In this document: piece after piece, positions 1 through 64,000 of the stretch
How positions within the stretch are numbered: position 1 is the stretch's first letter
Layout: each line of letters opens with the position of its first letter
NCBI RefSeq assembly: GCF_902652985.1
Contig: NC_047025.1
Span: forward strand, 6,572,001 to 6,636,000
Source of the DNA: Pecten maximus
Lineage: Eukaryota
DNA: 64,000 nucleotides
Direction of reading: 5' to 3'
Notes under the pieces: generated by a model
What the model was told of the DNA's origin: nothing
Seen by the model: only the letters and a program-made list of their open reading frames with translations
Databases searched by the model: none
Translations under genes and position numbers: made by a program

Positions 1-109
1 TTCACTACAGGAAGATAGTAGTACGCAGTAGTAACCTATGGGCGCAAAAGACCCTCCCCTATCCGGCCCCTCTTAAAACCGCTGAATAAATTTTCACGTC
101 ATCCAAAAC

Positions 110-370
110 CGCGCGCAAGTATTTACCACCACCCCATCAACAAAACCGCAGGGAAATATTTACCACCACACCATCAACAAAACCGCGGGAAATATTTACC
201 ACCACCCTATCAACAAAACCGCGGGAAAGTATTTACCACCACCCCATCAACAAAACCGCGGGAAATATTTACCACTACCCCATCAACAAAACCGCGGGAA
301 ATATTTACCACTACCCCATCAACAAAATCGCGGGAAATATTTACCACCACCCCACCACCATCCAAAAACG
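110..370. repeat. Tandem repeat, ~36-37 bp unit (ATTTACCACCACCCCATCAACAAAACCGCGGGAAAT), ~6-7 copies
   Basis: Units start at about 121, 158, 195, 231 and continue to ~350; read directly from the sequence. Confidence 0.9.
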
Positions 371-899
371 AGGAAGCCTTTCGTGGTATGAACTCTCTTC
401 CATTTGAAACCCCTCGGACGACTTTGGTTGGTCAATTTTCAATTCTGACATCACGCAATGAACACACTAAGTAAACAATAATGTTTCTAAACGAGCTCAT
501 CTCCACGAATAATCCTGATTTTATACATATGTTGTCATTACGATGTCATGTGCATTACTAAATTATAAATTTATAATCCCCACCCCCAATACAATTTGTT
601 AAAATGACGAAAAAAAACTGACATAAGTTTTAAATGGAAGTTAGTCTGGAGAAAAAGATAAGAACGGTAACAGAATAATATTTGTACATTGGCTTGGTCA
701 ACTAAAGTAAATAAAAGTTGTTAAAATAACAAAAGAAAACAAAAACTGAAAATAGTTTTAAATGGAAGCTAGTCTGCAGAAAAGGATATCAAAAGTATAT
801 AAAGAAAGGGAACAGAATAATATTTGTACACTTGTTTGGTCAACTTGTGAATTATTTTGAAACTGATTCGAGGTATAACACTCGATAAGGTAATAGCGG

Positions 900-1058
900 T
901 CACGCAATTGTCTTAACGTGACAATCAGCCACGATCAAAGACAGCGTCCATGATTAACTATCGTGATGATATTGAGTAATTTCGGTCAGCAGACTGGTAT
1001 ATATACGACCATAGGTCAGTCGTACTGTACACCAGATCTTACAGACCTCGGACAGACA
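900..1058 (+). promoter_or_regulatory. Conserved proximal promoter/5'UTR of the Cys-rich peptide gene (TATATATA at 998-1005, TCAGT at 1016-1020)
   Basis: A near-identical block lies upstream of all four gene copies (~7990-8148, 18403-18565 on -, 19825-19987), with a TATA box ~60 bp before the ATG. Confidence 0.6.
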
Positions 1059-2617
1059 ATGAACTCCACCTTCGCTTTAGTTCTTGTAGGCCTCTTGGGT
1101 AAGTTTAAATTATTTCGAATTATCATTTAATTAATGATTATTGTTTAGCTCTGCTGTACCTAACTCTCAGCTTCTACTAAAGGTGCTAATATATTGTGCA
1201 TAATCATGTGTGATTGCAGGTGGTAGACTGCTTGACATATCCTAATTGATTTCACCTGCCATTCATTTAAAATTCAGTATTAAAACAAAACATTTTGGCT
1301 TTAATCTATCTAACGATCAGATTCTACTGAGAGATGTTAATATCTGGTGTCTTTTTGGCAATTCTTACAGCTCGGAACTTTCAAGATACCAATATAATGT
1401 TTAATATATCACTTTGTTGCTCAATCCTTGGTCAAAGTATATTGCCAACAAAGGCTACGGAAGATGCCAAAGAATTGATAATTCATTCGTCTTCTTACTT
1501 GATACAATACGGATTCTTGAACCTAAAAAGCGTTGTCTTAACATATGTAGTCAGAATTCTACCATGTACATTATCTTAAGCGTCATTGTCTTAAATATTT
1601 AAAGTAGATATTTTGTTTTTTGCTTTGTTTTACTGAGATCCAGCATGACAAACTCATTGAAAAGACCTTTCCTAAATATTCGACTTGAAATCGCATGTCT
1701 TGAATCGTGTCTTAAACTCTTAGGGCCTAAAGATTTTAATGGATTCAATAAATGCTTTGTAATTATGAAGATATTTCTTAAATCGCCTTATTTGCACCTG
1801 TTTCTAGCGGCTGTTGTGTACGGCGAGATTTGCAAGAGCAAGAATGATTGCGCAGACACTACTTGTCATAGCGGTATGATCGAATGTGTTGCGATCTCTG
1901 GTAACCACTTGTGCACGTGCATTCACGGCGATATGGACAATATTAGTAAGTATATACTGTATTCTGCAAAATAAGTAAAAGTCACAAAACAGTTGTACAC
2001 GGTTTAAAAATAAGAAACACTAAGCAAATACATTTATACTTTCAAAACATTCATTTAATTTCCATTTCTGCTTCGTATAACGTTTAAGTACGAATAAGTC
2101 CTAAGTTGAAAAAAAATACTATCACGAATACATTAAGAGTTTCCATTCTGTTATCATATTCCTTGGAATATACACAGCACAGATGCTACAACCTCATATT
2201 ATACCATAGATTGTATATATTCCTTTTAAATATCAACAAAATTGTTAATATTTTATATCCTTTGTTGCATAACATGTCATAAATCGATATTCTGTTACCA
2301 CGATTGGCTGTGAAATTAATAAGGTTAGAAATGGTGGACTCCTCATTAGGCATCTTTCTTGACCAATGATTTTCTGTTTATATCCTGTGTACTTTGACAA
2401 TAACCAGGGTAGAGGAATGCTTGTTTATCTTAAAATGTTTCCATTATTTCCTGCAGATTGTACTGCCAGGGCTGACTGTCAGATGGACTCTGTTTCCATG
2501 GACTGTGATAACAGTCTAAGACACTGTTACGACGAGACCTGTCGCTGTGAGGGCCATGGACACCAACACACACACCCACCTCATCCAACCCACCCTCCCC
2601 ATGGCGGAGCTCATTAG
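1059..2617 (+). CDS. Secreted 12-Cys peptide with His/Pro tail, Cvsi-like (MEROPS I84) serine protease inhibitor, copy 1 (112 aa)
   Basis: Exons 1059-1098, 1808-1945, 2457-2617; GT-AG phase-1 introns; total 339 nt. Protein: MNSTFALVLVGLLAAVVYG|EICKSKNDCADTTCHSGMIECVAISGNHLCTCIHGDMDNINCTARADCQMDSVSMDCDNSLRHCYDETCRCEGHGHQHTHPPHPTHPPHGGAH. Signal peptide, 12 Cys, CTC and HC-x4-CRC motifs match the Cvsi/I84 pattern (family assigned from memory, not by search). Confidence 0.85.
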
Positions 2618-3965
2618 AGGTAAAAGGTCCCAGATATCTTTATCGCTCTTCTTCTAAACGCTTTCCATTCCGGAACATCTTATCTTATTCTCCTTGGACA
2701 TTGTCAAAGGTTTCATGCAAATCTATATTTTCTAACTGTATCGATCTTGAGATAGAATTGTCTTAAAGTGGATATTTTCTATGTTTTTGAAAAGAGTAAC
2801 TAACAAAGTTTACAAACTCGTAATCAAAAATGTATTTAATTCCCGGCATTGTCAGAGTCTGTGGCACGCCTTCTTTATGCCATTTTTGTTGAATGAACCT
2901 TTTGTCATGTCTACAGACTGATGGTTATATTTCTCCACTAATATTATAGTTACATAATAACATATTATTGTCAACCGCTAACTTATTTGCATAACAAAAA
3001 TTTAACTGTTCCTCTGCTGGTCTTTAACTGGTTGTCAGTTGACCATCAACTGATGAGTAATCAATTCGGATCTGTATATATATAATATTGGTATTGGACA
3101 CTGTATCCATCCCTAGACCTCTCTTAAAAAGTAACCATTTAAACATGCTAGCTTGTTTTTGCATTGGAAATCAAAACATGATTTTGCATGGTACGGTTTC
3201 TATATAATTTTTAAAAGCTTATATGTTAAAAGTGCCGATAAAATTCGGGCACAGAAAAGTTAATTCAATGTATGTATCCGATCAATTTGCACGGCATTGA
3301 TTGATTTAGAGAATTAGATGAACCATCTGTTTCACAGAGTTAACTTTGATTAACTGTCGTACTATCATTTCACCAGACAGAATGTAACAATCGTTGTTGT
3401 ATACAAGCACTGATTTGTTTTCTATAATTTCAGGACAAATACTCGCCTGGTGATTCTTTGAATTGTTACCTGTCAATCCAGCACAATTCTGAAGCTATAG
3501 CCGAATTATTTCCCCTGTTACACTGTTATGAATTGAAATTAAAATGTATTTATTTATAAACTGTTGATCTACTTGTTGCTTAACATGAATCCAATAATCA
3601 TCCGACACCGACTGACAGTACTAGTACTAAATGTACTGATTTGTAAGATCCCCGTACAGGAGGTTGAGACATGTGATGACTGGTTTATAAAAGGTCCTTA
3701 ACCACGTATAACTTATATATAAACAACCTCAATTTCTCTTCTAGTTTGTTTTAGTATAATCGACGAAAATAGTTGGGACAATGAATCAGTGAGGGGTCAG
3801 AATTAGTAGGACAATTCATGGATCAGTGAAGAGGGTGACTCCGAATGATCAGTAATTGATGCCTTGATGAACCAGATTTTAATATATAATAACACGTTGT
3901 TAAAAATAGTCGCACTTTCGGTTGATTGATTGCCAGTGAAGACATGCGAGATAGTCATTAACGAC

Positions 3966-4068
3966 GGTTTTGTTTTGTTTTGTTTTGTTTTTGTTTAACG
4001 TCCTATTAACAGCCAGGGTCATTTAAGGACGTGCCAGGTTTGGAGGTGGAGGAAAGCCGGAGTACCCG
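3966..4068 (-). mobile_element. 5'-truncated V-domain SINE fragment
   Basis: Matches the 3' part of the full SINE at 39818-40044 (TTTAACGTCCTATTAACAGCCAGGGTCATTTAAGGA...GGAAAGCCGGAGTA) and has an (AAAAC)n tail. Confidence 0.8.
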
Positions 4069-5359
4069 ATCTGTGAAGAAAAGATCACCAGGGTGACTCC
4101 GAATGATCAGTAATTGATGCCTTGATGAACCGGATTTTAATATATAATTAACACGTTGTTAAAAATAGTAGCACTTTTGGTTGATTGATCGCCAGTGAAG
4201 ACATGAGAGAGAGTCATTAACGACGGAGGTTGTAACTTGAACAAAACGGATTTAACATTGAGATCTCAGGAAATGTTATCTACAGATATAATTCAACATA
4301 CAGTATGCATGCTGCTTAAATGTCCTTAGGATAGGGTTTGAAAAGAAAAGTGATCGAAATGACGTGTGTCCTTAAGTGTAATGTACATACAGTGTTATAA
4401 AATCACATATACAGATAATAATAAAATAATAATAATAATAATACATTCCATTCGCGGCCAACCATCTGCCTCTGTTCATACCAAAATGAGCATGTATATG
4501 ATTTATAGTTTTATTTGCAGCAATCTGTTCCTGAATTTCCTAGTTATGAAATAATTGTGTGTAAAGTCGGGTTCTAAAAGCATTTAATTCTGGTGCTGTA
4601 TATATAATGTTTGCGAGGTGGTCTCTAATTCGTTGACTATGAGGCAGCTAGTTCTTTTTATCAACGTTGACGTGCCACTTTTCTACGTTAAGCATGTAAT
4701 TCACTGACAAAGTGAAACGAAGGGAGATAACTACATGTATGTTAGATCAGAATGGTGTACGAGTACGAAGCTATATATTCCATCATCAAAATACCGAAAA
4801 TAGTTTAGACTTTTGTGTTTCCCAATTAATTGTATCCTGTAGGTAGATCTCTGCTTTGTATACATTGAAGCAGAAAATAATCAAATTAAGATAATATTAT
4901 CTAAGGAAAGCCACCATATCAGGTTTAGTCACGTGTCGTCTTTCCGCGTTCGTCATGCTCGAGAGCGCACATCACCAAATACAAGCAAAATACTTCATAT
5001 TTCCTCAATTGTTTGCGCAAAAGGAGGGGAATAACATCATCCACATGGAACCTCTCATACGGCCGCATGGGAATCATTCAGGCATTTATGATAGACTTCA
5101 AGTTTCACTTAACACAAAAAAGAAACATGGAATAAACAATAGATAATACATAACGTCTTTATGTTATAAATGTGAATTTTTACATCATTTATTGACATTC
5201 CCAGAATGTATACCATTTTAATTGGTATACGTGTATACGTTTTGACATGTCGTTCACGACTTGATCATTTGTTGTCGGTACTCACATGATCTGTCTTCGA
5301 AAAGGCCCAGTTAATAAAATGAGTGAAATGTAGAGAAGTGCTGTCATTTGTTTCACAAT

Positions 5360-7760
5360 TTACGAGTGCGGTGAGGAATATTTAGTAACTACGTAAACGT
5401 CCGAGTATCCCATAAGAATTTCCATGTTGGATTCGGACCCTAACATTTTGTCCGATTTCAAATGGAGTTGCTTCCCTTGTGCATTGTCGAGATACTGTGT
5501 TTTGAAGGATATTTCACTTTCAAGAGTTCCCTTTACTTTTAGAGCTAGTTTTGGTTTCAATAACTTCTCGGTCGTTGGTAACTTGGTTCTTGTTCTGCGA
5601 CCAATGAGTCATTGCGCAGGTAACCTAAGTTAGCGTCAAGTCTCGCTGTGCATTGCTGAAAACCAATATTGCAAGGTATAGATTACGTCCATTTTATTAT
5701 TGTTTTCATTGCCTTCTCGGCCATTGGATTTTAGAAACATGGGACTGGAGGGTCTGTGTTCGATATCAAACTCTTTTATGATTTTTCGAAATTCGTGACA
5801 AAGTGTGGACCTTTGTTAATCATAGTGGATCTGGTATTCCACGGCTTGCAGACTGTTATTTGCAGTTGATTTATGGAGTCTCACTCCCGGTATCCATTAA
5901 CATGGACACTTCAAAGAATTCTACCAACACTAAATAATGATCACCATCTTGCTAACACAAATCACCACCTACTATAAACCATTGCCTTGATGGAACCTCA
6001 TGTGGTATTAGTTGTTCTTACGACTGGCTGATCTTGTTTGTACAATTGACACTTAATCAAAGACCTCTTACATCTGGCTATTTGTCTGCAATGTTCTACT
6101 CCCAAATGAGATTCCTGATTTTTTTCCTAACACAACTCACCTCAATACAAATGAAGTAGCACGCCTTTCATATGTTAGATCGTACCACATCATACACTAT
6201 AAGCTTGTCCCGAAAATTGCATTAAGCTAATGCTGATGACAGAACATCACACCTGTCGTTTGGCCTTGCATAGAGAATAAATTGTTAGAGAAACTCTCAA
6301 TGTCGGGGCTTGTTTTGTTTCCTGCTTGACTGCTGACACATCAAAAAATACGTACAATGTAGTCATCCTCCATGTTTGTCGTGTCTCGACATTCAGGCAA
6401 GTACATTAGTACTTAAAGCATCGGCGACATGGAACTCTTTTTCAAGTACTAAGTGTATATCAAAATCATAGGCTTGTATCGTCAGTAGCAGTTGTAGTCC
6501 GCTAAGTATAGTGGTTTCTTCACTATAAGGTTTGCGATCGGATTGAAACTAGACTTTCTTTCGGTAGTTGTACTGATATTAGATGTTTGTTGCTAGTAGT
6601 GAATACTACCACAAGCATCTTCTCAATATGTACATAAGTTTTTTGTGCAATGTATTGTACCGTGCCCATGAACCTAATCAATGCTGTACTCTTGTTTAGA
6701 TATTTCCTTAATTACTTTCACTTTCACGGCACACGGTTTTAAACCCTGCGTGCTGAATGTATGGTCAATGAAGTTAACTGTTATCTGACTCCTTGAGGTT
6801 AACACGTTAGCATTTCTAGTTCTATCGAAGATTTAACGTAGTGTAGTACCGTGTTAATTGCCAGTCTCGCCCGCTATGAGAAAATCATCCGTGATGGTTC
6901 GACATCCTAAAGGTCCTTGAAAATGTCTGTTATAGCCCTCCAAAAACCTAAATTACAAATAAGTACGCCGAAAACGTATAACGTCCAAGCGGGTGTTAAA
7001 TGTGCATAAATTGCAGCTTAGCTAATCCAGCTACATCTGCAAGAACCTTGACACTGCGTTAATTTTTGAAAAAAGTATTTGCCTCCATCTACTTTGATAT
7101 TTGAGGTTGATACAGATGCGGAGTTTTATTGTTCGCCACCACCGTAGAGTTAATGACCGGTATCACTGTTAGGTCGATTTCAATGTGATGTTTATAGAAT
7201 TTAGGATCCCTTCATTTCATTCGTTTAGAATATATTGCCTTGTGCTGTTTCTGATTAGACTACACCAACTCTCTTTACCACTCTCTATCAGTTTTAACTT
7301 TTGTCTTGATGCAAATCCGATAACAGGCAACGACATGACAATCTAGCATGCTACCACTAACCTACCAACAGTTTACATTCTCCTGACTGCAAGGACGTAA
7401 AAAAATGTTGACATTTTCCATTTTTTATTTTCGTTTGCACCCGTGGCTCTGTCAGATTTTATACTGTGCCCCATTGTCTATCTTAAATTTAATTGCTTTG
7501 ATTTTCAGCTTCACAAACCATTCGTCATCCTTTCCTGGAGTGGTCGCTCCCACTTTGTCTGTATGACCAGTTCCGATAAAGAATGACTCGTAATATCCAA
7601 TCTATGTATGTGTCAATCAGCTGTACGTTTCCCCTTTTTGGTTTAACCTTTAGGAGGGTTGCATCACTAATTACCTTGACCTCGTCCTACCGGCTTGTTT
7701 TGTTCAGTTCTATAATTTATACCTCTATCATCTCAATTTAAACTTTATTTCAGAATTGCG
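5360..7760 (-). mobile_element. Degenerate Ty3/Gypsy LTR retrotransposon pol remnant (copy A)
   Basis: Reverse complement of 11440-13810. Frameshifted integrase C-terminal motif PAQxLxGRRTRTKLP near 5575-5625, plus RNase H and RT fragments. Confidence 0.75.
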
Positions 7761-8148
7761 GAATAAGTTAAATGAATTTTTTTTCTTTGTCAATAAAAGT
7801 TAAAATAAACAAAAAAAAAACAAAAAACAAACAAACCCTGAAAATAGTTTTAAATGGAAGCTCGTCTGCAGAAAAGGATATCAAAGGTATATAAAGAAAG
7901 GGAACAGAATAATATTTGTACATTGGTATGGTCAACTTGTGAATTATTTTGAAACTAATTTGAGGTATAACACTCGATAATGTAATTCGTCACGTGATTG
8001 TCTTAACGTGACAATCGGCCACGATCAAAGACAGCGTCCATGGTAGACTATCGTGATGATATTGAGTAATTTCGGTCAGCAGACAGGTATATATGCGACC
8101 ATAGATCAGTCGTACTGTACACCAGATCTTACAGACCTCGGACAGACA

Positions 8149-9599
8149 ATGAACTCCACCTTCGCTTTGGTTTTTGTAGGCCTCTTGGGTAAGTGTAAAA
8201 TTATTTCAAATCATTATTTAATTAATGATTATTATTTTTTAGCTCTGCTGTGCCTAACCCTCAACTTCTACTGAAGGGTGTTAATATCTTGTGTTTACTA
8301 TGTCCTGCTTGAAACATTCTAATTCATTTCACCTGCGTCCATTTAAAACTCAGTATGGAAACAAAACATTTTGGCTCTAATCCATCTTAACGATCCAATT
8401 CTACCGAGAGATGTTAATATTATGTTTTTTCTTTGGACAATTACTACAGCTCGAAACTTTCAAGAAACCAACATAATGCTTAATATAACACTTTGTTGCT
8501 TAATCCTTGCTTAAAGTATATTCCAATCAACCAGTGACAATAGTGACTTCTTGATCCTAAAAAGATTGTCTTAACAAATAAAATCAGAAGTCTACCATGT
8601 AAACCATTTTATACGTCATTGTCTTAAATATATAAAATGAATATATATATATTTTTGTTTTTATGAAATTTACGACGAGATCAGGCATGGCAAACTCAAA
8701 TGCTCAAATGTATGCCATTATGAAGGTACAATTACTAAAATCGCCTAATTTTCACCTGTTTCAAGCGGCTGTTGTGTACAGCGAGATTTGCAAGAGCAAG
8801 ACTGATTGTGCAGACACTACTTGTCAAAGCGGTATGATCGAATGTGTCGCGATCTCTGGTAACCACTTGTGCACGTGCATTCACGGCGATATGGACAAAA
8901 TTAGTAAGTATACGTATAAGTTTGTACTCAGCAAAAGAAATAAAACGGTTAACAAAGAAAAAATACATGTTAAGCGTCATAACATTAATTTAATTTCCAT
9001 TTCTGCTTCGTATAATGTTTAAGCACAAATAAGTCATCAGTTTGAAAAAATACTATCACGAATACATTCAAAGTTTCCTTTCTGTTATTATCATCCTTGA
9101 AATATACACAGCTACAAGTGCTACAACCTCAGATTATACCATAGCTTGTATATATTTCTGTATGTTCTCTTTGATATCTTGAACAATATCAACACAATTG
9201 TTAATGTTTTGTATCTTTTGTAACAGAACATGTCATATATGGATATTCCATGACCACTATTGGCTGTATTATATATACCGTTCATATTGTTAGACTTCTC
9301 CTTATTTTTAAGATATTTTTCATGATCAAAGTGATTTTTTTTAATGTTTATATCCTGTACACTTTGATTATAGCCATTCAGTGTAGGGGAATGCTTGCTG
9401 ATCTTGAAATGTTTCTATTATTTCTGCAGATTGTACTGCCAGGGCTGATTGTCAGATGGACTCTGTTTCCATGGACTGTGATCAAAGTCTAAGACACTGT
9501 TACGACGAGACCTGTCGCTGTGAGGGCCATGGACACAACCATGGAATGTTTACCCATCCACCTCATCCTACCCATCCTCCCCATGGCGGAGCTCATTAG
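8149..9599 (+). CDS. Secreted 12-Cys peptide with His/Pro tail, Cvsi/I84-like, copy 2 (115 aa)
   Basis: Exons 8149-8188, 8766-8903, 9430-9599 (348 nt, open frame). Tail GHGHNHGMFTHPPHPTHPPHGGAH. The exon 2 acceptor is AAG instead of TAG. Confidence 0.85.
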
Positions 9600-11439
9600 A
9601 GGTAAAAAGTCTCAGATATCTTTATCGCTCTTCTCAACTCTCAACGCTTTCCATTCCGGAACCTCTCATCTTATTCTCCGTGGACATTGTCAAAGGTCCA
9701 ATGTAAATCTATATTTTCTTATTGTAATATTTTTTGGTATATTGCTTTAGTTTTATCGATATTGAGATAGAATTGCAGTTTCGTCTTAAAGTGGATATTA
9801 TCTCCATCTTTTAAAGTAGTAGCTAACAAAGTTTACTAGCTCTGGATACTTTTCCTGGCAATGAGGCGTTTGTCTTAATAAATAAACAGCTATATAGACA
9901 ATATGGGAAATCCTGTACACATGCATAGTTTAGCTTTTTTTCGCACTGAAGACATTCCTCTAACATAGAACTGCGCTAATAATACTCACTTTCTTTATAT
10001 TGCTTTCTACAAGCATGTGGCGGGTGCATTCATTATCGCGTTAATCTTTTCATTTTCGACTAAGCGCGAAAATGTGTGTGCACCAACAAATTTTGGTTTA
10101 CAATATACATGTATATAAGAGACAATTATCTTGGATGATCAACATATACGTGCTTCCCTTACTCTATGTTAAAACCCGTCAGAAATACCGTTTGAGCAGA
10201 TGAAGTTTGCCGTTAAGGAACAGGTTTTTGCATATACCTTGATACGCCAATCACATTGTATGTAATCATAGATTAGCGATTATTTTCTAATAAAATGATT
10301 TAATTTTTAAACAAACAATAATGTAAATATGAAAAATAATGTCATGTTCATCTTTGGTAATCAAACATTTATTCAATTCCTGGCATTGTCAGATCCTTTG
10401 GAACACCTTTATCAATCTTGTTTGACCCTGTGTCATGGCTAACGATTGATGACTATATTGTTGCCACGCGCTAACTTATTTGCATGGCAAAACTTTGACC
10501 GTTCCATAGCTGATCTTCGCCTGGTTATCAGTTGACCGTCAACTGAGTAATCAAGTTGAATCTGTAAAGATAATGTTGTTATGGGAACTGGTATCTATCA
10601 CTGTACCTGTCTTAAAAGTAACCATTTCAACATGATCGCTTGTTTTTACAAAACTAAAACATGAGTGGCCTTAGTACGGTTTCGACATACTTTTTAAAAG
10701 CTTACATGTAAATACATGTACATAAGATTTGGGCACAAAATGTCAATTCAAATTAGGTATCCAGTCAGTTTGCACGGCATTGATTAATTTAGAGAATTAG
10801 ACGAACCATTTGTTTCACAAAGTTAACATTTGATAGACTGCCATACTATTATTTTACCTTACAGAATATTATAATCGTTGATGTATATTGATTTCTTTTC
10901 TATAATTTCAGGACAAATACTCGCTTGATGATCCTTTGACTTGTTACCTGCCTATTAAGCGCAGTTCGGTACCAATTGCCACATTATTTTCCCTGTTACA
11001 CTGTTATGAATTGAAATTAAAATGTATTCATTCATAAATTGTCGTTTATCTACCTTTATACTTAACATGAGTCATATAATCCTCCCACACCGAAAAGCAG
11101 TACTAGTTCTAATTGTACTGATTTGAAAGCCTCCTCTACAAGGTGAGACAGGTGATGGCTTATTCATAAAAGGCCCTTAACCATGGATAATAACTTAAGT
11201 TCTCTTTTGAGTTGGCAAGATATCAACAACCACAATTTCTCTTCTATTATTTTAGTGTTATCGTCGAAAATAGTTGGATTAATGAATCAGTGAGGGGTCA
11301 GAATTAGTAGGACAATTCATTGACCAGTGAAGAAAAGATCACCAGGGCGACACCAACTAATCAGTAATTAATGGTTTGATGAACTAGTTTGTTTTTAGAA
11401 TAATCGGCGAAAATAGTTGGAACAATGAAGAATGAATCA

Positions 11440-13810
11440 GTGAATAAAGTTTAAAATGGTGATAGAGCTGTTAATCATAGAACTGAACAAAACAAACTGG
11501 TAGAACGAGGTCAAGGTCAACAGAGGTATATCCCTCCTAAAGGTTATGTCAAAAAGGGAAAAAGTACATGTGATTGACACATACATAGATTGAATATTAA
11601 AAGTGGTCATACAGACATGGTGGACGCGAGCAGTTCAGGAAAGAATGACGAATGGTTAGTGAAACTGAAAATCAAAGTAGTTAGATTTAAGATAGACAAT
11701 GGGGCATAGTATACAATCTTGCATAGCCACAGATGCAAATGAAAATGGAAAATGTCAAAAAAGGAAATACAAGATGTTGGTAGGTTAGTGGTACAGCGTA
11801 AATATAGGAATAAATACGACATACTAGATTGCCATTTGCAGTTGCCTGTTATCGGACTTGCATCAAGTCGAGTTAAATCTGATAAAGAGCGGTTAAGAGA
11901 GTTGATGTACTAATCAGAAACAACACCAGACACTTATAGATAATTATATTCTAAACGAATAAAAAATATTTAATTCCAGAAGCATCACATTAAAATCGAC
12001 CAAACAGTGAAACCGGTCTTTATCAATGGTGGAGGAAAATCGAACAATAAACTCCAGATCAATATCAACCTCAAATATCAAAGTTACTGGTGGTAAATAC
12101 CTTTTCAGACTTTGACGCAGAGTAAGGGCTCTAGCTGATTTAGCTAGATGAGCTAAGCAGCAAATTGTGCACATTAAACACCTTTTGACAGTCTCTCAGC
12201 GTACCATTTCGTATTTTAAGTTTTTTCGAGGGCTATAACAGACATTTTAAAAGACCCTTTGAGGATGTCGAAACCATCGTGTATGATACTCTCATATGGG
12301 GCGCACCTGGAGAGCAAACGTACTAGGCTACGTCAAATCTTCTATAGAACTGAAAAAGCTAACGGAAACCTTAACGAGTTCGGTAACAGTTAACATTATT
12401 GGCAATACACTCAGCACTCAGGGTTTGAACCCGGATGACGAGAAAGTGAAAGTCATTCAAGAAATATCTGCATTAACCAGAGTACAAGTCAGCATTGAAT
12501 AGACTCTTGGGTAGGGTACAATAGATTGTACAAAACATTATGCAGATACTGAATAGAAGATGGTGGTAATATTCGGAACTAGCATTAGTAAAACTACAAT
12601 CCGATCGCAAACCTTATAGTGAGGAAACCACTATACTTAGCACCTAGCCGACTAAAAATGCTGCTGACGATACAAGCTTATGATTTTGATATACACTAAG
12701 TGCCAGGAATAAAGAACTTCGTGTAGCCGATGCTTTAAGTACTAATGTTCTTGCCTGAAACACGACAAACCTGGAAGAGGACTACATTGTACGTAAGTTT
12801 TGGTGTGTCAGAAAGTCCAGCAGTAAACAAAACTACCGCTGACATTGAGCGTTTCGCTAATAAATGGTTCTCTTTAGATTGCCAACCGAGAGGTGTGATG
12901 TTCTGCCATCAGCATTAGATTCATAGTATTTTCGGGACAAGCTTATTGTATGATGTAGTAGGATTTAAAACTTGAAAGGCCTGTTACTCCATTCGCATTA
13001 AGATGTTTTTGCTTAGGAAAAAAAACATGAATTTCATCTAGGAGTAAAAGAAGTGCAGACAAATGGTAGATGCAAGATATCTTTAATTTAGTGTTCATTG
13101 TGCAAAAAGGATGAGCCAGCCGTAAGAGCAACTAACACGGCATGAGCTCGAGGTTCCAACAAGACAATGTTGTACAGTAGGTGGTGATTTGTGTTAGCAA
13201 GATGGTGATCATTACTTAGTGTTGGTAGAATTATTTAAAGTGTCTATGTTTATGGATAACAGGAGGAAGACTCCAAAAATCAACTGCAAATCAGTCTGGA
13301 CGTTATATACATGGGATACAAGATCTATGATTGCAAACGGTCCTCAGTTTGTCACTAATTTTGGAAATTTATAAAGGAGTTTGTGATCGAACACAGACTA
13401 TTCAGTGAGTCCTATTGTTCCAAAACCCAAAGGCCGAGACAGCAGTGAAAAAAATATTAAATGGACGTAATGCATAACTGTCAATATTGATCCTCAGCAA
13501 TGCACCGTTAGACTTGGAGCTAGCTAAGATTACCTGTGCAATGAATCATGGGTCGCAGAACAAGAACCCAGTTACCAACAATTGAAACCAAACCTAGCTC
13601 TACAAGTAAAACAAGTAAAGGGAAATCTTGACAGTAAAAGGCCGTCGAAAAACAATATCTCGACAATACGCAAGGGAAACAACTCCATTTGAAATCTGAC
13701 AAAATGATAGGGTCCGAATCCAACTTGGAAATTCTCACTTGGTACCCGGACGCGTACGTAGTTTCTAAGGATTCCTCATCGTGCTCATACATTGTGAAAT
13801 CAAATGACAG
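11440..13810 (+). mobile_element. Degenerate Ty3/Gypsy LTR retrotransposon pol remnant (copy B)
   Basis: Broken motifs in Gypsy order: protease VRFKIDNGA (~11680-11705), RT CTLNT/PF and EDVETIVYDTLIWG (~12165-12300), RNase H YDFDI..VADALS (~12680-12740), integrase NGPQF (~13337) and MGRRTRTQLP (~13548-13580). Many stops and frameshifts. Confidence 0.8.
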
Positions 13811-16795
13811 CACTTCTCTACATTATATATACATGTAAGCCTATTCAGAGACAAATTACGTGGGTATACAGTATATCGTGGACGACATGTCAAAACATAT
13901 ATACCAATTAAAATGGTAAACATTCTGGGAATTATATGAATTATGTGAACATTCACATGTATAACATAAAAGCGTTATGTAATATCTATTGTTTATTCCA
14001 TATTTCTTTTCGTGTTAAGTGAAAGTTCAAGTCTATCATAAATGCCTGAATGATCCCCATGCGGTCGTTTGCGAGGTTCCATAATAATGAATGATGTTGT
14101 TCTCTTCCTTTAGCGGAAACAATTTTAAAAATGTATTTATTTGGTTATGTGTGCCCTCGAGCACGACGAACCCGGCAAGACGACAATTGACTATACATGA
14201 TATGAGGACTTTCCTTAGATAACATTATCTTAATGAAATTATTTTCTGCTTCAATGTATACAAAGCATAGATCTACCTACAGGATATAATTCACTGAGAA
14301 ACACAAAAGTCTCAACTATTTCTGTATTTTGTTGATAGAATATATAGCTTCCTGCTCGTATATCATTCTGATCTAAGAGCTACTTCCCTTCCTGTCACTC
14401 TGTAAGTTCATTACATGCTTAACTTGACACGCCAACGTTGATAAAAATAATTGTGTCTCAAAGTCAATGAATTATAGACCACCTCACAAAAATGATATAT
14501 TCAGCACCAGCAGTATATGCTATTAGAACACGATTTAACACACAGTCAATTTATAACAAGGAAGATCAAGAACTACATGAACAGAGGCACATTGTGGTCC
14601 GCGATGGAAATGTATTACATTTTGTGTTATGTATTATCATTTAACCATTATTCGTATACGTGATGGTATAACACTATACATTACACTGTAGGACACACAG
14701 GTCATTTCGATCACAATTCTTTTCAAAGTATATCTTTTAGACTTTTTTTTGACATTTAACAGCATGCATACTGTATGTTAAATTAGATCTGTAGATAACA
14801 TTTCCTTATATCTCAATGTTAAATTAAGTTAATTTCAGTTCTCTTCTGTTACAACCTCCATGATCAAAGTATATCTCGCATATCTTCACTGGTGATCAAT
14901 CAGTCAAAAACTTAACTGTTTTGAACAATGTGTCGTTATATATTAAAATTCAGTTCTTCAAACCATTAAATACAGATTAGTTGGAGTCATCTTGATGATC
15001 TTTTCTTCACTGATTAATGAATGGTCCTACTAATTCCGACCCCTCACTGATTCATTGTTACAACTATTTTGCCTATTATACTAAAAAAGTAGAGAAATTG
15101 AGTTTGTTGATACATTGCCGCCTCAAAACAGTACCCAAATTAGTATCCATGGTTAAGTGCCTCTTATAAACCAGCCATCACCCTTCTCACCTTCCTGTAG
15201 AGGGGGCTTTCAAATCAGTACAATAAGAACTAGTACTGCCTTTCAGTGTCGGAGGATTATATTTTAATTTCAATTCATAACAGTGTAACAGGGAAAATAA
15301 TTCGGCTTTAGCTTCAGAATTACGCTTGATAGGCAGGTAACACGTCAAAGGATCAACGGTTGAGTATCTGTCCTGAAATTATAGAAAATAAATTAATACT
15401 TGTATATATCAACTATTGTCATATTCTGGGAGGTGAACGGATAGTACGACAGTTTATCAAAAGTTTGGTTTGTGAAACAAATGGTTTACCTTATTCTCTT
15501 CATTAATCAAAGCCGTGCAAACTGAGCGGATATCTAAATTGTATTGACCTTTTTGTGCCCTAATTTTATCGTTACTTTAAACATATCAGCTTTTTGTGTA
15601 TGTAGAAACCGTACAAAGTACACTCATGTTTTAGTTTCCAATGCAAAAAAAAAAAAAACAAAAAACAACAAAACAAAAAACAAGCTAGAATGTTTCAATG
15701 GTTACTTTCTAAGAGAGGTATAGTGATAGATACAATGTCCCATAAAAAAATTATCTATACAGATTAAACTTGTTTACTCAGCTGACGGCCAACTGACAAC
15801 CAGCCGAGGAACAGCTAATAATTGCCATAAAATAAGTTAATGCTTGACAACAATAACCTGTTATTATGTAAATATAATATTAGTGGAGAAATATAACCAT
15901 CAGATGGCAAAATGAAGGCGTGCCACAGAATCTGACAATGCCAGGAATTAAATGATTTGTTGACTACCAAGATGAAATCGACATAATTTTACATAGTTGC
16001 ATTATTGATGACTTAACAATTGAATTATCTTATTAGAAATTAAACACTAATCTTATTGATAACATACAATCCTATAGACGTCTCATGTTTTCAAAATAGA
16101 ATCAAAAGAGCACTTTGACAAATTCTATGCATAAAGCTCCTTAAAGTTCCTTAACTGTACACTTCATCTGCTCAAACGATATTTCTGACGCATTTTGACA
16201 GAGAGTAAAGGAAGTTACGTATATTTTGATCTTCCAAGATATAATTTGTTTCATATATATGAATACTGTAAATCTACATTTCTTGGTGCACACAAATTTT
16301 CGCGCTGAGTCATCAATGAAAAGATTAGTGCGTTAAGGATTCAATCCACAACATGCTTGTCGTGGAAAGTAATATAAAGCAAGTAAGTATTATTTGCCCT
16401 ATACTAGGTAAGAAGAATATTTTCAGCGGAAGACGCTAAAATAAGGTTACCGCTAAAATATGGACGCGTACAGGATTTCAACGCCTTATTCCCATATTGT
16501 CTATACAGTCGTGTAATTCGTTAAGACAAACGCCTCATTACCAGGAAAAGTATCCTTGAGAAATTGATACAGTTGGTTTAACTTTGTTAGCTACTCTTCA
16601 AAAAACATAGAAAATAACCACTTTAAAACGAAACTGCAAAAACTAGAAAACTAAGGCCAAAATGCCAAAAATACAATAACAAAATATAGATTTGCATGAG
16701 ACATTTGACAATGTCCAAGGAGAATAAGATGAGAGGTTCCGGAATGAAAAGCGTTGAGAAGAAGAGCGATAAAGATATCAGAGACTGTTTTACCT

Positions 16796-18402
16796 CTAAT
16801 GAGCTCCGCCATGGGGAGGATGGGTAGGATGAGGTGGATGGGTAAACATTCCATGGTTGTGTCCATGGCCCTCACAGCGACAGGTCTCGTCGTAACAGTG
16901 TCTTAGACTGTTATCACAGTCCATGGAAACAGAGTCCATCTGACAATCAGCTCTGGCAGTACAATCTGCAATAATAATGGAAACATTTCAAGATCAGCAA
17001 GCATTCCCCTACACTGAATGGCTATAATCAAAGTGTACAGGATATAAACATTTAAAAAAAAATCATTTGGTCATGAAAATTGCCTTAATGATTAGGAGAA
17101 GTACAGCAATATTAACGGTACTTATTATACAGCCAATCGTGGTCATGGAATATCGATATATGACATGTTATGTCACAAAAGATACAAAACATTAATAATT
17201 TTGTTGATATCTGTCAAAGTATCAAAAAGAACATATAGAAATATTTATAAGCTATCGCATAATCTGAGGCTGCAACACTTGTGCTGCGTATATTCCAAGG
17301 ATGATAATTACAGAAAGGAAACTCTTAATGTATTCGTGATAGTCATTTTTTGCACCTTTTGATTATTTAAACGTGATACGAATATGAAGCAGAAATTCGG
17401 AATTAAATGAATGTTTAAAAGTTTACATATATCTGTTTGTTAGCTTTTTTGACATTAACATAAAAAGGAGACTTACTGAGATACATACAAAGTATACTTA
17501 CTAATTTTGTCCATATCGCCGTGAATGCACGTGCACAAGTGGTTACCAGAGATCGCGACACATTCGATCATACCGCTTTGACAAGTAGTGTCTGCACAAT
17601 CAGTCTTGCTCTTGCAAATCTCGCCGTACACAACAGCCGCTAGAAACAGGTGAAAATAGTAATTAGTAATGCCGTCATAATGACAAACAATAACCAATTC
17701 CTCTACTTTTGGCCCTAAGAGTTTAAGATATGTTAATAGTAATGCGATTTCAAGTCAAATGTTAAGGACAATTCCTTACAATGAATCATTTGAGTTTGCC
17801 ATGCTGGATCTCGTCGCAAATCTTGGTAAAACAAAACAAAAAATAGTTCAAATATTTAAGACAATGACGAGTACAATAATGTACATGCTAGAAGTCTAAC
17901 TATATATGTTAAGACACCGATTTTATGTTGAAGAAGTCGAATGAATAACGTAATTCTTCCGTAGTCTTGGTTGATTGGCAATATCTATACTTTGGGCAAC
18001 GATTAAGCACCAAAGTGATATATTAAACATTATGTCGGTTTCCCGCTGTAGGAATTGCCCAATAGACACACGAGGTATGAACATCTCACAGTAGAAGTTG
18101 ATCGTTAGATGGATTAAAACCAAAATGTTTTGTTTCAATACTGAGTTTTAAATGAACGGCATGTGAAATGAATTAGAATGTGTCAAGCTGGTTATGGTAA
18201 TCGTCGGTGACTAAAGTCTACCAGCTGTGTCTACCAACTGCAATCCCAGAAAGGTGTATCCAAGATATCAGCACTCTTCAGTAGAAGTTGAGAGTTAGGT
18301 ACAGTAAAGCGAAAAATAATAATAATTAATTAAATGATAATTGGAAACAATTTTACACTTACCCAAGAGGCCTACAAAAACTAAAGCGAAGGTGGAGTTC
18401 AT
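16796..18402 (-). CDS. Secreted 12-Cys peptide with His/Pro tail, Cvsi/I84-like, copy 3 (115 aa, inverted)
   Basis: Exons 18402-18363, 17639-17502, 16965-16796; GT-AG; frame intact. Confidence 0.85.
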
Positions 18403-18594
18403 TGTCTGTCCGAGGTCTGTAAGATCTGGTGTATAGTACGACTGACCTATGGTCGTATATATACCAGTCTGCTGACCTGAAGTTACTCAATATCATCACG
18501 ATAGTCTACCATGGACGCTGTCTTTGATCGTGGCTGATTGTCACGTTAAGAAAATCACGTGACGTATAACCTTATCGAGTGTTATACTTCAAAT

Positions 18595-19630
18595 CTGCAA
18601 ATGTTTTATACAATTTATTGTACCCTGCCCAAGAGCCTAATCAATGCTGTCTTGTACTCGTACTTGTACTGAGTGCTGAGTGAATTGCCAATGTAGATAA
18701 CTGTTATCGAACTCGTTGAGATTTACGTTAGCTTCTTTTCAGTTCTATAGAAGATTTAACGTAGATTAGTACAGGTTTGCTCTTATGAGAGTATCATATG
18801 TCTTTTAAAATATCTGTTATAGTCCTTCAAAAAACCTGAAATAAGAAATGGTACGCTGAGAAACTTATAACATCCAAACGGTCGTTAAATGTTCACAAAT
18901 TGCTGCTTACTTCATCTAGCTGAATCTGTCAGAGCCCCGAGTCTGTGTCAATTTCTGAAAAGGTATCTAAAACCAATAACTTTGATATTTGGGGTTGATA
19001 CAGATCTGGAGTTGAGTTTATTGTTAAACCAGTTTTACTGTTAGGTCGATCCAACGTGAAGTTTATAGAATTAACTATCTCGTTATTTCATTCGTTTAGA
19101 ATATAAGTGTGTTGCGTTGTTTCTGATTAGACTACAGCAACTCTCTTTACCGCTGTTTACTAGATTTAACTCTTGACTTGATGCAAGTCCGATATCAGGC
19201 AACGACAAATGACAATCTAGTATATCGTACTTATTGCTGTATTCACTAACCTTTCAACAGTTTGTATTGACTTTGGTGACATTTTCCATTATTTATTTTC
19301 ATTTGCACCTGTGGCTATGTAAGATCTCATACCTTGCCCCACTGTCTATCTTCAATCTAACTACTTTGATTATTGGGTTCACAAACCATTTGTAATCCTT
19401 TCCTGAAGTGCTCGCGTCCACTTTGTCTATATGACCAGTTCCGATAAAGAATTACTTTTAATATTCAAACTATGTATGTGTCGATCAACCGTACTCTTTA
19501 CCTTTTTGGCTTAGCATTTAGGAGGGTTGTACCTTTGTTGACCTTGACCTCGTCCTACCAGTTTGTTTTGTTCAGTTCTATGATTTATACATCTATCATC
19601 AATTTAAACTTTATTTTAGAATTGCAGAAT
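18595..19630 (-). mobile_element. Partial Gypsy remnant (copy C, protease-RT part)
   Basis: Reverse-complement similarity to ~11460-12545 and direct similarity to ~6640-7770. Confidence 0.7.
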
Positions 19631-19987
19631 AAGTTAATAGTATTTTTTTCATTCTGTGAATAAAAATTGTGATAATAATAAAAAAAAAAAAAAAACTGAA
19701 AATAGTTTGAAATGGAAGCTCGTCTGCATAAAAAGGATATCAAAAGTATAGAAAGAAAGGGGACAGTTAAATATTTGTAAATTGGTATGGTCAACAATAC
19801 AGGTAAAACACTCGATAAGGTAATACGTCACGTAAATTTACTTAACGTGACCATTAGCCACGATCAAAGACAGCGTCCATGGTAGACTATCGTGATGATA
19901 TTGAGTAATTTCGGTCAGCAGACTGGTATATATACGACCATAGGTCAGTCGTACTGTACACCAGATCTTACAGACCTCGGACAGACA

Positions 19988-21508
19988 ATGAATTCCACCT
20001 TCGCTTTAGTTCTTGTAGGCCTCTTGGGTAAGTTTAAATTATTTCCAATTATCATTTAATTTCTGATTATTATTTTCAGCTCTGCTGTACCTAACTCTCA
20101 ACTTCTACTGAAGTGTGCTATTATATTGTTTTTACTATGTCCTGCTTGAATATTCAACTCATTTCAACTGTCGTACATTTAAAACAAGAAAACATTTTGG
20201 CTCTAATCCATCTTAACGATCCAATTCTACTGAGAGATGTTAATATCTTGTTTGTCTTTTGGACAATTACTACAGCTCTGAAGTTTCAAGAAACTAACAT
20301 ATTGTTTAATATAACACTTTGTTGCTTAGTCATTGCTCAAAGAATATTGCCAATCAGTCAAGACTACGGAAGATGTCAAAGAATCACAATATTGATTCGA
20401 CTTCTTAATTACTTGATACAATACAGACTTCTTGAACCTAATAACGTTGTCATTAGCTTATACAGTCAGAATTCTATCATGTAAATTATTTCATTCGTCA
20501 TTGTCTTAAATATTTGGACTATTTTTTTTTTTTTTTATCGAGATTTGCGACGAGATCCAGCATGACAAACTCAAATGATTCATTGTAAAGAATTGTTCCT
20601 AGCATTTGACTTGAAATCGCATTACTATTAACATATCTTAAACTCTTAGGGCCAAAAGTAGAGGAATTGATTATTGTTTGTCATTATGACGGCATTACTA
20701 AAATCGCCTTATTTTCACCTATTTCTAGCGGCTGTTGTGTACGGCGAGATTTGCAAGAGCAAGACTGATTGTGCAGACACTACTTGTCAAAGCGGTATGA
20801 TCGAATGTGTCGCGATCTCTGGTAACCACTTGTGCACGTGCATTCACGGCGATATGGACAAAATTAGTAAGTATACGTATAAGTTTGTACTCTACAAAAG
20901 AAGTAAAACGGTTTAAAAAGAAAAAAATACATGTTTAGCGTCATAACATTCATTTAATTTTCATAGCACGAATACATTAAGAGTTTCCTTTCTGTTATTA
21001 TCATCCTTGAAATATACACAGCACACGTGCTACAACCTCAGATTATACAATAGCTTGTATATATTTCTATATGTTCTGTCTGATATCTTGAAAAATATCA
21101 ACAAAATTGTTAATGTTTTGTATCTTTTGTAACAGAACATGTCATATATGGATATTCCATGACCACTATTGGCTGTATTATATCTACCGTTCATATTGTT
21201 AGACTTCTCCTTATTTTTAAGATATTTTTCATGATCAAATGATTTTTTAAAGTGTTTATATCCTGTACACTTTGATTATAGCCATTTAATATAGGGGAAT
21301 GCTTGCTGATCTTGAAATGTTTCCAATATTTCCTGCAGATTGTACTGCCAGAGCTGACTGTCAGATGGACTCTGTTTCCATGGACTGTGATAAAAGTCTT
21401 AGACACTGTTATGACGAGACATGTCGCTGTGAGGGTCATGGACACAACCATGGAATGTTTACCCATCCACCTCATCCAACCCACCCTCCCCATGGCGGAG
21501 CGCATTAG
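19988..21508 (+). CDS. Secreted 12-Cys peptide with His/Pro tail, Cvsi/I84-like, copy 4 (115 aa)
   Basis: Exons 19988-20027, 20729-20866, 21339-21508; GT-AG; frame intact. Confidence 0.85.
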
Positions 21509-23593
21509 AGGTAAAAAGTCCCAGATATCTTTATCACTCTTCTTCTCAACGCTTTCAATTCCGGAACCTCTCATCTTATTCTCCATGGACATTGTCAAAG
21601 GTCCAATGTAAATCTATATATTCTTATTGTATTTTTGGTATTTTGCTCTAGTTTTATATATCTTGAGATAGAATTGCTGTTTCGTCTTAAAGTGGATATT
21701 ATCTATGTCTTTTAAAAGAGTAGCTAACAAAGTTTACCACTGTTGCAATTTCTCAATGATACTTTTCCTGACAATGAGGCGCTTGTCTTAACGAATTACA
21801 CGACTGCATAGACAGTATGGGAAGAAGGCGTTGAAATCCTGTACACGTGCATAGTTTAGCGGTATCTTTCTTAAGCGTTTTTTCACACTGAAGACATTCC
21901 TCTAACCCAGGATTGGGCCTAATAATACTCACTGTCTTTATATTACTTTCCACGACAAGCATGTGGCGGGTGTATTCATTATCGCGTTAATCTTTTTTTA
22001 TTTTCGACTAAGCGCGAAAATTTGTGTCTACCAACAAATGTAGGTTTACAGTATTCATGTATATGACACAAATTTTATCTTGGAGGATCAAGATAAACGT
22101 TACTTTCCTTGCTCTCTGTCAGAACGCGTCAGAAATACAGTTTGAGCAGATGAAGTTTACCGTTAAGGAACCGGTTTGTGCATAGACCTTGTCAATGCAT
22201 TCTTTTAATACTATTTTGAAAACGTGAGACACCTATCACATTGTTTGTAATCATAATTATATTAGCGTTTAATTTCTAATGAAATAATTTAATTTCTAAA
22301 TGATCGATAATGTAGATATGAAAAACAATGTCGTGTTCGTCATTGGTAATCAACTGTTTTTTTCAATTCCTTGCGTTGTCAGATTCTGTGACACACATTT
22401 ATAAATCTTTGTTGGACCCTGTGTCATGTTAACAGATTGATGGTTATATTTCTCCACTAATATCATGGTTACAACAATTACATAATAACGTTATTATTGT
22501 CGAACGCTACCTTATTTGTATGGCAAAAATTTAATATTCCTCAGCTGGTCTTCAGCTGGTTGTCAGTTGACCGTCAACTGAGTAATCAAGTCGATTCAGT
22601 ATTGGACACTGTATTCATCACTTTATCTCTCTTAAAAAGTAACCATTTAAACATGCTTGCATGTTTTTACATTGGAAATCAAAACATGATTGTGCTAAGT
22701 ACGGTTTCTACATACTTTTTAAAAAGCTTATGTGATAAAAGTGCCGATAACATCAGGGCACAAACAAGCCAATTCAATGTATATATCCGATCAGTTTGCA
22801 CGGCATTTATTAATTTACAAAAATTAGACGAATCATTTGTTTCACAAAGTTAACTTTTGATATACAGTCATACTATCATCTCACCTGACAGAATATTATA
22901 ATCGTTGATGTATTATAACGAGTACTTCTTTGTTTTTTATAATTTCAGGACAAATACTTGCCTGTTGATCCGCTGAATTTTTATCCGCCAATCCAATGCA
23001 ATTTTGAAGCTATAGCCAAATTATTTTCCCTGTTATGAATTGAAATTAAAATGTATTTATTTATAACTTTTTATCTTTTTTTCATTTAACACGAGTTCTA
23101 TAATTCTCCGACACCGAATGGTAGTACCAGTACTAGTTGTATTTGTTTGTAAATATAAGTCCCCAATACAGGAAATTGAAAAAAGTGATGGCTGAATTAT
23201 AAAAGGCCCTCAACCACGTATAATAACTTTGAGATGACAATACATTAACATACTAAATTATAAATATTATTTTATTATCTCATATATTATACAGAACTAT
23301 CGAAAATACTTTGAACACAGAATCAGAGAACGGTCGAAATTAGTAAGACAATTCGTGGATTAGTGATGAGAAATAAATTCATAATGTGACCAAGATTCAA
23401 AATCAATTCATGTTTATTAAATTGCACCTGTCACTTGTTATCTTAAAACATGTAATTTTTTCTGGGAAACTCTGCCACCAATAAACATGTCCACGTGTTC
23501 ATCCGAATTCCTCTTCCAGACGAGGTAGCAGTGGATCAAATCAATTTCCTGTATCAAACTAATTTAAATAGTAGCTAGGTCATTATTTTTCCT

Positions 23594-26500
23594 TCATACT
23601 GTTTCTGTCCAATCTTCCCTTGCCCAGTCAGGCAATGGTGTCTCATACTCCCACTTTGGCCCCTGTAACCAGAAGTAAAACACAAAAGTTTTATTAATAT
23701 ACATAACAAATGTAGATCAATATTACTTCATAGATTATGGAGGAAATGTTCAACAGAAACCACATAAGTTGTAGGGGTGAGATTCTCAAAAACCTGACTT
23801 TCCAGAAAATTTGTATTAATCAGTTGGATATACAATGTAAATAGTGAAAAAAATAATTATGTAAAATCTATCAAAATCATAAGCATCTGGGTAGCACATG
23901 ACATACCTGTAGAATATAATTAGCCAGATGAATTACTGTAATTAAGGAAATGAATAAGTCTTTAAACATATGGAACAAAATGCACTCAACAAATTACAGG
24001 ACATAATGGCTACTTCAGCAATTGCTATGATTGTTCATCAATAATGATTATATTATGACACTGCCCCTCTCCCCCAATACTGACAAACACCAAGCTTTGG
24101 TCATGTGACCATATGACCACTATTGAGATGCCACAGATAGTCACAGATTTTGCTCTTTCAAGAATTTCTCAACAGACTCCAGAAAATGTGAAATATTTCA
24201 ATATATATAACTCATCTACGATATTAGTGATTATCATTGACATAAAATTTAATTCACATTTTCAAAAAAAAAAAAAAAAAGTTTGAAAGTCTTAAAAACT
24301 TGATATTTTCTAACAAATTAAAACTATAATGATTGAAATAATTAAAAGGTGTTTAAAATAATTATTAAACAATGTTAGTTAATGTGTCCCATATAGGTAG
24401 TCACCTTGTATTTAAGAGCGTGAAGGTACATGATCATATCAGCTGGCTCTGGATCTCTGAAACTCTTCTTACAGTAGAAGCATTTTTCATCAGGTACCCA
24501 TTTCTGTGGGTCAAATTTTGGTTTTTCAGCTGTCACTACAGGAGAAGCCTGTCCACACTTGTCAGAGCTCAATCCTTCGGTTGGTGTATCATTATCAAAG
24601 TCACTGTTAACAAGTTTACATCGTTTAGCTTTAGGTTCTTCCTCAGGTAAGTATGTCCTAGTAAGTACAGATGAATTTGAAGCTTCTTCCTCACACAGAT
24701 TTTCATCAGAAGTTTTTCCCTCACACTGATTGGAACTTGAAGCCTCACTTTGATTTAACCTACAATCACTTTCCTGAGAAGAATTAGATTGATAAGCTTT
24801 ATTGTGAAAATGAGAAGAATCTGCCTCTCCTTGATGTTTGACATTTGTGTGATCAGCCTGTGCTTTCATCTCCTCCAGTCTTTTCTTAAATAATAGGTTA
24901 TCTCCTTCAACCCATAAACCAGTGTTGTGATTTTCTCTAAAAGATTTCACAATCTGTAATATGGAAAAACAACATTTTTTTAACTATTCAAGTATTAAAT
25001 TAAGTATCTACATGTATGTCTAAAACAAATTAATTGTGCAATACATGACAGTTTAATGAATTACTCTAGATCTCCTCTACCGAATGTTTTACGTTGATGT
25101 AGGTCAACCTACATTCTATATACGACAACCATAACCCATGTATGAAATTCAAGTGAAATTTTGGCGTGTTTAATTTTGGCTCATTCACCCCAGGCGGCAA
25201 ATAAACCAAAATATAACCACATCCAAAATATCCCAAAGTATGGTATAGTGTAGGAGATAGAGCTCAAACAAGATCAAGTATGGGAGGTTAGGACAGACAG
25301 AAGGATGGACGGACAAAATGCAAAACTTCAGTCCTCCACCTATCCCCTCCCCTGTCCCGTTTTTGTTGGGGGACTAATTAAACCATTTCTAAGAAAAGAT
25401 AAGTGTTTCAGGCATTCTAGACAAAGCATATTCCATATTTGTGGCCAATTAAAGTATTATTGCCAGCAATATATTCAGAAATTTTATAGCTTCAAACTGA
25501 ACATTCATAAACTTTTACCTCTGTCAAAGATTTTTCCAGAATGCCACCTTTACCGTTGTTTGGACCAAAGCAGCCTTCGTTATACATGGGGTCATTTTTT
25601 ATTGGAAAGCCTTCAATCAAAGAACAACATATTAATAATTTACATCCTATCTCTATCAAGCATGGCTCAATTAGAGATGAAGTGACAATCTCTCACAGTA
25701 TATACATTTCAGTTGAAGTTAATGTCTGGGAACAATTAGAAAGTCTTTAATAGAAAGTCTAGAAACAATAGAAAGTCTAGGAACAATAGAAAGTCTGTGA
25801 ACAATAGAAAGTCTGGAAACAATAGAAAGTCTGGGAACAATAAAAGTCTGGGAATAATAAAAAGTCTGGGAACAATAGATGGATATACAGTACCTACTAA
25901 TGATATACAAAATCTGTGTATTGGTTACCTACCAAGGTACTGCAGGTGAAGTCGGATCTGGTGAGTTCTGCCGGACTGTGGCAAGCCTTAAATAAATACA
26001 TTCATGCAAAATGAGGAAAATAATAAATGTTACCATGCAACAACAGATACACTATACCTCCTTCTACTTAATAAACCAAACATTTATGGAATTATATCAC
26101 TGATTTAATTTATTTGACAGGTAATGTCATCAGTACAAGCATTGTCTTGCTCGTTCAAAACAGATAAATATTTTTGAAGTATGTACTTTGTCAAAAAAAA
26201 AGGAACAAAGGGATGGAACATCAGATACAGCTGAAAAAGGACTATTTTAGAATTGATGATTCTGAAAAAAATGAAGAAGGGACTTTATTATGAGGGCAGA
26301 GGCTTGTGGATAAGGGCTTTATTATGAGGGCAGAGGCTTGTAGATAGGGGCTTATTTGAGGACAGGGCTTATTTGTGGGTAAATATCTTAATAAGCCAAA
26401 AACTTACACCTGATCAAACTGGACGTTCCATTGTAGCTGATGAATTCAAACACAGTTTTGCTGGCCTTACCGCCTGGTACCACACCATACAAACTGTCTT

Positions 26501-29500
26501 TGGAAGACAGGACACCTAATGGTTGATCGCACTCTATGACACCTCTGAAAACAAAGATATGGTATTACTATTATTAGCTAATTTATTACTACAACTGATT
26601 TTAAAGTCTGAAAACACAGGTATTACTTAAAGGGGCTTGAGTAAAGTCTAGGTTGTCAAAATTAAACTTACCGGAAAATAGGTATTCTTTCCAAATAGTA
26701 AAAGTTTTAATCTTTAGATTAATAATTTAAAAGCAGTGATACTCTCAAGATAAACCAAAGTTCTTCGAGTATTAAGTCCTGAAAATTCTTAATTCGACTC
26801 GAAGTAACACAAATCACAGCAAAAAAAAACAAGAGGCCCATGGGGCCTGTATCGCTCACCTGGTTGGATTAGACCAAATGTTGAAATAATATTCATATTC
26901 AAATTGTTTTATTTGTAAAACTCTAACAATGCTATATATGGTTATAGTGTGGGAATCCGAACTGCTTTAAAGATTAATGAAGTCCAGACTCTCTTAGGTC
27001 TGAAAGACCTCAAGAATTGTTTATAGAACATGCATTCATCACTTTATGACTAGTAGCGATTTAAAGGAATTACCTCTATTTCACCTATTGGGCCCGCCCC
27101 TTTGGCCATTCGGGGGTCAGAGTCACCATTTATGCAAAATCTGTTCCCCTGTTTCTCACCAAATTGGGTTCAAATCCATTCATAACTTGATGACTAGTAG
27201 CGATTCAAAGGAATTACCTCTATTTCCCCCACTGGGCCCCTCCCTTTTGACTCCTTTAGGGTCAGAGCCACCATTTATGCAAAATCTGTTCCCCTTCCCC
27301 CAAGGATGTTTCTGACCAAATTGGGTTCAAATCCCTTCATAACTTTATGACTAGTAGAGATTTAGAGGAATTACCTCTATTTCCCATATTTGGCCCCGCC
27401 CCTTTGGCCCCTCGGGGGTCAGAATCACCATTTACGCAAAATCTGTTCCCCTTTCCCCAAGGATGTTTCTGACCAAATTGGGTTCAAATCCATTCATAAC
27501 TTTATGACTAGTAGTGATTTAAAGAAATTGCCTCTATTACCCCTATTGGGCCCGCCCCTTTGGCCCCTCGGGGGTCAGAGCCACCATTTATGCAAAATCT
27601 TTTCCCCTTCCCCCAAGAATGTTTCTGACCAAGTTGGGTTCAAATCCATTCATAACTTTATGACTAGTAGAGATTTAGAGGAATTACCTCTATTTCCCAT
27701 ATTTGGCCCCGCCCCTTTGGCCCCTCGGGGGTCAGAATCACCATTTATGCAAAATCTGTTCCCCTTTCCCCAAGGATGTTTCTGACCAAATTGGGTTCAA
27801 ATCCATTCATAACTTTATGACTAGTAGTGATTTAAAGAAATTACCTCTATTACCCCTATTGGGCCCCGCCCCTTTGGCCCCTCGGGGGTCAGAGCCACCA
27901 TTTATGCAAAATCTTTTCCCCTTCCCCCAAGGATGTTTCTGACCAAGTTGGGTTCAAATCCATTCATAACTTTATGACTAGTAGCGATTTAGAGGAATTA
28001 CCTCTATTTCCCATATTTGGCCCCGCCCCTTTAGCCCCTGTGGGGTCAGAGCCACCATTTATGCAAAATCTGTTCCCCTTCCCCCAAGGATGTTTCTGAC
28101 CAAATTGGGTTCAAATCCATTCATAACTTGATGACTAGTAGTGATTTAAAGGAATTACCTCTATTACCCATATTTGGCCCCGCCCCTTTGGCCCCTCGGG
28201 GGTCAGAGCCACCATTTATGCAAAATCTCTTCCCCTTCCCCCCAAGGATGTTTCTGACCAAATTGGGTTCAAATCCATTCATAACTTTATGACTAGTAGT
28301 GATTTAAAGGAATTACCTCTATTTCCCCTATTGGGCCCCGCCCCTTTGGCCCCTTGGGGGTCAGAGCCACCATTTATGCAAAATCTCTTCCTCTTCCCCC
28401 AAGGATGTTTCTGACCAAATTGGGTTCAAATCCATTCTTAACTTTATGACTAGTAGCGATTTAAAGGAATTACCTCTATTTCCCCTATTGGGCCCCACCC
28501 CTTTGGCCCCTCGGGGGTCAGAATCACCATTTATGCAAAATCTGTTCCCCTTCCCCCAAGGATGTTTCTGACCAAATTGGGTTCAAATCCATTCATAACT
28601 TTATGACGAGTAGCGATTTAAAGGAATTACCTCTATTTCCCCTATTGGGCCCCGCCCCTTTGGCCCCTCAGGGGTCAGAGTCAACATTTATGCAAAATCT
28701 GTTCCCATTCTGCCAAGAATGTTTCTGACCAAATTTGGTCAAAATCCAATAAGAACTTTATGACTAGTAGAGATTTGAAGCAAATGTTGACGGACGGACG
28801 ACGGACGGACGACGGACGTTGCGCCATGGCATAAGCTCACCGGACCTTCGGTCCAGGTGAGCTAAAAACATACAGTATTTGTATACAATACACTTTTTTC
28901 CTGTACATTTCGGTGTTAATTTCATTACTTATAGGCACAAACACTTGTATAATCATCATTCTGATATAGATTTCGTCAATAGATATTATGCATGCTTCTG
29001 ATATGCAAACGAAGGAATGCCCCGTTAATACAACTTACAATCTGAAAGCATACTAGGTATTACTTATAATGACCACTTATAATCTGTTGTAAAGTCAAGA
29101 AACAGATTCCTATGTCTTGAGGAATAATTCTTCCCATGAGAATATGTATATATATGACACAGTTTGGTGAGGATCGCATCAGCATATTCCAGAATTATGT
29201 GTGGGAGGCTCCAGTATCAAAATTTGATGGGTGGTGAGGAAAAAGCCCCATTTGTCTAGATATATAATTTACTAAATATGTTTTAATATTTGATGGGTGG
29301 TGAGGAAAAAAAGTCCTATTTTTCTAGATTTATAATTTTACTAAAATATGTTTTAATATTTGATTGGTTGTGGGTCTCTGAAAATATTTCCCCACCCCTT
29401 CCACATGGATAATTTTGGAACATCCCTAATGAAAACTGCTACAATAATATGGTTTAAAACTGGAAATATTTTACTGCTGATTTTGGTGTTTTTTTTAACT

Positions 29501-32500
29501 GATTACAGATCTCAATCCTATTCACAGTTGAATGTACAAAGTTAACATGAAATGAAGTTTTATAAGTCGGTTGAAAATCTTGGGTATTATATTTTTCTAT
29601 AACCTGAAAATTTCTATGAATATATCTAGTATGTAAAATATCCAATTTTTAAAGCAGTCATGATTTACTCTCAGAGATGGTTTTTGATAAATTACAATTG
29701 AAAGTGGAAAATGCATGAAAGGAATGTTATACAGTAGAAAGTCTCTGGCAAATAGAAAAACTAGAAAATGTCTGTAAGACACAAATGATTAGCTAGTAAC
29801 ATTGCATTTGCATCAGGATGGGAGGGACATGGATAACACTATATGCCCCCCCCCCCCCCCAACCATTTCATGGCGGGGGCATAACAAGATTAGCCATTGA
29901 TTCTTTTCAATACCACACACAGGGAATCCCAACACTAAACAGCATATAGAACATCATACTTTTTTTCAAATTGAATTGCCAAAGTCTGCATATATAGTAA
30001 GATAATTGTTATGTCACAAACTTTTATGAAAGTGTTTTGATATGAAAGCTCATGACTTTCCACTGATTGCCATCATTAATCTAACACTGTTCTAAGACTT
30101 ACTCGGGGAATTTCCCTTTAACTCTTGCTAGATATTCCTTCTGAACCCTCCTTTGAAGAATATCATCCTCCATCTCACGAGTTTTTTCTGCAGACTTGGC
30201 CATGATAAGGAGTCCTGAAGTAAGCCGGTCCAGACGGTATATTGCTGCAGACATAGCAAATAACTGTAATCTTTTCATATAATTCAATTATTAACGATTT
30301 TTAAAATGGATCTAAATAATGAATTGGCTAAAGACATAAAGAAATCTTTTCAAAAATTATTATTTTACAAAACTTTATAATAGTTAAACATTCTCATCCT
30401 TGCCTTTCTACATCCTCCATGTATTATGACATGATACATACCAGTATTTGTTTTCATTTGAATTTTAATTAATAGAAAAAAAAATGTCACAAATTAAAAG
30501 ATAAGATTAAATGCAAATCATAAATATTTCTGTTGAACATATTTAAACAAGTTTTTATAAGATCATGAATATTCATTTGTATTAACAAAATCAATGTTCA
30601 ACTTCTTTGAATTTAGATTTAAAATTTATCTTCAATTTGTGAAAGATAAAAATTCTTGGAAAACATGTCCACATTTTTGCCAATATATTCAAGGGTATAT
30701 ATAATGTACATAATTACATGTATTTACTTTGGTTGTAAACAGGAACAAAAGGCCCAATTGAACTGTATTGCTCACCTGTTCTGTAGCTATGATGATTTGT
30801 ATTAACATTAAATTTAAAGTTACTTTAAATTGTGTCATTGATGCAGATCCTTTAATCAAAATTTTGTTTTTTAATGAACAAATTTGATATCCCTTCATCT
30901 CAGTATACTACAAACCCAATACCAGGAACATGGGTCTCTTCATGGTTATTGAGAAATATTTTTTTTACACATTTTAAACATGTGACTTTAAAAGGTCAAG
31001 ATCATACTATATGATTAACCTTTTAGCTCATAAACCCAGCATGTTACGGGCCCAATATTTTAACCCTTGTGCCTCTTCGTTTTTTTTAATTTGGAAAAAA
31101 AAAAAAAAAAAAAATTGCAAAAAAATGAAAAAAAGAAAAAAAGCATTGAAAATTTCCAATACTTTATCAAGCATTGTTCAAAATATTGATATGGAGTTTC
31201 TGTAAGACCTACTTCGCAGATTAGTGTATCCCAGATCTTTGCCGAGGATGAAGGGGATGGAGTTGAAGCGGTATCTTCCACAGGGGTGGACGGGGATAGA
31301 GGACGGTTTGTTTATCACAATAACATTTTCATCATCTGTCACAATCTCCAAAGGAGTCCCGATCACTGGGTTCTCATGTCTGTCAAAATAATCAAGATAA
31401 CGATGTACAAAATTGTCTTCATACAAATACCAATACATGTACTAAATTGTTTCAATTTTTTTGTTGAAGTTTATTTCTATTACCTGTTTATTATTTACCT
31501 GTGTGTTTCTGGTTACTTATATACCAGGTAATCATGTCTACCTGAATGTGTATTTGAATGAATTGATAGGCTGTATATTTTGGTTACCTTTGTATTTCAA
31601 TTACCCTTGTGTTTCGATTACCTGCGTATTTTGATTACCTGTATATTTTGATTACCTGTGTATTATTTTGATTACCTGTATATTTTGATTACCTGGGTAT
31701 TTTGACTACCTGTATATTTTGATTATCTGTATATTTTGATTACCTGTGTATTTTGATAACCTGTATATTATTTTGATTACCTGTATATTTTGATTACCTG
31801 TGTATTTTGATTACCTGTATAATTAATTTGATTACCTGTGTATTTTGATTACCTGCATGATTTGATTACCTGTATAATTTGAATACCTGTGTATTTTGAT
31901 TACCTGTGTATTTTGATTACTGTGTATTTTGATTACCTGTATAATTTGATTACCTGTGTATTTTGATTACCTGTATGATTTGATTACCTGACAGTTTATT
32001 TTGATTACCTGTGTATTTCAATTACCTGTATATTTTGCAATTGATTACCTGTATATTTTGATTACCTGTATAATTTGATTACCTGTGTATTTTGATTACC
32101 TGTATGATTTAATTACCTGACAGTGTATTTCAATTACCTGTGTATTTTGATTACCTGTATATTTTGATTACCTGTGTATTTTGATTACCTGTATGATTTA
32201 ATTACCTGACAGTGTATTTTGATTACCTGTGTATTCGATGTGATAAAAAATCATTATCCTTCAATATTTTGTCTGTAGTGACCACTTCACCATTTAATGA
32301 AATGTCTCCATCTTGAAGAATTTCTTCCTAGAAAATCATAAAATACATTTTCCAATTAGACAAACGATCAAGACTAGTATCAAATAAAATGGTACATAAT
32401 CTGTTACAACATTAATGTAAACACTCAATACAAGGAAAAAATGGCACCTCAAATCATTGCCATGAAAAACAAACAATGCAAACAATAACCAAAAAACCGA

Positions 32501-35500
32501 AACTATGAGTATGTATCCTCACTTTTGGGCTGCAATTTTTATGAAACTTTTACTATCATAGGAAATAGGACTTAAATCTCTTATAAAGCAAACTCTAGCC
32601 AAGGTATATGTATATGTTTGTGTCTGTATTAAGAGTTTGAGTTTCAAGCTGAAAGCATTTTACTCACAAATAAAACATAAGTTTGTCTTATATTTCTGTT
32701 GATTCTCAAGCTGCAGTAGAAAAACGGGTCTCACTCTTTCTTCCTCAACCCCAACCCTCCTCCCCTCTCACTTTTTCCTGACACACACTCTCTCTCTCTG
32801 ATTCCTAAATGAGATACATGTGAACCATCACATGCACTGTCATCAACTACTTTATTGGACATAAGGGGTCTTTTCCATGCAAGGTGGACAGTTCTCACGC
32901 AGGACACCGATTTAAGTCCAATCTAAATGTTATATTGAAAAGGAATGCTGGTTGCCGACATGTTTCGGCCTAAGGTAGGCCGTCCTCAGGGCACAGTTTA
33001 CATAGTACAGTGTTACATGATGTACAGGTAGTGGTAAGTGGAGACAATGGAGGTCATGTGATAATAACAAGACATTATGACGTCATCAATAAGTTGCCTT
33101 GGCAAATTATTGATGACAACATTTAGATACCTGGATTCAGGAGTTGGCACTTTTCTTTTTATTTTGTTATTTACCTGGATTGTTTAAGAGGCCTCTGTAT
33201 CTACTATGGATCCTCCTGGAACCAAGCGATGAAACAAAGCATCTTTTTGAACTCTGCAGGATGTTGGTTCTTAGAGAATTTCTCCTTAGGGAGAATTTTT
33301 TTCTCTTCTGATTTTAATTCCAATCTGACAGACTGAATGTTACAAGTTTATTGGTTAGAATTGTGCCAGTGCATTAACTTTTATTTTTGATCTAAATATC
33401 AATAAAATGCATAATACATACCATGCTCTTAGTTTTGTCCTCACCGTCCACTTGAAATTCTTTTAAAACCTTGACGAGAGAGTGACCTACCCAACGTCTC
33501 TTGACATGGGACTCAAACTTAAAGTAGTAGGGGTACACTTTCCTTAAACCTACAAAAACCAAAACCGCAAACAAGATTTCAAAGTTAATACATGCATTGT
33601 CAATAGATATTGCATACACCTGTCCAGAACTTTTTAGATTATACACAAAATATGTTCTCTTACATAACATACATGTATTATGTCATTCATGGGCAAAGTT
33701 GTACTGCAGGAAAATTAAATTATTGACAAGTGATACCTGGCCTGCTTGATGAGGATGGCCTTGTTGATGAGGATTTGATGTGCAAAAATGACCTTGAACT
33801 GATGGGCAATGACAAGAAACTCAAAACTTGCTAACTTTCTCACTTGTGATTTTTTTTTTTTTTTTTTTTTTAATTTAGTTAATTTCATGCAATATTTCTA
33901 GATTGTATATCAATCCTATGTTTTCAGGAAAACTTGATGTACAGAAGGATGCCATGACATGATGTAATTTGTATTGATTAAATCAAATGATTATTATAAG
34001 CTCTGAACCTAAATGTTTTCACCTTGGAACAAGTGATCTAAAAATTTAGAGATACTCGTGGGATACTGGTGCCCGCATCAAATGATCTGTATTCTGCTTC
34101 CTCTCTTCAGCCATACTCACAGGGGCTTGGCATGATTTTCCAAATGATGGTCCATATATATCCTTAGACACTATAATACATACATATATATATGGACCGT
34201 CATTTGGAAAATCGTGTCAAGCCCCTGTGGCCATACTAATAAGGAGTCATTTGGTAATGCACCACGTTGTTTTGGTTTAAAGTGTCCTTTCAAACTGAGT
34301 ACTTATTGATAAGGCAGATCTCAATGTTTAGAAAGAATTTGATATTCTAATAATTCATTTCCCGCTGAGAAATCTTGAAATATCTATCAAGACATTTTCC
34401 AGAATGACTGCCTAGCTATTGTCCTAAAAAAATGTGATTGTTTGTCAGAAGGCTTCATAAACCAAGATTATACACTTAACTGGTATGTTTGATTCATGAA
34501 TTAGTCTAGATACATATAATATGTGGACTAACCGTTCTCGTAATAATAGTCTGTCAATCCAAAGTAGTCTGTAGAAAATCCAGGATTACTATTCTTTGTC
34601 AGAGATTGGACTCTTGCTGCTTTCCTTTTTGCCTTATTGATCTCGTTTCTTTTCATCTGGAAGAACATATAATTACACATATACACCAGGTAAATGTAGA
34701 AAGCAATTAAATATATACTAGATGAACATAATTGATAAAACCTATATTTGTTTGTTTGCTGGGTTTATCGCCTTGTTAACAGCAATGGTCATTTTGAGGC
34801 AAGGTGTTCTTGTAGTAGTTGGTGGCTACCTCACTGAACAACATACGGAAGGCCCATCGAATGCCATCCAGAGCAATTAGGGTAAAGTGCCTTGCCCAAG
34901 GACACAACCACAACAGCATGCAGACCGACCTCTTTCTCAGTTTCCCGAAAAAGACTAACATACACTGAAAGGGACCTGATGTTTTACATGGCCGGTGCTC
35001 TAACCGACTGAGCTATATAGTAACATATATCATTTGTAATTAGTTTAACTCATCATTAAGAACTTATTTATCAACATTTTTAAACAATATCTTATGTACA
35101 TACAAACGAACCGAGAAAAAAAAAAGCCCACAGAAATATGATACAGGATTGCCCAAAGAGATTAAAGTAGTTTTGGCCAATAAATCTATTCTGGCAATAC
35201 TAATTATGACTATACTTATTGATGGAAATGAAATCAATGTTATTTGAAACCATCAGACAATGCATGTGCAATATAAACGAAAATAATTCTGTCGATGAAA
35301 ATGTCTGCCTTGAGTTATAACTAGACCGAATGATTCTACGCATCATCCACTATATGATATCCGGAGTATATTTTATTAATCAGAGTAGATAGAGAACATC
35401 AGAACCATTTGGCTCTAACATGCAACCTCTCACCAGTTAACGTTACAGATATCAATATCCTTGTACCTGCCTGTGATCAGCTGGTAAGCTAATTTAGGTG

Positions 35501-36537
35501 ACGTACATATGCATGTATATATATACTCTACTTTCACACATGAACAGAACAACATTAAAATATACATTAGTACAAAGTGGTATTTATGTAACAGGAGAAG
35601 AAAAATGAGGTAGATGTGTTTCTGTTCTGCAATAAATATATGATTAGCCTGAGTTTCCTAACCCTTGAACCATGTCTGGTAGGGCAAGATAGGAAAACGT
35701 GGAATCCGACACCATTTGATGTCGCTAAGATTTTGGTGCAAACACAATAAAATCTGGTGTGACATAGCACCTTCAATTCCTTACATATCTGGATGAATGA
35801 GATATTTATTTTATCCAAAAACATCTGTTTAGTCCCATAATGGTTTTCTATTTCATTTGTATATAGAGTATAGACCACGTTTACAGACATGGTGTCAAGG
35901 CCAGAGGAAACTCGGGCCAATATATACTGTATGCATATTGTCAAATTGGTTCTGATGACAGCATATGCTAGCTGCGATAACCCTAGCTCTGTACGACGGA
36001 CAGACAATTTCTGACAGAGGGTCGTCGTCAGAGAGCAATGTAGACAGGGTATGAATATTCGTTCTAAGCATATGTCTCACTGTCAAAACTAGTCAACATT
36101 TGAATTAAAGCCGAGAAACATAGCCCTGTACATGTAGTCTACACCAGACTGAGACATGGTGTCTGGGCCAGAGGAAACTCGGGTTATAATGAGAAACTAT
36201 GCTAGACATTATGGTCATCTTTCTTCTAATATTGTCGAATAGTGTGTGCCCTAGGGCTGTTTGTGATCCTCATTAAATAAATAAAAAAATAGAACAATAG
36301 TGTGTGATATAATTGACCTATTACCCTCTTCAGTGCTCGCTTGGAGAGTCCCATAGGATTTGCAACTATATCCTTCGTCTTATCGTTTACTTTTTTCGTA
36401 TCATTAGGACTGTTCAACTTGTCAGCGAGTTCAAACTCATCGTTTTTATCTGTATCAGTTAGTGTGGCTGGGACAGATGTTACTGTCGATTCATCTTCCA
36501 TCTTTTGGTCGACCACATCTTTTTGAGAACTAGCCAT
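23594..36537 (-). CDS. RPUSD2: RluA-family RNA pseudouridine synthase, RPUSD2-like (~591 aa, 11 coding exons)
   Basis: Exons 36537-36325, 34656-34533, 33549-33422, 32327-32227, 31379-31213, 30244-30103, 26544-26408, 25986-25933, 25610-25519, 24953-24405, 23662-23594 join in frame (1776 nt). Motifs: [47 protein letters not shown] (catalytic Asp), [42 protein letters not shown]. Confidence 0.92.
25722..25880. repeat. Minisatellite, ~18-19 bp unit (AAAGTCTGGGAACAATAG), ~8 copies
   Basis: Directly visible; lies in an RPUSD2 intron. Confidence 0.85.
26828..28867 (-). mobile_element. Non-autonomous Helentron/HINE (pearl/DINE-like) element with internal 157-bp tandem array
   Basis: One end is AACAAGAGGCCCATGGGGCC..GCTCACCTG (short hairpin plus subterminal IR). 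The other end is a (GACG)n microsatellite plus the hairpin AGCTCACCGGACCTTCGGTCCAGGTGAGCT. Eleven ~157-bp units lie between 27047 and 28761. Confidence 0.75.
31575..32235 (-). repeat. Minisatellite, ~17 bp unit (TACACAGGTAATCAAAA on -), ~35 copies, derived from the RPUSD2 exon 4 splice donor
   Basis: The first unit overlaps the real junction ATACACAG|GTAATC at 32227/32226. Confidence 0.9.
32953..32993 (-). ncRNA. Minimal type I hammerhead ribozyme motif (Penelope-like-element type)
   Basis: Minus strand reads UGCC-CUGAGGA-C-GGCCU-ACCUU-AGGCC-GAAAC-AU-GUC|GGCA: complete core, stem I UGCC/GGCA, stem II GGCCU/AGGCC, palindromic stem III ACAUGU, GUC cleavage triplet. Confidence 0.7.
34118..34229. 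mobile_element. 112-bp fold-back MITE with 8-bp TSD
   Basis: TIRs CACAGGGGCTTG...CAAGCCCCTGTG, inverted over ~43 bp; GCCATACT duplicated at 34110-34117 and 34230-34237. Confidence 0.85.
34748..35017 (-). mobile_element. tRNA-derived CORE-type SINE
   Basis: Head TAGCTCAGTCGGTTAGAGC, CORE-like CTTGGGCAAGGCACTTTACCCT, (AAAC)n tail; same family as 38397-38727, 43208-43391 and 44198-44505. Confidence 0.75.
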
Positions 36538-36789
36538 TATATTTCTTGGTTGAATATCAGTTTTTGAGATTTTTTTACGACACCAATTTCTAATCGGAAA
36601 CTTGTTTGTGAAATATTTCACATAGTTCAAAAGCACTAGTCTCATGTAAAATGGTGGACATGTATTTCAATCAAAGTAATGCAAACGAACTACATGTCGT
36701 TAAATTACACAGAATTAAAACGATTAATCCGTAAAATCCAATGTATCAAGAGGCTAATTCGCCTATCATCGATAACGTGCATCTTTCAT

Positions 36790-36860
36790 GGGCGCAGACA
36801 TCTTGAAAAGTAAACTTCCGGCTACTTTCATTCTTGATTCTAGCGTACTTCCGGTAGGAC
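36790..36860. promoter_or_regulatory. Putative bidirectional promoter of RPUSD2 and CLPTM1L
   Basis: Two ETS/GABPA-type ACTTCCGG sites (36814-36821, 36847-36854) and a YY1-like GACATCTT (~36797) lie between divergent start codons 760 bp apart. Probable non-coding CLPTM1L exon 1 donor AAG|GTAGG near 36929. Confidence 0.55.
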
Positions 36861-37296
36861 ACATGCAGAGCTGTCCTCTCACAAACATTCAAGCAGGAAG
36901 GTCGGGAAATGGTATTTAAATGATTTAAGGTAGGCTCAAAGTTTGTTTTACATGGAATTCTTTCAAATGCGTTAATTGATATGAATGCTTCGATTCTTAG
37001 TCAGTCCAATTGTATGCAACTTTGACAGATTTTGCCGTGCACATCTCTACAGTAGACATGATTTGCATTGATCATAGGTCAAACAATACTATTCAGTTTA
37101 GCAGTTTAAAATGATTCATTGTGTCTCAAACATGTGTTGTATATGTACATATATAGCGTATTAAGTCCTCACAGCAGGTATTTTCTTTTAAAGGTTCGTC
37201 GATCGGTTCACATCTCCTGCAGTTGAAGATGACAAGATATATGTAGTACTGTACATTATAAGCTCTAATTAGACGAAGACTACGTTCTGTAACAGG

Positions 37297-40200
37297 ATGA
37301 AGCTGTCCTTTAGTTTGGTTGTATCTGCCCTTTTTCTTGGCTACATTGGTCACTCTATGTGGGTTATCTATGGGATTTTCTTCCCCACTCCATGTGCTAA
37401 AGGCAAGAGATGTATTTATCCATATATTGGACAGAAACCAACGCCAGAACTAGAGGTTTGTTTTCATAATTTTCTAGGACATGTACGTGTTTATTTTGTT
37501 AATCAAATTACTTTATTTTGTTACATTTTTGTAAAATTTTCATTATTTGATTAAAATATATAAAACTATTTAAATCTTGATTACATACAATGTAGATCTG
37601 TAATTAATATACAATTGTATAGCTTTATTGGCAGCTTATTAAGGTTGATTGTTATCTCCTTAAGTAATTTTTGCTCAGCTTAACTTCAACAAGGGATGTA
37701 TTACTCAAAACTACTTAAACGTGCAATATGCACAAATACAGTTGATGTATATGATAACAATCTTTTTCAGATGCAAATCTTTACCTCTACAAAGCAGAAA
37801 GGTGTCAGTGAAAGTGATCTGAAGCTGATCTGGAGGAATGACAGTTTGGATATTCATCAGACATATGTAAAGTAAGAGTCAACAATGTAAAGTAAGAGCC
37901 AACAATGTAAAGTAAGAGTCAACAATGTAAAGTAAGAGTCAACATGTAAAGTAGGGTGAACAATGTAAAGTAGGGTGAACAATGTAAAGTAGGGTGAACA
38001 ATGTAAAGTAAGAGTCAACAATGTAAAGTAAGAGTCAACAATGTAAAGTAAGAGTCAATAATGTAAAGTAAGAGTCAACAATGTAAAGTAAGAGTCAATA
38101 ATACATGTAAAGTAAGAGTCAACATTGTAAAGTAAAGTAAGAGTCAACAATGTAAAGTAAGAGTCAATAATGTAAAGTAAGAGCCAACAATGTAAAGTCA
38201 GAGTCAACAATGTAAAGTAGGGTGAACAATGTAAAGTAAGAGTCAATAATACATGTAAAGTAAGAGTCAACATTGTAAAGTAAAGTAAGAGTCATCAATG
38301 TAAAGTAAGAGTCAACAATGAGTTTTGTCTCTTTTATTTGAAATACTGTGAAATTACTCTGTATACTGCATTGGCATTTCAAATAATTTGCGGCCAATAT
38401 AACTCAACTGGCTAGAGCACTGACCACATAATTTAACCTCTGGTGTCTGGTGAGTTCCGAGGTACATGATTCAACGCTTCCTATCCGTGTTGGTTCATGT
38501 TTCTCGAGAAGCTGAGAAATGGGCCTGTCTGGTGCTGTTATGGTTATGTCCTCGGGCAAGACATTTTACCCTAATTGATCTGAATGGCATGTAACATTAA
38601 CAGGCATGTAACATTAACAGGCATACCTTTGTTGTTCAGTGAGGTAGTCACCAACTACTACAAGGAGACCCCACCTCAAAATGATCCTGTCTGTCATGGG
38701 GAAATAAACCCCACAAACAAACAAACATATAGCATAAGTTTGTTATGTAATATGTGTTAGCTACCATTAAGCAACTTGTATGAAATAGATGGGTATACAT
38801 GAAATGTTAAAAGAATCTGAAAATACAAAATATTATTAAGATTACTTTCAACTATGTACAGAGACAAGCTAGAATTTGAGATCATTCTTTTACAGAGATG
38901 TAAATGTTTCCATGCCGCTAAAGACAAGAAGGAATGGAACACTGTACATCCATGTGTTCGTCCATCCAAAGGGACATGATCCATTCGACAGCACCTATAG
39001 CGTACACACCTTGGTAACCATGACAACATACTCTCTGCCGCAAGCAGAGTTCTTCAGTCTGCTTGGGGACAGAAATGAGGTACAGTTAAAACATGTCAAT
39101 GCTAATTACTAGCTGTTTCCCCAAAGTAGAGAAAAGCATATTGAAGGTCAGGGCTTTTTCTAAGGTTTTTTTAATAGACCCCATTCTCAATTGAAATAAT
39201 TTCATATTAAATCAAACTTCCAAAATTTTACTCCCAAAAAAATCTGTACCGATTCACCAACTCTCTTCCCAAAATGAGACAAAAAAAGCCCCATACTAAA
39301 CTAGTGAGAAAAAGCCCTGATGGTTATTCTAAAAAGTAAAAATAGGTTAATTAAGATGATATGTGATCTTCAAATATGTGAGGTTATCATATATTCATTA
39401 CAATTAGATTTGATTGTAACTGTCACTTTTCGTTTATTTTGTTAAGAGTGAGACTCTGGACAGAAACATCCCAATCAGCCACTGGAGGAAGAAATTGTTT
39501 GTGACATTGGTGACCGACCCCTTGGCTATAGACATGCATGCAATTCCAGCCGATTTGTATAAGTTCATCAGGTAACACTCTGAAGAAATGCTATACATAA
39601 TATTTAAAATCATTGGCATTGGTTAAACTCTCGGTCAATTTTGAATTTTAGTACATATTCATAAAAAAAAATATGTAAACTAATCCTATACATAATGGTA
39701 GTACTAAATAAGTAACTCAATCTCGCAATTATATATCGGGCTGGTCTCGGCCACAATTGGAAGCGAAATATCAAAGTCAGATGTTTGTTTTACTTTAATT
39801 CAAAGTACTTAATAGGTTTAATTTTTTTTTTTTTTTTTTATTTAACGTCCTATTAACAGCCAGGGTCATTTAAGGATGTGCCAGGTTTTGGAAGTGGAGG
39901 AAAGCCGGAGTATCCGGTAAAAAACCACCGGCCTACAGTCAGTACCTGGCAACTGCCCCACGTAGGTTTCAAACTCGCAACCCAGTGGTGGAGGGCTAGT
40001 GATAAAGTGTCGGTACACCTTAACCACTCGGCCACCAAGGCCCCGTACTTAATAGGTGGGAAAATCAGCTTCTTTGTTTATGTTTTCAGTACAATTAGTT
40101 AAGAATGTGTTATGGTTTCTGTTTCAGTCCTGCCCCAAATGGACGCTACTTGCCAATCGTATACATAGACCATATCAGTTTCAGAGTGAGGGATCTCCTG

Positions 40201-43200
40201 GTAAGGAATACAGTTGTAGCAGTTGTGGAACTTGATGGTTCAATAAATTATTCTATTAAATTATAAGAACAAAAATAAAAGCGACCTCACGTTTGTATGA
40301 ATAATTGATGTTTGCAAATCTATTTGTAATGGTAGCAGCTTTGATCTCTGATTTGAGGGGGTTTTGTAATTTGGTAATTGTCAAAATAAAGAAAAGGCCT
40401 TTACATATTTTAGTTACATAATATGTCTAGTGCTCTGTTTGAGACATTTTCCAGTGCCATGTTCTCCAGGTGACTGTTTGTTTATACTGGTATATATTCT
40501 CAAAAGGTGAGGCCTCGTGGAAATATCACCTTTCCCAGGTTAACAATTTCTAGTATTAACCTAAACACAGTCAATAATTGTATAATATTAATCACTACAA
40601 CATGTTATGTTGTTTGACTGTGTTATGGGTATGTTCCTCTATTTCAGAAGTATTTGATTATTGTGATTCATAATTTTTCTATTTCAGCCAATCAACAAGA
40701 GCTCAAGCACCATGCCTCTGAGTATAACATACTCGCCCATCTCGGTTGGCAAATTACGATTCTGGAACAACATGTTGGAGTCCATGAAGATGCTACATGG
40801 ATTCGGTAATCTATAATTTTTCATTTCAAAATATTTCATTCAATCAAATATTTGAATTAATATAATATTTCATGATAAAGATAGAATCTAGATATAAAAA
40901 ATGGATTCGACAATAGCCTAAGCCTATACAGGTCCTTTCCGCAAATTTACAATCAATTACATATAAATTTACAATTGGTGATCAATGAAAATGAGCTGTT
41001 CTGAATGTGGCAAGTTTGTGATCAAAAATTAAATCTTTTTATTCTCTATGTTGGTGAATTAAAGAAAAATGAATTTCAGTAATGATCATTGTAGAGTTAT
41101 CTCCCCCTTACAGTTATTTTAGAAATGAATGCACAGTAAAGAAGCTAGTGGGTTTTTGATAAATGGGCAGGGCCTGGGTTGTGGTAGCAGGAAATCTCTG
41201 TTATTGTCACCACGACTTGCTTTTGATATTTGTCAAATGACCCATACCAACAGATAAAGTATATTGTTTCTGTAGAACCTTTTCAGCCTTTCCTTTATAG
41301 TCACATGTGAAATAAAAAAAGACATTGTTATACACTCAAAATAATTTAAAAAATAATTGTCTTAATGATAAGATTTTTTTTAGAAAACTCATAGCTTCTC
41401 AAACCATTGAAAGTAGAGTTAGAATGATTGACACTTAGGTTTCACTTCTTCAGGTTTCTCTGATAAAGATACAGATGAGGTGAAAGGAATCTTCGCTGAT
41501 ACAAATTTTACCTTCCTGATGCTAACGTTTGCTGTAGCTGCATTCCATGTAAGTATTGTCTCCATCATAATGATTGTATTTCTCACCTCCAAAAGTGATT
41601 GCATTTTGTTTTAATATTTAAATGTACATTACATGTCATGTACTTTCTTGTTGAATATGTATCATTTGTATCAATTTTTTCCTCAAGGTGAAGTAAATAA
41701 TTTCAATTATCTCTCATACTCATTAAATACATGATATTCTACAAAAAGGTATTAAATTTTTTATTTAGTTAATTTAACAATCATATGATAAATATGAAAA
41801 TGCTCTGTCAAAAATGTCTCTTACTTTATGATTAATATTATTATAAGTCTTAGAGTAAGTATATTTAATAATTTATATATAAGATAAAATATCGTCTATA
41901 AGTAATAGAGATCTTCGAATCGAATACACAGATCTTAGACAACCTTAAATGTATATAAAAGGATATCTTACATTCAACTTCACATATATCTAGAGAAAAT
42001 AATATAGAGATGCTCATTTAAAGTTGACTAACAGATTGAATGAGTTTGCGATCTTCCATGATTCTTCTTTCCCTTCCAGTTACTCTTCGACTTCCTCGCT
42101 TTTAAGAATGATATAAGTTATTGGAAGGGACGTAGGTCAATGGTGGGCCTTTCTTCCAGAGCAGGTAAGATTAATGAAATATATAACTCCTGTATGATGT
42201 AGAAAGAGATATCTCAATTAACCCTGGCGATGTTTAGCTATACGAAAATCCTCTTGCATTCCAAACTTTTTTTTTTTGAAAATTTAAATCCTTCATACAC
42301 AGCACCAATGAGTGGCCATGGCACTTTGTATTGGGAACTTATTGCATTGAGACATCACTAAAGATGTAATGAAATACACAACTATATGTAACAGAGCGCA
42401 GGAATTATATAAATTTAAATCACTGCCTCCGCAAGGGATCGAACCCGGGACCTCTGGCTTACTAGTCTTACGCTCAACCGATCGATCTAAAGAGAAGATC
42501 TCTCTAGCCGAGCGGTATATTGGGGCTAGTATTTACCAGGGTTACATATATTGATGATGCTATCCAACCATGGTATTGCTTTTTTAATTTGTAAGGGGAT
42601 TTATTGTGAGTGGTTTGAAATGTTTTAAAATAAGGGTGTTTTCGAGCTGTGTCTACTTGAAGTGGGAGACAGGACCATCTTTTCATAGGGAATTCCTGGT
42701 TTCACAGTTATAGTTGTGGGACAAAATTTTATGTAATTAGGATGCATTTGTGTGATGCTCAATTTTCTGGTCATTGGAAATACGAAAATAACTATCCTAC
42801 CACATATCAGTTGGATAATTCTGTATTTAAGTAGAAACGTAGGTATAACTGTCGCTATAATTTCTATAATTCAAGTTTTGTGTTGATGTGTAGGAGGTAC
42901 CATCTAAACGCTATTGTGTTTTATGTTTCAGTTCTGTGGAGGTGTGTTTCAACAATAATCATCTTTTTCTACCTGATGGACCAGGAGACTAGTTTACTGG
43001 TACTGGTGCCTGCTGGAATAGGAGCTATTATAGAGGTCAGTCTACATATCATTTTTACTGGGGCTCGGTGGTCTTTGAAATGATAGAAACGATGCATATT
43101 AAAAATTCTTTTTAGTTTGCTTTTGGACCCATTGGAATAAATATTTCATTGGATGTTATTATTTGATACATTGTATGTTTCTGTCAGCAATGTATGAATG

Positions 43201-46200
43201 GGCAGTGATAGCTCAGTCAGCTTAGAGTGCCAGCTATGTTATCTCAGGTGACGATCCGAGGTGCACGTGTGGTTCAATGCTCACTACCCTTGTTTTTCAG
43301 TAAGGTAGTCACCAACTACTACAATGAGACCCCGCCTCAAAATGACCCTAGCTGTTAACGGGCAATAAACCCAGCAAGCAAACTAACAAACTTCCTTTGC
43401 TTCATACAAGCAGTGCACAATAATTCAATACAGTAGATAAATGTCTTTCAATTACAAATTAAGATCTTTAGAAAGATGTCTACACCCCCGTGTATACAAT
43501 CTCATTTATTTTAATTTGAAATTTAAAGTTCTTTGTCTTTACTCAATGTATGTCTAGTCAGCTGACCATTAAAGTTCTTGTGAATATTTTCATTATCTTA
43601 GATCCAAGGTTAGAGCCAACTCCGTTGCTTTAATGAAGGTTCCGTCGGTTCATGATATCCCTTGTCTGGGTACCAATTTACTTATCCTGAACTTGTTGTG
43701 ATTGACTGCTCTTCTTTCTTTGTAGGTTTGGAAAGTAAAGAAAGCTTTAAAATTAACAATACACTGGAAAGGAATAAAACCTACTTTTGAAGTAAGTTAT
43801 GGTGTTTTTGCTCCTGCGAAACTTGATTCAACCTGCTGTAAATTTATACGTTTGTAGATCTCAGATTTTGCAACTATTATTATACCCGAAAATAATTATG
43901 AAACCTAAATAATTAAATCTTGGGTATTCGGACATCCTCTCTAATCAATCAATTCTGACATCTTGAATTAATGAATCCCCTGGAATATTCATGTTTATTT
44001 TAAGCCAGAGTTTGCATATCATTACCATATTCATCCAGCAAAAGTCCATTCTTGGATGTAAGCCTATCCTGTGTATTTTGCATTTCACAACTAGCAGAAA
44101 TTGTTACAGTCTGTCATTCAAGTTAAATGATGTAAATATGTATTTACATGTGAATGACATATACACTTTGATTAATATAACTTTATGGTGGAGCTACAAT
44201 AGCTCAGTTGGTTAGAGTCCTGGTTATAGGTAGTTACCTCAAGTGAATATCCAAAAAAAAACAAAAAAGGTGCTTGATTCGACACTCCCTACCCATGCCG
44301 GTTTATATTTCTCGGGAAGTGGAGAAATGAGACGGTTTGTGTTGTCATGGTTGTTTCCTTGGGCAAGACATTTTACCCTTATTGCTCTGGACGGCACACG
44401 AAGAGCCTCTCATATTTTGTTCAATGAGGTAGCCACCAACTACTACAAGGAGATTGTGCCTCAAAATGACTCTGGCTGTTCATGGGACAATAAACCCAGC
44501 AAACAATCATGGAATGTTACTTGTTAGGATCAATGCCATAAAGAGGAGAAATATGGATTCAGCAAAATGAAATGGAGTTATAAATATGTACAAGTGTTTG
44601 ATGAAAAAGAGTTTGATGAAAAAAACTGATGAAAAAAATATGAAACAAATACACAGATTTTATTCTGACTGTAGGACTTAATTCTGCTGCTGTCAGCACA
44701 ATAGATTTTGAGTAAATTCTGATGACAGCTTGGACATAATTTTACAGGAATAGCACGCAACTAGTAAAACGTAATTTTAAAGGGATAGCAGCTCTAGGGT
44801 TAATCATTGAGTTGAGGTGAAAATTCTGGTTTTAATTGATAAGTGTGGAATTTGATTTAATGTAAGTGATTTGATGTTTTAGCACTGAAGCATTGCACTT
44901 TCTTGTGTTATTTTAAGAATTGTTACTACCACTTTAATTAATATGTGATACATTTTATATATATTCTTTACAAAAAGGTTGGCAAGACTTCTGACCAGGA
45001 GAAAGAAACTGCAGCCTTTGATTCTGAGGTATGTAACAGAATGCTGATTAGACATTGTATCTCTATTATTAGTCATATATCAGTGAAACTGGGAGTACTA
45101 TAGGTTTCCTCCTTGTTTGTCTGTCTGTCTGTCCATCTTTCTGTCCGTCAGTCTGTCCACTCAGTTTTCCTCTCTTTTCTCAGCCATGCTTAAAGGTATG
45201 TTGATGAAAGTACATGTAGTTACAGATCAAGTTTGAGTTTCATATTTTTTGGGTCAAAGTCAATGTCATTATTACTATTTTTAGCGAGGGCCGGTAGGGG
45301 ACATGTATGACTTTAGCAATACCCAGCATGCTTGTTATAATTACCAATGAAAAACCATTGTTAACTGTTAACCCTTTCAACCCTAAGAAACTTTAGTGGA
45401 CTCTACCATTCTTTCATAAGTTGAAGTCCAATATGGTCAGTAGGGGTGAAAGGGTTAAGTGTTTATTGTATGTCGCCGTACTGTTTCACTAATTATGTAT
45501 TAAATCGTTACAGGCTATGAAATATTTGTCCTACCTACTGCTACCTCTGTGTTTGGGTGGAGCTGTGTATTCCCTGTTCTATACACCACATAAAAGGTAA
45601 CATGCACCTGTATTTCTCGTTATCTGTGTCATATCTAAAAATGCGATAATACAACACTGATGTTTTGTCTGTAATGCTATGTGGCTGAGTTAAATGCCAT
45701 ATTAAAATAAATTTAATCTACTGATGTTAGTTAAATTTGATATCAAATGAAGCTATGACAATATATGAAACAGGCAATGCCTTGAAAGAGCTCAGCTACC
45801 TTATCTAGCAGTATAATTTTGCTCTAAATCTACCAATTGCTAAAATGTATAGTGTGGTCACAGGAGTTTGTATCTGGCAATAAGTATTTATAAAAGATAA
45901 TGAGCTTAATACAGACAAGTCTTTTGGGTTTTTACCAACTAGATCAACTACGTTCAGTACCCATAACTCACACCAAACTTTTGGTGTTATTTCAGTTGGT
46001 ATTCCTGGTGTATTCAGAGCCTCGTAAATGGTAAGTTTGTATTAAATCCTCCTTATTGACAAACATTTTTCTTCCTGCTTTTCTGTGTACATGAGGTTTC
46101 TGATATTTTTTTATTGCTGGAAACAAATTTCAAGCTGAAAAATTTATATATTATGATATAATATAATTATGTCCAAAATTTAACAATTGTCATATTATTC

Positions 46201-48154
46201 TATAGACTAGTACATTTACTAAGGGCTATTCGAGTAAAATATCTACCACACCCCAGGACTCCAGGTTTTGTTAAGGGGTACCACCCAAAGAATTTATTTA
46301 GTAAATTACATAGAAGTAATAGGACGGAGATATAAATATAACCATGAAAGAAGTGATTTATTTTGGAGTCCTGGGGTAAGGTAGATATTTTAATGGAATA
46401 GCCCTGATCAATTTGGTCGTAGAGATTCTTTTTACTAAAAGCAAAACCTGAAACTTTTATCCATAGGGACATCTCATTCTGCCGTGATTGCTGTCCTGAA
46501 GTGATTCTGTTTCAGGTTCAAAGTGTACTAAATACATAAAAAAACTTAAGATAAATAACAGTGCTGTTGTGTTAGACATCTTCCTTCCTTGTTTGAAACT
46601 TAATGTTATATTTTGGAATTTTAATATTTTATATCATTCTGTTTCAGGAGTGTATGCATTTGGGTTCCTTTTTATGCTACCTCAACTGTTTGTGAATTAT
46701 AAGGTAAGGCTTCACTCTCCTCTCTGATGACTATATCTTGGTCTCCCTAAGATCGTAGTTCTTTCTTGCTTTTCAATTTGTTGTATACTTTTCCAATACG
46801 GGAACTGAAAACTGGCAACTTTCGAATCGACTGCAAGTTAATTAGTTAATTAAAATTTATACTGACAGTAGTAAGTAACTGTTTTCTAGATATAATTACT
46901 GATGCTCATAGAGCAGAGAATACCATATCCTCAATACTCTAAGGGTTACTGTGTCACTTTGATCAGGATCCATGGAATATGTTCATCCATGATACTCCAG
47001 AGGTTATGTTTACTTTTGCTCACGGAGCCCCTGGAATCCCGGGGATATGTACAGCTGCAATATTTATATGATTTACTCTCGACTAGCACCTCTGGGATAT
47101 GTTCATCCTCGATGCAAAGAGAAAAGTGAACATGGTCTCTTAAGTATCATGGATGAGGTAATTAATATCAAAATGATTTAATATTAAATAAATAATTTTA
47201 ATAATTTTTAACAATTTAAAAAATAATCATTTGTTTCAGATGAAGTCTGTAGCACATCTACCATGGAGGGCTTTCACCTATAAGGTATGTAATTAACCAC
47301 ACATAGGAGTGCTGCTGTAATTATGAAAGGGCCTGCATTGTTGTTTGACAGGCTTTGTTTAGTTTTAACAACTTATTGACAATTACGCTTCATAAATGAA
47401 TACACTTATTCAATGAGGGTTTCCCTGTTTCCCTGGGAACTTTGTTTTGGTGTCATTACTTAGGATATGATGAGATCCTTATTCCACATGATGTAAGGAA
47501 TGCATTAAAGCATTAAATATGTCAGACTGAATCAAGAAAAAAAAAAAGCATAAATTTTGTCTTCATGTTAAAATCTCTTGTTATATTTCCATGCCATTGT
47601 CTTGTTAAAATACTATTGTCTATAATTTTTGTTTTCATTTTTTTCAGGCATTCAACACTTTTATAGATGATATATTTGCTTTCATTATCACCATGCCAAC
47701 CGCTCACCGACTAGCCTGTTTCCGTGACGATGTAGTTTTTGTTGTTTATCTGTATCAGAGATGGTGAGTCCCTTATAATTATATTATCTGAGGTTAAAAG
47801 TTTGTCATCTTGAATTTAATAACTTCAAGATTTTATAATTATCTTGTAATGCTTAAACTAATTTTTTACTTATATTTTTATCAGCGAATTATTGACTTTG
47901 TGATATACAAAAAACAATTTGAAGTTGTTTATGAGCTGCTAGCAGTAGTTTGATAAATATTTTTTGAGAGACCCTCTGAATATAAGAAATCATTTAGTAA
48001 ATATGTTATTTTTATTAAATAAGTATTTTGCAACACTGAATGTTTTGTGATCATCATGATTATTTTCTTTATCAGGCTCTATCCAGTTGATAAAAAGAGA
48101 GTGAATGAATTTGGAAGGTCATATGAAGATGAAGATGAGAAAAAGAAGAATTAG
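37297..48154 (+). CDS. CLPTM1L: CLPTM1-like protein / lipid scramblase CLPTM1L (~524 aa, 17 coding exons)
   Basis: Exons 37297-37455, 37771-37871, 38896-39079, 39447-39571, 40128-40200, 40688-40805, 41454-41548, 42080-42164, 42932-43035, 43726-43791, 44978-45028, 45514-45596, 45996-46030, 46648-46703, 47240-47284, 47648-47763, 48076-48154 join in frame (1575 nt). Motifs: [93 protein letters not shown]; C-terminal KKKN ER-retrieval-like signal. Confidence 0.95.
37865..38320 (+). repeat. Minisatellite, ~20 bp unit (ATGTAAAGTAAGAGTCAACA), ~21 copies, derived from the CLPTM1L coding exon 2 splice donor
   Basis: The first unit overlaps the real junction ATGTAAA|GTAAGA at 37871/37872. Confidence 0.9.
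38397..38727 (+). mobile_element. tRNA-derived CORE-type SINE
   Basis: A-box-like head, CTCGGGCAAGACATTTTACCCTAATTG core, (AAAC)n tail. Confidence 0.7.
39149..39319. mobile_element. MITE with CAGGGCTTTTTC / GAAAAAGCCCTG terminal inverted repeats (hAT-like ends)
   Basis: 12-bp perfect TIR; no clear TSD. Confidence 0.55.
39818..40044 (-). mobile_element. Full-length tRNA-derived V-domain SINE with 13-bp TSD
   Basis: Head GGGGCCTTGGTGGCCGAGTGGTTAAGG, B-box-like GAGTTTGAAACC, V-domain-like CCGGATACTCCGGCTTTCCTCC, poly-A tail; GTACTTAATAGGT duplicated at 39805-39817 and 40045-40057. Confidence 0.85.
42387..42546 (-). mobile_element. 160-bp solo-LTR-like element containing a tRNA-like sequence
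   Basis: TGTAAC...GTTACA termini, TATA on both flanks, and an internal minus-strand tRNA-like segment (~42422-42495) with B-box GGTTCGATCCC. Confidence 0.6.
43208..43391 (+). mobile_element. Internally deleted CORE-type SINE
   Basis: Head ATAGCTCAGTCAGCTTAGAG and 3' end GTAGTCACCAACTACTACA..CCTCAAAATGACC..AATAAACCCAGC shared with the family. Confidence 0.65.
44198..44505 (+). mobile_element. tRNA-derived CORE-type SINE
   Basis: Head ATAGCTCAGTTGGTTAGAG, CTTGGGCAAGACATTTTACCCT core, shared 3' end. Confidence 0.7.
45372..45454. mobile_element. piggyBac-like mini-MITE
   Basis: TTAA|CCCTTTCA...TGAAAGGG|TTAA; a degenerate relative lies at ~50298-50380. Confidence 0.7.
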
Positions 48155-49394
48155 TGGGCCAGTTGCTAAAAATTCTACAAAAGGACCAATTTTCAAGCCA
48201 AAAGGATGTATATATTTCTTAAGATTAATAAGTTGAGATTTCAGTTCACAGGGAAGTTTAGAAACAAGGAATTGTTTCTACTGCACAACTATCTTTCAAT
48301 TCTTAAAGTTATTAATAAAAATTTGATTTTCCCAAAATCGAAATTGCCATATTTATATATGTGAAGGTGTAAAGTACTGTATCATCATGTATATATATAT
48401 ATATTTGATTGTGTAACATTGATCTACACAGAATCAAAAATATTGCAGAGACTATCCTAAATTAAAATATATTTACAAATTAACTATAAAAGCAAATTCT
48501 TTCAGTATTAAAATTTGCTGATAAAGTTCCTGTTGTGAAAGTTGAGATTAACAGAAATCCATGACTTAAGATCTGCAAATGATTAACTTTATTTACAGTT
48601 TCTGACCCAGTGAAGAACCCTTTTCAAAAATAAACAGGATTCTAGTTTATTTTATTTCTAGAAACTTCAATCCTGAGATAACTTTTTAGAGTTTCTTTTA
48701 AAATCCATGTTTTTATTGTGATTGTTTAAGTTTTCATAGAATGTGTTTGATATTGTTGGTGCTTTAAATAGTATGTTGTATGACGACGTTGTTTTCGTTA
48801 TGTCCGCTATTGAAGTTTGAATCTAAATAATGAAATTTTTAATTGAAAATATTCTACTTTATGAAAATAAATATTTATTTTATTTTATAGTACATGTAGT
48901 ATACAGTAAATGTATTCATATAACCAAATTTAATCAGATAATAGCACAAATATGAATTGTGTGATGTAATTATTATTGGGGTATCCAAGTTGTTTACTAT
49001 TTAAATTGTATATGTTAAAAAGTTATTGTTGCAATTATAATTTAGCACAATGCTGTTATCCCTGAAATACATACATGCATGTTTGTTGTATTACCTTGCC
49101 CTTTTGAAGATTACAGAGCCTACCGGTGATCCGAGGTGATGTTGTTTTCTCAATATAAATCTGAACAGAAGAGATTTTATTACATTTTTACCAGTGAAAT
49201 ATCAAAAATTATTCAATCTATAAAAAATATCACTTTTGCTGATTTGACCAATCAGATTAATGATTAGAAAATACCAAAATAATTAACCAATCAGAAAGCC
49301 CGACATATATGTCAGCACCTGGACAGGGGGGACTACATTTTTTAGGGAACTGTAGGCCTAGTTATCATACGGGGTAGGTTTTTCATTGATAAAA

Positions 49395-49540
49395 AATGTA
49401 ATAAACAGAATATCTAACAGTGTCTTCAGTAATACCAAATATATTTCACTTGTGTGGCTAATATTTTGATATTTTTCACTCGTGCTGCACACTCGAGAAA
49501 TATATTTGGTATTACTGAAGACACTGTTAGATATCCTCTA
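49395..49540. mobile_element. Fold-back (inverted repeat) element
   Basis: ATATCTAACAGTGTCTTCAGTAATACCAAATATATTTC ... GAAATATATTTGGTATTACTGAAGACACTGTTAGATAT, a ~38-bp perfect inverted repeat. Confidence 0.7.
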
Positions 49541-49794
49541 TTGCTTTGTTCTGATGGCTAGTCATTGATTCAATATGTTTGATCTCAAATATAAATAGTA
49601 TTTGATTTTTGAATTACTCATTACCAAGCTTATAAGGTATACCTTTTTAGGTAAGCTACATTTGTATAATGGAATGGAACCTTACATACAGTTCAGCTAC
49701 ATTTATATTTTGGATTGAAACACAAACAAGATTTTTTAATGTTGCAACACTTCTGACAACCCAGCAAATGCCTCTTGACTTCAAGTAAAACAAA

Positions 49795-50047
49795 TTTTGT
49801 GTTTTGGCAATTGTCCTCTGAATGTCTATTGTGGTAATATTTTTGTTTGTGTTTTGGTAATTGTCTTTGGAATGTCTATTGTGGTGTTATTTTTTGTGTG
49901 TGTTTTTTGGTAATTTTCTTTGGAATGTCTATTGTGGGGATGTATTTTTTGTGTTTTGGTAATTGTCTTCGGAATGTCTATTGTGGTGATATTTTTTTTT
50001 TTTTTTTGTGTGTTTTGGTAATTGTCTTCGGAATGTCTAATGTGGTA
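49795..50047. repeat. Minisatellite, ~48-55 bp unit (TTTGTGTTTTGGTAATTGTCTTCGGAATGTCTATTGTGG), ~5 copies
   Basis: Directly visible. Confidence 0.8.
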
Positions 50048-51194
50048 TAATATATGGAAATTTTTAAGATTCTGTCACTCAAGAACAACCTAAAGTGAAG
50101 ATATATAGATCATTGGTGTTGGTTACTGAGAAAGACCAAGCATGGTTGGTGGAGGGACTAAAATGATTATTGTTAATATTTATATAATAATCATGGTAAG
50201 CAATTAATTATATATAGATGGGGTTCGCAAATACTTTCATCTATTTTCTTGGATATTATCAGCAATTATTAACAGTGTACCATTTTATAAAGTTTATTCA
50301 TTTCAACCCAAAGAAACTTGAGTGGACTCGGCCATTCATTCATCATCGGAAGTCCAATATGTTCCGTAGGGGTGAAAGGGTAAGGTATTTTGATATCAGG
50401 TTTGATGCTGATTGACTTGGTGTTTTTCTGACGGTGTAAAGTTCTTTGTATCTTTTAAAGTCGCAGAAACTATTTTGTTACCTTTTCAGAAGTGGCAATG
50501 TTGGTGTAAACATTTCATTTTATAGTTTTATATCTAGATCCTTTGCCCAAACAATATGTTAGTGAAACTTAATCAAATTTGATATGTTGATAGTTAGTTC
50601 ACATTAAGAACCTATCAACACGTTTGCTGAGTACTATCCAGATGTAATGGTCCAGGGAAGTTTCGTGTCTAGCCCAGTTTCTCAGGAAGGTACCTGTGGT
50701 TTTCCACCAACTCTTAAGATATTGTGGTTTGGACATCTCAACCCACTACACTATAGATTCCTTTTATGTGTGTTTTGGGGTTAAAAACCTTGATAGTAAT
50801 GCAACGCTTCAATATGTAAACGTGTATTGATTATACATAAGGTGCTTACTAATTGCTTAAATAAGTTCAAATTACTCGGAAGTTTTTTCAGTAGTTTTTG
50901 TGAAAATGTGCATAAATCTGAAGTAAAATATGGTGTTTGTTTAAAATCTTGTCAAACATTCATGTAAGACTCTAAAGTTAATGATCAACTACCTTTTTAG
51001 TAATTCAAAAGCTTTTCATAGTGTATCTTAATATTTTCCTTTATATAGACTGAGGTGTTTGTTGAAAGGACACATCTTCACTAGTGCCACTTCATTTGTG
51101 ACGTGTATTGTTTTAATCAATTGGTAATATAAATTTGCCAACGGCTTCTGTTGCCTACAAAAAGAAATGAAACATACAAATGTATAAAATTATT

Positions 51195-51662
51195 TGATCA
51201 CTTAATTAATACCTTGTATGATATTATTTGATCATTTAATACCTTGTTTGATATTATTTGATCATTTAATACCTTGTATGATGATATCATTTGATCATTT
51301 AATACCTGGTATGATATCATTTGATCATTGAATACCATGTATAATGTCTTTTGATAATGATTTGATACCTTGTATGATATTATTTGATTATGAATTTTTA
51401 CCTTGCATGATAACATTTGATCATTTAATACCTGGTATGATATCATTTGATCATTTAATACCTTGTATGATGATATCATTTGATCATTGAATACCATGTA
51501 CAGTATAATGTCTTTTGATAATGATTTAATACCTTGTCTGATATCATTTGATTATGATTTTTTACCTTGCATGATAACATTTGATCATTTAATACCTTGT
51601 ATGATAACATTTGATCATTTAATACCTGGTATGATATCATTTGATCATTTAATACCTTGTAT
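51195..51662. repeat. Minisatellite, ~30 bp unit (GATCATTTAATACCTTGTATGATATCATTT)
   Basis: Directly visible; it generates the repetitive pseudo-ORFs 51198-51497 and 51487-51771. Confidence 0.85.
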
Positions 51663-52335
51663 CATGAAATGTTCTTGCACGTGTCAAGACTACAAAATGT
51701 TTATGTATTGTTTGTCTTCGGTAGAAATTACAATTCGTGACGTTTTTGCGCTGAAATCAATCTTTATCTAGAGTGAAATCCAGATGAAATGTGTTTTGTA
51801 TGTTAACTGTTTACATATACTGTTGACTTGTTTATTTACTGATGTGCATGCTTGTTTACAAACCAATTGTTCTGTACCCAAATGCCAATGACCGTGGGTT
51901 GAAAACCGAAAGTTCTATTGAAACATAGTACATATTCGAAGTATTCTTCAATCTAGATTATTGTTAGATTCTAATAAAACTGGTCACATTTTTATTATGA
52001 GTATGATGTTATTACTATTTTTTTAAGAATTAAGTGGGTGTGGTTTGTGTTTCCCTGCTTAAGTCATATGCTGGTTTCGTGTTGTTTTATTGTATTCCTT
52101 CAAGTATTTTGAACTTCTTTATTTAGACATATATTAAAACACCAATACTTGAAATTACAATTTGTCTGTGTAAAGTAATTCTTAATGCACACATATTTGT
52201 GTAGTTTGTACATTGTAAAACAGTGCATTAGATGAAATTTTATGTGAAGCGGGACCGTAATAGGCTTCACACGTTTGTCTTAATAACACTAAAAAGAACT
52301 CGTTTTCAGCAAGAAGAAACCATAATATGTTTATT

Positions 52336-55300
52336 TTATTTTTTCCCGCCACAAGAAACTCTAGCATGTATGCCACTGGCTTTACATTGACATCCGTTGT
52401 AATATTTGTTTCTGTACTTGACTGTGAAACCTTTTTCATCGATTTGTCGGCATCGCCCATTCACATCCTTACATACTGAAAATAGAAAAGCGCTATATGC
52501 ATCTAATTGGGGATAAGTAATATGAATATAATTCGAATGACTCAATGCGCATGACATAACTTGATACATGTATCATCGACCTTGTAAATATACTGGTAAT
52601 ATGAAAATGGAATTAAGTCCTGCTTGAAACAACCATTCTTATTGGCTAAAATGTGTTATGCATGCACAATAACTAAAAATGAGACTGATAGTTGAAACGT
52701 TGTCTTTTATTGGCTTGGAGAATTGCAATTTTCCGTTGAAAAAAAATGTTGTCATATCAAATAATTACATTTAGTTCATTTCAAGAATTCATAATGACAA
52801 CAGCAAGGGCATATTGATAGAAAGAAATTGTTGAGGAATAAAATGTGGTTTGTTTTATAGTTCAAGTTACGACTTCGTGTAATCAATTATAAGAATAGTG
52901 TTATATCTGCATGAAGAAAATCCCAAAATTGACGCATTCGTTCAATGTATGTCTTTTGTAAATAGATATGGACAACCTGTCTCCTGATAATCTGTCATTG
53001 CACCAAAATTGATGTAAACTTTTACTCATTTTACAAAAATTGCGAACTAAGTTAAATTATCTTTTAAATATTGAATATAGGATGTCTTATTGTTAGATAT
53101 AATGGAGAACCTACGTAGTAGGGCAGGTGACCCCATACCTATTCATATCGGGTCAGGGAATCGAAACCCTGTCGCCTGTGTAAAATGTTATTGTGTTACC
53201 ATTGTGTCCCCGACCCCTCATCTATGTGATCTGATACATTAGTATAAGTATATAAACTTACAATATCGAGCGACACTTGGTTTATAGCCGCCCCTTTCAC
53301 AGGTGACACACACAAGCATGGCACATCCATTTCTGAAGACATGTTCCCATTCCTCGCCAGGCTTCCTACATTCACCTGTACGTGGGTCCTTGCAACCTGG
53401 GAAAACATGAGAAAATGTTAGCTGACAAATACTATCACTGTAATTGATCTAGGAGATACAAAAAGAAATCAAAATGGAATCATTAGTAATATATATATAG
53501 AACATGTCATAACATATATATGCTGAATAAAACAGCTGTTTAATCATTGTGGGGACTTGTCCCCCCAAAAAAAAGAAAAAAAGAGGGCAAAACACTATTA
53601 TATGACCCAACGTTTTCTTGCCATCATTTTTTTTTGCGTTTTTTATCGGGTGCGAAACTTTCATAATTAATTTCAAATTTCCATGAGGATTCAGACTTAA
53701 CAGGTATGGAATATGTGTTGTTTACACTTTAATACAAGGTGAGATGACATCTATTGTTTAAATATGGCTACACAATCGGTAAATTAAGACTCGATGGTCT
53801 TACTTCCAACTCTTAATCCCACGTATTTCGGTAAAACAAGTTTTTTCTCTCTCAAAAACTGATTTACTACTGTCTATTGGCTCATCATAAGTTATTGGAA
53901 TGAATTCGGCACTAAAGCTGCTGAACTATGTACGTTTTCAATGTACGTATTCTTTTTGTTTGATTATTTCTAATTCATTGCCTGTGTTACCTGCTGGTTT
54001 TGTCCGTATAGACCTACTATAACGGCCATTTGACGTAGAAACCAGACATGTCCTAGTTAGACAGTTTCCTGCCGACCATTCCTCGTTTGCCTTCCTACAT
54101 TTTCCCTGGTACATGCATCCTTTAAATGGAAAACCACAATATTAACACATTTAATTAAAATGAATACATATTGATTGTCCGGCTAGCCATTCAGTTCATT
54201 TTCCTATCACGTACATGTATGGCACTAGCTTTGATGTTCAGAGTCGAAGTCAAGGTATTGACTGCATGACATTATTTTAAACTCATGTGAAGGTAGTTTT
54301 GCTTTCCATTTTGTAACCAACAAAATAAAATAAAAATCTCCAGAATCAACCAGGTTTATGGCAGTAAGTGGAGGTTCTGGAAATAAATCGTTCAATCATT
54401 GACTGTAGGGAGAAAATATTATAATGTTCGCTTTGTCACCATTCAATTTTTTCATTAAGATAACATTTAATGAAAGAGTATGCAAGAGCTGTTATGGATT
54501 TCAAGTACAAATAATTTGCTTACATAGGGCTGGGGGCTTGAGAACGAGAATAAGATGGAGGTGCTAAGTATTTAGAGTAAAAACAAGTATCTACTATATA
54601 GACATCGAGGCAGACTGCTACTTAGGAAAACGTAAATTAACTGACAAAATAATGGACGTGCTAAGATAACCTATGTATAAGGCGATAACCAAATGTCTTC
54701 TACAATGTGAGTTTTTTTCTCTTCGTGTCTCGTTGGTTACATTAGCACAACATTAGGACAGAATAATGTGGGGTTCATGATGAACAATGAACGTGTCCCC
54801 TGGATTTTACTTTAGCAAATCTTCATATGTATGTATTTACTCCAAAGTAAGTAAACGCCTTTCACCCCAATGTGCACATGAAATATAAATGCTGACATGG
54901 TTTTAATTTGTTTGATTGTTTGTTTGGCAACAATTGATGACCATTGCTTTTGCACTTACCCATTGAAGATGCCACGATCCGTGGAGTGGTTTTTCCGCTA
55001 GGCAATTTGTAAGAAATGCATTTTGACGTCATGCATCTCGAATCATCGTTCCATTCCGATTCAATAGACCTGCACACTCCATCGTTACTTTTGCATTCTA
55101 TCATGAAAACGATAGCAAAAGTACAATGTTAGGCATGGCAATAGCAAATAGCGATATCTGCGCTTTACCTGCAGTATTAATCATGTATCATTATATACTA
55201 GAACTACAACTAGAATTATATGTGGAATCTTGCTGTCTGTAGCAATATTGAGCAAGAAACGACGGAAGAAGTTGATAGTGTTATCCGCATGTTTTTCCAG

Positions 55301-58300
55301 AAGAAAATCAGTTCTTAGTGTTAGAATTCCAAATATAATGTCAAACTCTGATCGATAACACAATCCATCACCAAACTTCCATAAAATGTTAAGTAAATGA
55401 AAATATCAATAAAATATTTGGCAACATAGGAAGAAAAAAAAGAGAAATAGAGAAACTACCAATACGGGTACGAATTGGTAAATACATAATATGCTTTTTT
55501 TCTCACATTTTGAAACCAATTAGAAATCTCCAACTTTAATGTAGCTGTTCAAACTAGTTAAAATTATTACTCTTAAGAACTATTCTGAATTTGAAATGCA
55601 TCAGACGTACCAGGTAACAACAGATAATGGGATCTGATCTTGACGACAGAGCTCCCAATAAAGTAGAAATGCGGATAATCCAATTAAAGTTGCTTTATCA
55701 ATGATATTGGAAAGTTGCTCATCGAGAGTTCAGGATGACAGGTTTAGTTTGATACCACAGGCAATTGGATAGACTGGCCCATTGTCTCTAGAATATTTTG
55801 ATTATAAGTAAAATTCAGCTTCATGATTTTGGTCTCTAGGGTATGTCTGCTTCCAAGTTTCAAAGTAGGGAGGGGCAGATAATCTAGTATTATAATTTAG
55901 CAGAACAATTCTTAATATAAACTGGCTGGTAGCAAGTCTAGCAATTGGAGTTAAGTCATACTTTGTGACCTAAACTTCAGTAAAGGTGTACGGGTAGGGT
56001 TGTTGTCGTCACAAGTGTATGTGGTACAGCTTTCTTCGATCGATTCCCCCACGGCTATACAATTTCCTTTGAAGTCCCTACATGCTGAAAGACAAAAACA
56101 ACGCAACAGTTTGAGTTGACAATAAACGCAACAGAATATATGTAATATTTCTTCGTATGGCTTACCCTGTCGGAACACATGGTCTTATTCTCTTTGTATT
56201 TTGTAAATATATATCGGACTTCTACCCTGTTGTATTTTGTCCTTGTTTTATTGATTTTGATTTAGACTAACGGTTTTCTTATTATATCAGTATTCTGTGT
56301 TGTTTTCTAATGCTCTTTAATGGCGTTTAAATCATCGCAATAGATCATATTGGTATCCATTGTCTTTATTTAATTTCATGGCTCAGTAAACGAAAACATC
56401 AACTTTAGGTGACCTGTTTTAATTCATACCGACGAACTTGAAGTAAAGAATACAATTCTTACACATGAAAGCGAATCCCTAACTTCAAATCGCGGAAAGG
56501 AGGTAAAAGGACTGTCGACATATTAACGAAACCATAACCACATCCCCCCCCCCCCCCTCCTTATAATACAATCAGTGCGTCTCTTTGTCGAAAACGACGA
56601 ATCGATACTACATTGTACGTTCTCAGTGTTAGAATTAAGGTTGTGACAATGTCGGGATAGAGGTTGTGACAATGTAAGAATTGCGATTGTGACAATGTAA
56701 GAACTAAGGTTGTGACAATGTAAGAACTAAGGTTGTGACAATGTTAGAACTGAGGTTGTGACAATGTAAGAATCGAGGTTGTGACATTGTAAGGATCGAG
56801 GTTGTGACAATGTAAGAACTAAGGTTGTGACAATGTCGGAATAGAGGTTGTGACAATGTAAGAATTGCGATTGTGACAATGTAAGAACTAAGGTTGTGAC
56901 AATGTAAGAACTAAGGTTGTGACAATGTTAGAACTGAGGTTGTGACAATGTAAGAATCGAGGTTGTGACAATGTTAGAACTTAGGTTGTGACAATGTTAG
57001 AACTTAGATTGTGACAATGTAAGAACTAAGGTTGTGACGATGTAAGAACTGAGGTTGTGACAATGTAAGAATAAAGGTTGTGACAATGTAAGAACTAAAG
57101 TTGTGACAATGTTAGAACTGAAGTTGTGACACAAAATGTATATCTGGATATGTATATATCATTGAAACAAATTAATGAATAAGTAGATTTTTTTAGGGTT
57201 TTGATTGCATTCATAAATTGATAGACTTACCACGTTTGTATGGATCCATTCGGGCACTATATCCGTTGTCAGGAGTCCTCTTTACACTACATACATACTC
57301 AGAACATGACATATTGTGAAAACTTCCTTCATCAACACAGCTTCCACGGAACATACAACCTGCATAAAAGAACAGATATTTACAACTGTCATGTTGTATT
57401 GAAACTGGGAATCGACACTTCTCACGACTGCTTATATTCGATTTCGAACCTAACAATAATTTTATACCATATAGTAGTTTTATAGAGTTTTCATGTTATC
57501 ACTTACATATTCAACAGTCATGTCATATTTATTGGTATGGTAAACTTCACTTTGGGAAATGTTAGAAAAAACAATTGTAAATATTACAAATTACATTATG
57601 TATAAACCTGTGACGTTCATATCTACTATATAGTAATGATATACATATGTACTTTCTTTCTCTCAAGTAATAGGTATGTTGTGATTAAGGCAATTAATAT
57701 GTTTTTTATTCGTACCCATTTTTTGAATTTTCTTAGAAAACGTGTAGCTTGAACCTCGCTGTTCTTGTTCGCAGTAATATGTAGCACAATGTCGTCTGTC
57801 CTGGTAGGTGCCTCCCACATTCAAACAAGTGCCATCAGACATTGTACAAGCTAGTTACAACAAAGACGAAGAATGCCACATTTTTATTATATTATAAATA
57901 TATATTTCAAGTCTTTACAACAGTACAGTGTCTACCCAGGTTATCCTCTATTCGTACAAGCATGATATGCACGCATCCCCTTTGTCGTTCATTCAGAAAT
58001 CCAATGGACATGTTTCACCATTTTGTCCAGTATTAGGTATTATAAGAATCAGGTCAGAAACGCATCCATGGATAATTATAATTATTAGCTCATGATATTC
58101 ATAATTAACATAACTTACCAGGAGTATATACCCTTCTTATATAAAAATCTATAAACATCAAATGGTTCCTGAACAAAAAGGGTTCAAGTTTTTATTTTGT
58201 GAGGTACCTTATTTGGGTAAAAGCATGCTTGAGTAGTTATTACAATTGCAATAGGTTGAATTATTCCTATTTCAGACCTTGATCTTATAATTACCGATCT

Positions 58301-61300
58301 TTTAGATGCTCCAAAATCAAATTGCAAAATATAAGACTGACTTGTTCAAAATGTGTTTTGTTGATAATAAAGAAATATTCGAACTCTATATTACTATGAA
58401 CAGCTCTAGTTTTGGCATTCAGTAATTTTTTGATACATTCCAATGTACCAGTTTTCAGCATTATATGTTCAAAAAGGTCTAACTAACGAATATAATAGTC
58501 TACATTTATCACATACTGGAAAGTTGGCATCAACGAGGTTACGGAGCCCGACATTTTCATTTTGGATCCTACAGAAACAATCGTATTATCAAAATCGCTA
58601 CGAATGTTCTAACACTATTTGCAATCAATTTCCAAGGCTATATCAACCAATTTACCAATTTTAAGCTAAATAGGTGACTGCTTTTGCATTAGACAATGAT
58701 GTTCGTTTCCAGTGATTTGATTTTGTTTTCCTGCTCTGGTATGATTATATGTTAATATACATGTAACATACCTCCTGTATCGAGGCCCATGTGACAGGCG
58801 TATCCATTAGTACCCGACATACATCTCCGTAAAAAGCAGCCATCTTGAACTGTCTGGTCTATTTTATAGCATTTGTTCTTAAAACGACACACTAAAACAA
58901 TAGAGATTTAAAAAAATATTACAACATATTATTATTCTTTTATCATTTTAGAATAACTTTGAACAAATGTCTAATATGTAAATCGATCATCGGCCGCCTA
59001 AGTGAAATAGCAAATATGTTACCATTGTGTCAGCCGACCAACCAAATCGATTTTTCTATGAAAAAGTGATAGTGTAAAGATGCGAATATCATTGCACATA
59101 TGCATTCTTAATTGTCTACCTGAATTACTGTAAATCAACATGCTTTTTAATAGCGGGTATCTCATATCAGAGGTCGTAACATTATCTAACTTACTAGAAA
59201 CTAAATTCTTTATAAACAATCTGATTGATGTCCCATTCTTTTCCATAACACACTGCAGTATGTCACAGCCATGTCCCTTGAAGGCAGTGAAAGCTTCTTT
59301 GCATTCCCCATAGTAATTGCAAGCTATGAATATAAAACGTTATTAAATCAGACGAGATTTAGATCATTATTGCAAAACTGAAATTCATCTGCGTATGTTT
59401 AGCAAATCAAACTATCCTGCTAAGAACGAAGATTTTAATCAAAAAATGTATTTCGTGTCTTTTTGGAGGTACAGAAGCATATATAATATTTATGAATTAT
59501 GTGTATACAAAGTCTCGTATTGAATAAAAATTGTTGAAATCAAACATTAATCATTGATATTAGAATTGCATTTTATCGAAAAGTATTTGACAAGAATGGA
59601 TTACCTCCCTTTACAAACTCATTGCCACATCTAGTAGGCTGTCTGCGACACCTGTACGTGATGCAGTTCGTAGTGTAGGTTGTTCCTAGTGGAATACATC
59701 CTCCTTTTCCATCACTGCAGCCTGATACACAAAACAGAGAAATTATATACAGGAGCGATCTATTCCACATTTTTGTAAAAAAAAAATCTCAACCAATCAG
59801 AAAGCCGCATTCTGCGTACAAAAATGGAGAATTAATTATTGAATTGATTAACTACGTTTTCCGTTTTTTACAGATTCCATCTGATGGTATTATCTTATTA
59901 TTTGGTAAACTTGCTCTCTTTTCATAAAAAATGCACGTGACGTAAGTATGGTATTGTTAATGACGCACATATATCACAGGGATAAGATTTCGCGGTTGTC
60001 CAGACAAAACTGGGTTTCAGGTATTTAATTCAGGCCATTGCCGCCCTATGTATTCTGCAGTAAACACTCTTGTGTTTATAATGAATATTCGATGGGTATT
60101 GATGCGCGAAAATAAATATCCCGCGAATATTCAGTATAAAAGTGTTAATGTTTATATATGTGTTGCCTTGCTTGATTTTCTTGATGCGTTATTTTATTAT
60201 TTAATTCATAAATTTGTCGTTTTTTTGCGTTTTGTTAAATTGAAATTCGACACTAAAAAAACAAAACAGAAAAAAGCCCAAAAACTTCCAAAACAAAATA
60301 AACACGAATAAGTTAATATACCAATTAAATAACGAGGACACCCAGCTAAGGAATGGCAACCTTTCATATTGGCCTTAATGGAAATCAGACAATATGTCAA
60401 CATTTTTGCATTGCTCAAGACAACAAATGAATCATAGTTTTGTCATATTGTTTGAAAAAGAAAGGCTTACCTGATTTCTTCAAATAAAAATATGGCATGT
60501 ACGTTGTAGGATGCAATCGGCATTCAGTGATGTAACAACCGCGTGTCTTTGCGTAACCGATATCTCGACATATGCTTCCATCCTGGCAACCTGTTCAATT
60601 TCGAATAAAGACATGTGTTTTGTTTAATGAATAATTACTTCGAAGTCATTTCAAATACAACGCATACATCAAAATAAATAATAGAAAAAAAAATCACTGT
60701 GCTCTCCTATTTGAGATCTGGGATTTAGATAAGCATACCTCAATTTTCTTTTGAAAACGATTATATTAATTGTACCATAAAAACTGAAAACAGTTTAAAC
60801 TTTAACCTTCTATTAGAAATAGCTGGATTTTAAAAAATACAATGCCTCCCATGTCATTCGTTTTTTCACTTACACTTAATTTTCTCGTTTCAAACCAAAA
60901 TTTGATAAAAAAATAGCAATGACTGAATCAACATTCCACATCTTAAAATCAAATATTTATTTTGCATATAGTAACGGGAAACATGATTCCTACAATGCAA
61001 TTTTTGTTTTAAATTTAGGGTGAGTTTTGATGTCTTATGCCCCAAGAAGCATTCTTTATATATTGCATATTACAAAGCTGGCTTCTCTATTAATTTCCTC
61101 AAAGATACCATTAGTACAACAATGTAATATGGCTTAGTTTAATTACCTCTTTTGACTGATGTCACCACAAAGATTGTTTGTCCTCTTTCGTCTATATCCC
61201 TCTGACATATCTTCTCATCACATGTCTCCCCCTGAGTATCTATCCAGGTTTCGTTTTCCTTCCTACAAATGTCTCCGACACTGCATCCTACGTTTTTGAG

Positions 61301-63213
61301 ACAATGTAAGTATGTGCACATGTATCATCATAACAGTAACGGTAGCTATCAGTTAACAACATTAATTTCTCCTTTTAGTCTATACTGTACACGTGCATGT
61401 TTTAGCGGTGATTCTAGATTTGATTTAGCTAATTGTAGGCTCTGTACATCATTTACATTGTGGTAGAGCAAATTTGTGGCGGTGCCTAAACGTTTTTAAT
61501 GAGGATTTGCGCCAAAATAAGTACGCTGTCAGTATTATAAAAATATCCAGAATTCTATCATGACATTATACTACTATTGCTTATATTGCACCATTCATAA
61601 AATAAAACTATAATTGAATTCTCCATTTCTCTGAAGAAAACTTGATAACCTATCGTTATGATTATAAAACATTGTCGTGCTTTTGAACACTTTTTGACAG
61701 CTCCTTTACTTCATTTGTACAAAATCGAACAAATAAGGTAAGAAACCTATACACATCAAATGTGTTTAGGAAATCTAAAATCAGGTGTCAGTAAGTTTGA
61801 CGTAGTTTCCCTTTAAACATCTACATCTCTACGCTATCAACTTACCGCCTTCAAAAACCTCTAGGTATTCGATACTCTGTTCCTCCTTGCATTCGTATGT
61901 CACACAACCTGTTGTTAATTTCTCCCCAGCCTTGATAAAGTTTCCATCGTTATCTTGGCAACCTGAAAAAAATATCATACCCTTAATGGAGCCCGCAACT
62001 CTTATTGCAATATCATTAACTATAAGAATTCCTCGTGCATATTATTGAGGCTTGTTTAATCGCTTGGTCATATTTTTTCAAAGCTTAGCCAAATGTTGAG
62101 AGTATGATTTAATTATCTCATAGAAAATTACAACCTTTACAAAAAAAAAATATCAACGGGAACTAGAAGTGTCATTCAAGGTAAAAGAAGATGCAAAAGG
62201 TATTTTTTCTTTTCTATAATATCAACAATTGAATTTGAGTTATGACCTAAACACTTGTTTTCTGGTAGTTAGTACTTTGATTAGGGAAAAGTGTTTCTCG
62301 CGGATTAAAGGCAATATTTACCACAGTCCAACGGCGTGTAGAAGCAGAAATACAACATTGTATTGTTATCACAGTCTTTGATCTCGGGTATAGCGCCCTT
62401 CTTCTTTAAATGGACGCCGACATTCTCGTCATCAAACACAAAGTATTCCTTTTGGTATGTCATCCCTGAGAGGAAATAGAACAAGCAACATGCTCACTGA
62501 TTTACATCGAGTCATAGTATCCTGCATGTCGGCTAACCCGTTCGCGGCTTCAAATTTTTAGCGAAAAACCGACTTAAAACAGATAAGAATTGCGTTGAAT
62601 ATGAGCTATCACGATGCTTGCCCTTTCAAATCGTGTACAAAAACTACGACTGCTTAAACAATGGGCTAATGCACCTTGAACTTAGTCATCTGCATCAATC
62701 ATCAATCAAACTTTGTAGACACATGTACAACTGTATATGTTATATCAAACTATTGTGTCTTAGCCTTAGCTAGAGGTAAACAAATTAGTTGACGTTGCTA
62801 ACACATCAGATATAAGTCTGTTAAACACTATATCTAAAAATTAAGAAGAAAGAAATTATGTTGTGTGTTTATATTACTCTAACTAGGACTGAACACAAGT
62901 ACTGGTACTAAGCTAAAATGATGTTTAACTTAACGACAAGGTATAGGTATACATTTTCTTTAGATATTACACAATGCCAACACCAGCCTCTAACCTCTGA
63001 CGGTCTGACAGTCATCAGCGTTAGAAGCCATATACAAAGCGAAAGGCATTTCCTTTGGTAGTATAATAGGCACATCTATATCGCCGTCGGCACGACAACA
63101 AAAGTAAAACCCAGTGTTCTTCTGGTATTCGCCATCCGGAACGGTTCCTTTGACGTAATTGATCGATTCATATCCATTCAAATCATCCATCTCAATGTAT
63201 CCTTGTTTAAAAC
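52336..63213 (-). CDS. Apextrin C-terminal (ApeC) domain protein with 13 tandem Cys-rich modules (5' end outside window; ~678 aa visible)
   Basis: Exons 63213-62995 and 62465-62322 encode ApeC-like sequence (VPDGEYQKNTGFYFCCRADG..PIILPKEMPFAL..CQTVRGM..EYFVFDDEN..G.IP..NTMLYFCFY). Module exons 61962-61846, 61287-61147, 60590-60471, 59721-59605, 59323-59195, 58891-58772, 57850-57716, 57359-57231, 56084-55962, 55097-54960, 54119-53991, 53396-53262, 52475-52336(stop) all have GT-AG phase-1 junctions and join in frame. Confidence 0.8.
56637..57130. repeat. Minisatellite, 23 bp unit (GTTGTGACAATGTAAGAACTAAG), ~21 copies
   Basis: Directly visible; intronic in the ApeC gene. Confidence 0.9.
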
Positions 63214-64000
63214 CTGCAATGTTGGATGAAAACGTGCGTTCAGGAAAATCATTAAGAATTAGTCATTGCATAAGCATGGCAAAACTGTAGGAGTGAATCT
63301 TCGTCCTTAAGGTCCCAACATATCAAATACAAGTCACGATGTGTTTCTCAAATATATTAACATAATGCTAGTAAGAGCATCAATGCGCTTACCTTACTTA
63401 CCTATACATATGGCAACTGTGTTGACTACTTACATAGTATTATACTAATCATTTTATTTCGCACCTACGTTTTAGCTATACGTATTTGTGTGATTTATTG
63501 CTCTCAGCAAAGCGAATGAAGATTTATTGCATTCGTTCATGCTTCTAGAAGTGAAATCCACAATATCCTTATACAGTCTAAATTCGAAAATAGTACTGCC
63601 GCCGTGGGTATGGAATGGTAACAGAAACATTATGTTAATAAAGAAAATATCTTTTGTTAAAATTCAAGAAGGGTTGTTATTTTTATATATATTCATATCA
63701 GTGCACGATTGAAAGATATGCAAATTGTTCAACCAATTGAAAAAGTACTGTTATCTATGAATATAAAGGCATCAGGAATGGGTATGACGTTGTTTTTCCA
63801 TAAATATATAGTTTAAAAAGGATAGTTAAACTATCGTAAAAATGAGTTATGTAACTAAATCATGTTCTTTCATTGTTCGGCTTACTGTGAAAACTGAAAA
63901 AAGATAAAGAAATAAAAGCAAATTGTCATTGCCATATTCCGCACTAAGATATTTTAATTAATAGTGTAAGAAAATTTTTTTTTTCAAATTATGTGATTAC

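Follow-up and report, generated by a model that had tools for sequence, protein, structure and literature searches.

The window analysed here is a 64-kb stretch of the 918-Mb Pecten maximus genome, with positions given in forward-strand coordinates. It contains two genes arranged head to head: RPUSD2, with 11 exons on the minus strand, and CLPTM1L, with 17 exons on the plus strand. The stretch 31208-31378 has 98% identity to the P. maximus RPUSD2-like protein P0002, in which PF00849 was found and the catalytic domain occupies residues 136-282. P0002 begins in exon 2, and spliced contigs add an upstream exon at 36325-36549, with an open frame and a resemblance to the N termini of other scallop orthologs. 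Where the two genes face each other (36325-37455), contigs reach 36799 on one side and start at 37191 on the other, which leaves ~400 bases in which a shared promoter is likely. A likely third gene on the minus strand (63213-53262) has exons for an apextrin C-terminal domain (PF16977, E 2.9e-19), followed by several predicted single-exon cysteine-rich modules. Near-identical short exon-like stretches at 1045-1098, 8135-8188, and 18476-18363, two on the plus strand and one on the minus strand, are probably a dispersed repeat.

Exon 4 of RPUSD2 (32227-32327, minus strand) is 101 nt long and ends in phase 2. It is followed by an intron of 847 nt in phase 2 (intron 4, 31380-32226, minus strand), defined by both protein alignment and spliced contigs, and by exon 5 (31213-31379, minus strand), where the pseudouridine synthase domain starts. 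A 17-bp minisatellite lies across the boundary of exon 4 and intron 4 (31571-32235, minus strand), with a unit made up of the tail of the exon and the head of the intron, and TRF assigns it a period of 17, 37.5 copies, 79% matches, and a score of 714. A preliminary description of this DNA had placed the start of the array at the exon 4 donor; TRF, the protein alignment, and the contigs agree on this position, with the final 9 bases of the exon lying within the array. The array fills most of the intron, with ~745 of its 847 bases derived from the repeat and the final ~100 bases free of it. Beyond the minisatellite is a decayed distal zone (31483-31570, minus strand), with four donor-like sites at 31541, 31524, 31498, and 31483 that are likely to be old array copies.

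To score the donors in the array we used a matrix trained on introns of the P. maximus genome, applied to 37 units from 32226 to 31587. Thirty-five of these units reach a donor score, comprising the authentic site (donor 1, with its GT at 32225-32226 on the minus strand) and 34 pseudo-donors, and the site is lost in the other two. The tandem donors of the preliminary description are therefore real, whereas its figure of ~35 copies is corrected to 37-38, with decayed copies continuing to about 31483. Relative to donor 1 (7.7 bits), 24 pseudo-donors are equal, four are stronger, and six are weaker. At the other end of the intron, the acceptor at 31380 is the highest-scoring AG (7.5 bits), with the AGs of the repeat scoring 6.6 or less and a median of 1.6 for all AGs. 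The CAG|GT motifs of the repeat are poor candidates for recursive splice points, as most of them have low acceptor scores.

The array contains many unit variants, as well as two exact internal repeats of 57 bases that lie 89 and 129 bases apart. Its edges escape homogenisation: units 1 and 2 are variant (21-bp and substituted forms), the distal units are decayed, and the commonest unit is internal. A genome search with a two-unit pattern, allowing up to one mismatch, gave at least four matches, and those listed all lie within the array; a control search gave none. A unit borne by a mobile element was rejected on the same grounds, as there is no dispersal among the matches listed. The copies run head to tail, are of minisatellite size, and are of local origin. 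Intron 6 of RPUSD2 contains a different array, of 10 copies of a 157-bp unit (27033-28780); this unit is likely to be borne by a mobile element because it is also found at another locus (L040).

Of 24 runs, all available as assembled contigs, four (X6, X7, X11, and X12) were mapped to the window. In three of the four (X6, X11, and X12), a contig joins 32227 to 31379, skipping 847 bases that read CT..AC on the plus strand and carrying no repeat insert. X6 and X12 give identical figures and probably represent a single data set, leaving about two independent sets in support of this joint. For X6 and X11 the label as RNA is a guess, and X12 is unlabelled, but the contigs of all three skip introns. 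The RPUSD2 protein is colinear with seven orthologs across the exon 4/5 junction. Therefore, the contig joint and the orthologs together indicate that the main RPUSD2 product uses donor 1, which is chosen in the contigs although four downstream sites score higher. Among the joints listed, the repeat donors are unused. Contigs drop rare forms and so speak for the main product, and minor splicing at donors 2 or 3, as in human IFI6 and CBS, may be compatible with them. As had been described from the letters, use of a downstream donor leads to a premature stop: reading through donor 1 gives R and then an in-frame TAA (32222-32225, minus strand), which directly follows the split Arg codon. Because this stop lies directly past donor 1, it is identical for every downstream donor and precedes the catalytic domain.

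The similar pattern reported for the neighbouring gene is also present. In CLPTM1L, a 20-bp array of 22.1 copies (37865-38320, plus strand) spans the phase-2 donor of exon 2 (37771-37871, plus strand; following intron 37872-38895), and contigs from X6, X11, and X12 join 37871 to 38896; contigs from X7 span neither gene's joint. The CLPTM1L array is independent of that in RPUSD2. However, its use as an argument for a general process fails, since two or more donor arrays among the 26 introns of the window have P = 0.29 at the donor rate that we measured. A candidate third junction array at 51181-51662 was discarded because the preceding 95-nt open frame scores as non-coding (-11.4 bits). Two other arrays (25749-25879 and 56627-57131) are not at junctions, starting ~53 and 99 bases inside introns, and no exon was found at the arrays at 104-354 and 49796-50046.

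A Pfam search located SNF transporter, myosin, and kinase genes, and we measured the rate of junction-copying arrays in 160 surrounding stretches (1.48 Mb), with the RPUSD2 window excluded. Exons were chained by profiles from fetched proteins and loci, and junctions were set by profile score and splice matrix, blind to repeats. This procedure retained 411 of 430 introns, with 19 removed for low margin or weak sites. The sample is non-random, as it draws on three gene families and misses introns that extend beyond the 8-10 kb stretches. Arrays with a period of at least 10 and at least three copies were counted, giving 122 in the 411 introns, where tandem arrays make up 20% of intron bases (78,410 of 382,814). 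Merging reduced the 122 arrays to 120 events, and removal of three with matches at other loci left 117. In the null model, each array is born at a random position of its collapsed intron, and 13.1 junction-copying arrays are expected. Arrays were assigned to junctions either by a strict rule based on TRF edges or by a relaxed rule that requires the unit to align over the junction, with four or more matches on either side of it. Shuffled unit-junction pairs pass the relaxed rule in only 3 and 4 of 1452 cases.

With the relaxed rule, 29 of the 411 introns (7%) have their own junction copied by an array, 17 at the donor and 12 at the acceptor. This is a 2.2-fold excess over the null (locus bootstrap 1.6-2.9, P ~2e-5), and the strict rule on the same introns gives 22 cases and a 1.7-fold excess (locus bootstrap 1.10-2.35). 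The relaxed rule and 112 kinase introns were added after a first strict pass on 318 introns, which found 10 donor and 8 acceptor arrays against 5.7 expected for each and was not significant (P = 0.055 and 0.21). Taking the null over all introns raises the excess to 4-fold, masking interspersed repeats leaves it at 2.1-fold, and it persists in high-identity arrays (15 vs 7.5). By family, there are 17 cases against 5.8 expected in the SNF genes and 8 against 2.7 in the kinases, and the 4 cases in the myosin introns lie no higher than the 4.6 expected. The 29 introns, at loci between L122 and L281 that include L126, L127, L128, L147, L180, L201, and L280, have arrays of 3 to 104 copies with units of 20-111 bp. 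Two SNF paralogs (L153 and L156, C13) carry related 39-bp arrays on the same donor. The array common to these paralogs is likely to be older than the gene duplication, and because the two cases share ancestry there are 28 independent cases.

Arrays also accumulate beside splice sites that they do not copy. Abutting arrays, which start within 35 bases of the site and leave it uncopied, number 18 and 16 at the two sides against 7.1 expected for each, and there is no excess among arrays starting 35-250 bases from a junction. Anchored extension of array edges adds one donor and three acceptor cases; control extensions are themselves long (95th percentile 56 nt), and the four added cases stand outside the count of 29 and inside the 33 behind the per-kb rates. 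Array edges occur at about 1.32 per kb (1.2-1.4) across the junction, 0.90 per kb (0.85-0.94) within 35 nt of it, and 0.24 per kb (0.11-0.36) deeper in introns (P = 6e-7), which amounts to an about four-fold crowding of arrays in the 35 bases at either end of an intron. The rates of spanning and abutting arrays are similar (P = 0.15). Abutting arrays are mixed, with some resembling decayed spanning ones and others clearly not. In a kinase intron at L271, a 25-bp, 22-copy array begins exactly at the donor GT with zero exon bases matched. Because abutting arrays are about as enriched as spanning ones, the bias is positional, toward intron edges, and not specific to the splice signal. The general process suggested for RPUSD2 is thus borne out in part: junction-spanning arrays are enriched in the sample, at 1.7- to 2.2-fold over the null, but abutting arrays are enriched about as much, acceptors are copied as well as donors, and myosin genes have no excess. 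Compared with interior arrays, those at junctions have a greater length (608 vs 384 nt, P = 0.013) and longer units (45 vs 30.5 bp), with no extra divergence (identity 90 vs 87.5, P = 0.52). Unique DNA is not reduced in array-bearing introns (P = 0.57). The fraction of the unit that comes from the exon was set aside as evidence, since its measure is capped and biased low.

The RPUSD2 array is a 'mirage' minisatellite, probably produced by local slippage-type duplication and ordinary turnover, and it is likely to be neutral because assembled RNA splices at donor 1. Microhomology-mediated duplication across the donor could have given rise to the first copies. Bases -13 to -8 of the exon match bases +4 to +9 of a distal unit over 6 bases, and this match may be the old duplication seed. 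Growth would then have proceeded by block duplication, as the two 57-base internal repeats suggest, and the array would be tolerated if, as in human F7, splicing proceeds from the most 5' donor available. The preliminary description had offered a different reading, in which the array acts as a U1 decoy or an NMD switch tunable by copy number. Under such a scheme, the surplus donors would draw away U1 or splicing itself, and truncated transcripts would lower RPUSD2 according to array length. The 34 intact pseudo-donors, four of them scoring above donor 1, are what such a switch would need, and every alternative donor would end the reading frame before the catalytic domain, upstream of six more junctions. 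Human IFI6 and CBS arrays do employ two proximal pseudo-sites (PMC1557585), and tandem-repeat length alters human splicing (PMC10078293). However, donor 1 is the only array donor among the joints listed from contigs, and the stop is generic. Among the SNF and myosin introns, 37 of 55 in phase 2 run into a stop no more than two codons past a read-through donor, compared with 6 of 171 in phase 0 and 3 of 92 in phase 1, and the stop is a by-product because the GTRA donor consensus is read in phase 2; we therefore rejected it as a designed feature. Nor are the donor columns specifically conserved: in 14 arrays with at least six copies and units of up to 80 bp, their consensus match differs from that of the rest of the unit by +0.001 (P = 0.90), and in eight arrays acceptor columns differ by -0.024 (P = 0.31). 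In the RPUSD2 array alone, the consensus match is about 96% in donor columns and 88% in others, with distinct variants per column equal (7 in 8 donor columns vs 8 in 9 other columns). The 12 acceptor cases, the ordinary splice strength of array-bearing junctions (8.8 vs 8.9 bits), and the lack of a significant frame bias in unit lengths (multiples of 3 in 14 of 29 vs 30 of 91, P = 0.18) also argue against a switch, which we regard as very improbable. A similarly poor case can be made for a duplication that created intron 4 or shifted its donor, by intron gain of the Rogers type or by sliding, as has been proposed for mirages (PMC3087553). The repeat-derived bulk of the intron and the proto-splice site CAG|GT in each unit would fit this origin, but the last ~100 bases are repeat-free and end in the best acceptor of the intron, and the protein is unshifted against its orthologs. 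Moreover, the unit combines the exon 4 tail with the intron head and lacks the exon 5 head, which indicates that the intron head predates the duplication.

The excess at intron edges calls for a separate explanation, and here our preference is tentative. For the edge bias we favour survival over a bias of birth or an imperfect null, with somewhat less than even confidence. Deletions that erase an array or its adjoining unique DNA may halt at the splice signal, so that arrays would be sheltered there, the DNA between array and signal removed, and arrays left at the intron ends. The greater length of junction arrays and the array common to the L153 and L156 paralogs lend this step modest support; the equal identity of junction and interior arrays, the confounding of array length by unit length, and the equal amount of unique intron DNA weigh against it. 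A bias of birth, with exon edges as mutational hotspots for short tandem duplication and the array still neutral, is a less probable account. Synthesis during repair or recombination could begin within the conserved exon and slip at the point where divergent haplotypes cease to be homologous; alternatively, the junction could be exposed by co-transcriptional splicing. The sharpness of the excess at the junction, its persistence in high-identity arrays and after masking of interspersed repeats, and the fact that junction arrays are no more decayed than interior ones all suit such hotspots. The data, however, show standing arrays and not births, and a deletion barrier predicts an identical map; the myosin introns and the non-significant first strict pass also count against hotspots. 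We think it rather doubtful that scallop exon edges are birth hotspots for short tandem duplications by a mechanism linked to splicing or to the point where exon homology ends. Unlikely, too, is that the excess is an artefact of the null or the sample and that junction arrays are a chance share in a repeat-rich genome. Three gene families with introns restricted to stretches of 8-10 kb, old repeats that escaped detection and would inflate the 'unique' intron length, adoption of the relaxed rule after the strict pass, and a null that by itself predicts 13 of the 29 cases could all point that way. Yet the strict rule still gives 22 cases against 13.1 on the 411 introns, shuffled pairs hardly ever match, and the SNF and kinase sets are each enriched about 2.9-fold.

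The array in RPUSD2 is a real further case of the known mirage, or junction-spanning minisatellite, and the locus itself is ordinary. What the analysis adds is a sampled rate, in which 7% of scallop introns copy their own splice site at about twice the expectation from random birth, together with the edge bias. No genome-scale count of junction arrays in a mollusc was found in the literature searched, outside which most subscription papers fall. The measured rate opens the question of birth versus survival to population data, and it also calls for caution, as gene prediction and short-read mapping can fail near array junctions. If exon edges were birth hotspots after all, a single mutational process would account on a genome scale for mirages, known from few genes, and would affect about 7% of introns. 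These arrays would then provide a large natural test set for how the spliceosome selects one donor or acceptor out of dozens of identical ones.

Several known systems resemble the scallop arrays. Across the introns of 31 plants and algae, tandem repeats show a U-shaped density that rises toward the ends (PMC3887541); the motifs named in that survey are mainly short, positions are binned on a relative scale (peaks at 10-19% and 80-89%), and it covers no animals and gives no count of junction copies. Human paralogs indicate that introns can arise from repeats at exon-intron boundaries (PMC2812944). In the microhomology-mediated tandem duplication of the Haber-Louis model for minisatellite origin (PMC13167724), duplication starts from a single-copy stretch flanked by short matching arms, and the expansion that follows is mostly neutral; this suits the locus-restricted unit of RPUSD2. 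Unlike in that model, the arm in RPUSD2 is likely to be a 6-base relic, with a spacing of 16 bases against a unit of 17, and splice junctions do not figure in the description consulted. Intron 7 of human F7 contains a 37-bp VNTR, and IFI6 (6-16), CBS intron 13, LMNB2, and PDGF are similar donor cases (PMC1557585). As in RPUSD2, the first F7 unit covers the donor, identical pseudo-donors follow, and the most upstream site is used despite somewhat stronger ones downstream; the number of pseudo-sites is 4-8 in F7, 25 in IFI6, and 34 in RPUSD2. Scanning from 5' to 3' was shown by minigenes for F7 (PMC1557585), whereas for RPUSD2 we infer it and the contigs are consistent with it. IFI6 and CBS use two proximal pseudo-sites in addition, a minor use that would be invisible to the scallop contigs. 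The closest likeness is to the mirages of amphioxus, another marine invertebrate, described in the globins BflGb6 and BflGb9, Adh3, TnC, and PGBD5 (PMC3087553; PMC3902484). There, too, the boundary is copied in tandem, on the donor or acceptor side, with units of 10-160 bp, many of them with GT or AG; splicing was reported as normal, the origin was called unclear, and generality was left open (PMC3087553). The RPUSD2 array likewise has a boundary-spanning terminal unit, retained pseudo-sites, and the authentic site in the main transcript. It differs in having a 17-bp unit in 37 copies, and length variation between haplotypes and in somatic tissue is an amphioxus result. The amphioxus papers treat single genes, whereas the scallop analysis provides a rate over 411 introns.

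Follow-up and report, generated by a model that had tools for sequence, protein, structure and literature searches.

In the scallop Pecten maximus, a minisatellite begins across the 5' splice site of coding exon 2 of CLPTM1L, carries copies of that splice site onward into the intron and does not disrupt the exon. The array occupies 37865-38320 on the plus strand of the window, by which we mean the whole 64,000-nt stretch analysed here (GCF_902652985.1, NC_047025.1:6,572,001-6,636,000, forward strand), in whose coordinates all positions are given. Its sequence was found at this locus alone in exact genome-wide searches, both of its ends occur in a second sample, the first donor is the one used in RNA contigs, and an in-frame stop lies immediately behind it. 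Very probably, therefore, this is a locus-specific minisatellite, likely born by local duplication of 20 donor-spanning bases, enlarged by slippage and unequal exchange, and likely tolerated through splicing at its first donor.

The host gene extends over 37297-48151 (plus strand), with 17 matched coding segments and the Pfam CLPTM1 domain recognised on five exon frames; since orthologues align along this interval over residues 1-524, the gene is intact. Coding exon 1 (37297-37455, plus strand) was delimited by tblastn with three scallop orthologues and by RNA contigs from runs X6 and X10, which place transcription from at least 37191. Exon 2 (37771-37871, plus strand, 101 nt) contributes its last 7 nt as the start of repeat unit 1, and exon 3 (38896-39079, plus strand) was identified by protein matches, with 85-90% identity to CLPTM1L proteins from three scallop genera (three matches of six candidates), and by an RNA contig matching 38896-39079 (X11 record 16). 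Joining 37871 to 38896 gave a frame collinear with the orthologues. The exonic 7 nt of the array encode the end of the residues YVK, which close exon 2 and are common to the Argopecten orthologue, so that the exon 2 end predates the array. The start of exon 3 carries, at 38898-38904 (plus strand), the same seven letters as the end of exon 2, and the spliced mRNA thus has a 9-nt near-repeat across the exon 2/3 junction, probably by chance.

Tandem Repeats Finder (TRF) described 37865-38320 as 22.1 copies of period 20 with 84% matches, and decomposition resolved it into 22 units, 19-25 nt long with a 20-nt consensus, followed by the first 3 nt of another unit. The first-pass annotation had described about 21 copies of a 20-bp unit composed of the 7-nt exon 2 end, the donor and the start of the intron; the unit stands, and the count is corrected to 22. 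Unit 1 begins 7 nt upstream of the exon 2 end and places its GT at 37872-37873. A copy of the donor is present in every unit, with the GT kept in all 22, and 15 of the 22 read AAA|GTAAGA at their first GT; the variants named in that annotation were also recovered, GTAGGG in four units and GTCAGA in one, and GTAAA was doubled in two units. Allowing up to three mismatches, the 20-mer occurs at 18 places in the array (0.01 expected by chance). Within 38081-38297 (plus strand) a 148-nt higher-order repeat brings units 12-14 back as units 19-21, and the final three letters of the array are the first letters of a unit (ATG), so that a 3-nt direct match bounds it. The length and unit order of the array's middle are those of the assembly, while the comparison with public runs, all of them assembled contigs, covered both ends.

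The array thus has tandem units within the 10-100+ nt range of junction-spanning minisatellites and a terminal unit across an exon-intron boundary that is real by orthologue alignment and by RNA contigs ending at 37871. As in other members of that class, the splice signal is repeated in further units and a normal mRNA arises from the authentic site, here in the contigs of both RNA runs that cover exon 2. Decomposition and orthologue alignment together bear out the earlier description of an array that starts at the junction and extends into the intron beside an intact exon.

Reading through the first donor gives GTA AAG TAA, as had been noted, with the stop at 37873-37875 (plus strand), so that every later donor would yield a protein cut after 87 residues. 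This stop was seen in all eight of the 21 later donors that we translated. The accompanying claim that only the first donor is in frame with 38896 did not survive: eight of the 21 later donors (+60, +117, +156, +216, +240, +285, +345 and +408) share its phase. Later donors are therefore ruled out by the in-frame stop and not by phase.

The authentic site (AAA|GTAAGA, donor at 37872-37877, plus strand) is weak, scoring 2.8 bits with the splice matrix used here, and is the only one seen in RNA contigs. The contig match ended at 37871 in both RNA-type runs on exon 2 (X6 record 26 and X10 record 5, from two studies), their RNA status being presumed by the software and all RNA evidence consisting of assembled contigs. 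In the bin 37758-37925 the exon contig by itself accounts for the whole depth (5.83 x 103/168 = 3.57 and 7.72 x 103/168 = 4.73), which shows that the first units carried no RNA contig, and runs X11 and X15 had zero depth on the last ones. Across the four runs, then, no RNA contig lay on the examined units at the array ends, at contig depths of 3-9, where rare isoforms are lost in assembly and low-level or decay-hidden use of a later donor would escape.

These data bear on whether the array tunes CLPTM1L output, more donors giving more stop-bearing, decay-prone transcripts and array length making expression differ between alleles, which has been reported for human CBS. In favour of tuning are the 21 decoy donors, of which 14 share the 9-mer of the weak authentic donor, and the use of later donors in human 6-16 and CBS (PMC1557585). 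Length variation is hinted at by contig depth: over the last units it was 14 times the flank value in DNA run X1 and 47 times in X5, whereas by the same measure a dispersed repeat of CLPTM1L intron 2 gave nearly equal values (21,000 and 19,500); contig depth, however, is not copy number, and the contrast only hints that array length differs between samples. With all four RNA runs silent on the examined units, we regard tuning as improbable. We prefer the reading that the array is likely tolerated because splicing uses the first donor, which still defines the exon; transcripts from later donors would, on general knowledge, be removed by nonsense-mediated decay, and the array would have no function.

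We then considered whether the array is real and specific to this locus. An X5 DNA contig extends from 37053 into unit 2, and contigs of both X1 and X5 enter the last units from the 3' flank, so that X5 has both array ends. As X5 carries a different study code and differs from the window by SNPs, the presence of both ends in its contigs argues that the array is not an assembly artefact. An artefact would fit the fact that the contigs examined reach the array ends and none crosses the whole array, but the differences between units are structured and independent DNA runs show both ends and a pile-up of depth, which makes this explanation very unlikely. Nor did the unit occur elsewhere: all nine exact 18-mer matches and all five exact 28-mer matches in the genome fell inside this array, in searches by exact matching that diverged relatives could escape. 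The wide dispersal expected of a mobile repeat that supplied the donor upon insertion at the junction was thus not found. In favour of an inserted repeat, donor-like words generally abound in the minisatellite units of this genome, and a non-donor word containing CAGG, CAGGTCTA, also forms many tandem triples (2,701 against 1,484 for the reversed control); nevertheless, the restriction of the exact unit to CLPTM1L, and an exonic part encoding residues common to another scallop genus, leave an inserted repeat with very little probability. A metagenome scan for the orthologous intron returned two intronless loci from 89 candidate stretches.

Intron 2 of CLPTM1L also holds, at 38390-38710 (plus strand), a very high-copy dispersed repeat, whose depth at 38630-38694 is about 20,000 times that of the flank. 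Its head resembles the A-box and B-box motifs of a tRNA-derived SINE; Rfam gave no match at E up to 1 across 37000-40500.

The origin that we favour for the locus-specific minisatellite begins with a CLPTM1L junction that presumably held a single copy. Birth would have been a chance local duplication across the junction, seeded at the 3-nt match (ATG) that now bounds the array, and growth would have proceeded by slippage, unequal exchange and multi-unit steps, to which the 148-nt higher-order repeat points, with amplification as for any minisatellite in a repeat-prone genome. Donor choice would be first-come, as in human F7. Minisatellite birth in the Haber-Louis model is reportedly seeded by microhomology of 5-10 nt; CLPTM1L shares with that model a short direct match at both array ends and later multi-unit growth, although its bounding match of 3 nt is shorter than this, which counts against such seeding.

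The novelty that the first-pass annotation implied for this geometry does not hold, since it has already been published for human and amphioxus genes (PMC1557585, PMC3087553, PMC3902484). The CLPTM1L locus is in this sense ordinary and repeats what F7 and the amphioxus "mirages" show. In the 37-bp VNTR of human F7 intron 7, upstream-first donor choice was shown by mutation, and the F7 paper names 6-16, CBS intron 13, lamin B2 and PDGF intron 4 as further cases, noting how seldom the splicing of such arrays has been investigated (PMC1557585). According to that paper, the most upstream donor alone is used in F7, lamin B2 and PDGF, while later ones are also used in 6-16 and CBS (PMC1557585), so that first-only donor use is not a rule. 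Human arrays of the F7 type and CLPTM1L share a first unit across the boundary, identical donors running into the intron and an intact exon, and differ in unit length (37 nt in F7, 20 nt in CLPTM1L) and copy number (5-9 against 22). Unlike F7, CLPTM1L has a higher-order repeat, a stop right after the first donor and a mollusc host, and its donor choice was seen in contigs only, whereas that of F7 was tested by mutation.

The amphioxus mirages, reported at Adh3, the globins BflGb6 and BflGb9, troponin C and PGBD5, have units of 10-160 bp at both 5' and 3' boundaries, leave splicing undisturbed and occur at several loci per genome (PMC3087553, PMC3902484). They share with the scallop arrays minisatellite-like boundary copies, a marine invertebrate host, normal splicing and several loci per genome. 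Length instability is shown for mirages and hinted at for the CLPTM1L array, and mirages are described case by case at both boundary types, whereas our scallop sample was enriched at donors and depleted at acceptors, as detailed below. The literature searched, which included few subscription papers, yielded neither a genome-wide count of junction-spanning minisatellites nor any case in a mollusc.

To place the array in its genomic context, we surveyed 172 stretches of 10 kb, spaced evenly along the chromosome-scale contigs (1.72 Mb in all), 112 in a first set and 60 in a hold-out, with 8 hand-picked stretches kept separate. Tandem repeats made up 24% of the DNA in the first set and 25% in the hold-out, at about 260 arrays per Mb, and 448 minisatellite arrays were counted in the 1.72 Mb; with such coverage, some donor arrays are expected by chance. 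Thus the CLPTM1L array is one of many in a genome of whose sampled DNA about a quarter is tandem repeat. Exons were predicted with a crude, home-made scorer that combined a codon-position model from 26 long frames with generic splice matrices. It placed a plausible exon at all 15 CLPTM1L exon ends tried (scores 5.5-19.5, eight at 10 or above), and at score 10 it called 85 sites in reversed sequence and 222 in real sequence, so that about a third of exon calls are false. The test set consisted of 318 non-coding arrays with units of 10-100 nt, open-frame arrays having been dropped; among their ends, 474 were bordered by clear flank on both sides.

At score 10, 16 arrays began across a predicted donor where random placement gave 6.6 (2.4-fold, Poisson P = 0.0015), and 2 ended across a predicted acceptor where 6.6 were expected (0.3-fold, P = 0.04). 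Over four thresholds the ratio was 2.0-2.4 for donors and 0.3-0.44 for acceptors, neither being significant at score 15, and the hold-out alone gave 7 against 2.6 for donors and 1 against 2.9 for acceptors. Counted by exon, arrays spanned the donor of 11 and the acceptor of 1 of the 469 predicted exons (only 3 and 1, respectively, of the 168 in the hold-out). A flank-swap null gave 15 donors against 5.9 and 1 acceptor against 3.4; this null sets the chance expectation too low, since real donors are the source of donor-like units more frequently than random flanks would suggest, and random placement is therefore the fairer null.

Homology supported six donor cases (Ig, CD36, C8, weakly Med14, TRAF7 and sialic acid acetylesterase). 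Pfam, which detects short exons poorly, supported 4 of 18 non-coding donor candidates (one weakly), none of the 4 non-coding or adjacent acceptor candidates and none of the 8 exons of the hand-picked C1 loci, and a further set of 7 gave one weak match, probably by chance. Extrapolated from small numbers, the 5-6 homology-backed cases in 1.72 Mb would correspond to about 3,000 or more genome-wide. With moderate confidence, the exon model suggests thousands of independently born donor-spanning minisatellites, at perhaps 2-4% of exon ends, over-represented at 5' splice sites and eliminated from 3' ones. The acceptor deficit fits selection, because repeated AGs upstream of a true acceptor would presumably compete with it, and such a donor/acceptor polarity is to be expected if arrays are tolerated through first-come donor choice. 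Tolerance alone does not account for the two-fold donor excess, which may stem from minisatellites being born preferentially at donor-like words or at exon-intron edges.

If true, the genome would serve as a large natural experiment on the choice of 5' splice sites and would supply splicing alleles that vary in length: with thousands of arrays varying in unit length, donor strength and frame, RNA data alone could show when an identical downstream donor is used. A real donor-over-acceptor bias would also tie splice-site recognition to minisatellite birth or retention, and it bears on the idea that new introns arise from such duplications.

Motif counts were rejected as proof of enrichment, being confounded by unit composition, though they point in the same direction. 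Tandem triples of CAGGTAAG numbered 6,118 against 818 for the reversed word (single copies outside arrays, 36 against 27) and those of AGGTATGT 11,167 against 4,801, while the acceptor-like TTTTCAGG gave 122 against 303 although it is commoner as a single word (60 against 33), units being poor in T-runs. We did not rely on these counts because the non-donor CAGGTCTA is enriched too, a match does not equal an array and a small number of long arrays have a heavy weight in the totals. In stretches L053-L164, units were rich in GTGTA, ACACT, CTGTA and CAGGG and poor in A/T runs relative to flanking DNA; this word composition suggests that sequence biases the birth or the survival of arrays. Three arrays in the window pointed to a general clustering shortly inside donors, which was not clear in the sample (20 against 14 within 1-150 nt, score 8). 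Three stretches (L046:3982-5226, L048:6133-10000 and L050:1-4486) each hold two or three different predicted donor arrays, on the exon model and with no Pfam match, and some genes may carry donor arrays on successive introns.

Within the window itself, a second donor array lies at 31571-32235 (minus strand), where about 37 copies of a 17-nt unit start with a first unit across the donor of a predicted RPUSD2 exon. This exon scored 9.3 and has a weak S4 match, with a pseudouridine synthase match at 30102-30287; RPUSD2 stands head to head with CLPTM1L. As first noticed, its unit is unrelated to that of CLPTM1L and the geometry is the same. At 51181-51667 (minus strand), about 670 nt past the stop of a neighbouring gene, a 30-nt array has a unit that holds AAG|GTATT, with a possible acceptor 34 nt upstream. 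As a third donor array it found no coding exon scoring at least 5 there, and it could be the donor array of a non-coding micro-exon or a chance occurrence.

Three further arrays, at 25749-25879, 26277-26370 and 56627-57131 (minus strand), start about 35-100 nt inside apparent donors, and a satellite-like array with a 157-nt unit (about 10 copies, 92% matches) occupies 27033-28780. Finally, one or more multi-exon genes lie at 52337-63262 (minus strand), with matches to the apextrin C-terminal domain at 62308-63262 and then numerous short, cysteine-rich exons that match Fn1/SVWC weakly, apparently one module per exon.

Follow-up and report, generated by a model that had tools for sequence, protein, structure and literature searches.

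The window analysed here, a 64,000-nucleotide stretch of the Pecten maximus genome, holds on its minus strand fifteen exons of a gene that joins an ApeC domain to a chain of small cysteine-rich modules. These exons lie at the positions claimed by an earlier sequence-only reading of the DNA. The gene model extends beyond the window and comprises a signal peptide, four modules, ApeC (three exons) and 13 further modules, 961 amino acids in all; it is identical to the uncharacterized record XP_033755203.1. From its 5′ end the gene runs as listed below, with the window exons placed by RNA joints and the two ApeC exons among them also by Pfam.

6642074-6642188 (G000:C11), minus strand: signal-peptide exon, outside the window
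6639733-6639864 (G000:C11), minus strand: module -4, run-opening, lacking the second cysteine, outside the window
6637998-6638111 (G000:C11), minus strand: module -3, outside the window
6637569-6637685 (G000:C11), minus strand: module -2, outside the window
6637013-6637129 (G000:C11), minus strand: module -1, outside the window
6636095-6636382 (G000:C11), minus strand: ApeC exon 1, just outside the window
63214..64000, minus strand: window part of an 881-nt intron that leads to six exons beyond the window (G000:C11)
62995..63213, minus strand: ApeC exon 2, Pfam positions 93-163
62322..62465, minus strand: ApeC exon 3, Pfam positions 167-208, last residue the conserved C404
61846..61962, minus strand: module 1, run-opening, three cysteines, lacking the second
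61147..61287, minus strand: module 2
60471..60590, minus strand: module 3
59605..59721, minus strand: module 4, extra Cys 562
59195..59323, minus strand: module 5
58772..58891, minus strand: module 6, extra Cys 645
57716..57850, minus strand: module 7
57231..57359, minus strand: module 8
55962..56084, minus strand: module 9
54960..55097, minus strand: module 10
53991..54119, minus strand: module 11
53262..53396, minus strand: module 12, extra Cys 903 (scallops only)
52336..52475, minus strand: module 13, the cap (C-x6-C-x19-C-x-C-x10-C), with the stop codon

Every intron of the gene within the window is GT-AG and in phase 1. The 12 internal module exons measure 117-141 nt, each divisible by three, and the last module exon covers 140 nt up to the stop at 52336. 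For the window exons, the earlier description of phase-1 symmetric exons with one module apiece holds. RNA contigs bridge all 14 window introns (14/14 in run X4, 13/14 in run X11) and 20 of 20 over the full-length gene. The junction from 62322 to 61962, which connects ApeC to module 1, is present in both X11 and X4 with 116 letters on its short side, and everything from ApeC exon 3 through module 12 sits inside one 1736-nt contig of run X11. These joints and the spanning contig rule out separate ApeC and module genes and bear out the proposal that 13 module exons share one gene with ApeC. No exon-skipping joint occurs among the joints listed for six RNA runs; run X8 does not cover the gene, and since contigs drop rare forms, some skipped transcripts may exist. 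The transcript reaches at least 52253, past the stop. No genomic position was found for a further 87-nt untranslated piece of it. A search for acceptor, cysteine pattern and donor returned 12 exons in 52001-64000 as against none in 1-52000; 200 copies of the region generated by a first-order Markov model gave no more than one each (mean 0.015).

Of the 17 modules, four precede ApeC and 13 follow it: 187 residues (signal peptide plus four modules) come before the domain and 557 residues of modules after it. The proposed architecture of ApeC with a module stalk therefore stands as one spliced gene, but ApeC is set within the chain rather than at its N-terminus, because the gene continues past the window with a signal-peptide exon and four upstream modules. 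Likewise, the two ApeC-like exons first noticed are both real, and the domain has a third. Over stretches of 19 residues, only the N-terminus is hydrophobic (1.55, as against 0.93 for the next best in the protein), in line with the earlier remark that no membrane segment is present. The signal peptide and the lack of a membrane segment make it likely that the protein is secreted.

The ApeC assignment itself is strong (Pfam PF16977, 175.3 bits over residues 192-399 and profile positions 1-208, cut-off 26.5). It is the only Pfam match on the full protein, which rules out an upstream MACPF. Eight cysteines (C206, 249, 273, 281, 322, 323, 352 and 397) are kept in full-length orthologues; the eight-cysteine pattern of ApeC was recognised from their number and the Pfam span rather than by alignment to amphioxus ACP1. 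Whereas ApeC proteins have three relatively conserved DXED motifs, residues 192-399 contain no exact DxED. All three are mutated in BgACP1 and bfACP5, which are still classed as ApeC proteins (PMC9585378, PMC8361754). Structural searches, with ApeC modelled as part of the longer chain, gave no match specific to the domain and are silent on its fold.

In sequence the modules are highly divergent. Across 136 pairs of the 17, identity has a median of 22.5% and a maximum of 37%. Each carries 3-5 cysteines, with C-x4-C in 16 of 17 and C-x-C...C in the cap module alone. The single cysteine pattern once ascribed to all 13 window units thus needs two amendments: module 1 has three cysteines rather than four, and module 13 follows the cap pattern. 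Among related proteins, which are not independent cases, the second cysteine (C2) is found in 349 of 351 internal modules but in just 10 of the 53 that open a run. The contrast was less sharp in a rougher initial count (345/355 versus 47/93). C3 of one module and C2 of the next are both there in 334/334 adjacent pairs. In relative P0048 one module lacks C3 and its successor lacks C2, and in P0015 and P0019 module -3 has Val in place of both C1 and C4. The near-universal internal C2, rare in run-opening modules, points to disulfides from module to next module. We infer that C1 and C4 would bond within a module while C3 would reach across to C2 of its successor, so that modules likely lock to each other; a run would then open with a C2-less module and close with a cap.

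The modules stay below the cut-off of every Pfam family. The best VWC (PF00093) score is 14.3 bits (cut-off 27.6), Fn1_2 (PF23003, cut-off 27) scores 14.0 bits on module 1 and 14.7 bits on module 4, and fn1 gives no match. Fn1_2 also fails to match the whole protein, and a genome search with it found nothing above cut-off, yet two of 67 scanned proteins, relatives P0035 (28.9) and P0065 (27.4), pass. An Atlas feature search with relative P0018 placed a MIG-18-like family on top at 0.85, where a score under 0.9 is a lead only; the scallop protein's own module region gave no usable match. The nearest named family is the nematode MIG-18-like Fn1_2. A search of the PDB by sequence returned nothing for the protein, and the module profile gave chance matches only.

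A predicted model reached pLDDT 75.5 from 31 alignment rows (28.6 in an earlier model from 4 rows). Its pTM of 0.37 does not fix the overall shape, whether straight rod, hairpin or compact. Against 48,161 chains, the 7 best rows are all FnI or VWC. These include factor XII FnI (Z 6.3, rmsd 1.7 over 42), fibronectin 8-9FnI (Z 6.0, rmsd 3.8 over 82; Z 6.7, rmsd 3.4 over 82 in a second comparison) and VWF C4 (Z 5.3, rmsd 1.2 over 40), in tests that covered mostly modules 10-13 and at Z values that, being under 8, may mean merely a common beta arrangement. With the whole model as query, Foldseek returned mainly large beta-rich chains of a non-specific kind, with query TM at most 0.11. The modules are thus predicted to adopt the all-beta fold of FnI or VWC subdomain 1 (Z 5-6.7), each a beta-hairpin plus a three-stranded sheet whose last strand would continue into the next module. 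The suggestion of FN1/VWC-like beta modules is upheld as a predicted fold. That of an unnamed domain survives in part: no Pfam cut-off is reached, yet the predicted fold falls in a known class and some relatives reach Fn1_2.

The ApeC-module protein is conserved across bivalves and gastropods. Its layout of signal peptide, modules, ApeC and modules is found again in oyster, clams, abalone and limpet. Four modules precede ApeC and 11-14 follow it in oyster, abalone, limpet and Mactra, where the limpet count takes in one false module and leaves out one missed. Identity among scallop orthologues is 78-82%, and word-based protein searches found scallop proteins only. Across classes, modules -4 to +4 can largely be matched position by position. 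The divergence of the modules and a layout common to both classes agree with the view that the array is old. In related proteins, the module also sits after VWA domains.

A further relative is likely the main protein of the scallop byssus thread. Sbp5-2 accounts for 37 wt% of the byssal thread in Chlamys and assembles into cross-beta fibres (PMC9117251). Its likely scallop orthologue is a 7-module gene at G000:C11:33.19-33.20 Mb, in four exons of which motifs translated from the Sbp5-2 primers (repeats 8-12), the RACE primer and the C-terminus occur in the same order. The tie to Sbp5-2 (Chlamys farreri CF30077.9; PMC9117251) runs through these short primer-derived motifs only, not through its full sequence. 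A second primer-derived pattern matched a locus on C17, but no module exon turned up there. Our module profile aligns to the exons of the likely orthologue and a neighbour gene (hhalign 92.6%, E 4.4e-7), and for 10 of 11 exons no more than 2 of 100 shuffles with fixed cysteines did as well. The scallop module is likely the same unit as in Sbp5-2, whose 14 published two-cysteine repeats likely map onto 7 modules. A later review questioned those repeats (PMC12817120). The mapping gives a new reading of the repeat unit in a protein from which extensible fibres have already been spun; the published rTRM7 construct, should it start at repeat 8, would begin mid-module.

What might such a protein do? 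We give about even chances to a secreted, disulfide-stapled rod of FnI-like modules that resides in mollusc extracellular matrix or mucus and holds a putative glycan-binding ApeC. The signal peptide would direct secretion of the 961-residue chain, and C3(n)-C2(n+1) disulfides would staple its modules into a rod. ApeC would bind a putative glycan, either peptidoglycan or a self glycan. Modules -4 to +4 could form a fixed core around ApeC, and the variable, basic distal modules may bind or co-assemble with matrix partners. A matrix role is supported by the sharing of the module with the likely Sbp5-2 orthologue and VWA proteins, and by MIG-18, a basement-membrane protein (PMC4856095). A bolder and rather unlikely extension is an unrecognised lophotrochozoan family of FnI-like daisy chains that builds fibres or rods. 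Sbp5-2 would be seven such modules, ApeC or VWA heads would plug in, and the scallop protein would co-assemble into matrix fibres, arming them with a microbe- or glycan-binding domain.

Somewhat unlikely, in our estimate, is a soluble humoral pattern-recognition protein whose ApeC binds peptidoglycan and whose modules do no more than space the domain or oligomerise the protein for agglutination. The short-form ApeC proteins of molluscs and amphioxus, the immune lectins that supplied the binding-tested domains, do bind microbes and peptidoglycan, some despite mutated DXED (PMC9585378, PMC8361754), and the scallop protein keeps the eight ApeC cysteines, a signal peptide and no membrane segment. 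However, its fixed-core orthologue persists from scallop to abalone, with the high identity among scallops given above, unlike the expanded short-form group, and its modules are found in matrix-type proteins. We regard as quite improbable a secreted regulator whose ligands are proteins, not glycans, its modules holding a growth factor, collagen or ADAMTS-type protease during development or remodelling of the shell or mantle matrix. Such a role would fit the FnI and VWC fold matches, the binding of BMP2 by VWC subdomain 1 of CV-2 (PMC10326224), the analogue MIG-18, proposed to hold MIG-17 in a like manner, the MIG-18-like lead from P0018, and the positional identity of modules -4 to +4, which binding surfaces would also hold. 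A shared fold proves no function, though, and that Atlas lead does not extend to the protein's own modules. Least probable by far is a byssus-specific structural protein acting as a direct partner of Sbp5-2. It would share its module type with the likely Sbp5-2 orthologue, but orthologues occur in abalone and limpet, which make no byssus, and none of 16 listed Chlamys byssal proteins has an ApeC annotation.

For a module that current Pfam misses in dozens of mostly mollusc secreted proteins, the analysis provides a predicted fold and a disulfide rule that can be put to the test. An ApeC protein conserved in bivalves and gastropods also allows the function of the domain to be examined beyond the short immune lectins. 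Both XP_033755203.1 and its orthologue from Mizuhopecten already appear in the accession table and tree of Li et al. 2022 (PMC9585378), in a clade with oyster and gastropod entries that, from the PDF text layout, stands beside the label ‘Group 7’. Passages from that paper give neither architecture nor modules for this clade. A main-text literature search by accession, with the earlier phylum-wide ApeC survey outside its scope, found nothing relevant on the protein. The module analysis was not found in the literature searched, although Fig. 1B of PMC9585378 and Fig. 2b of PMC9117251 may already draw these architectures.

Several known systems frame the protein. Like apextrin (signal peptide, MACPF and ApeC), it has a signal peptide, one ApeC and eight conserved cysteines; unlike apextrin, it lacks MACPF and an exact DxED, and its ApeC is internal, between 4 and 13 modules. 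Short-form ACPs consist of a single C-terminal ApeC and nothing else, whereas here modules follow ApeC. Sbp5-2 differs in having neither an ApeC nor any other domain annotation and in being foot-enriched about 2,500-fold. The VWC domain is defined by ten cysteines in two subdomains (PMC10326224); the scallop modules lack subdomain 2 and the ten-cysteine set. To Fn1_2 the protein stays below cut-off, and clusters so named are mostly nematode. FnI modules have four cysteines, a C-x-C and two internal disulfides. The likeness to FnI, and to VWC subdomain 1, lies in the predicted hairpin and three-stranded sheet (rmsd 1.2-1.7 over ∼40 residues); for FnI it extends to a tandem module pair that aligns to 8-9FnI and to one module per phase-1 exon. 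In contrast to FnI, internal scallop modules carry C-x4-C in place of C-x-C...C, and their second cysteine likely bonds to the previous module.

The 13 cysteine-rich module exons and two ApeC exons recognized by the sequence-only reading lie on the minus strand where it had placed them, and are separated by GT-AG phase-1 introns. A window scan for this exon pattern returned 12 instances in 52001-64000, none in 1-52000 and no more than one in any of 200 Markov controls. Splicing was assessed with contigs from six of 24 listed sequencing runs. These contigs join 14/14 introns in the window, with all joined in X4, 13 in X11 and fewer in X16 and X3; X11 is RNA on record and X4 is RNA by guess. The joint from 62322 to 61962, proposed as the test of a single gene, was found in X11 and X4 and connects ApeC to module 1. 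A single 1736-nt X11 contig spans ApeC exon 3 through module 12. By an ApeC family search, the domain begins with a half that lies immediately outside the window, and the adjoining DNA contains ApeC exon 1, four further modules and a signal-peptide exon. Contigs join these upstream exons in three of four runs, and support therefore extends to all 20 introns of the gene.

The product is a 961 aa, 109 kDa protein with 84 cysteines and seven N-glycosylation sequons, identical to the Pecten maximus record XP_033755203.1 (P0005), titled ‘uncharacterized protein’. It is hydrophobic at the N-terminus only, in keeping with the absence of a transmembrane segment, and its net charge is negative through module 2 and mostly positive beyond. 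ApeC had been thought to lie N-terminal to a stalk; it occupies residues 192-399, inside a chain of 17 modules (-4 to -1 and 1 to 13). The reported observation is confirmed and extended, and the architecture of the gene is established. The protein is already among the 130 mollusc ApeC proteins of PMC9585378, adjoining the Group 7 label, and no module description for it was found in the accessible part of that text.

Several other features surround these exons. The intron that separates module 8 from module 9 carries a 23-bp tandem repeat in 22 copies (window 56627-57131), and more tandem arrays lie at 51181-51662 and 49796-50046. High-copy repeat pieces in introns (L005 7246-7590; window 59779-59822) draw many unrelated contigs. 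Window 700-23200 contains duplicated 1-2 kb blocks of 78-87% identity, some inverted; a short coding-like stretch with six cysteines recurs there at least three times (1603-1974, 8636-9022, 17473-17754) and has no meaningful Pfam match. The upstream neighbour (L003-L004, G000:C11:6657990-6671000, minus strand, on the same contig) has exons with motifs suggestive of a TRP-type channel. Two window fragments, judged by eye, presumably resemble an RluA-type pseudouridine synthase (31178-31441, minus) and a CLPTM1-like membrane protein (37273-37554, plus); Pfam gave no match to either.

Scallop orthologues share 78-82% identity; that of Ylistrum lacks module -2 and that of Mizuhopecten is divided between two records. 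ApeC with modules also occurs in Saccostrea, Mya, Mactra, Sinanodonta, Haliotis and Patella (33-43% identity), and the species compared have 11 to 14 modules after ApeC. Modules -4 to -1 best match their positional counterparts in oyster, abalone and Mactra (4/4 each), and modules 1-4 do so in 4/4, 3/4 and 1/4 cases, respectively. For modules 5-12, the figure is 4/8 in oyster, mostly by narrow margins, and hardly any in the others. Because modules -4 to 4 largely keep their positional identity in oyster, abalone and Mactra, we infer that the core predates the bivalve-gastropod split, with a distal arm that would turn over.

A 17-module profile search of 1.84 billion representatives returned 67 proteins at E <= 0.001, a few of them off-family or low-complexity. 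Names were sought for 20 of the 66 new matches, and the 18 that had one comprise 17 molluscs and one nemertean. Without ApeC, the module follows a VWA domain in Pinctada, Ylistrum and Mytilus proteins (32, 27 and 7 matched stretches; P0007, P0009, P0033), forms long arrays by itself (P0010, P0014) and occurs in many proteins of ~270 aa. On the same contig, LOC117337852 (P0081; G000:C11:9093902-9104707) encodes 398 aa with nine modules of this kind, about one per exon, and no other domain was seen in it.

The four module cysteines (C1-C4) follow a positional rule. After 9 off-family or fragmentary proteins and 12 near-duplicates were left out (61 of 82 used) and 40 modules of unclear position set aside, C2 was present in 349/351 internal modules versus 10/53 that open an uninterrupted run; several of these ten probably reflect a first module that was missed. 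A cruder rule gave 345/355 versus 47/93. By HMM alignment of 59 of 83 proteins, C3 of one module and C2 of the next occur together in 334/334 adjacent pairs; in six proteins, the module directly following ApeC lacks C2. Module -3 of two proteins has Val at both C1 and C4, and in P0048 a module without C3 directly precedes one without C2. A cap module ends 40/61 proteins. The pattern fits a C1-C4 bond within each module and a C3 bond to the C2 of the next, the inter-module disulfide being well supported by inference; gain or loss of an internal exon would therefore leave no free cysteine. C30, C34, C167 and C404, conserved yet unpaired under this rule, may link ApeC with the N-terminal arm. Cysteines 140 and 562 of P0005 are both present in scallops, oyster and abalone and both absent in Mya and Mactra; a long-range or intermolecular bond is possible, the alignment being gapped at 562.

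The module also appears in a byssal context. Sbp5-2, described in the accessible part of PMC9117251, has 14 two-Cys repeats and accounts for 37 wt% of the byssal thread in Chlamys; it has no domain annotation in PMC5700196 (supplementary file 10). Its published cloning primers, as far as available, translate into alternating module halves, and one primer-derived pattern matched G000:C11:33194503, with 0 matches in the control. The locus concerned is:

G000:C11:33193930-33214260, minus strand: Sbp5-2-like locus (L007-L009), likely orthologue and upstream paralogue

A candidate signal-peptide exon is followed there by seven module exons, the third without fixed borders. The last four of them carry the primer motifs in matching order: three exons hold two motifs each, and the final exon holds the C-terminal one. 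Agreement, partly judged by eye, is at best 7/8 and 7/9 residues and otherwise about half to 5/6. The ApeC gene's module profile matches four exons of this candidate gene and seven exons of the paralogue (hhalign 92.6%). With 100 Cys-fixed shuffles each, the score was reached by at most two for 10/11 exons, and the remaining exon was at chance level. On the basis of short motifs, the candidate gene is likely the Sbp5-2 orthologue. Its annotated record (P0083) spans 231 aa only, and the paralogue has 14 or more module exons, of which six are nearly identical and recently duplicated. Among openly accessible papers, we found no literature on the ApeC gene or on a fibronectin type I (FnI) reading of Sbp5-2.

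The gene's ApeC retains eight cysteines and no exact DxED motif. Microbe binding persists in ApeC members with mutated DXED motifs, according to the available parts of PMC9585378 and PMC8361754, and a soluble immune lectin is a possible role, though an unlikely one. A protein-binding regulator ranks lower still and is improbable. Matrix roles have been linked to ApeC too, through sea-urchin apextrin in the apical matrix, a limpet mucus protein (PMC7333891) and oyster attachment (PMC10225672). A matrix or mucus scaffold with a glycan-binding domain ranks highest, with roughly an even chance of being the role.

AlphaFold gave a pLDDT of only 28.6 with 4 rows, and 75.5 (pTM 0.37) with 31. In the latter model, the modules are all-beta and the last strand of a module often continues into the following one. 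Foldseek matches to the whole model were largely non-specific, and no Pfam family reached its cut-off on the 17 module exons; the weak matches below it include Fn1_2, VWC and SVWC. Among 48,161 chains, the best seven rows of a structure search were FnI or VWC (Z 5.1-6.3), and fibronectin 8-9FnI reached Z 6.7 in a second comparison, moderate values that mostly cover modules 10-13. As a lead only, Atlas places the relative P0018 closest to MIG-18-like Fn1_2 (score 0.85). The predicted module fold is FnI/VWC-like.
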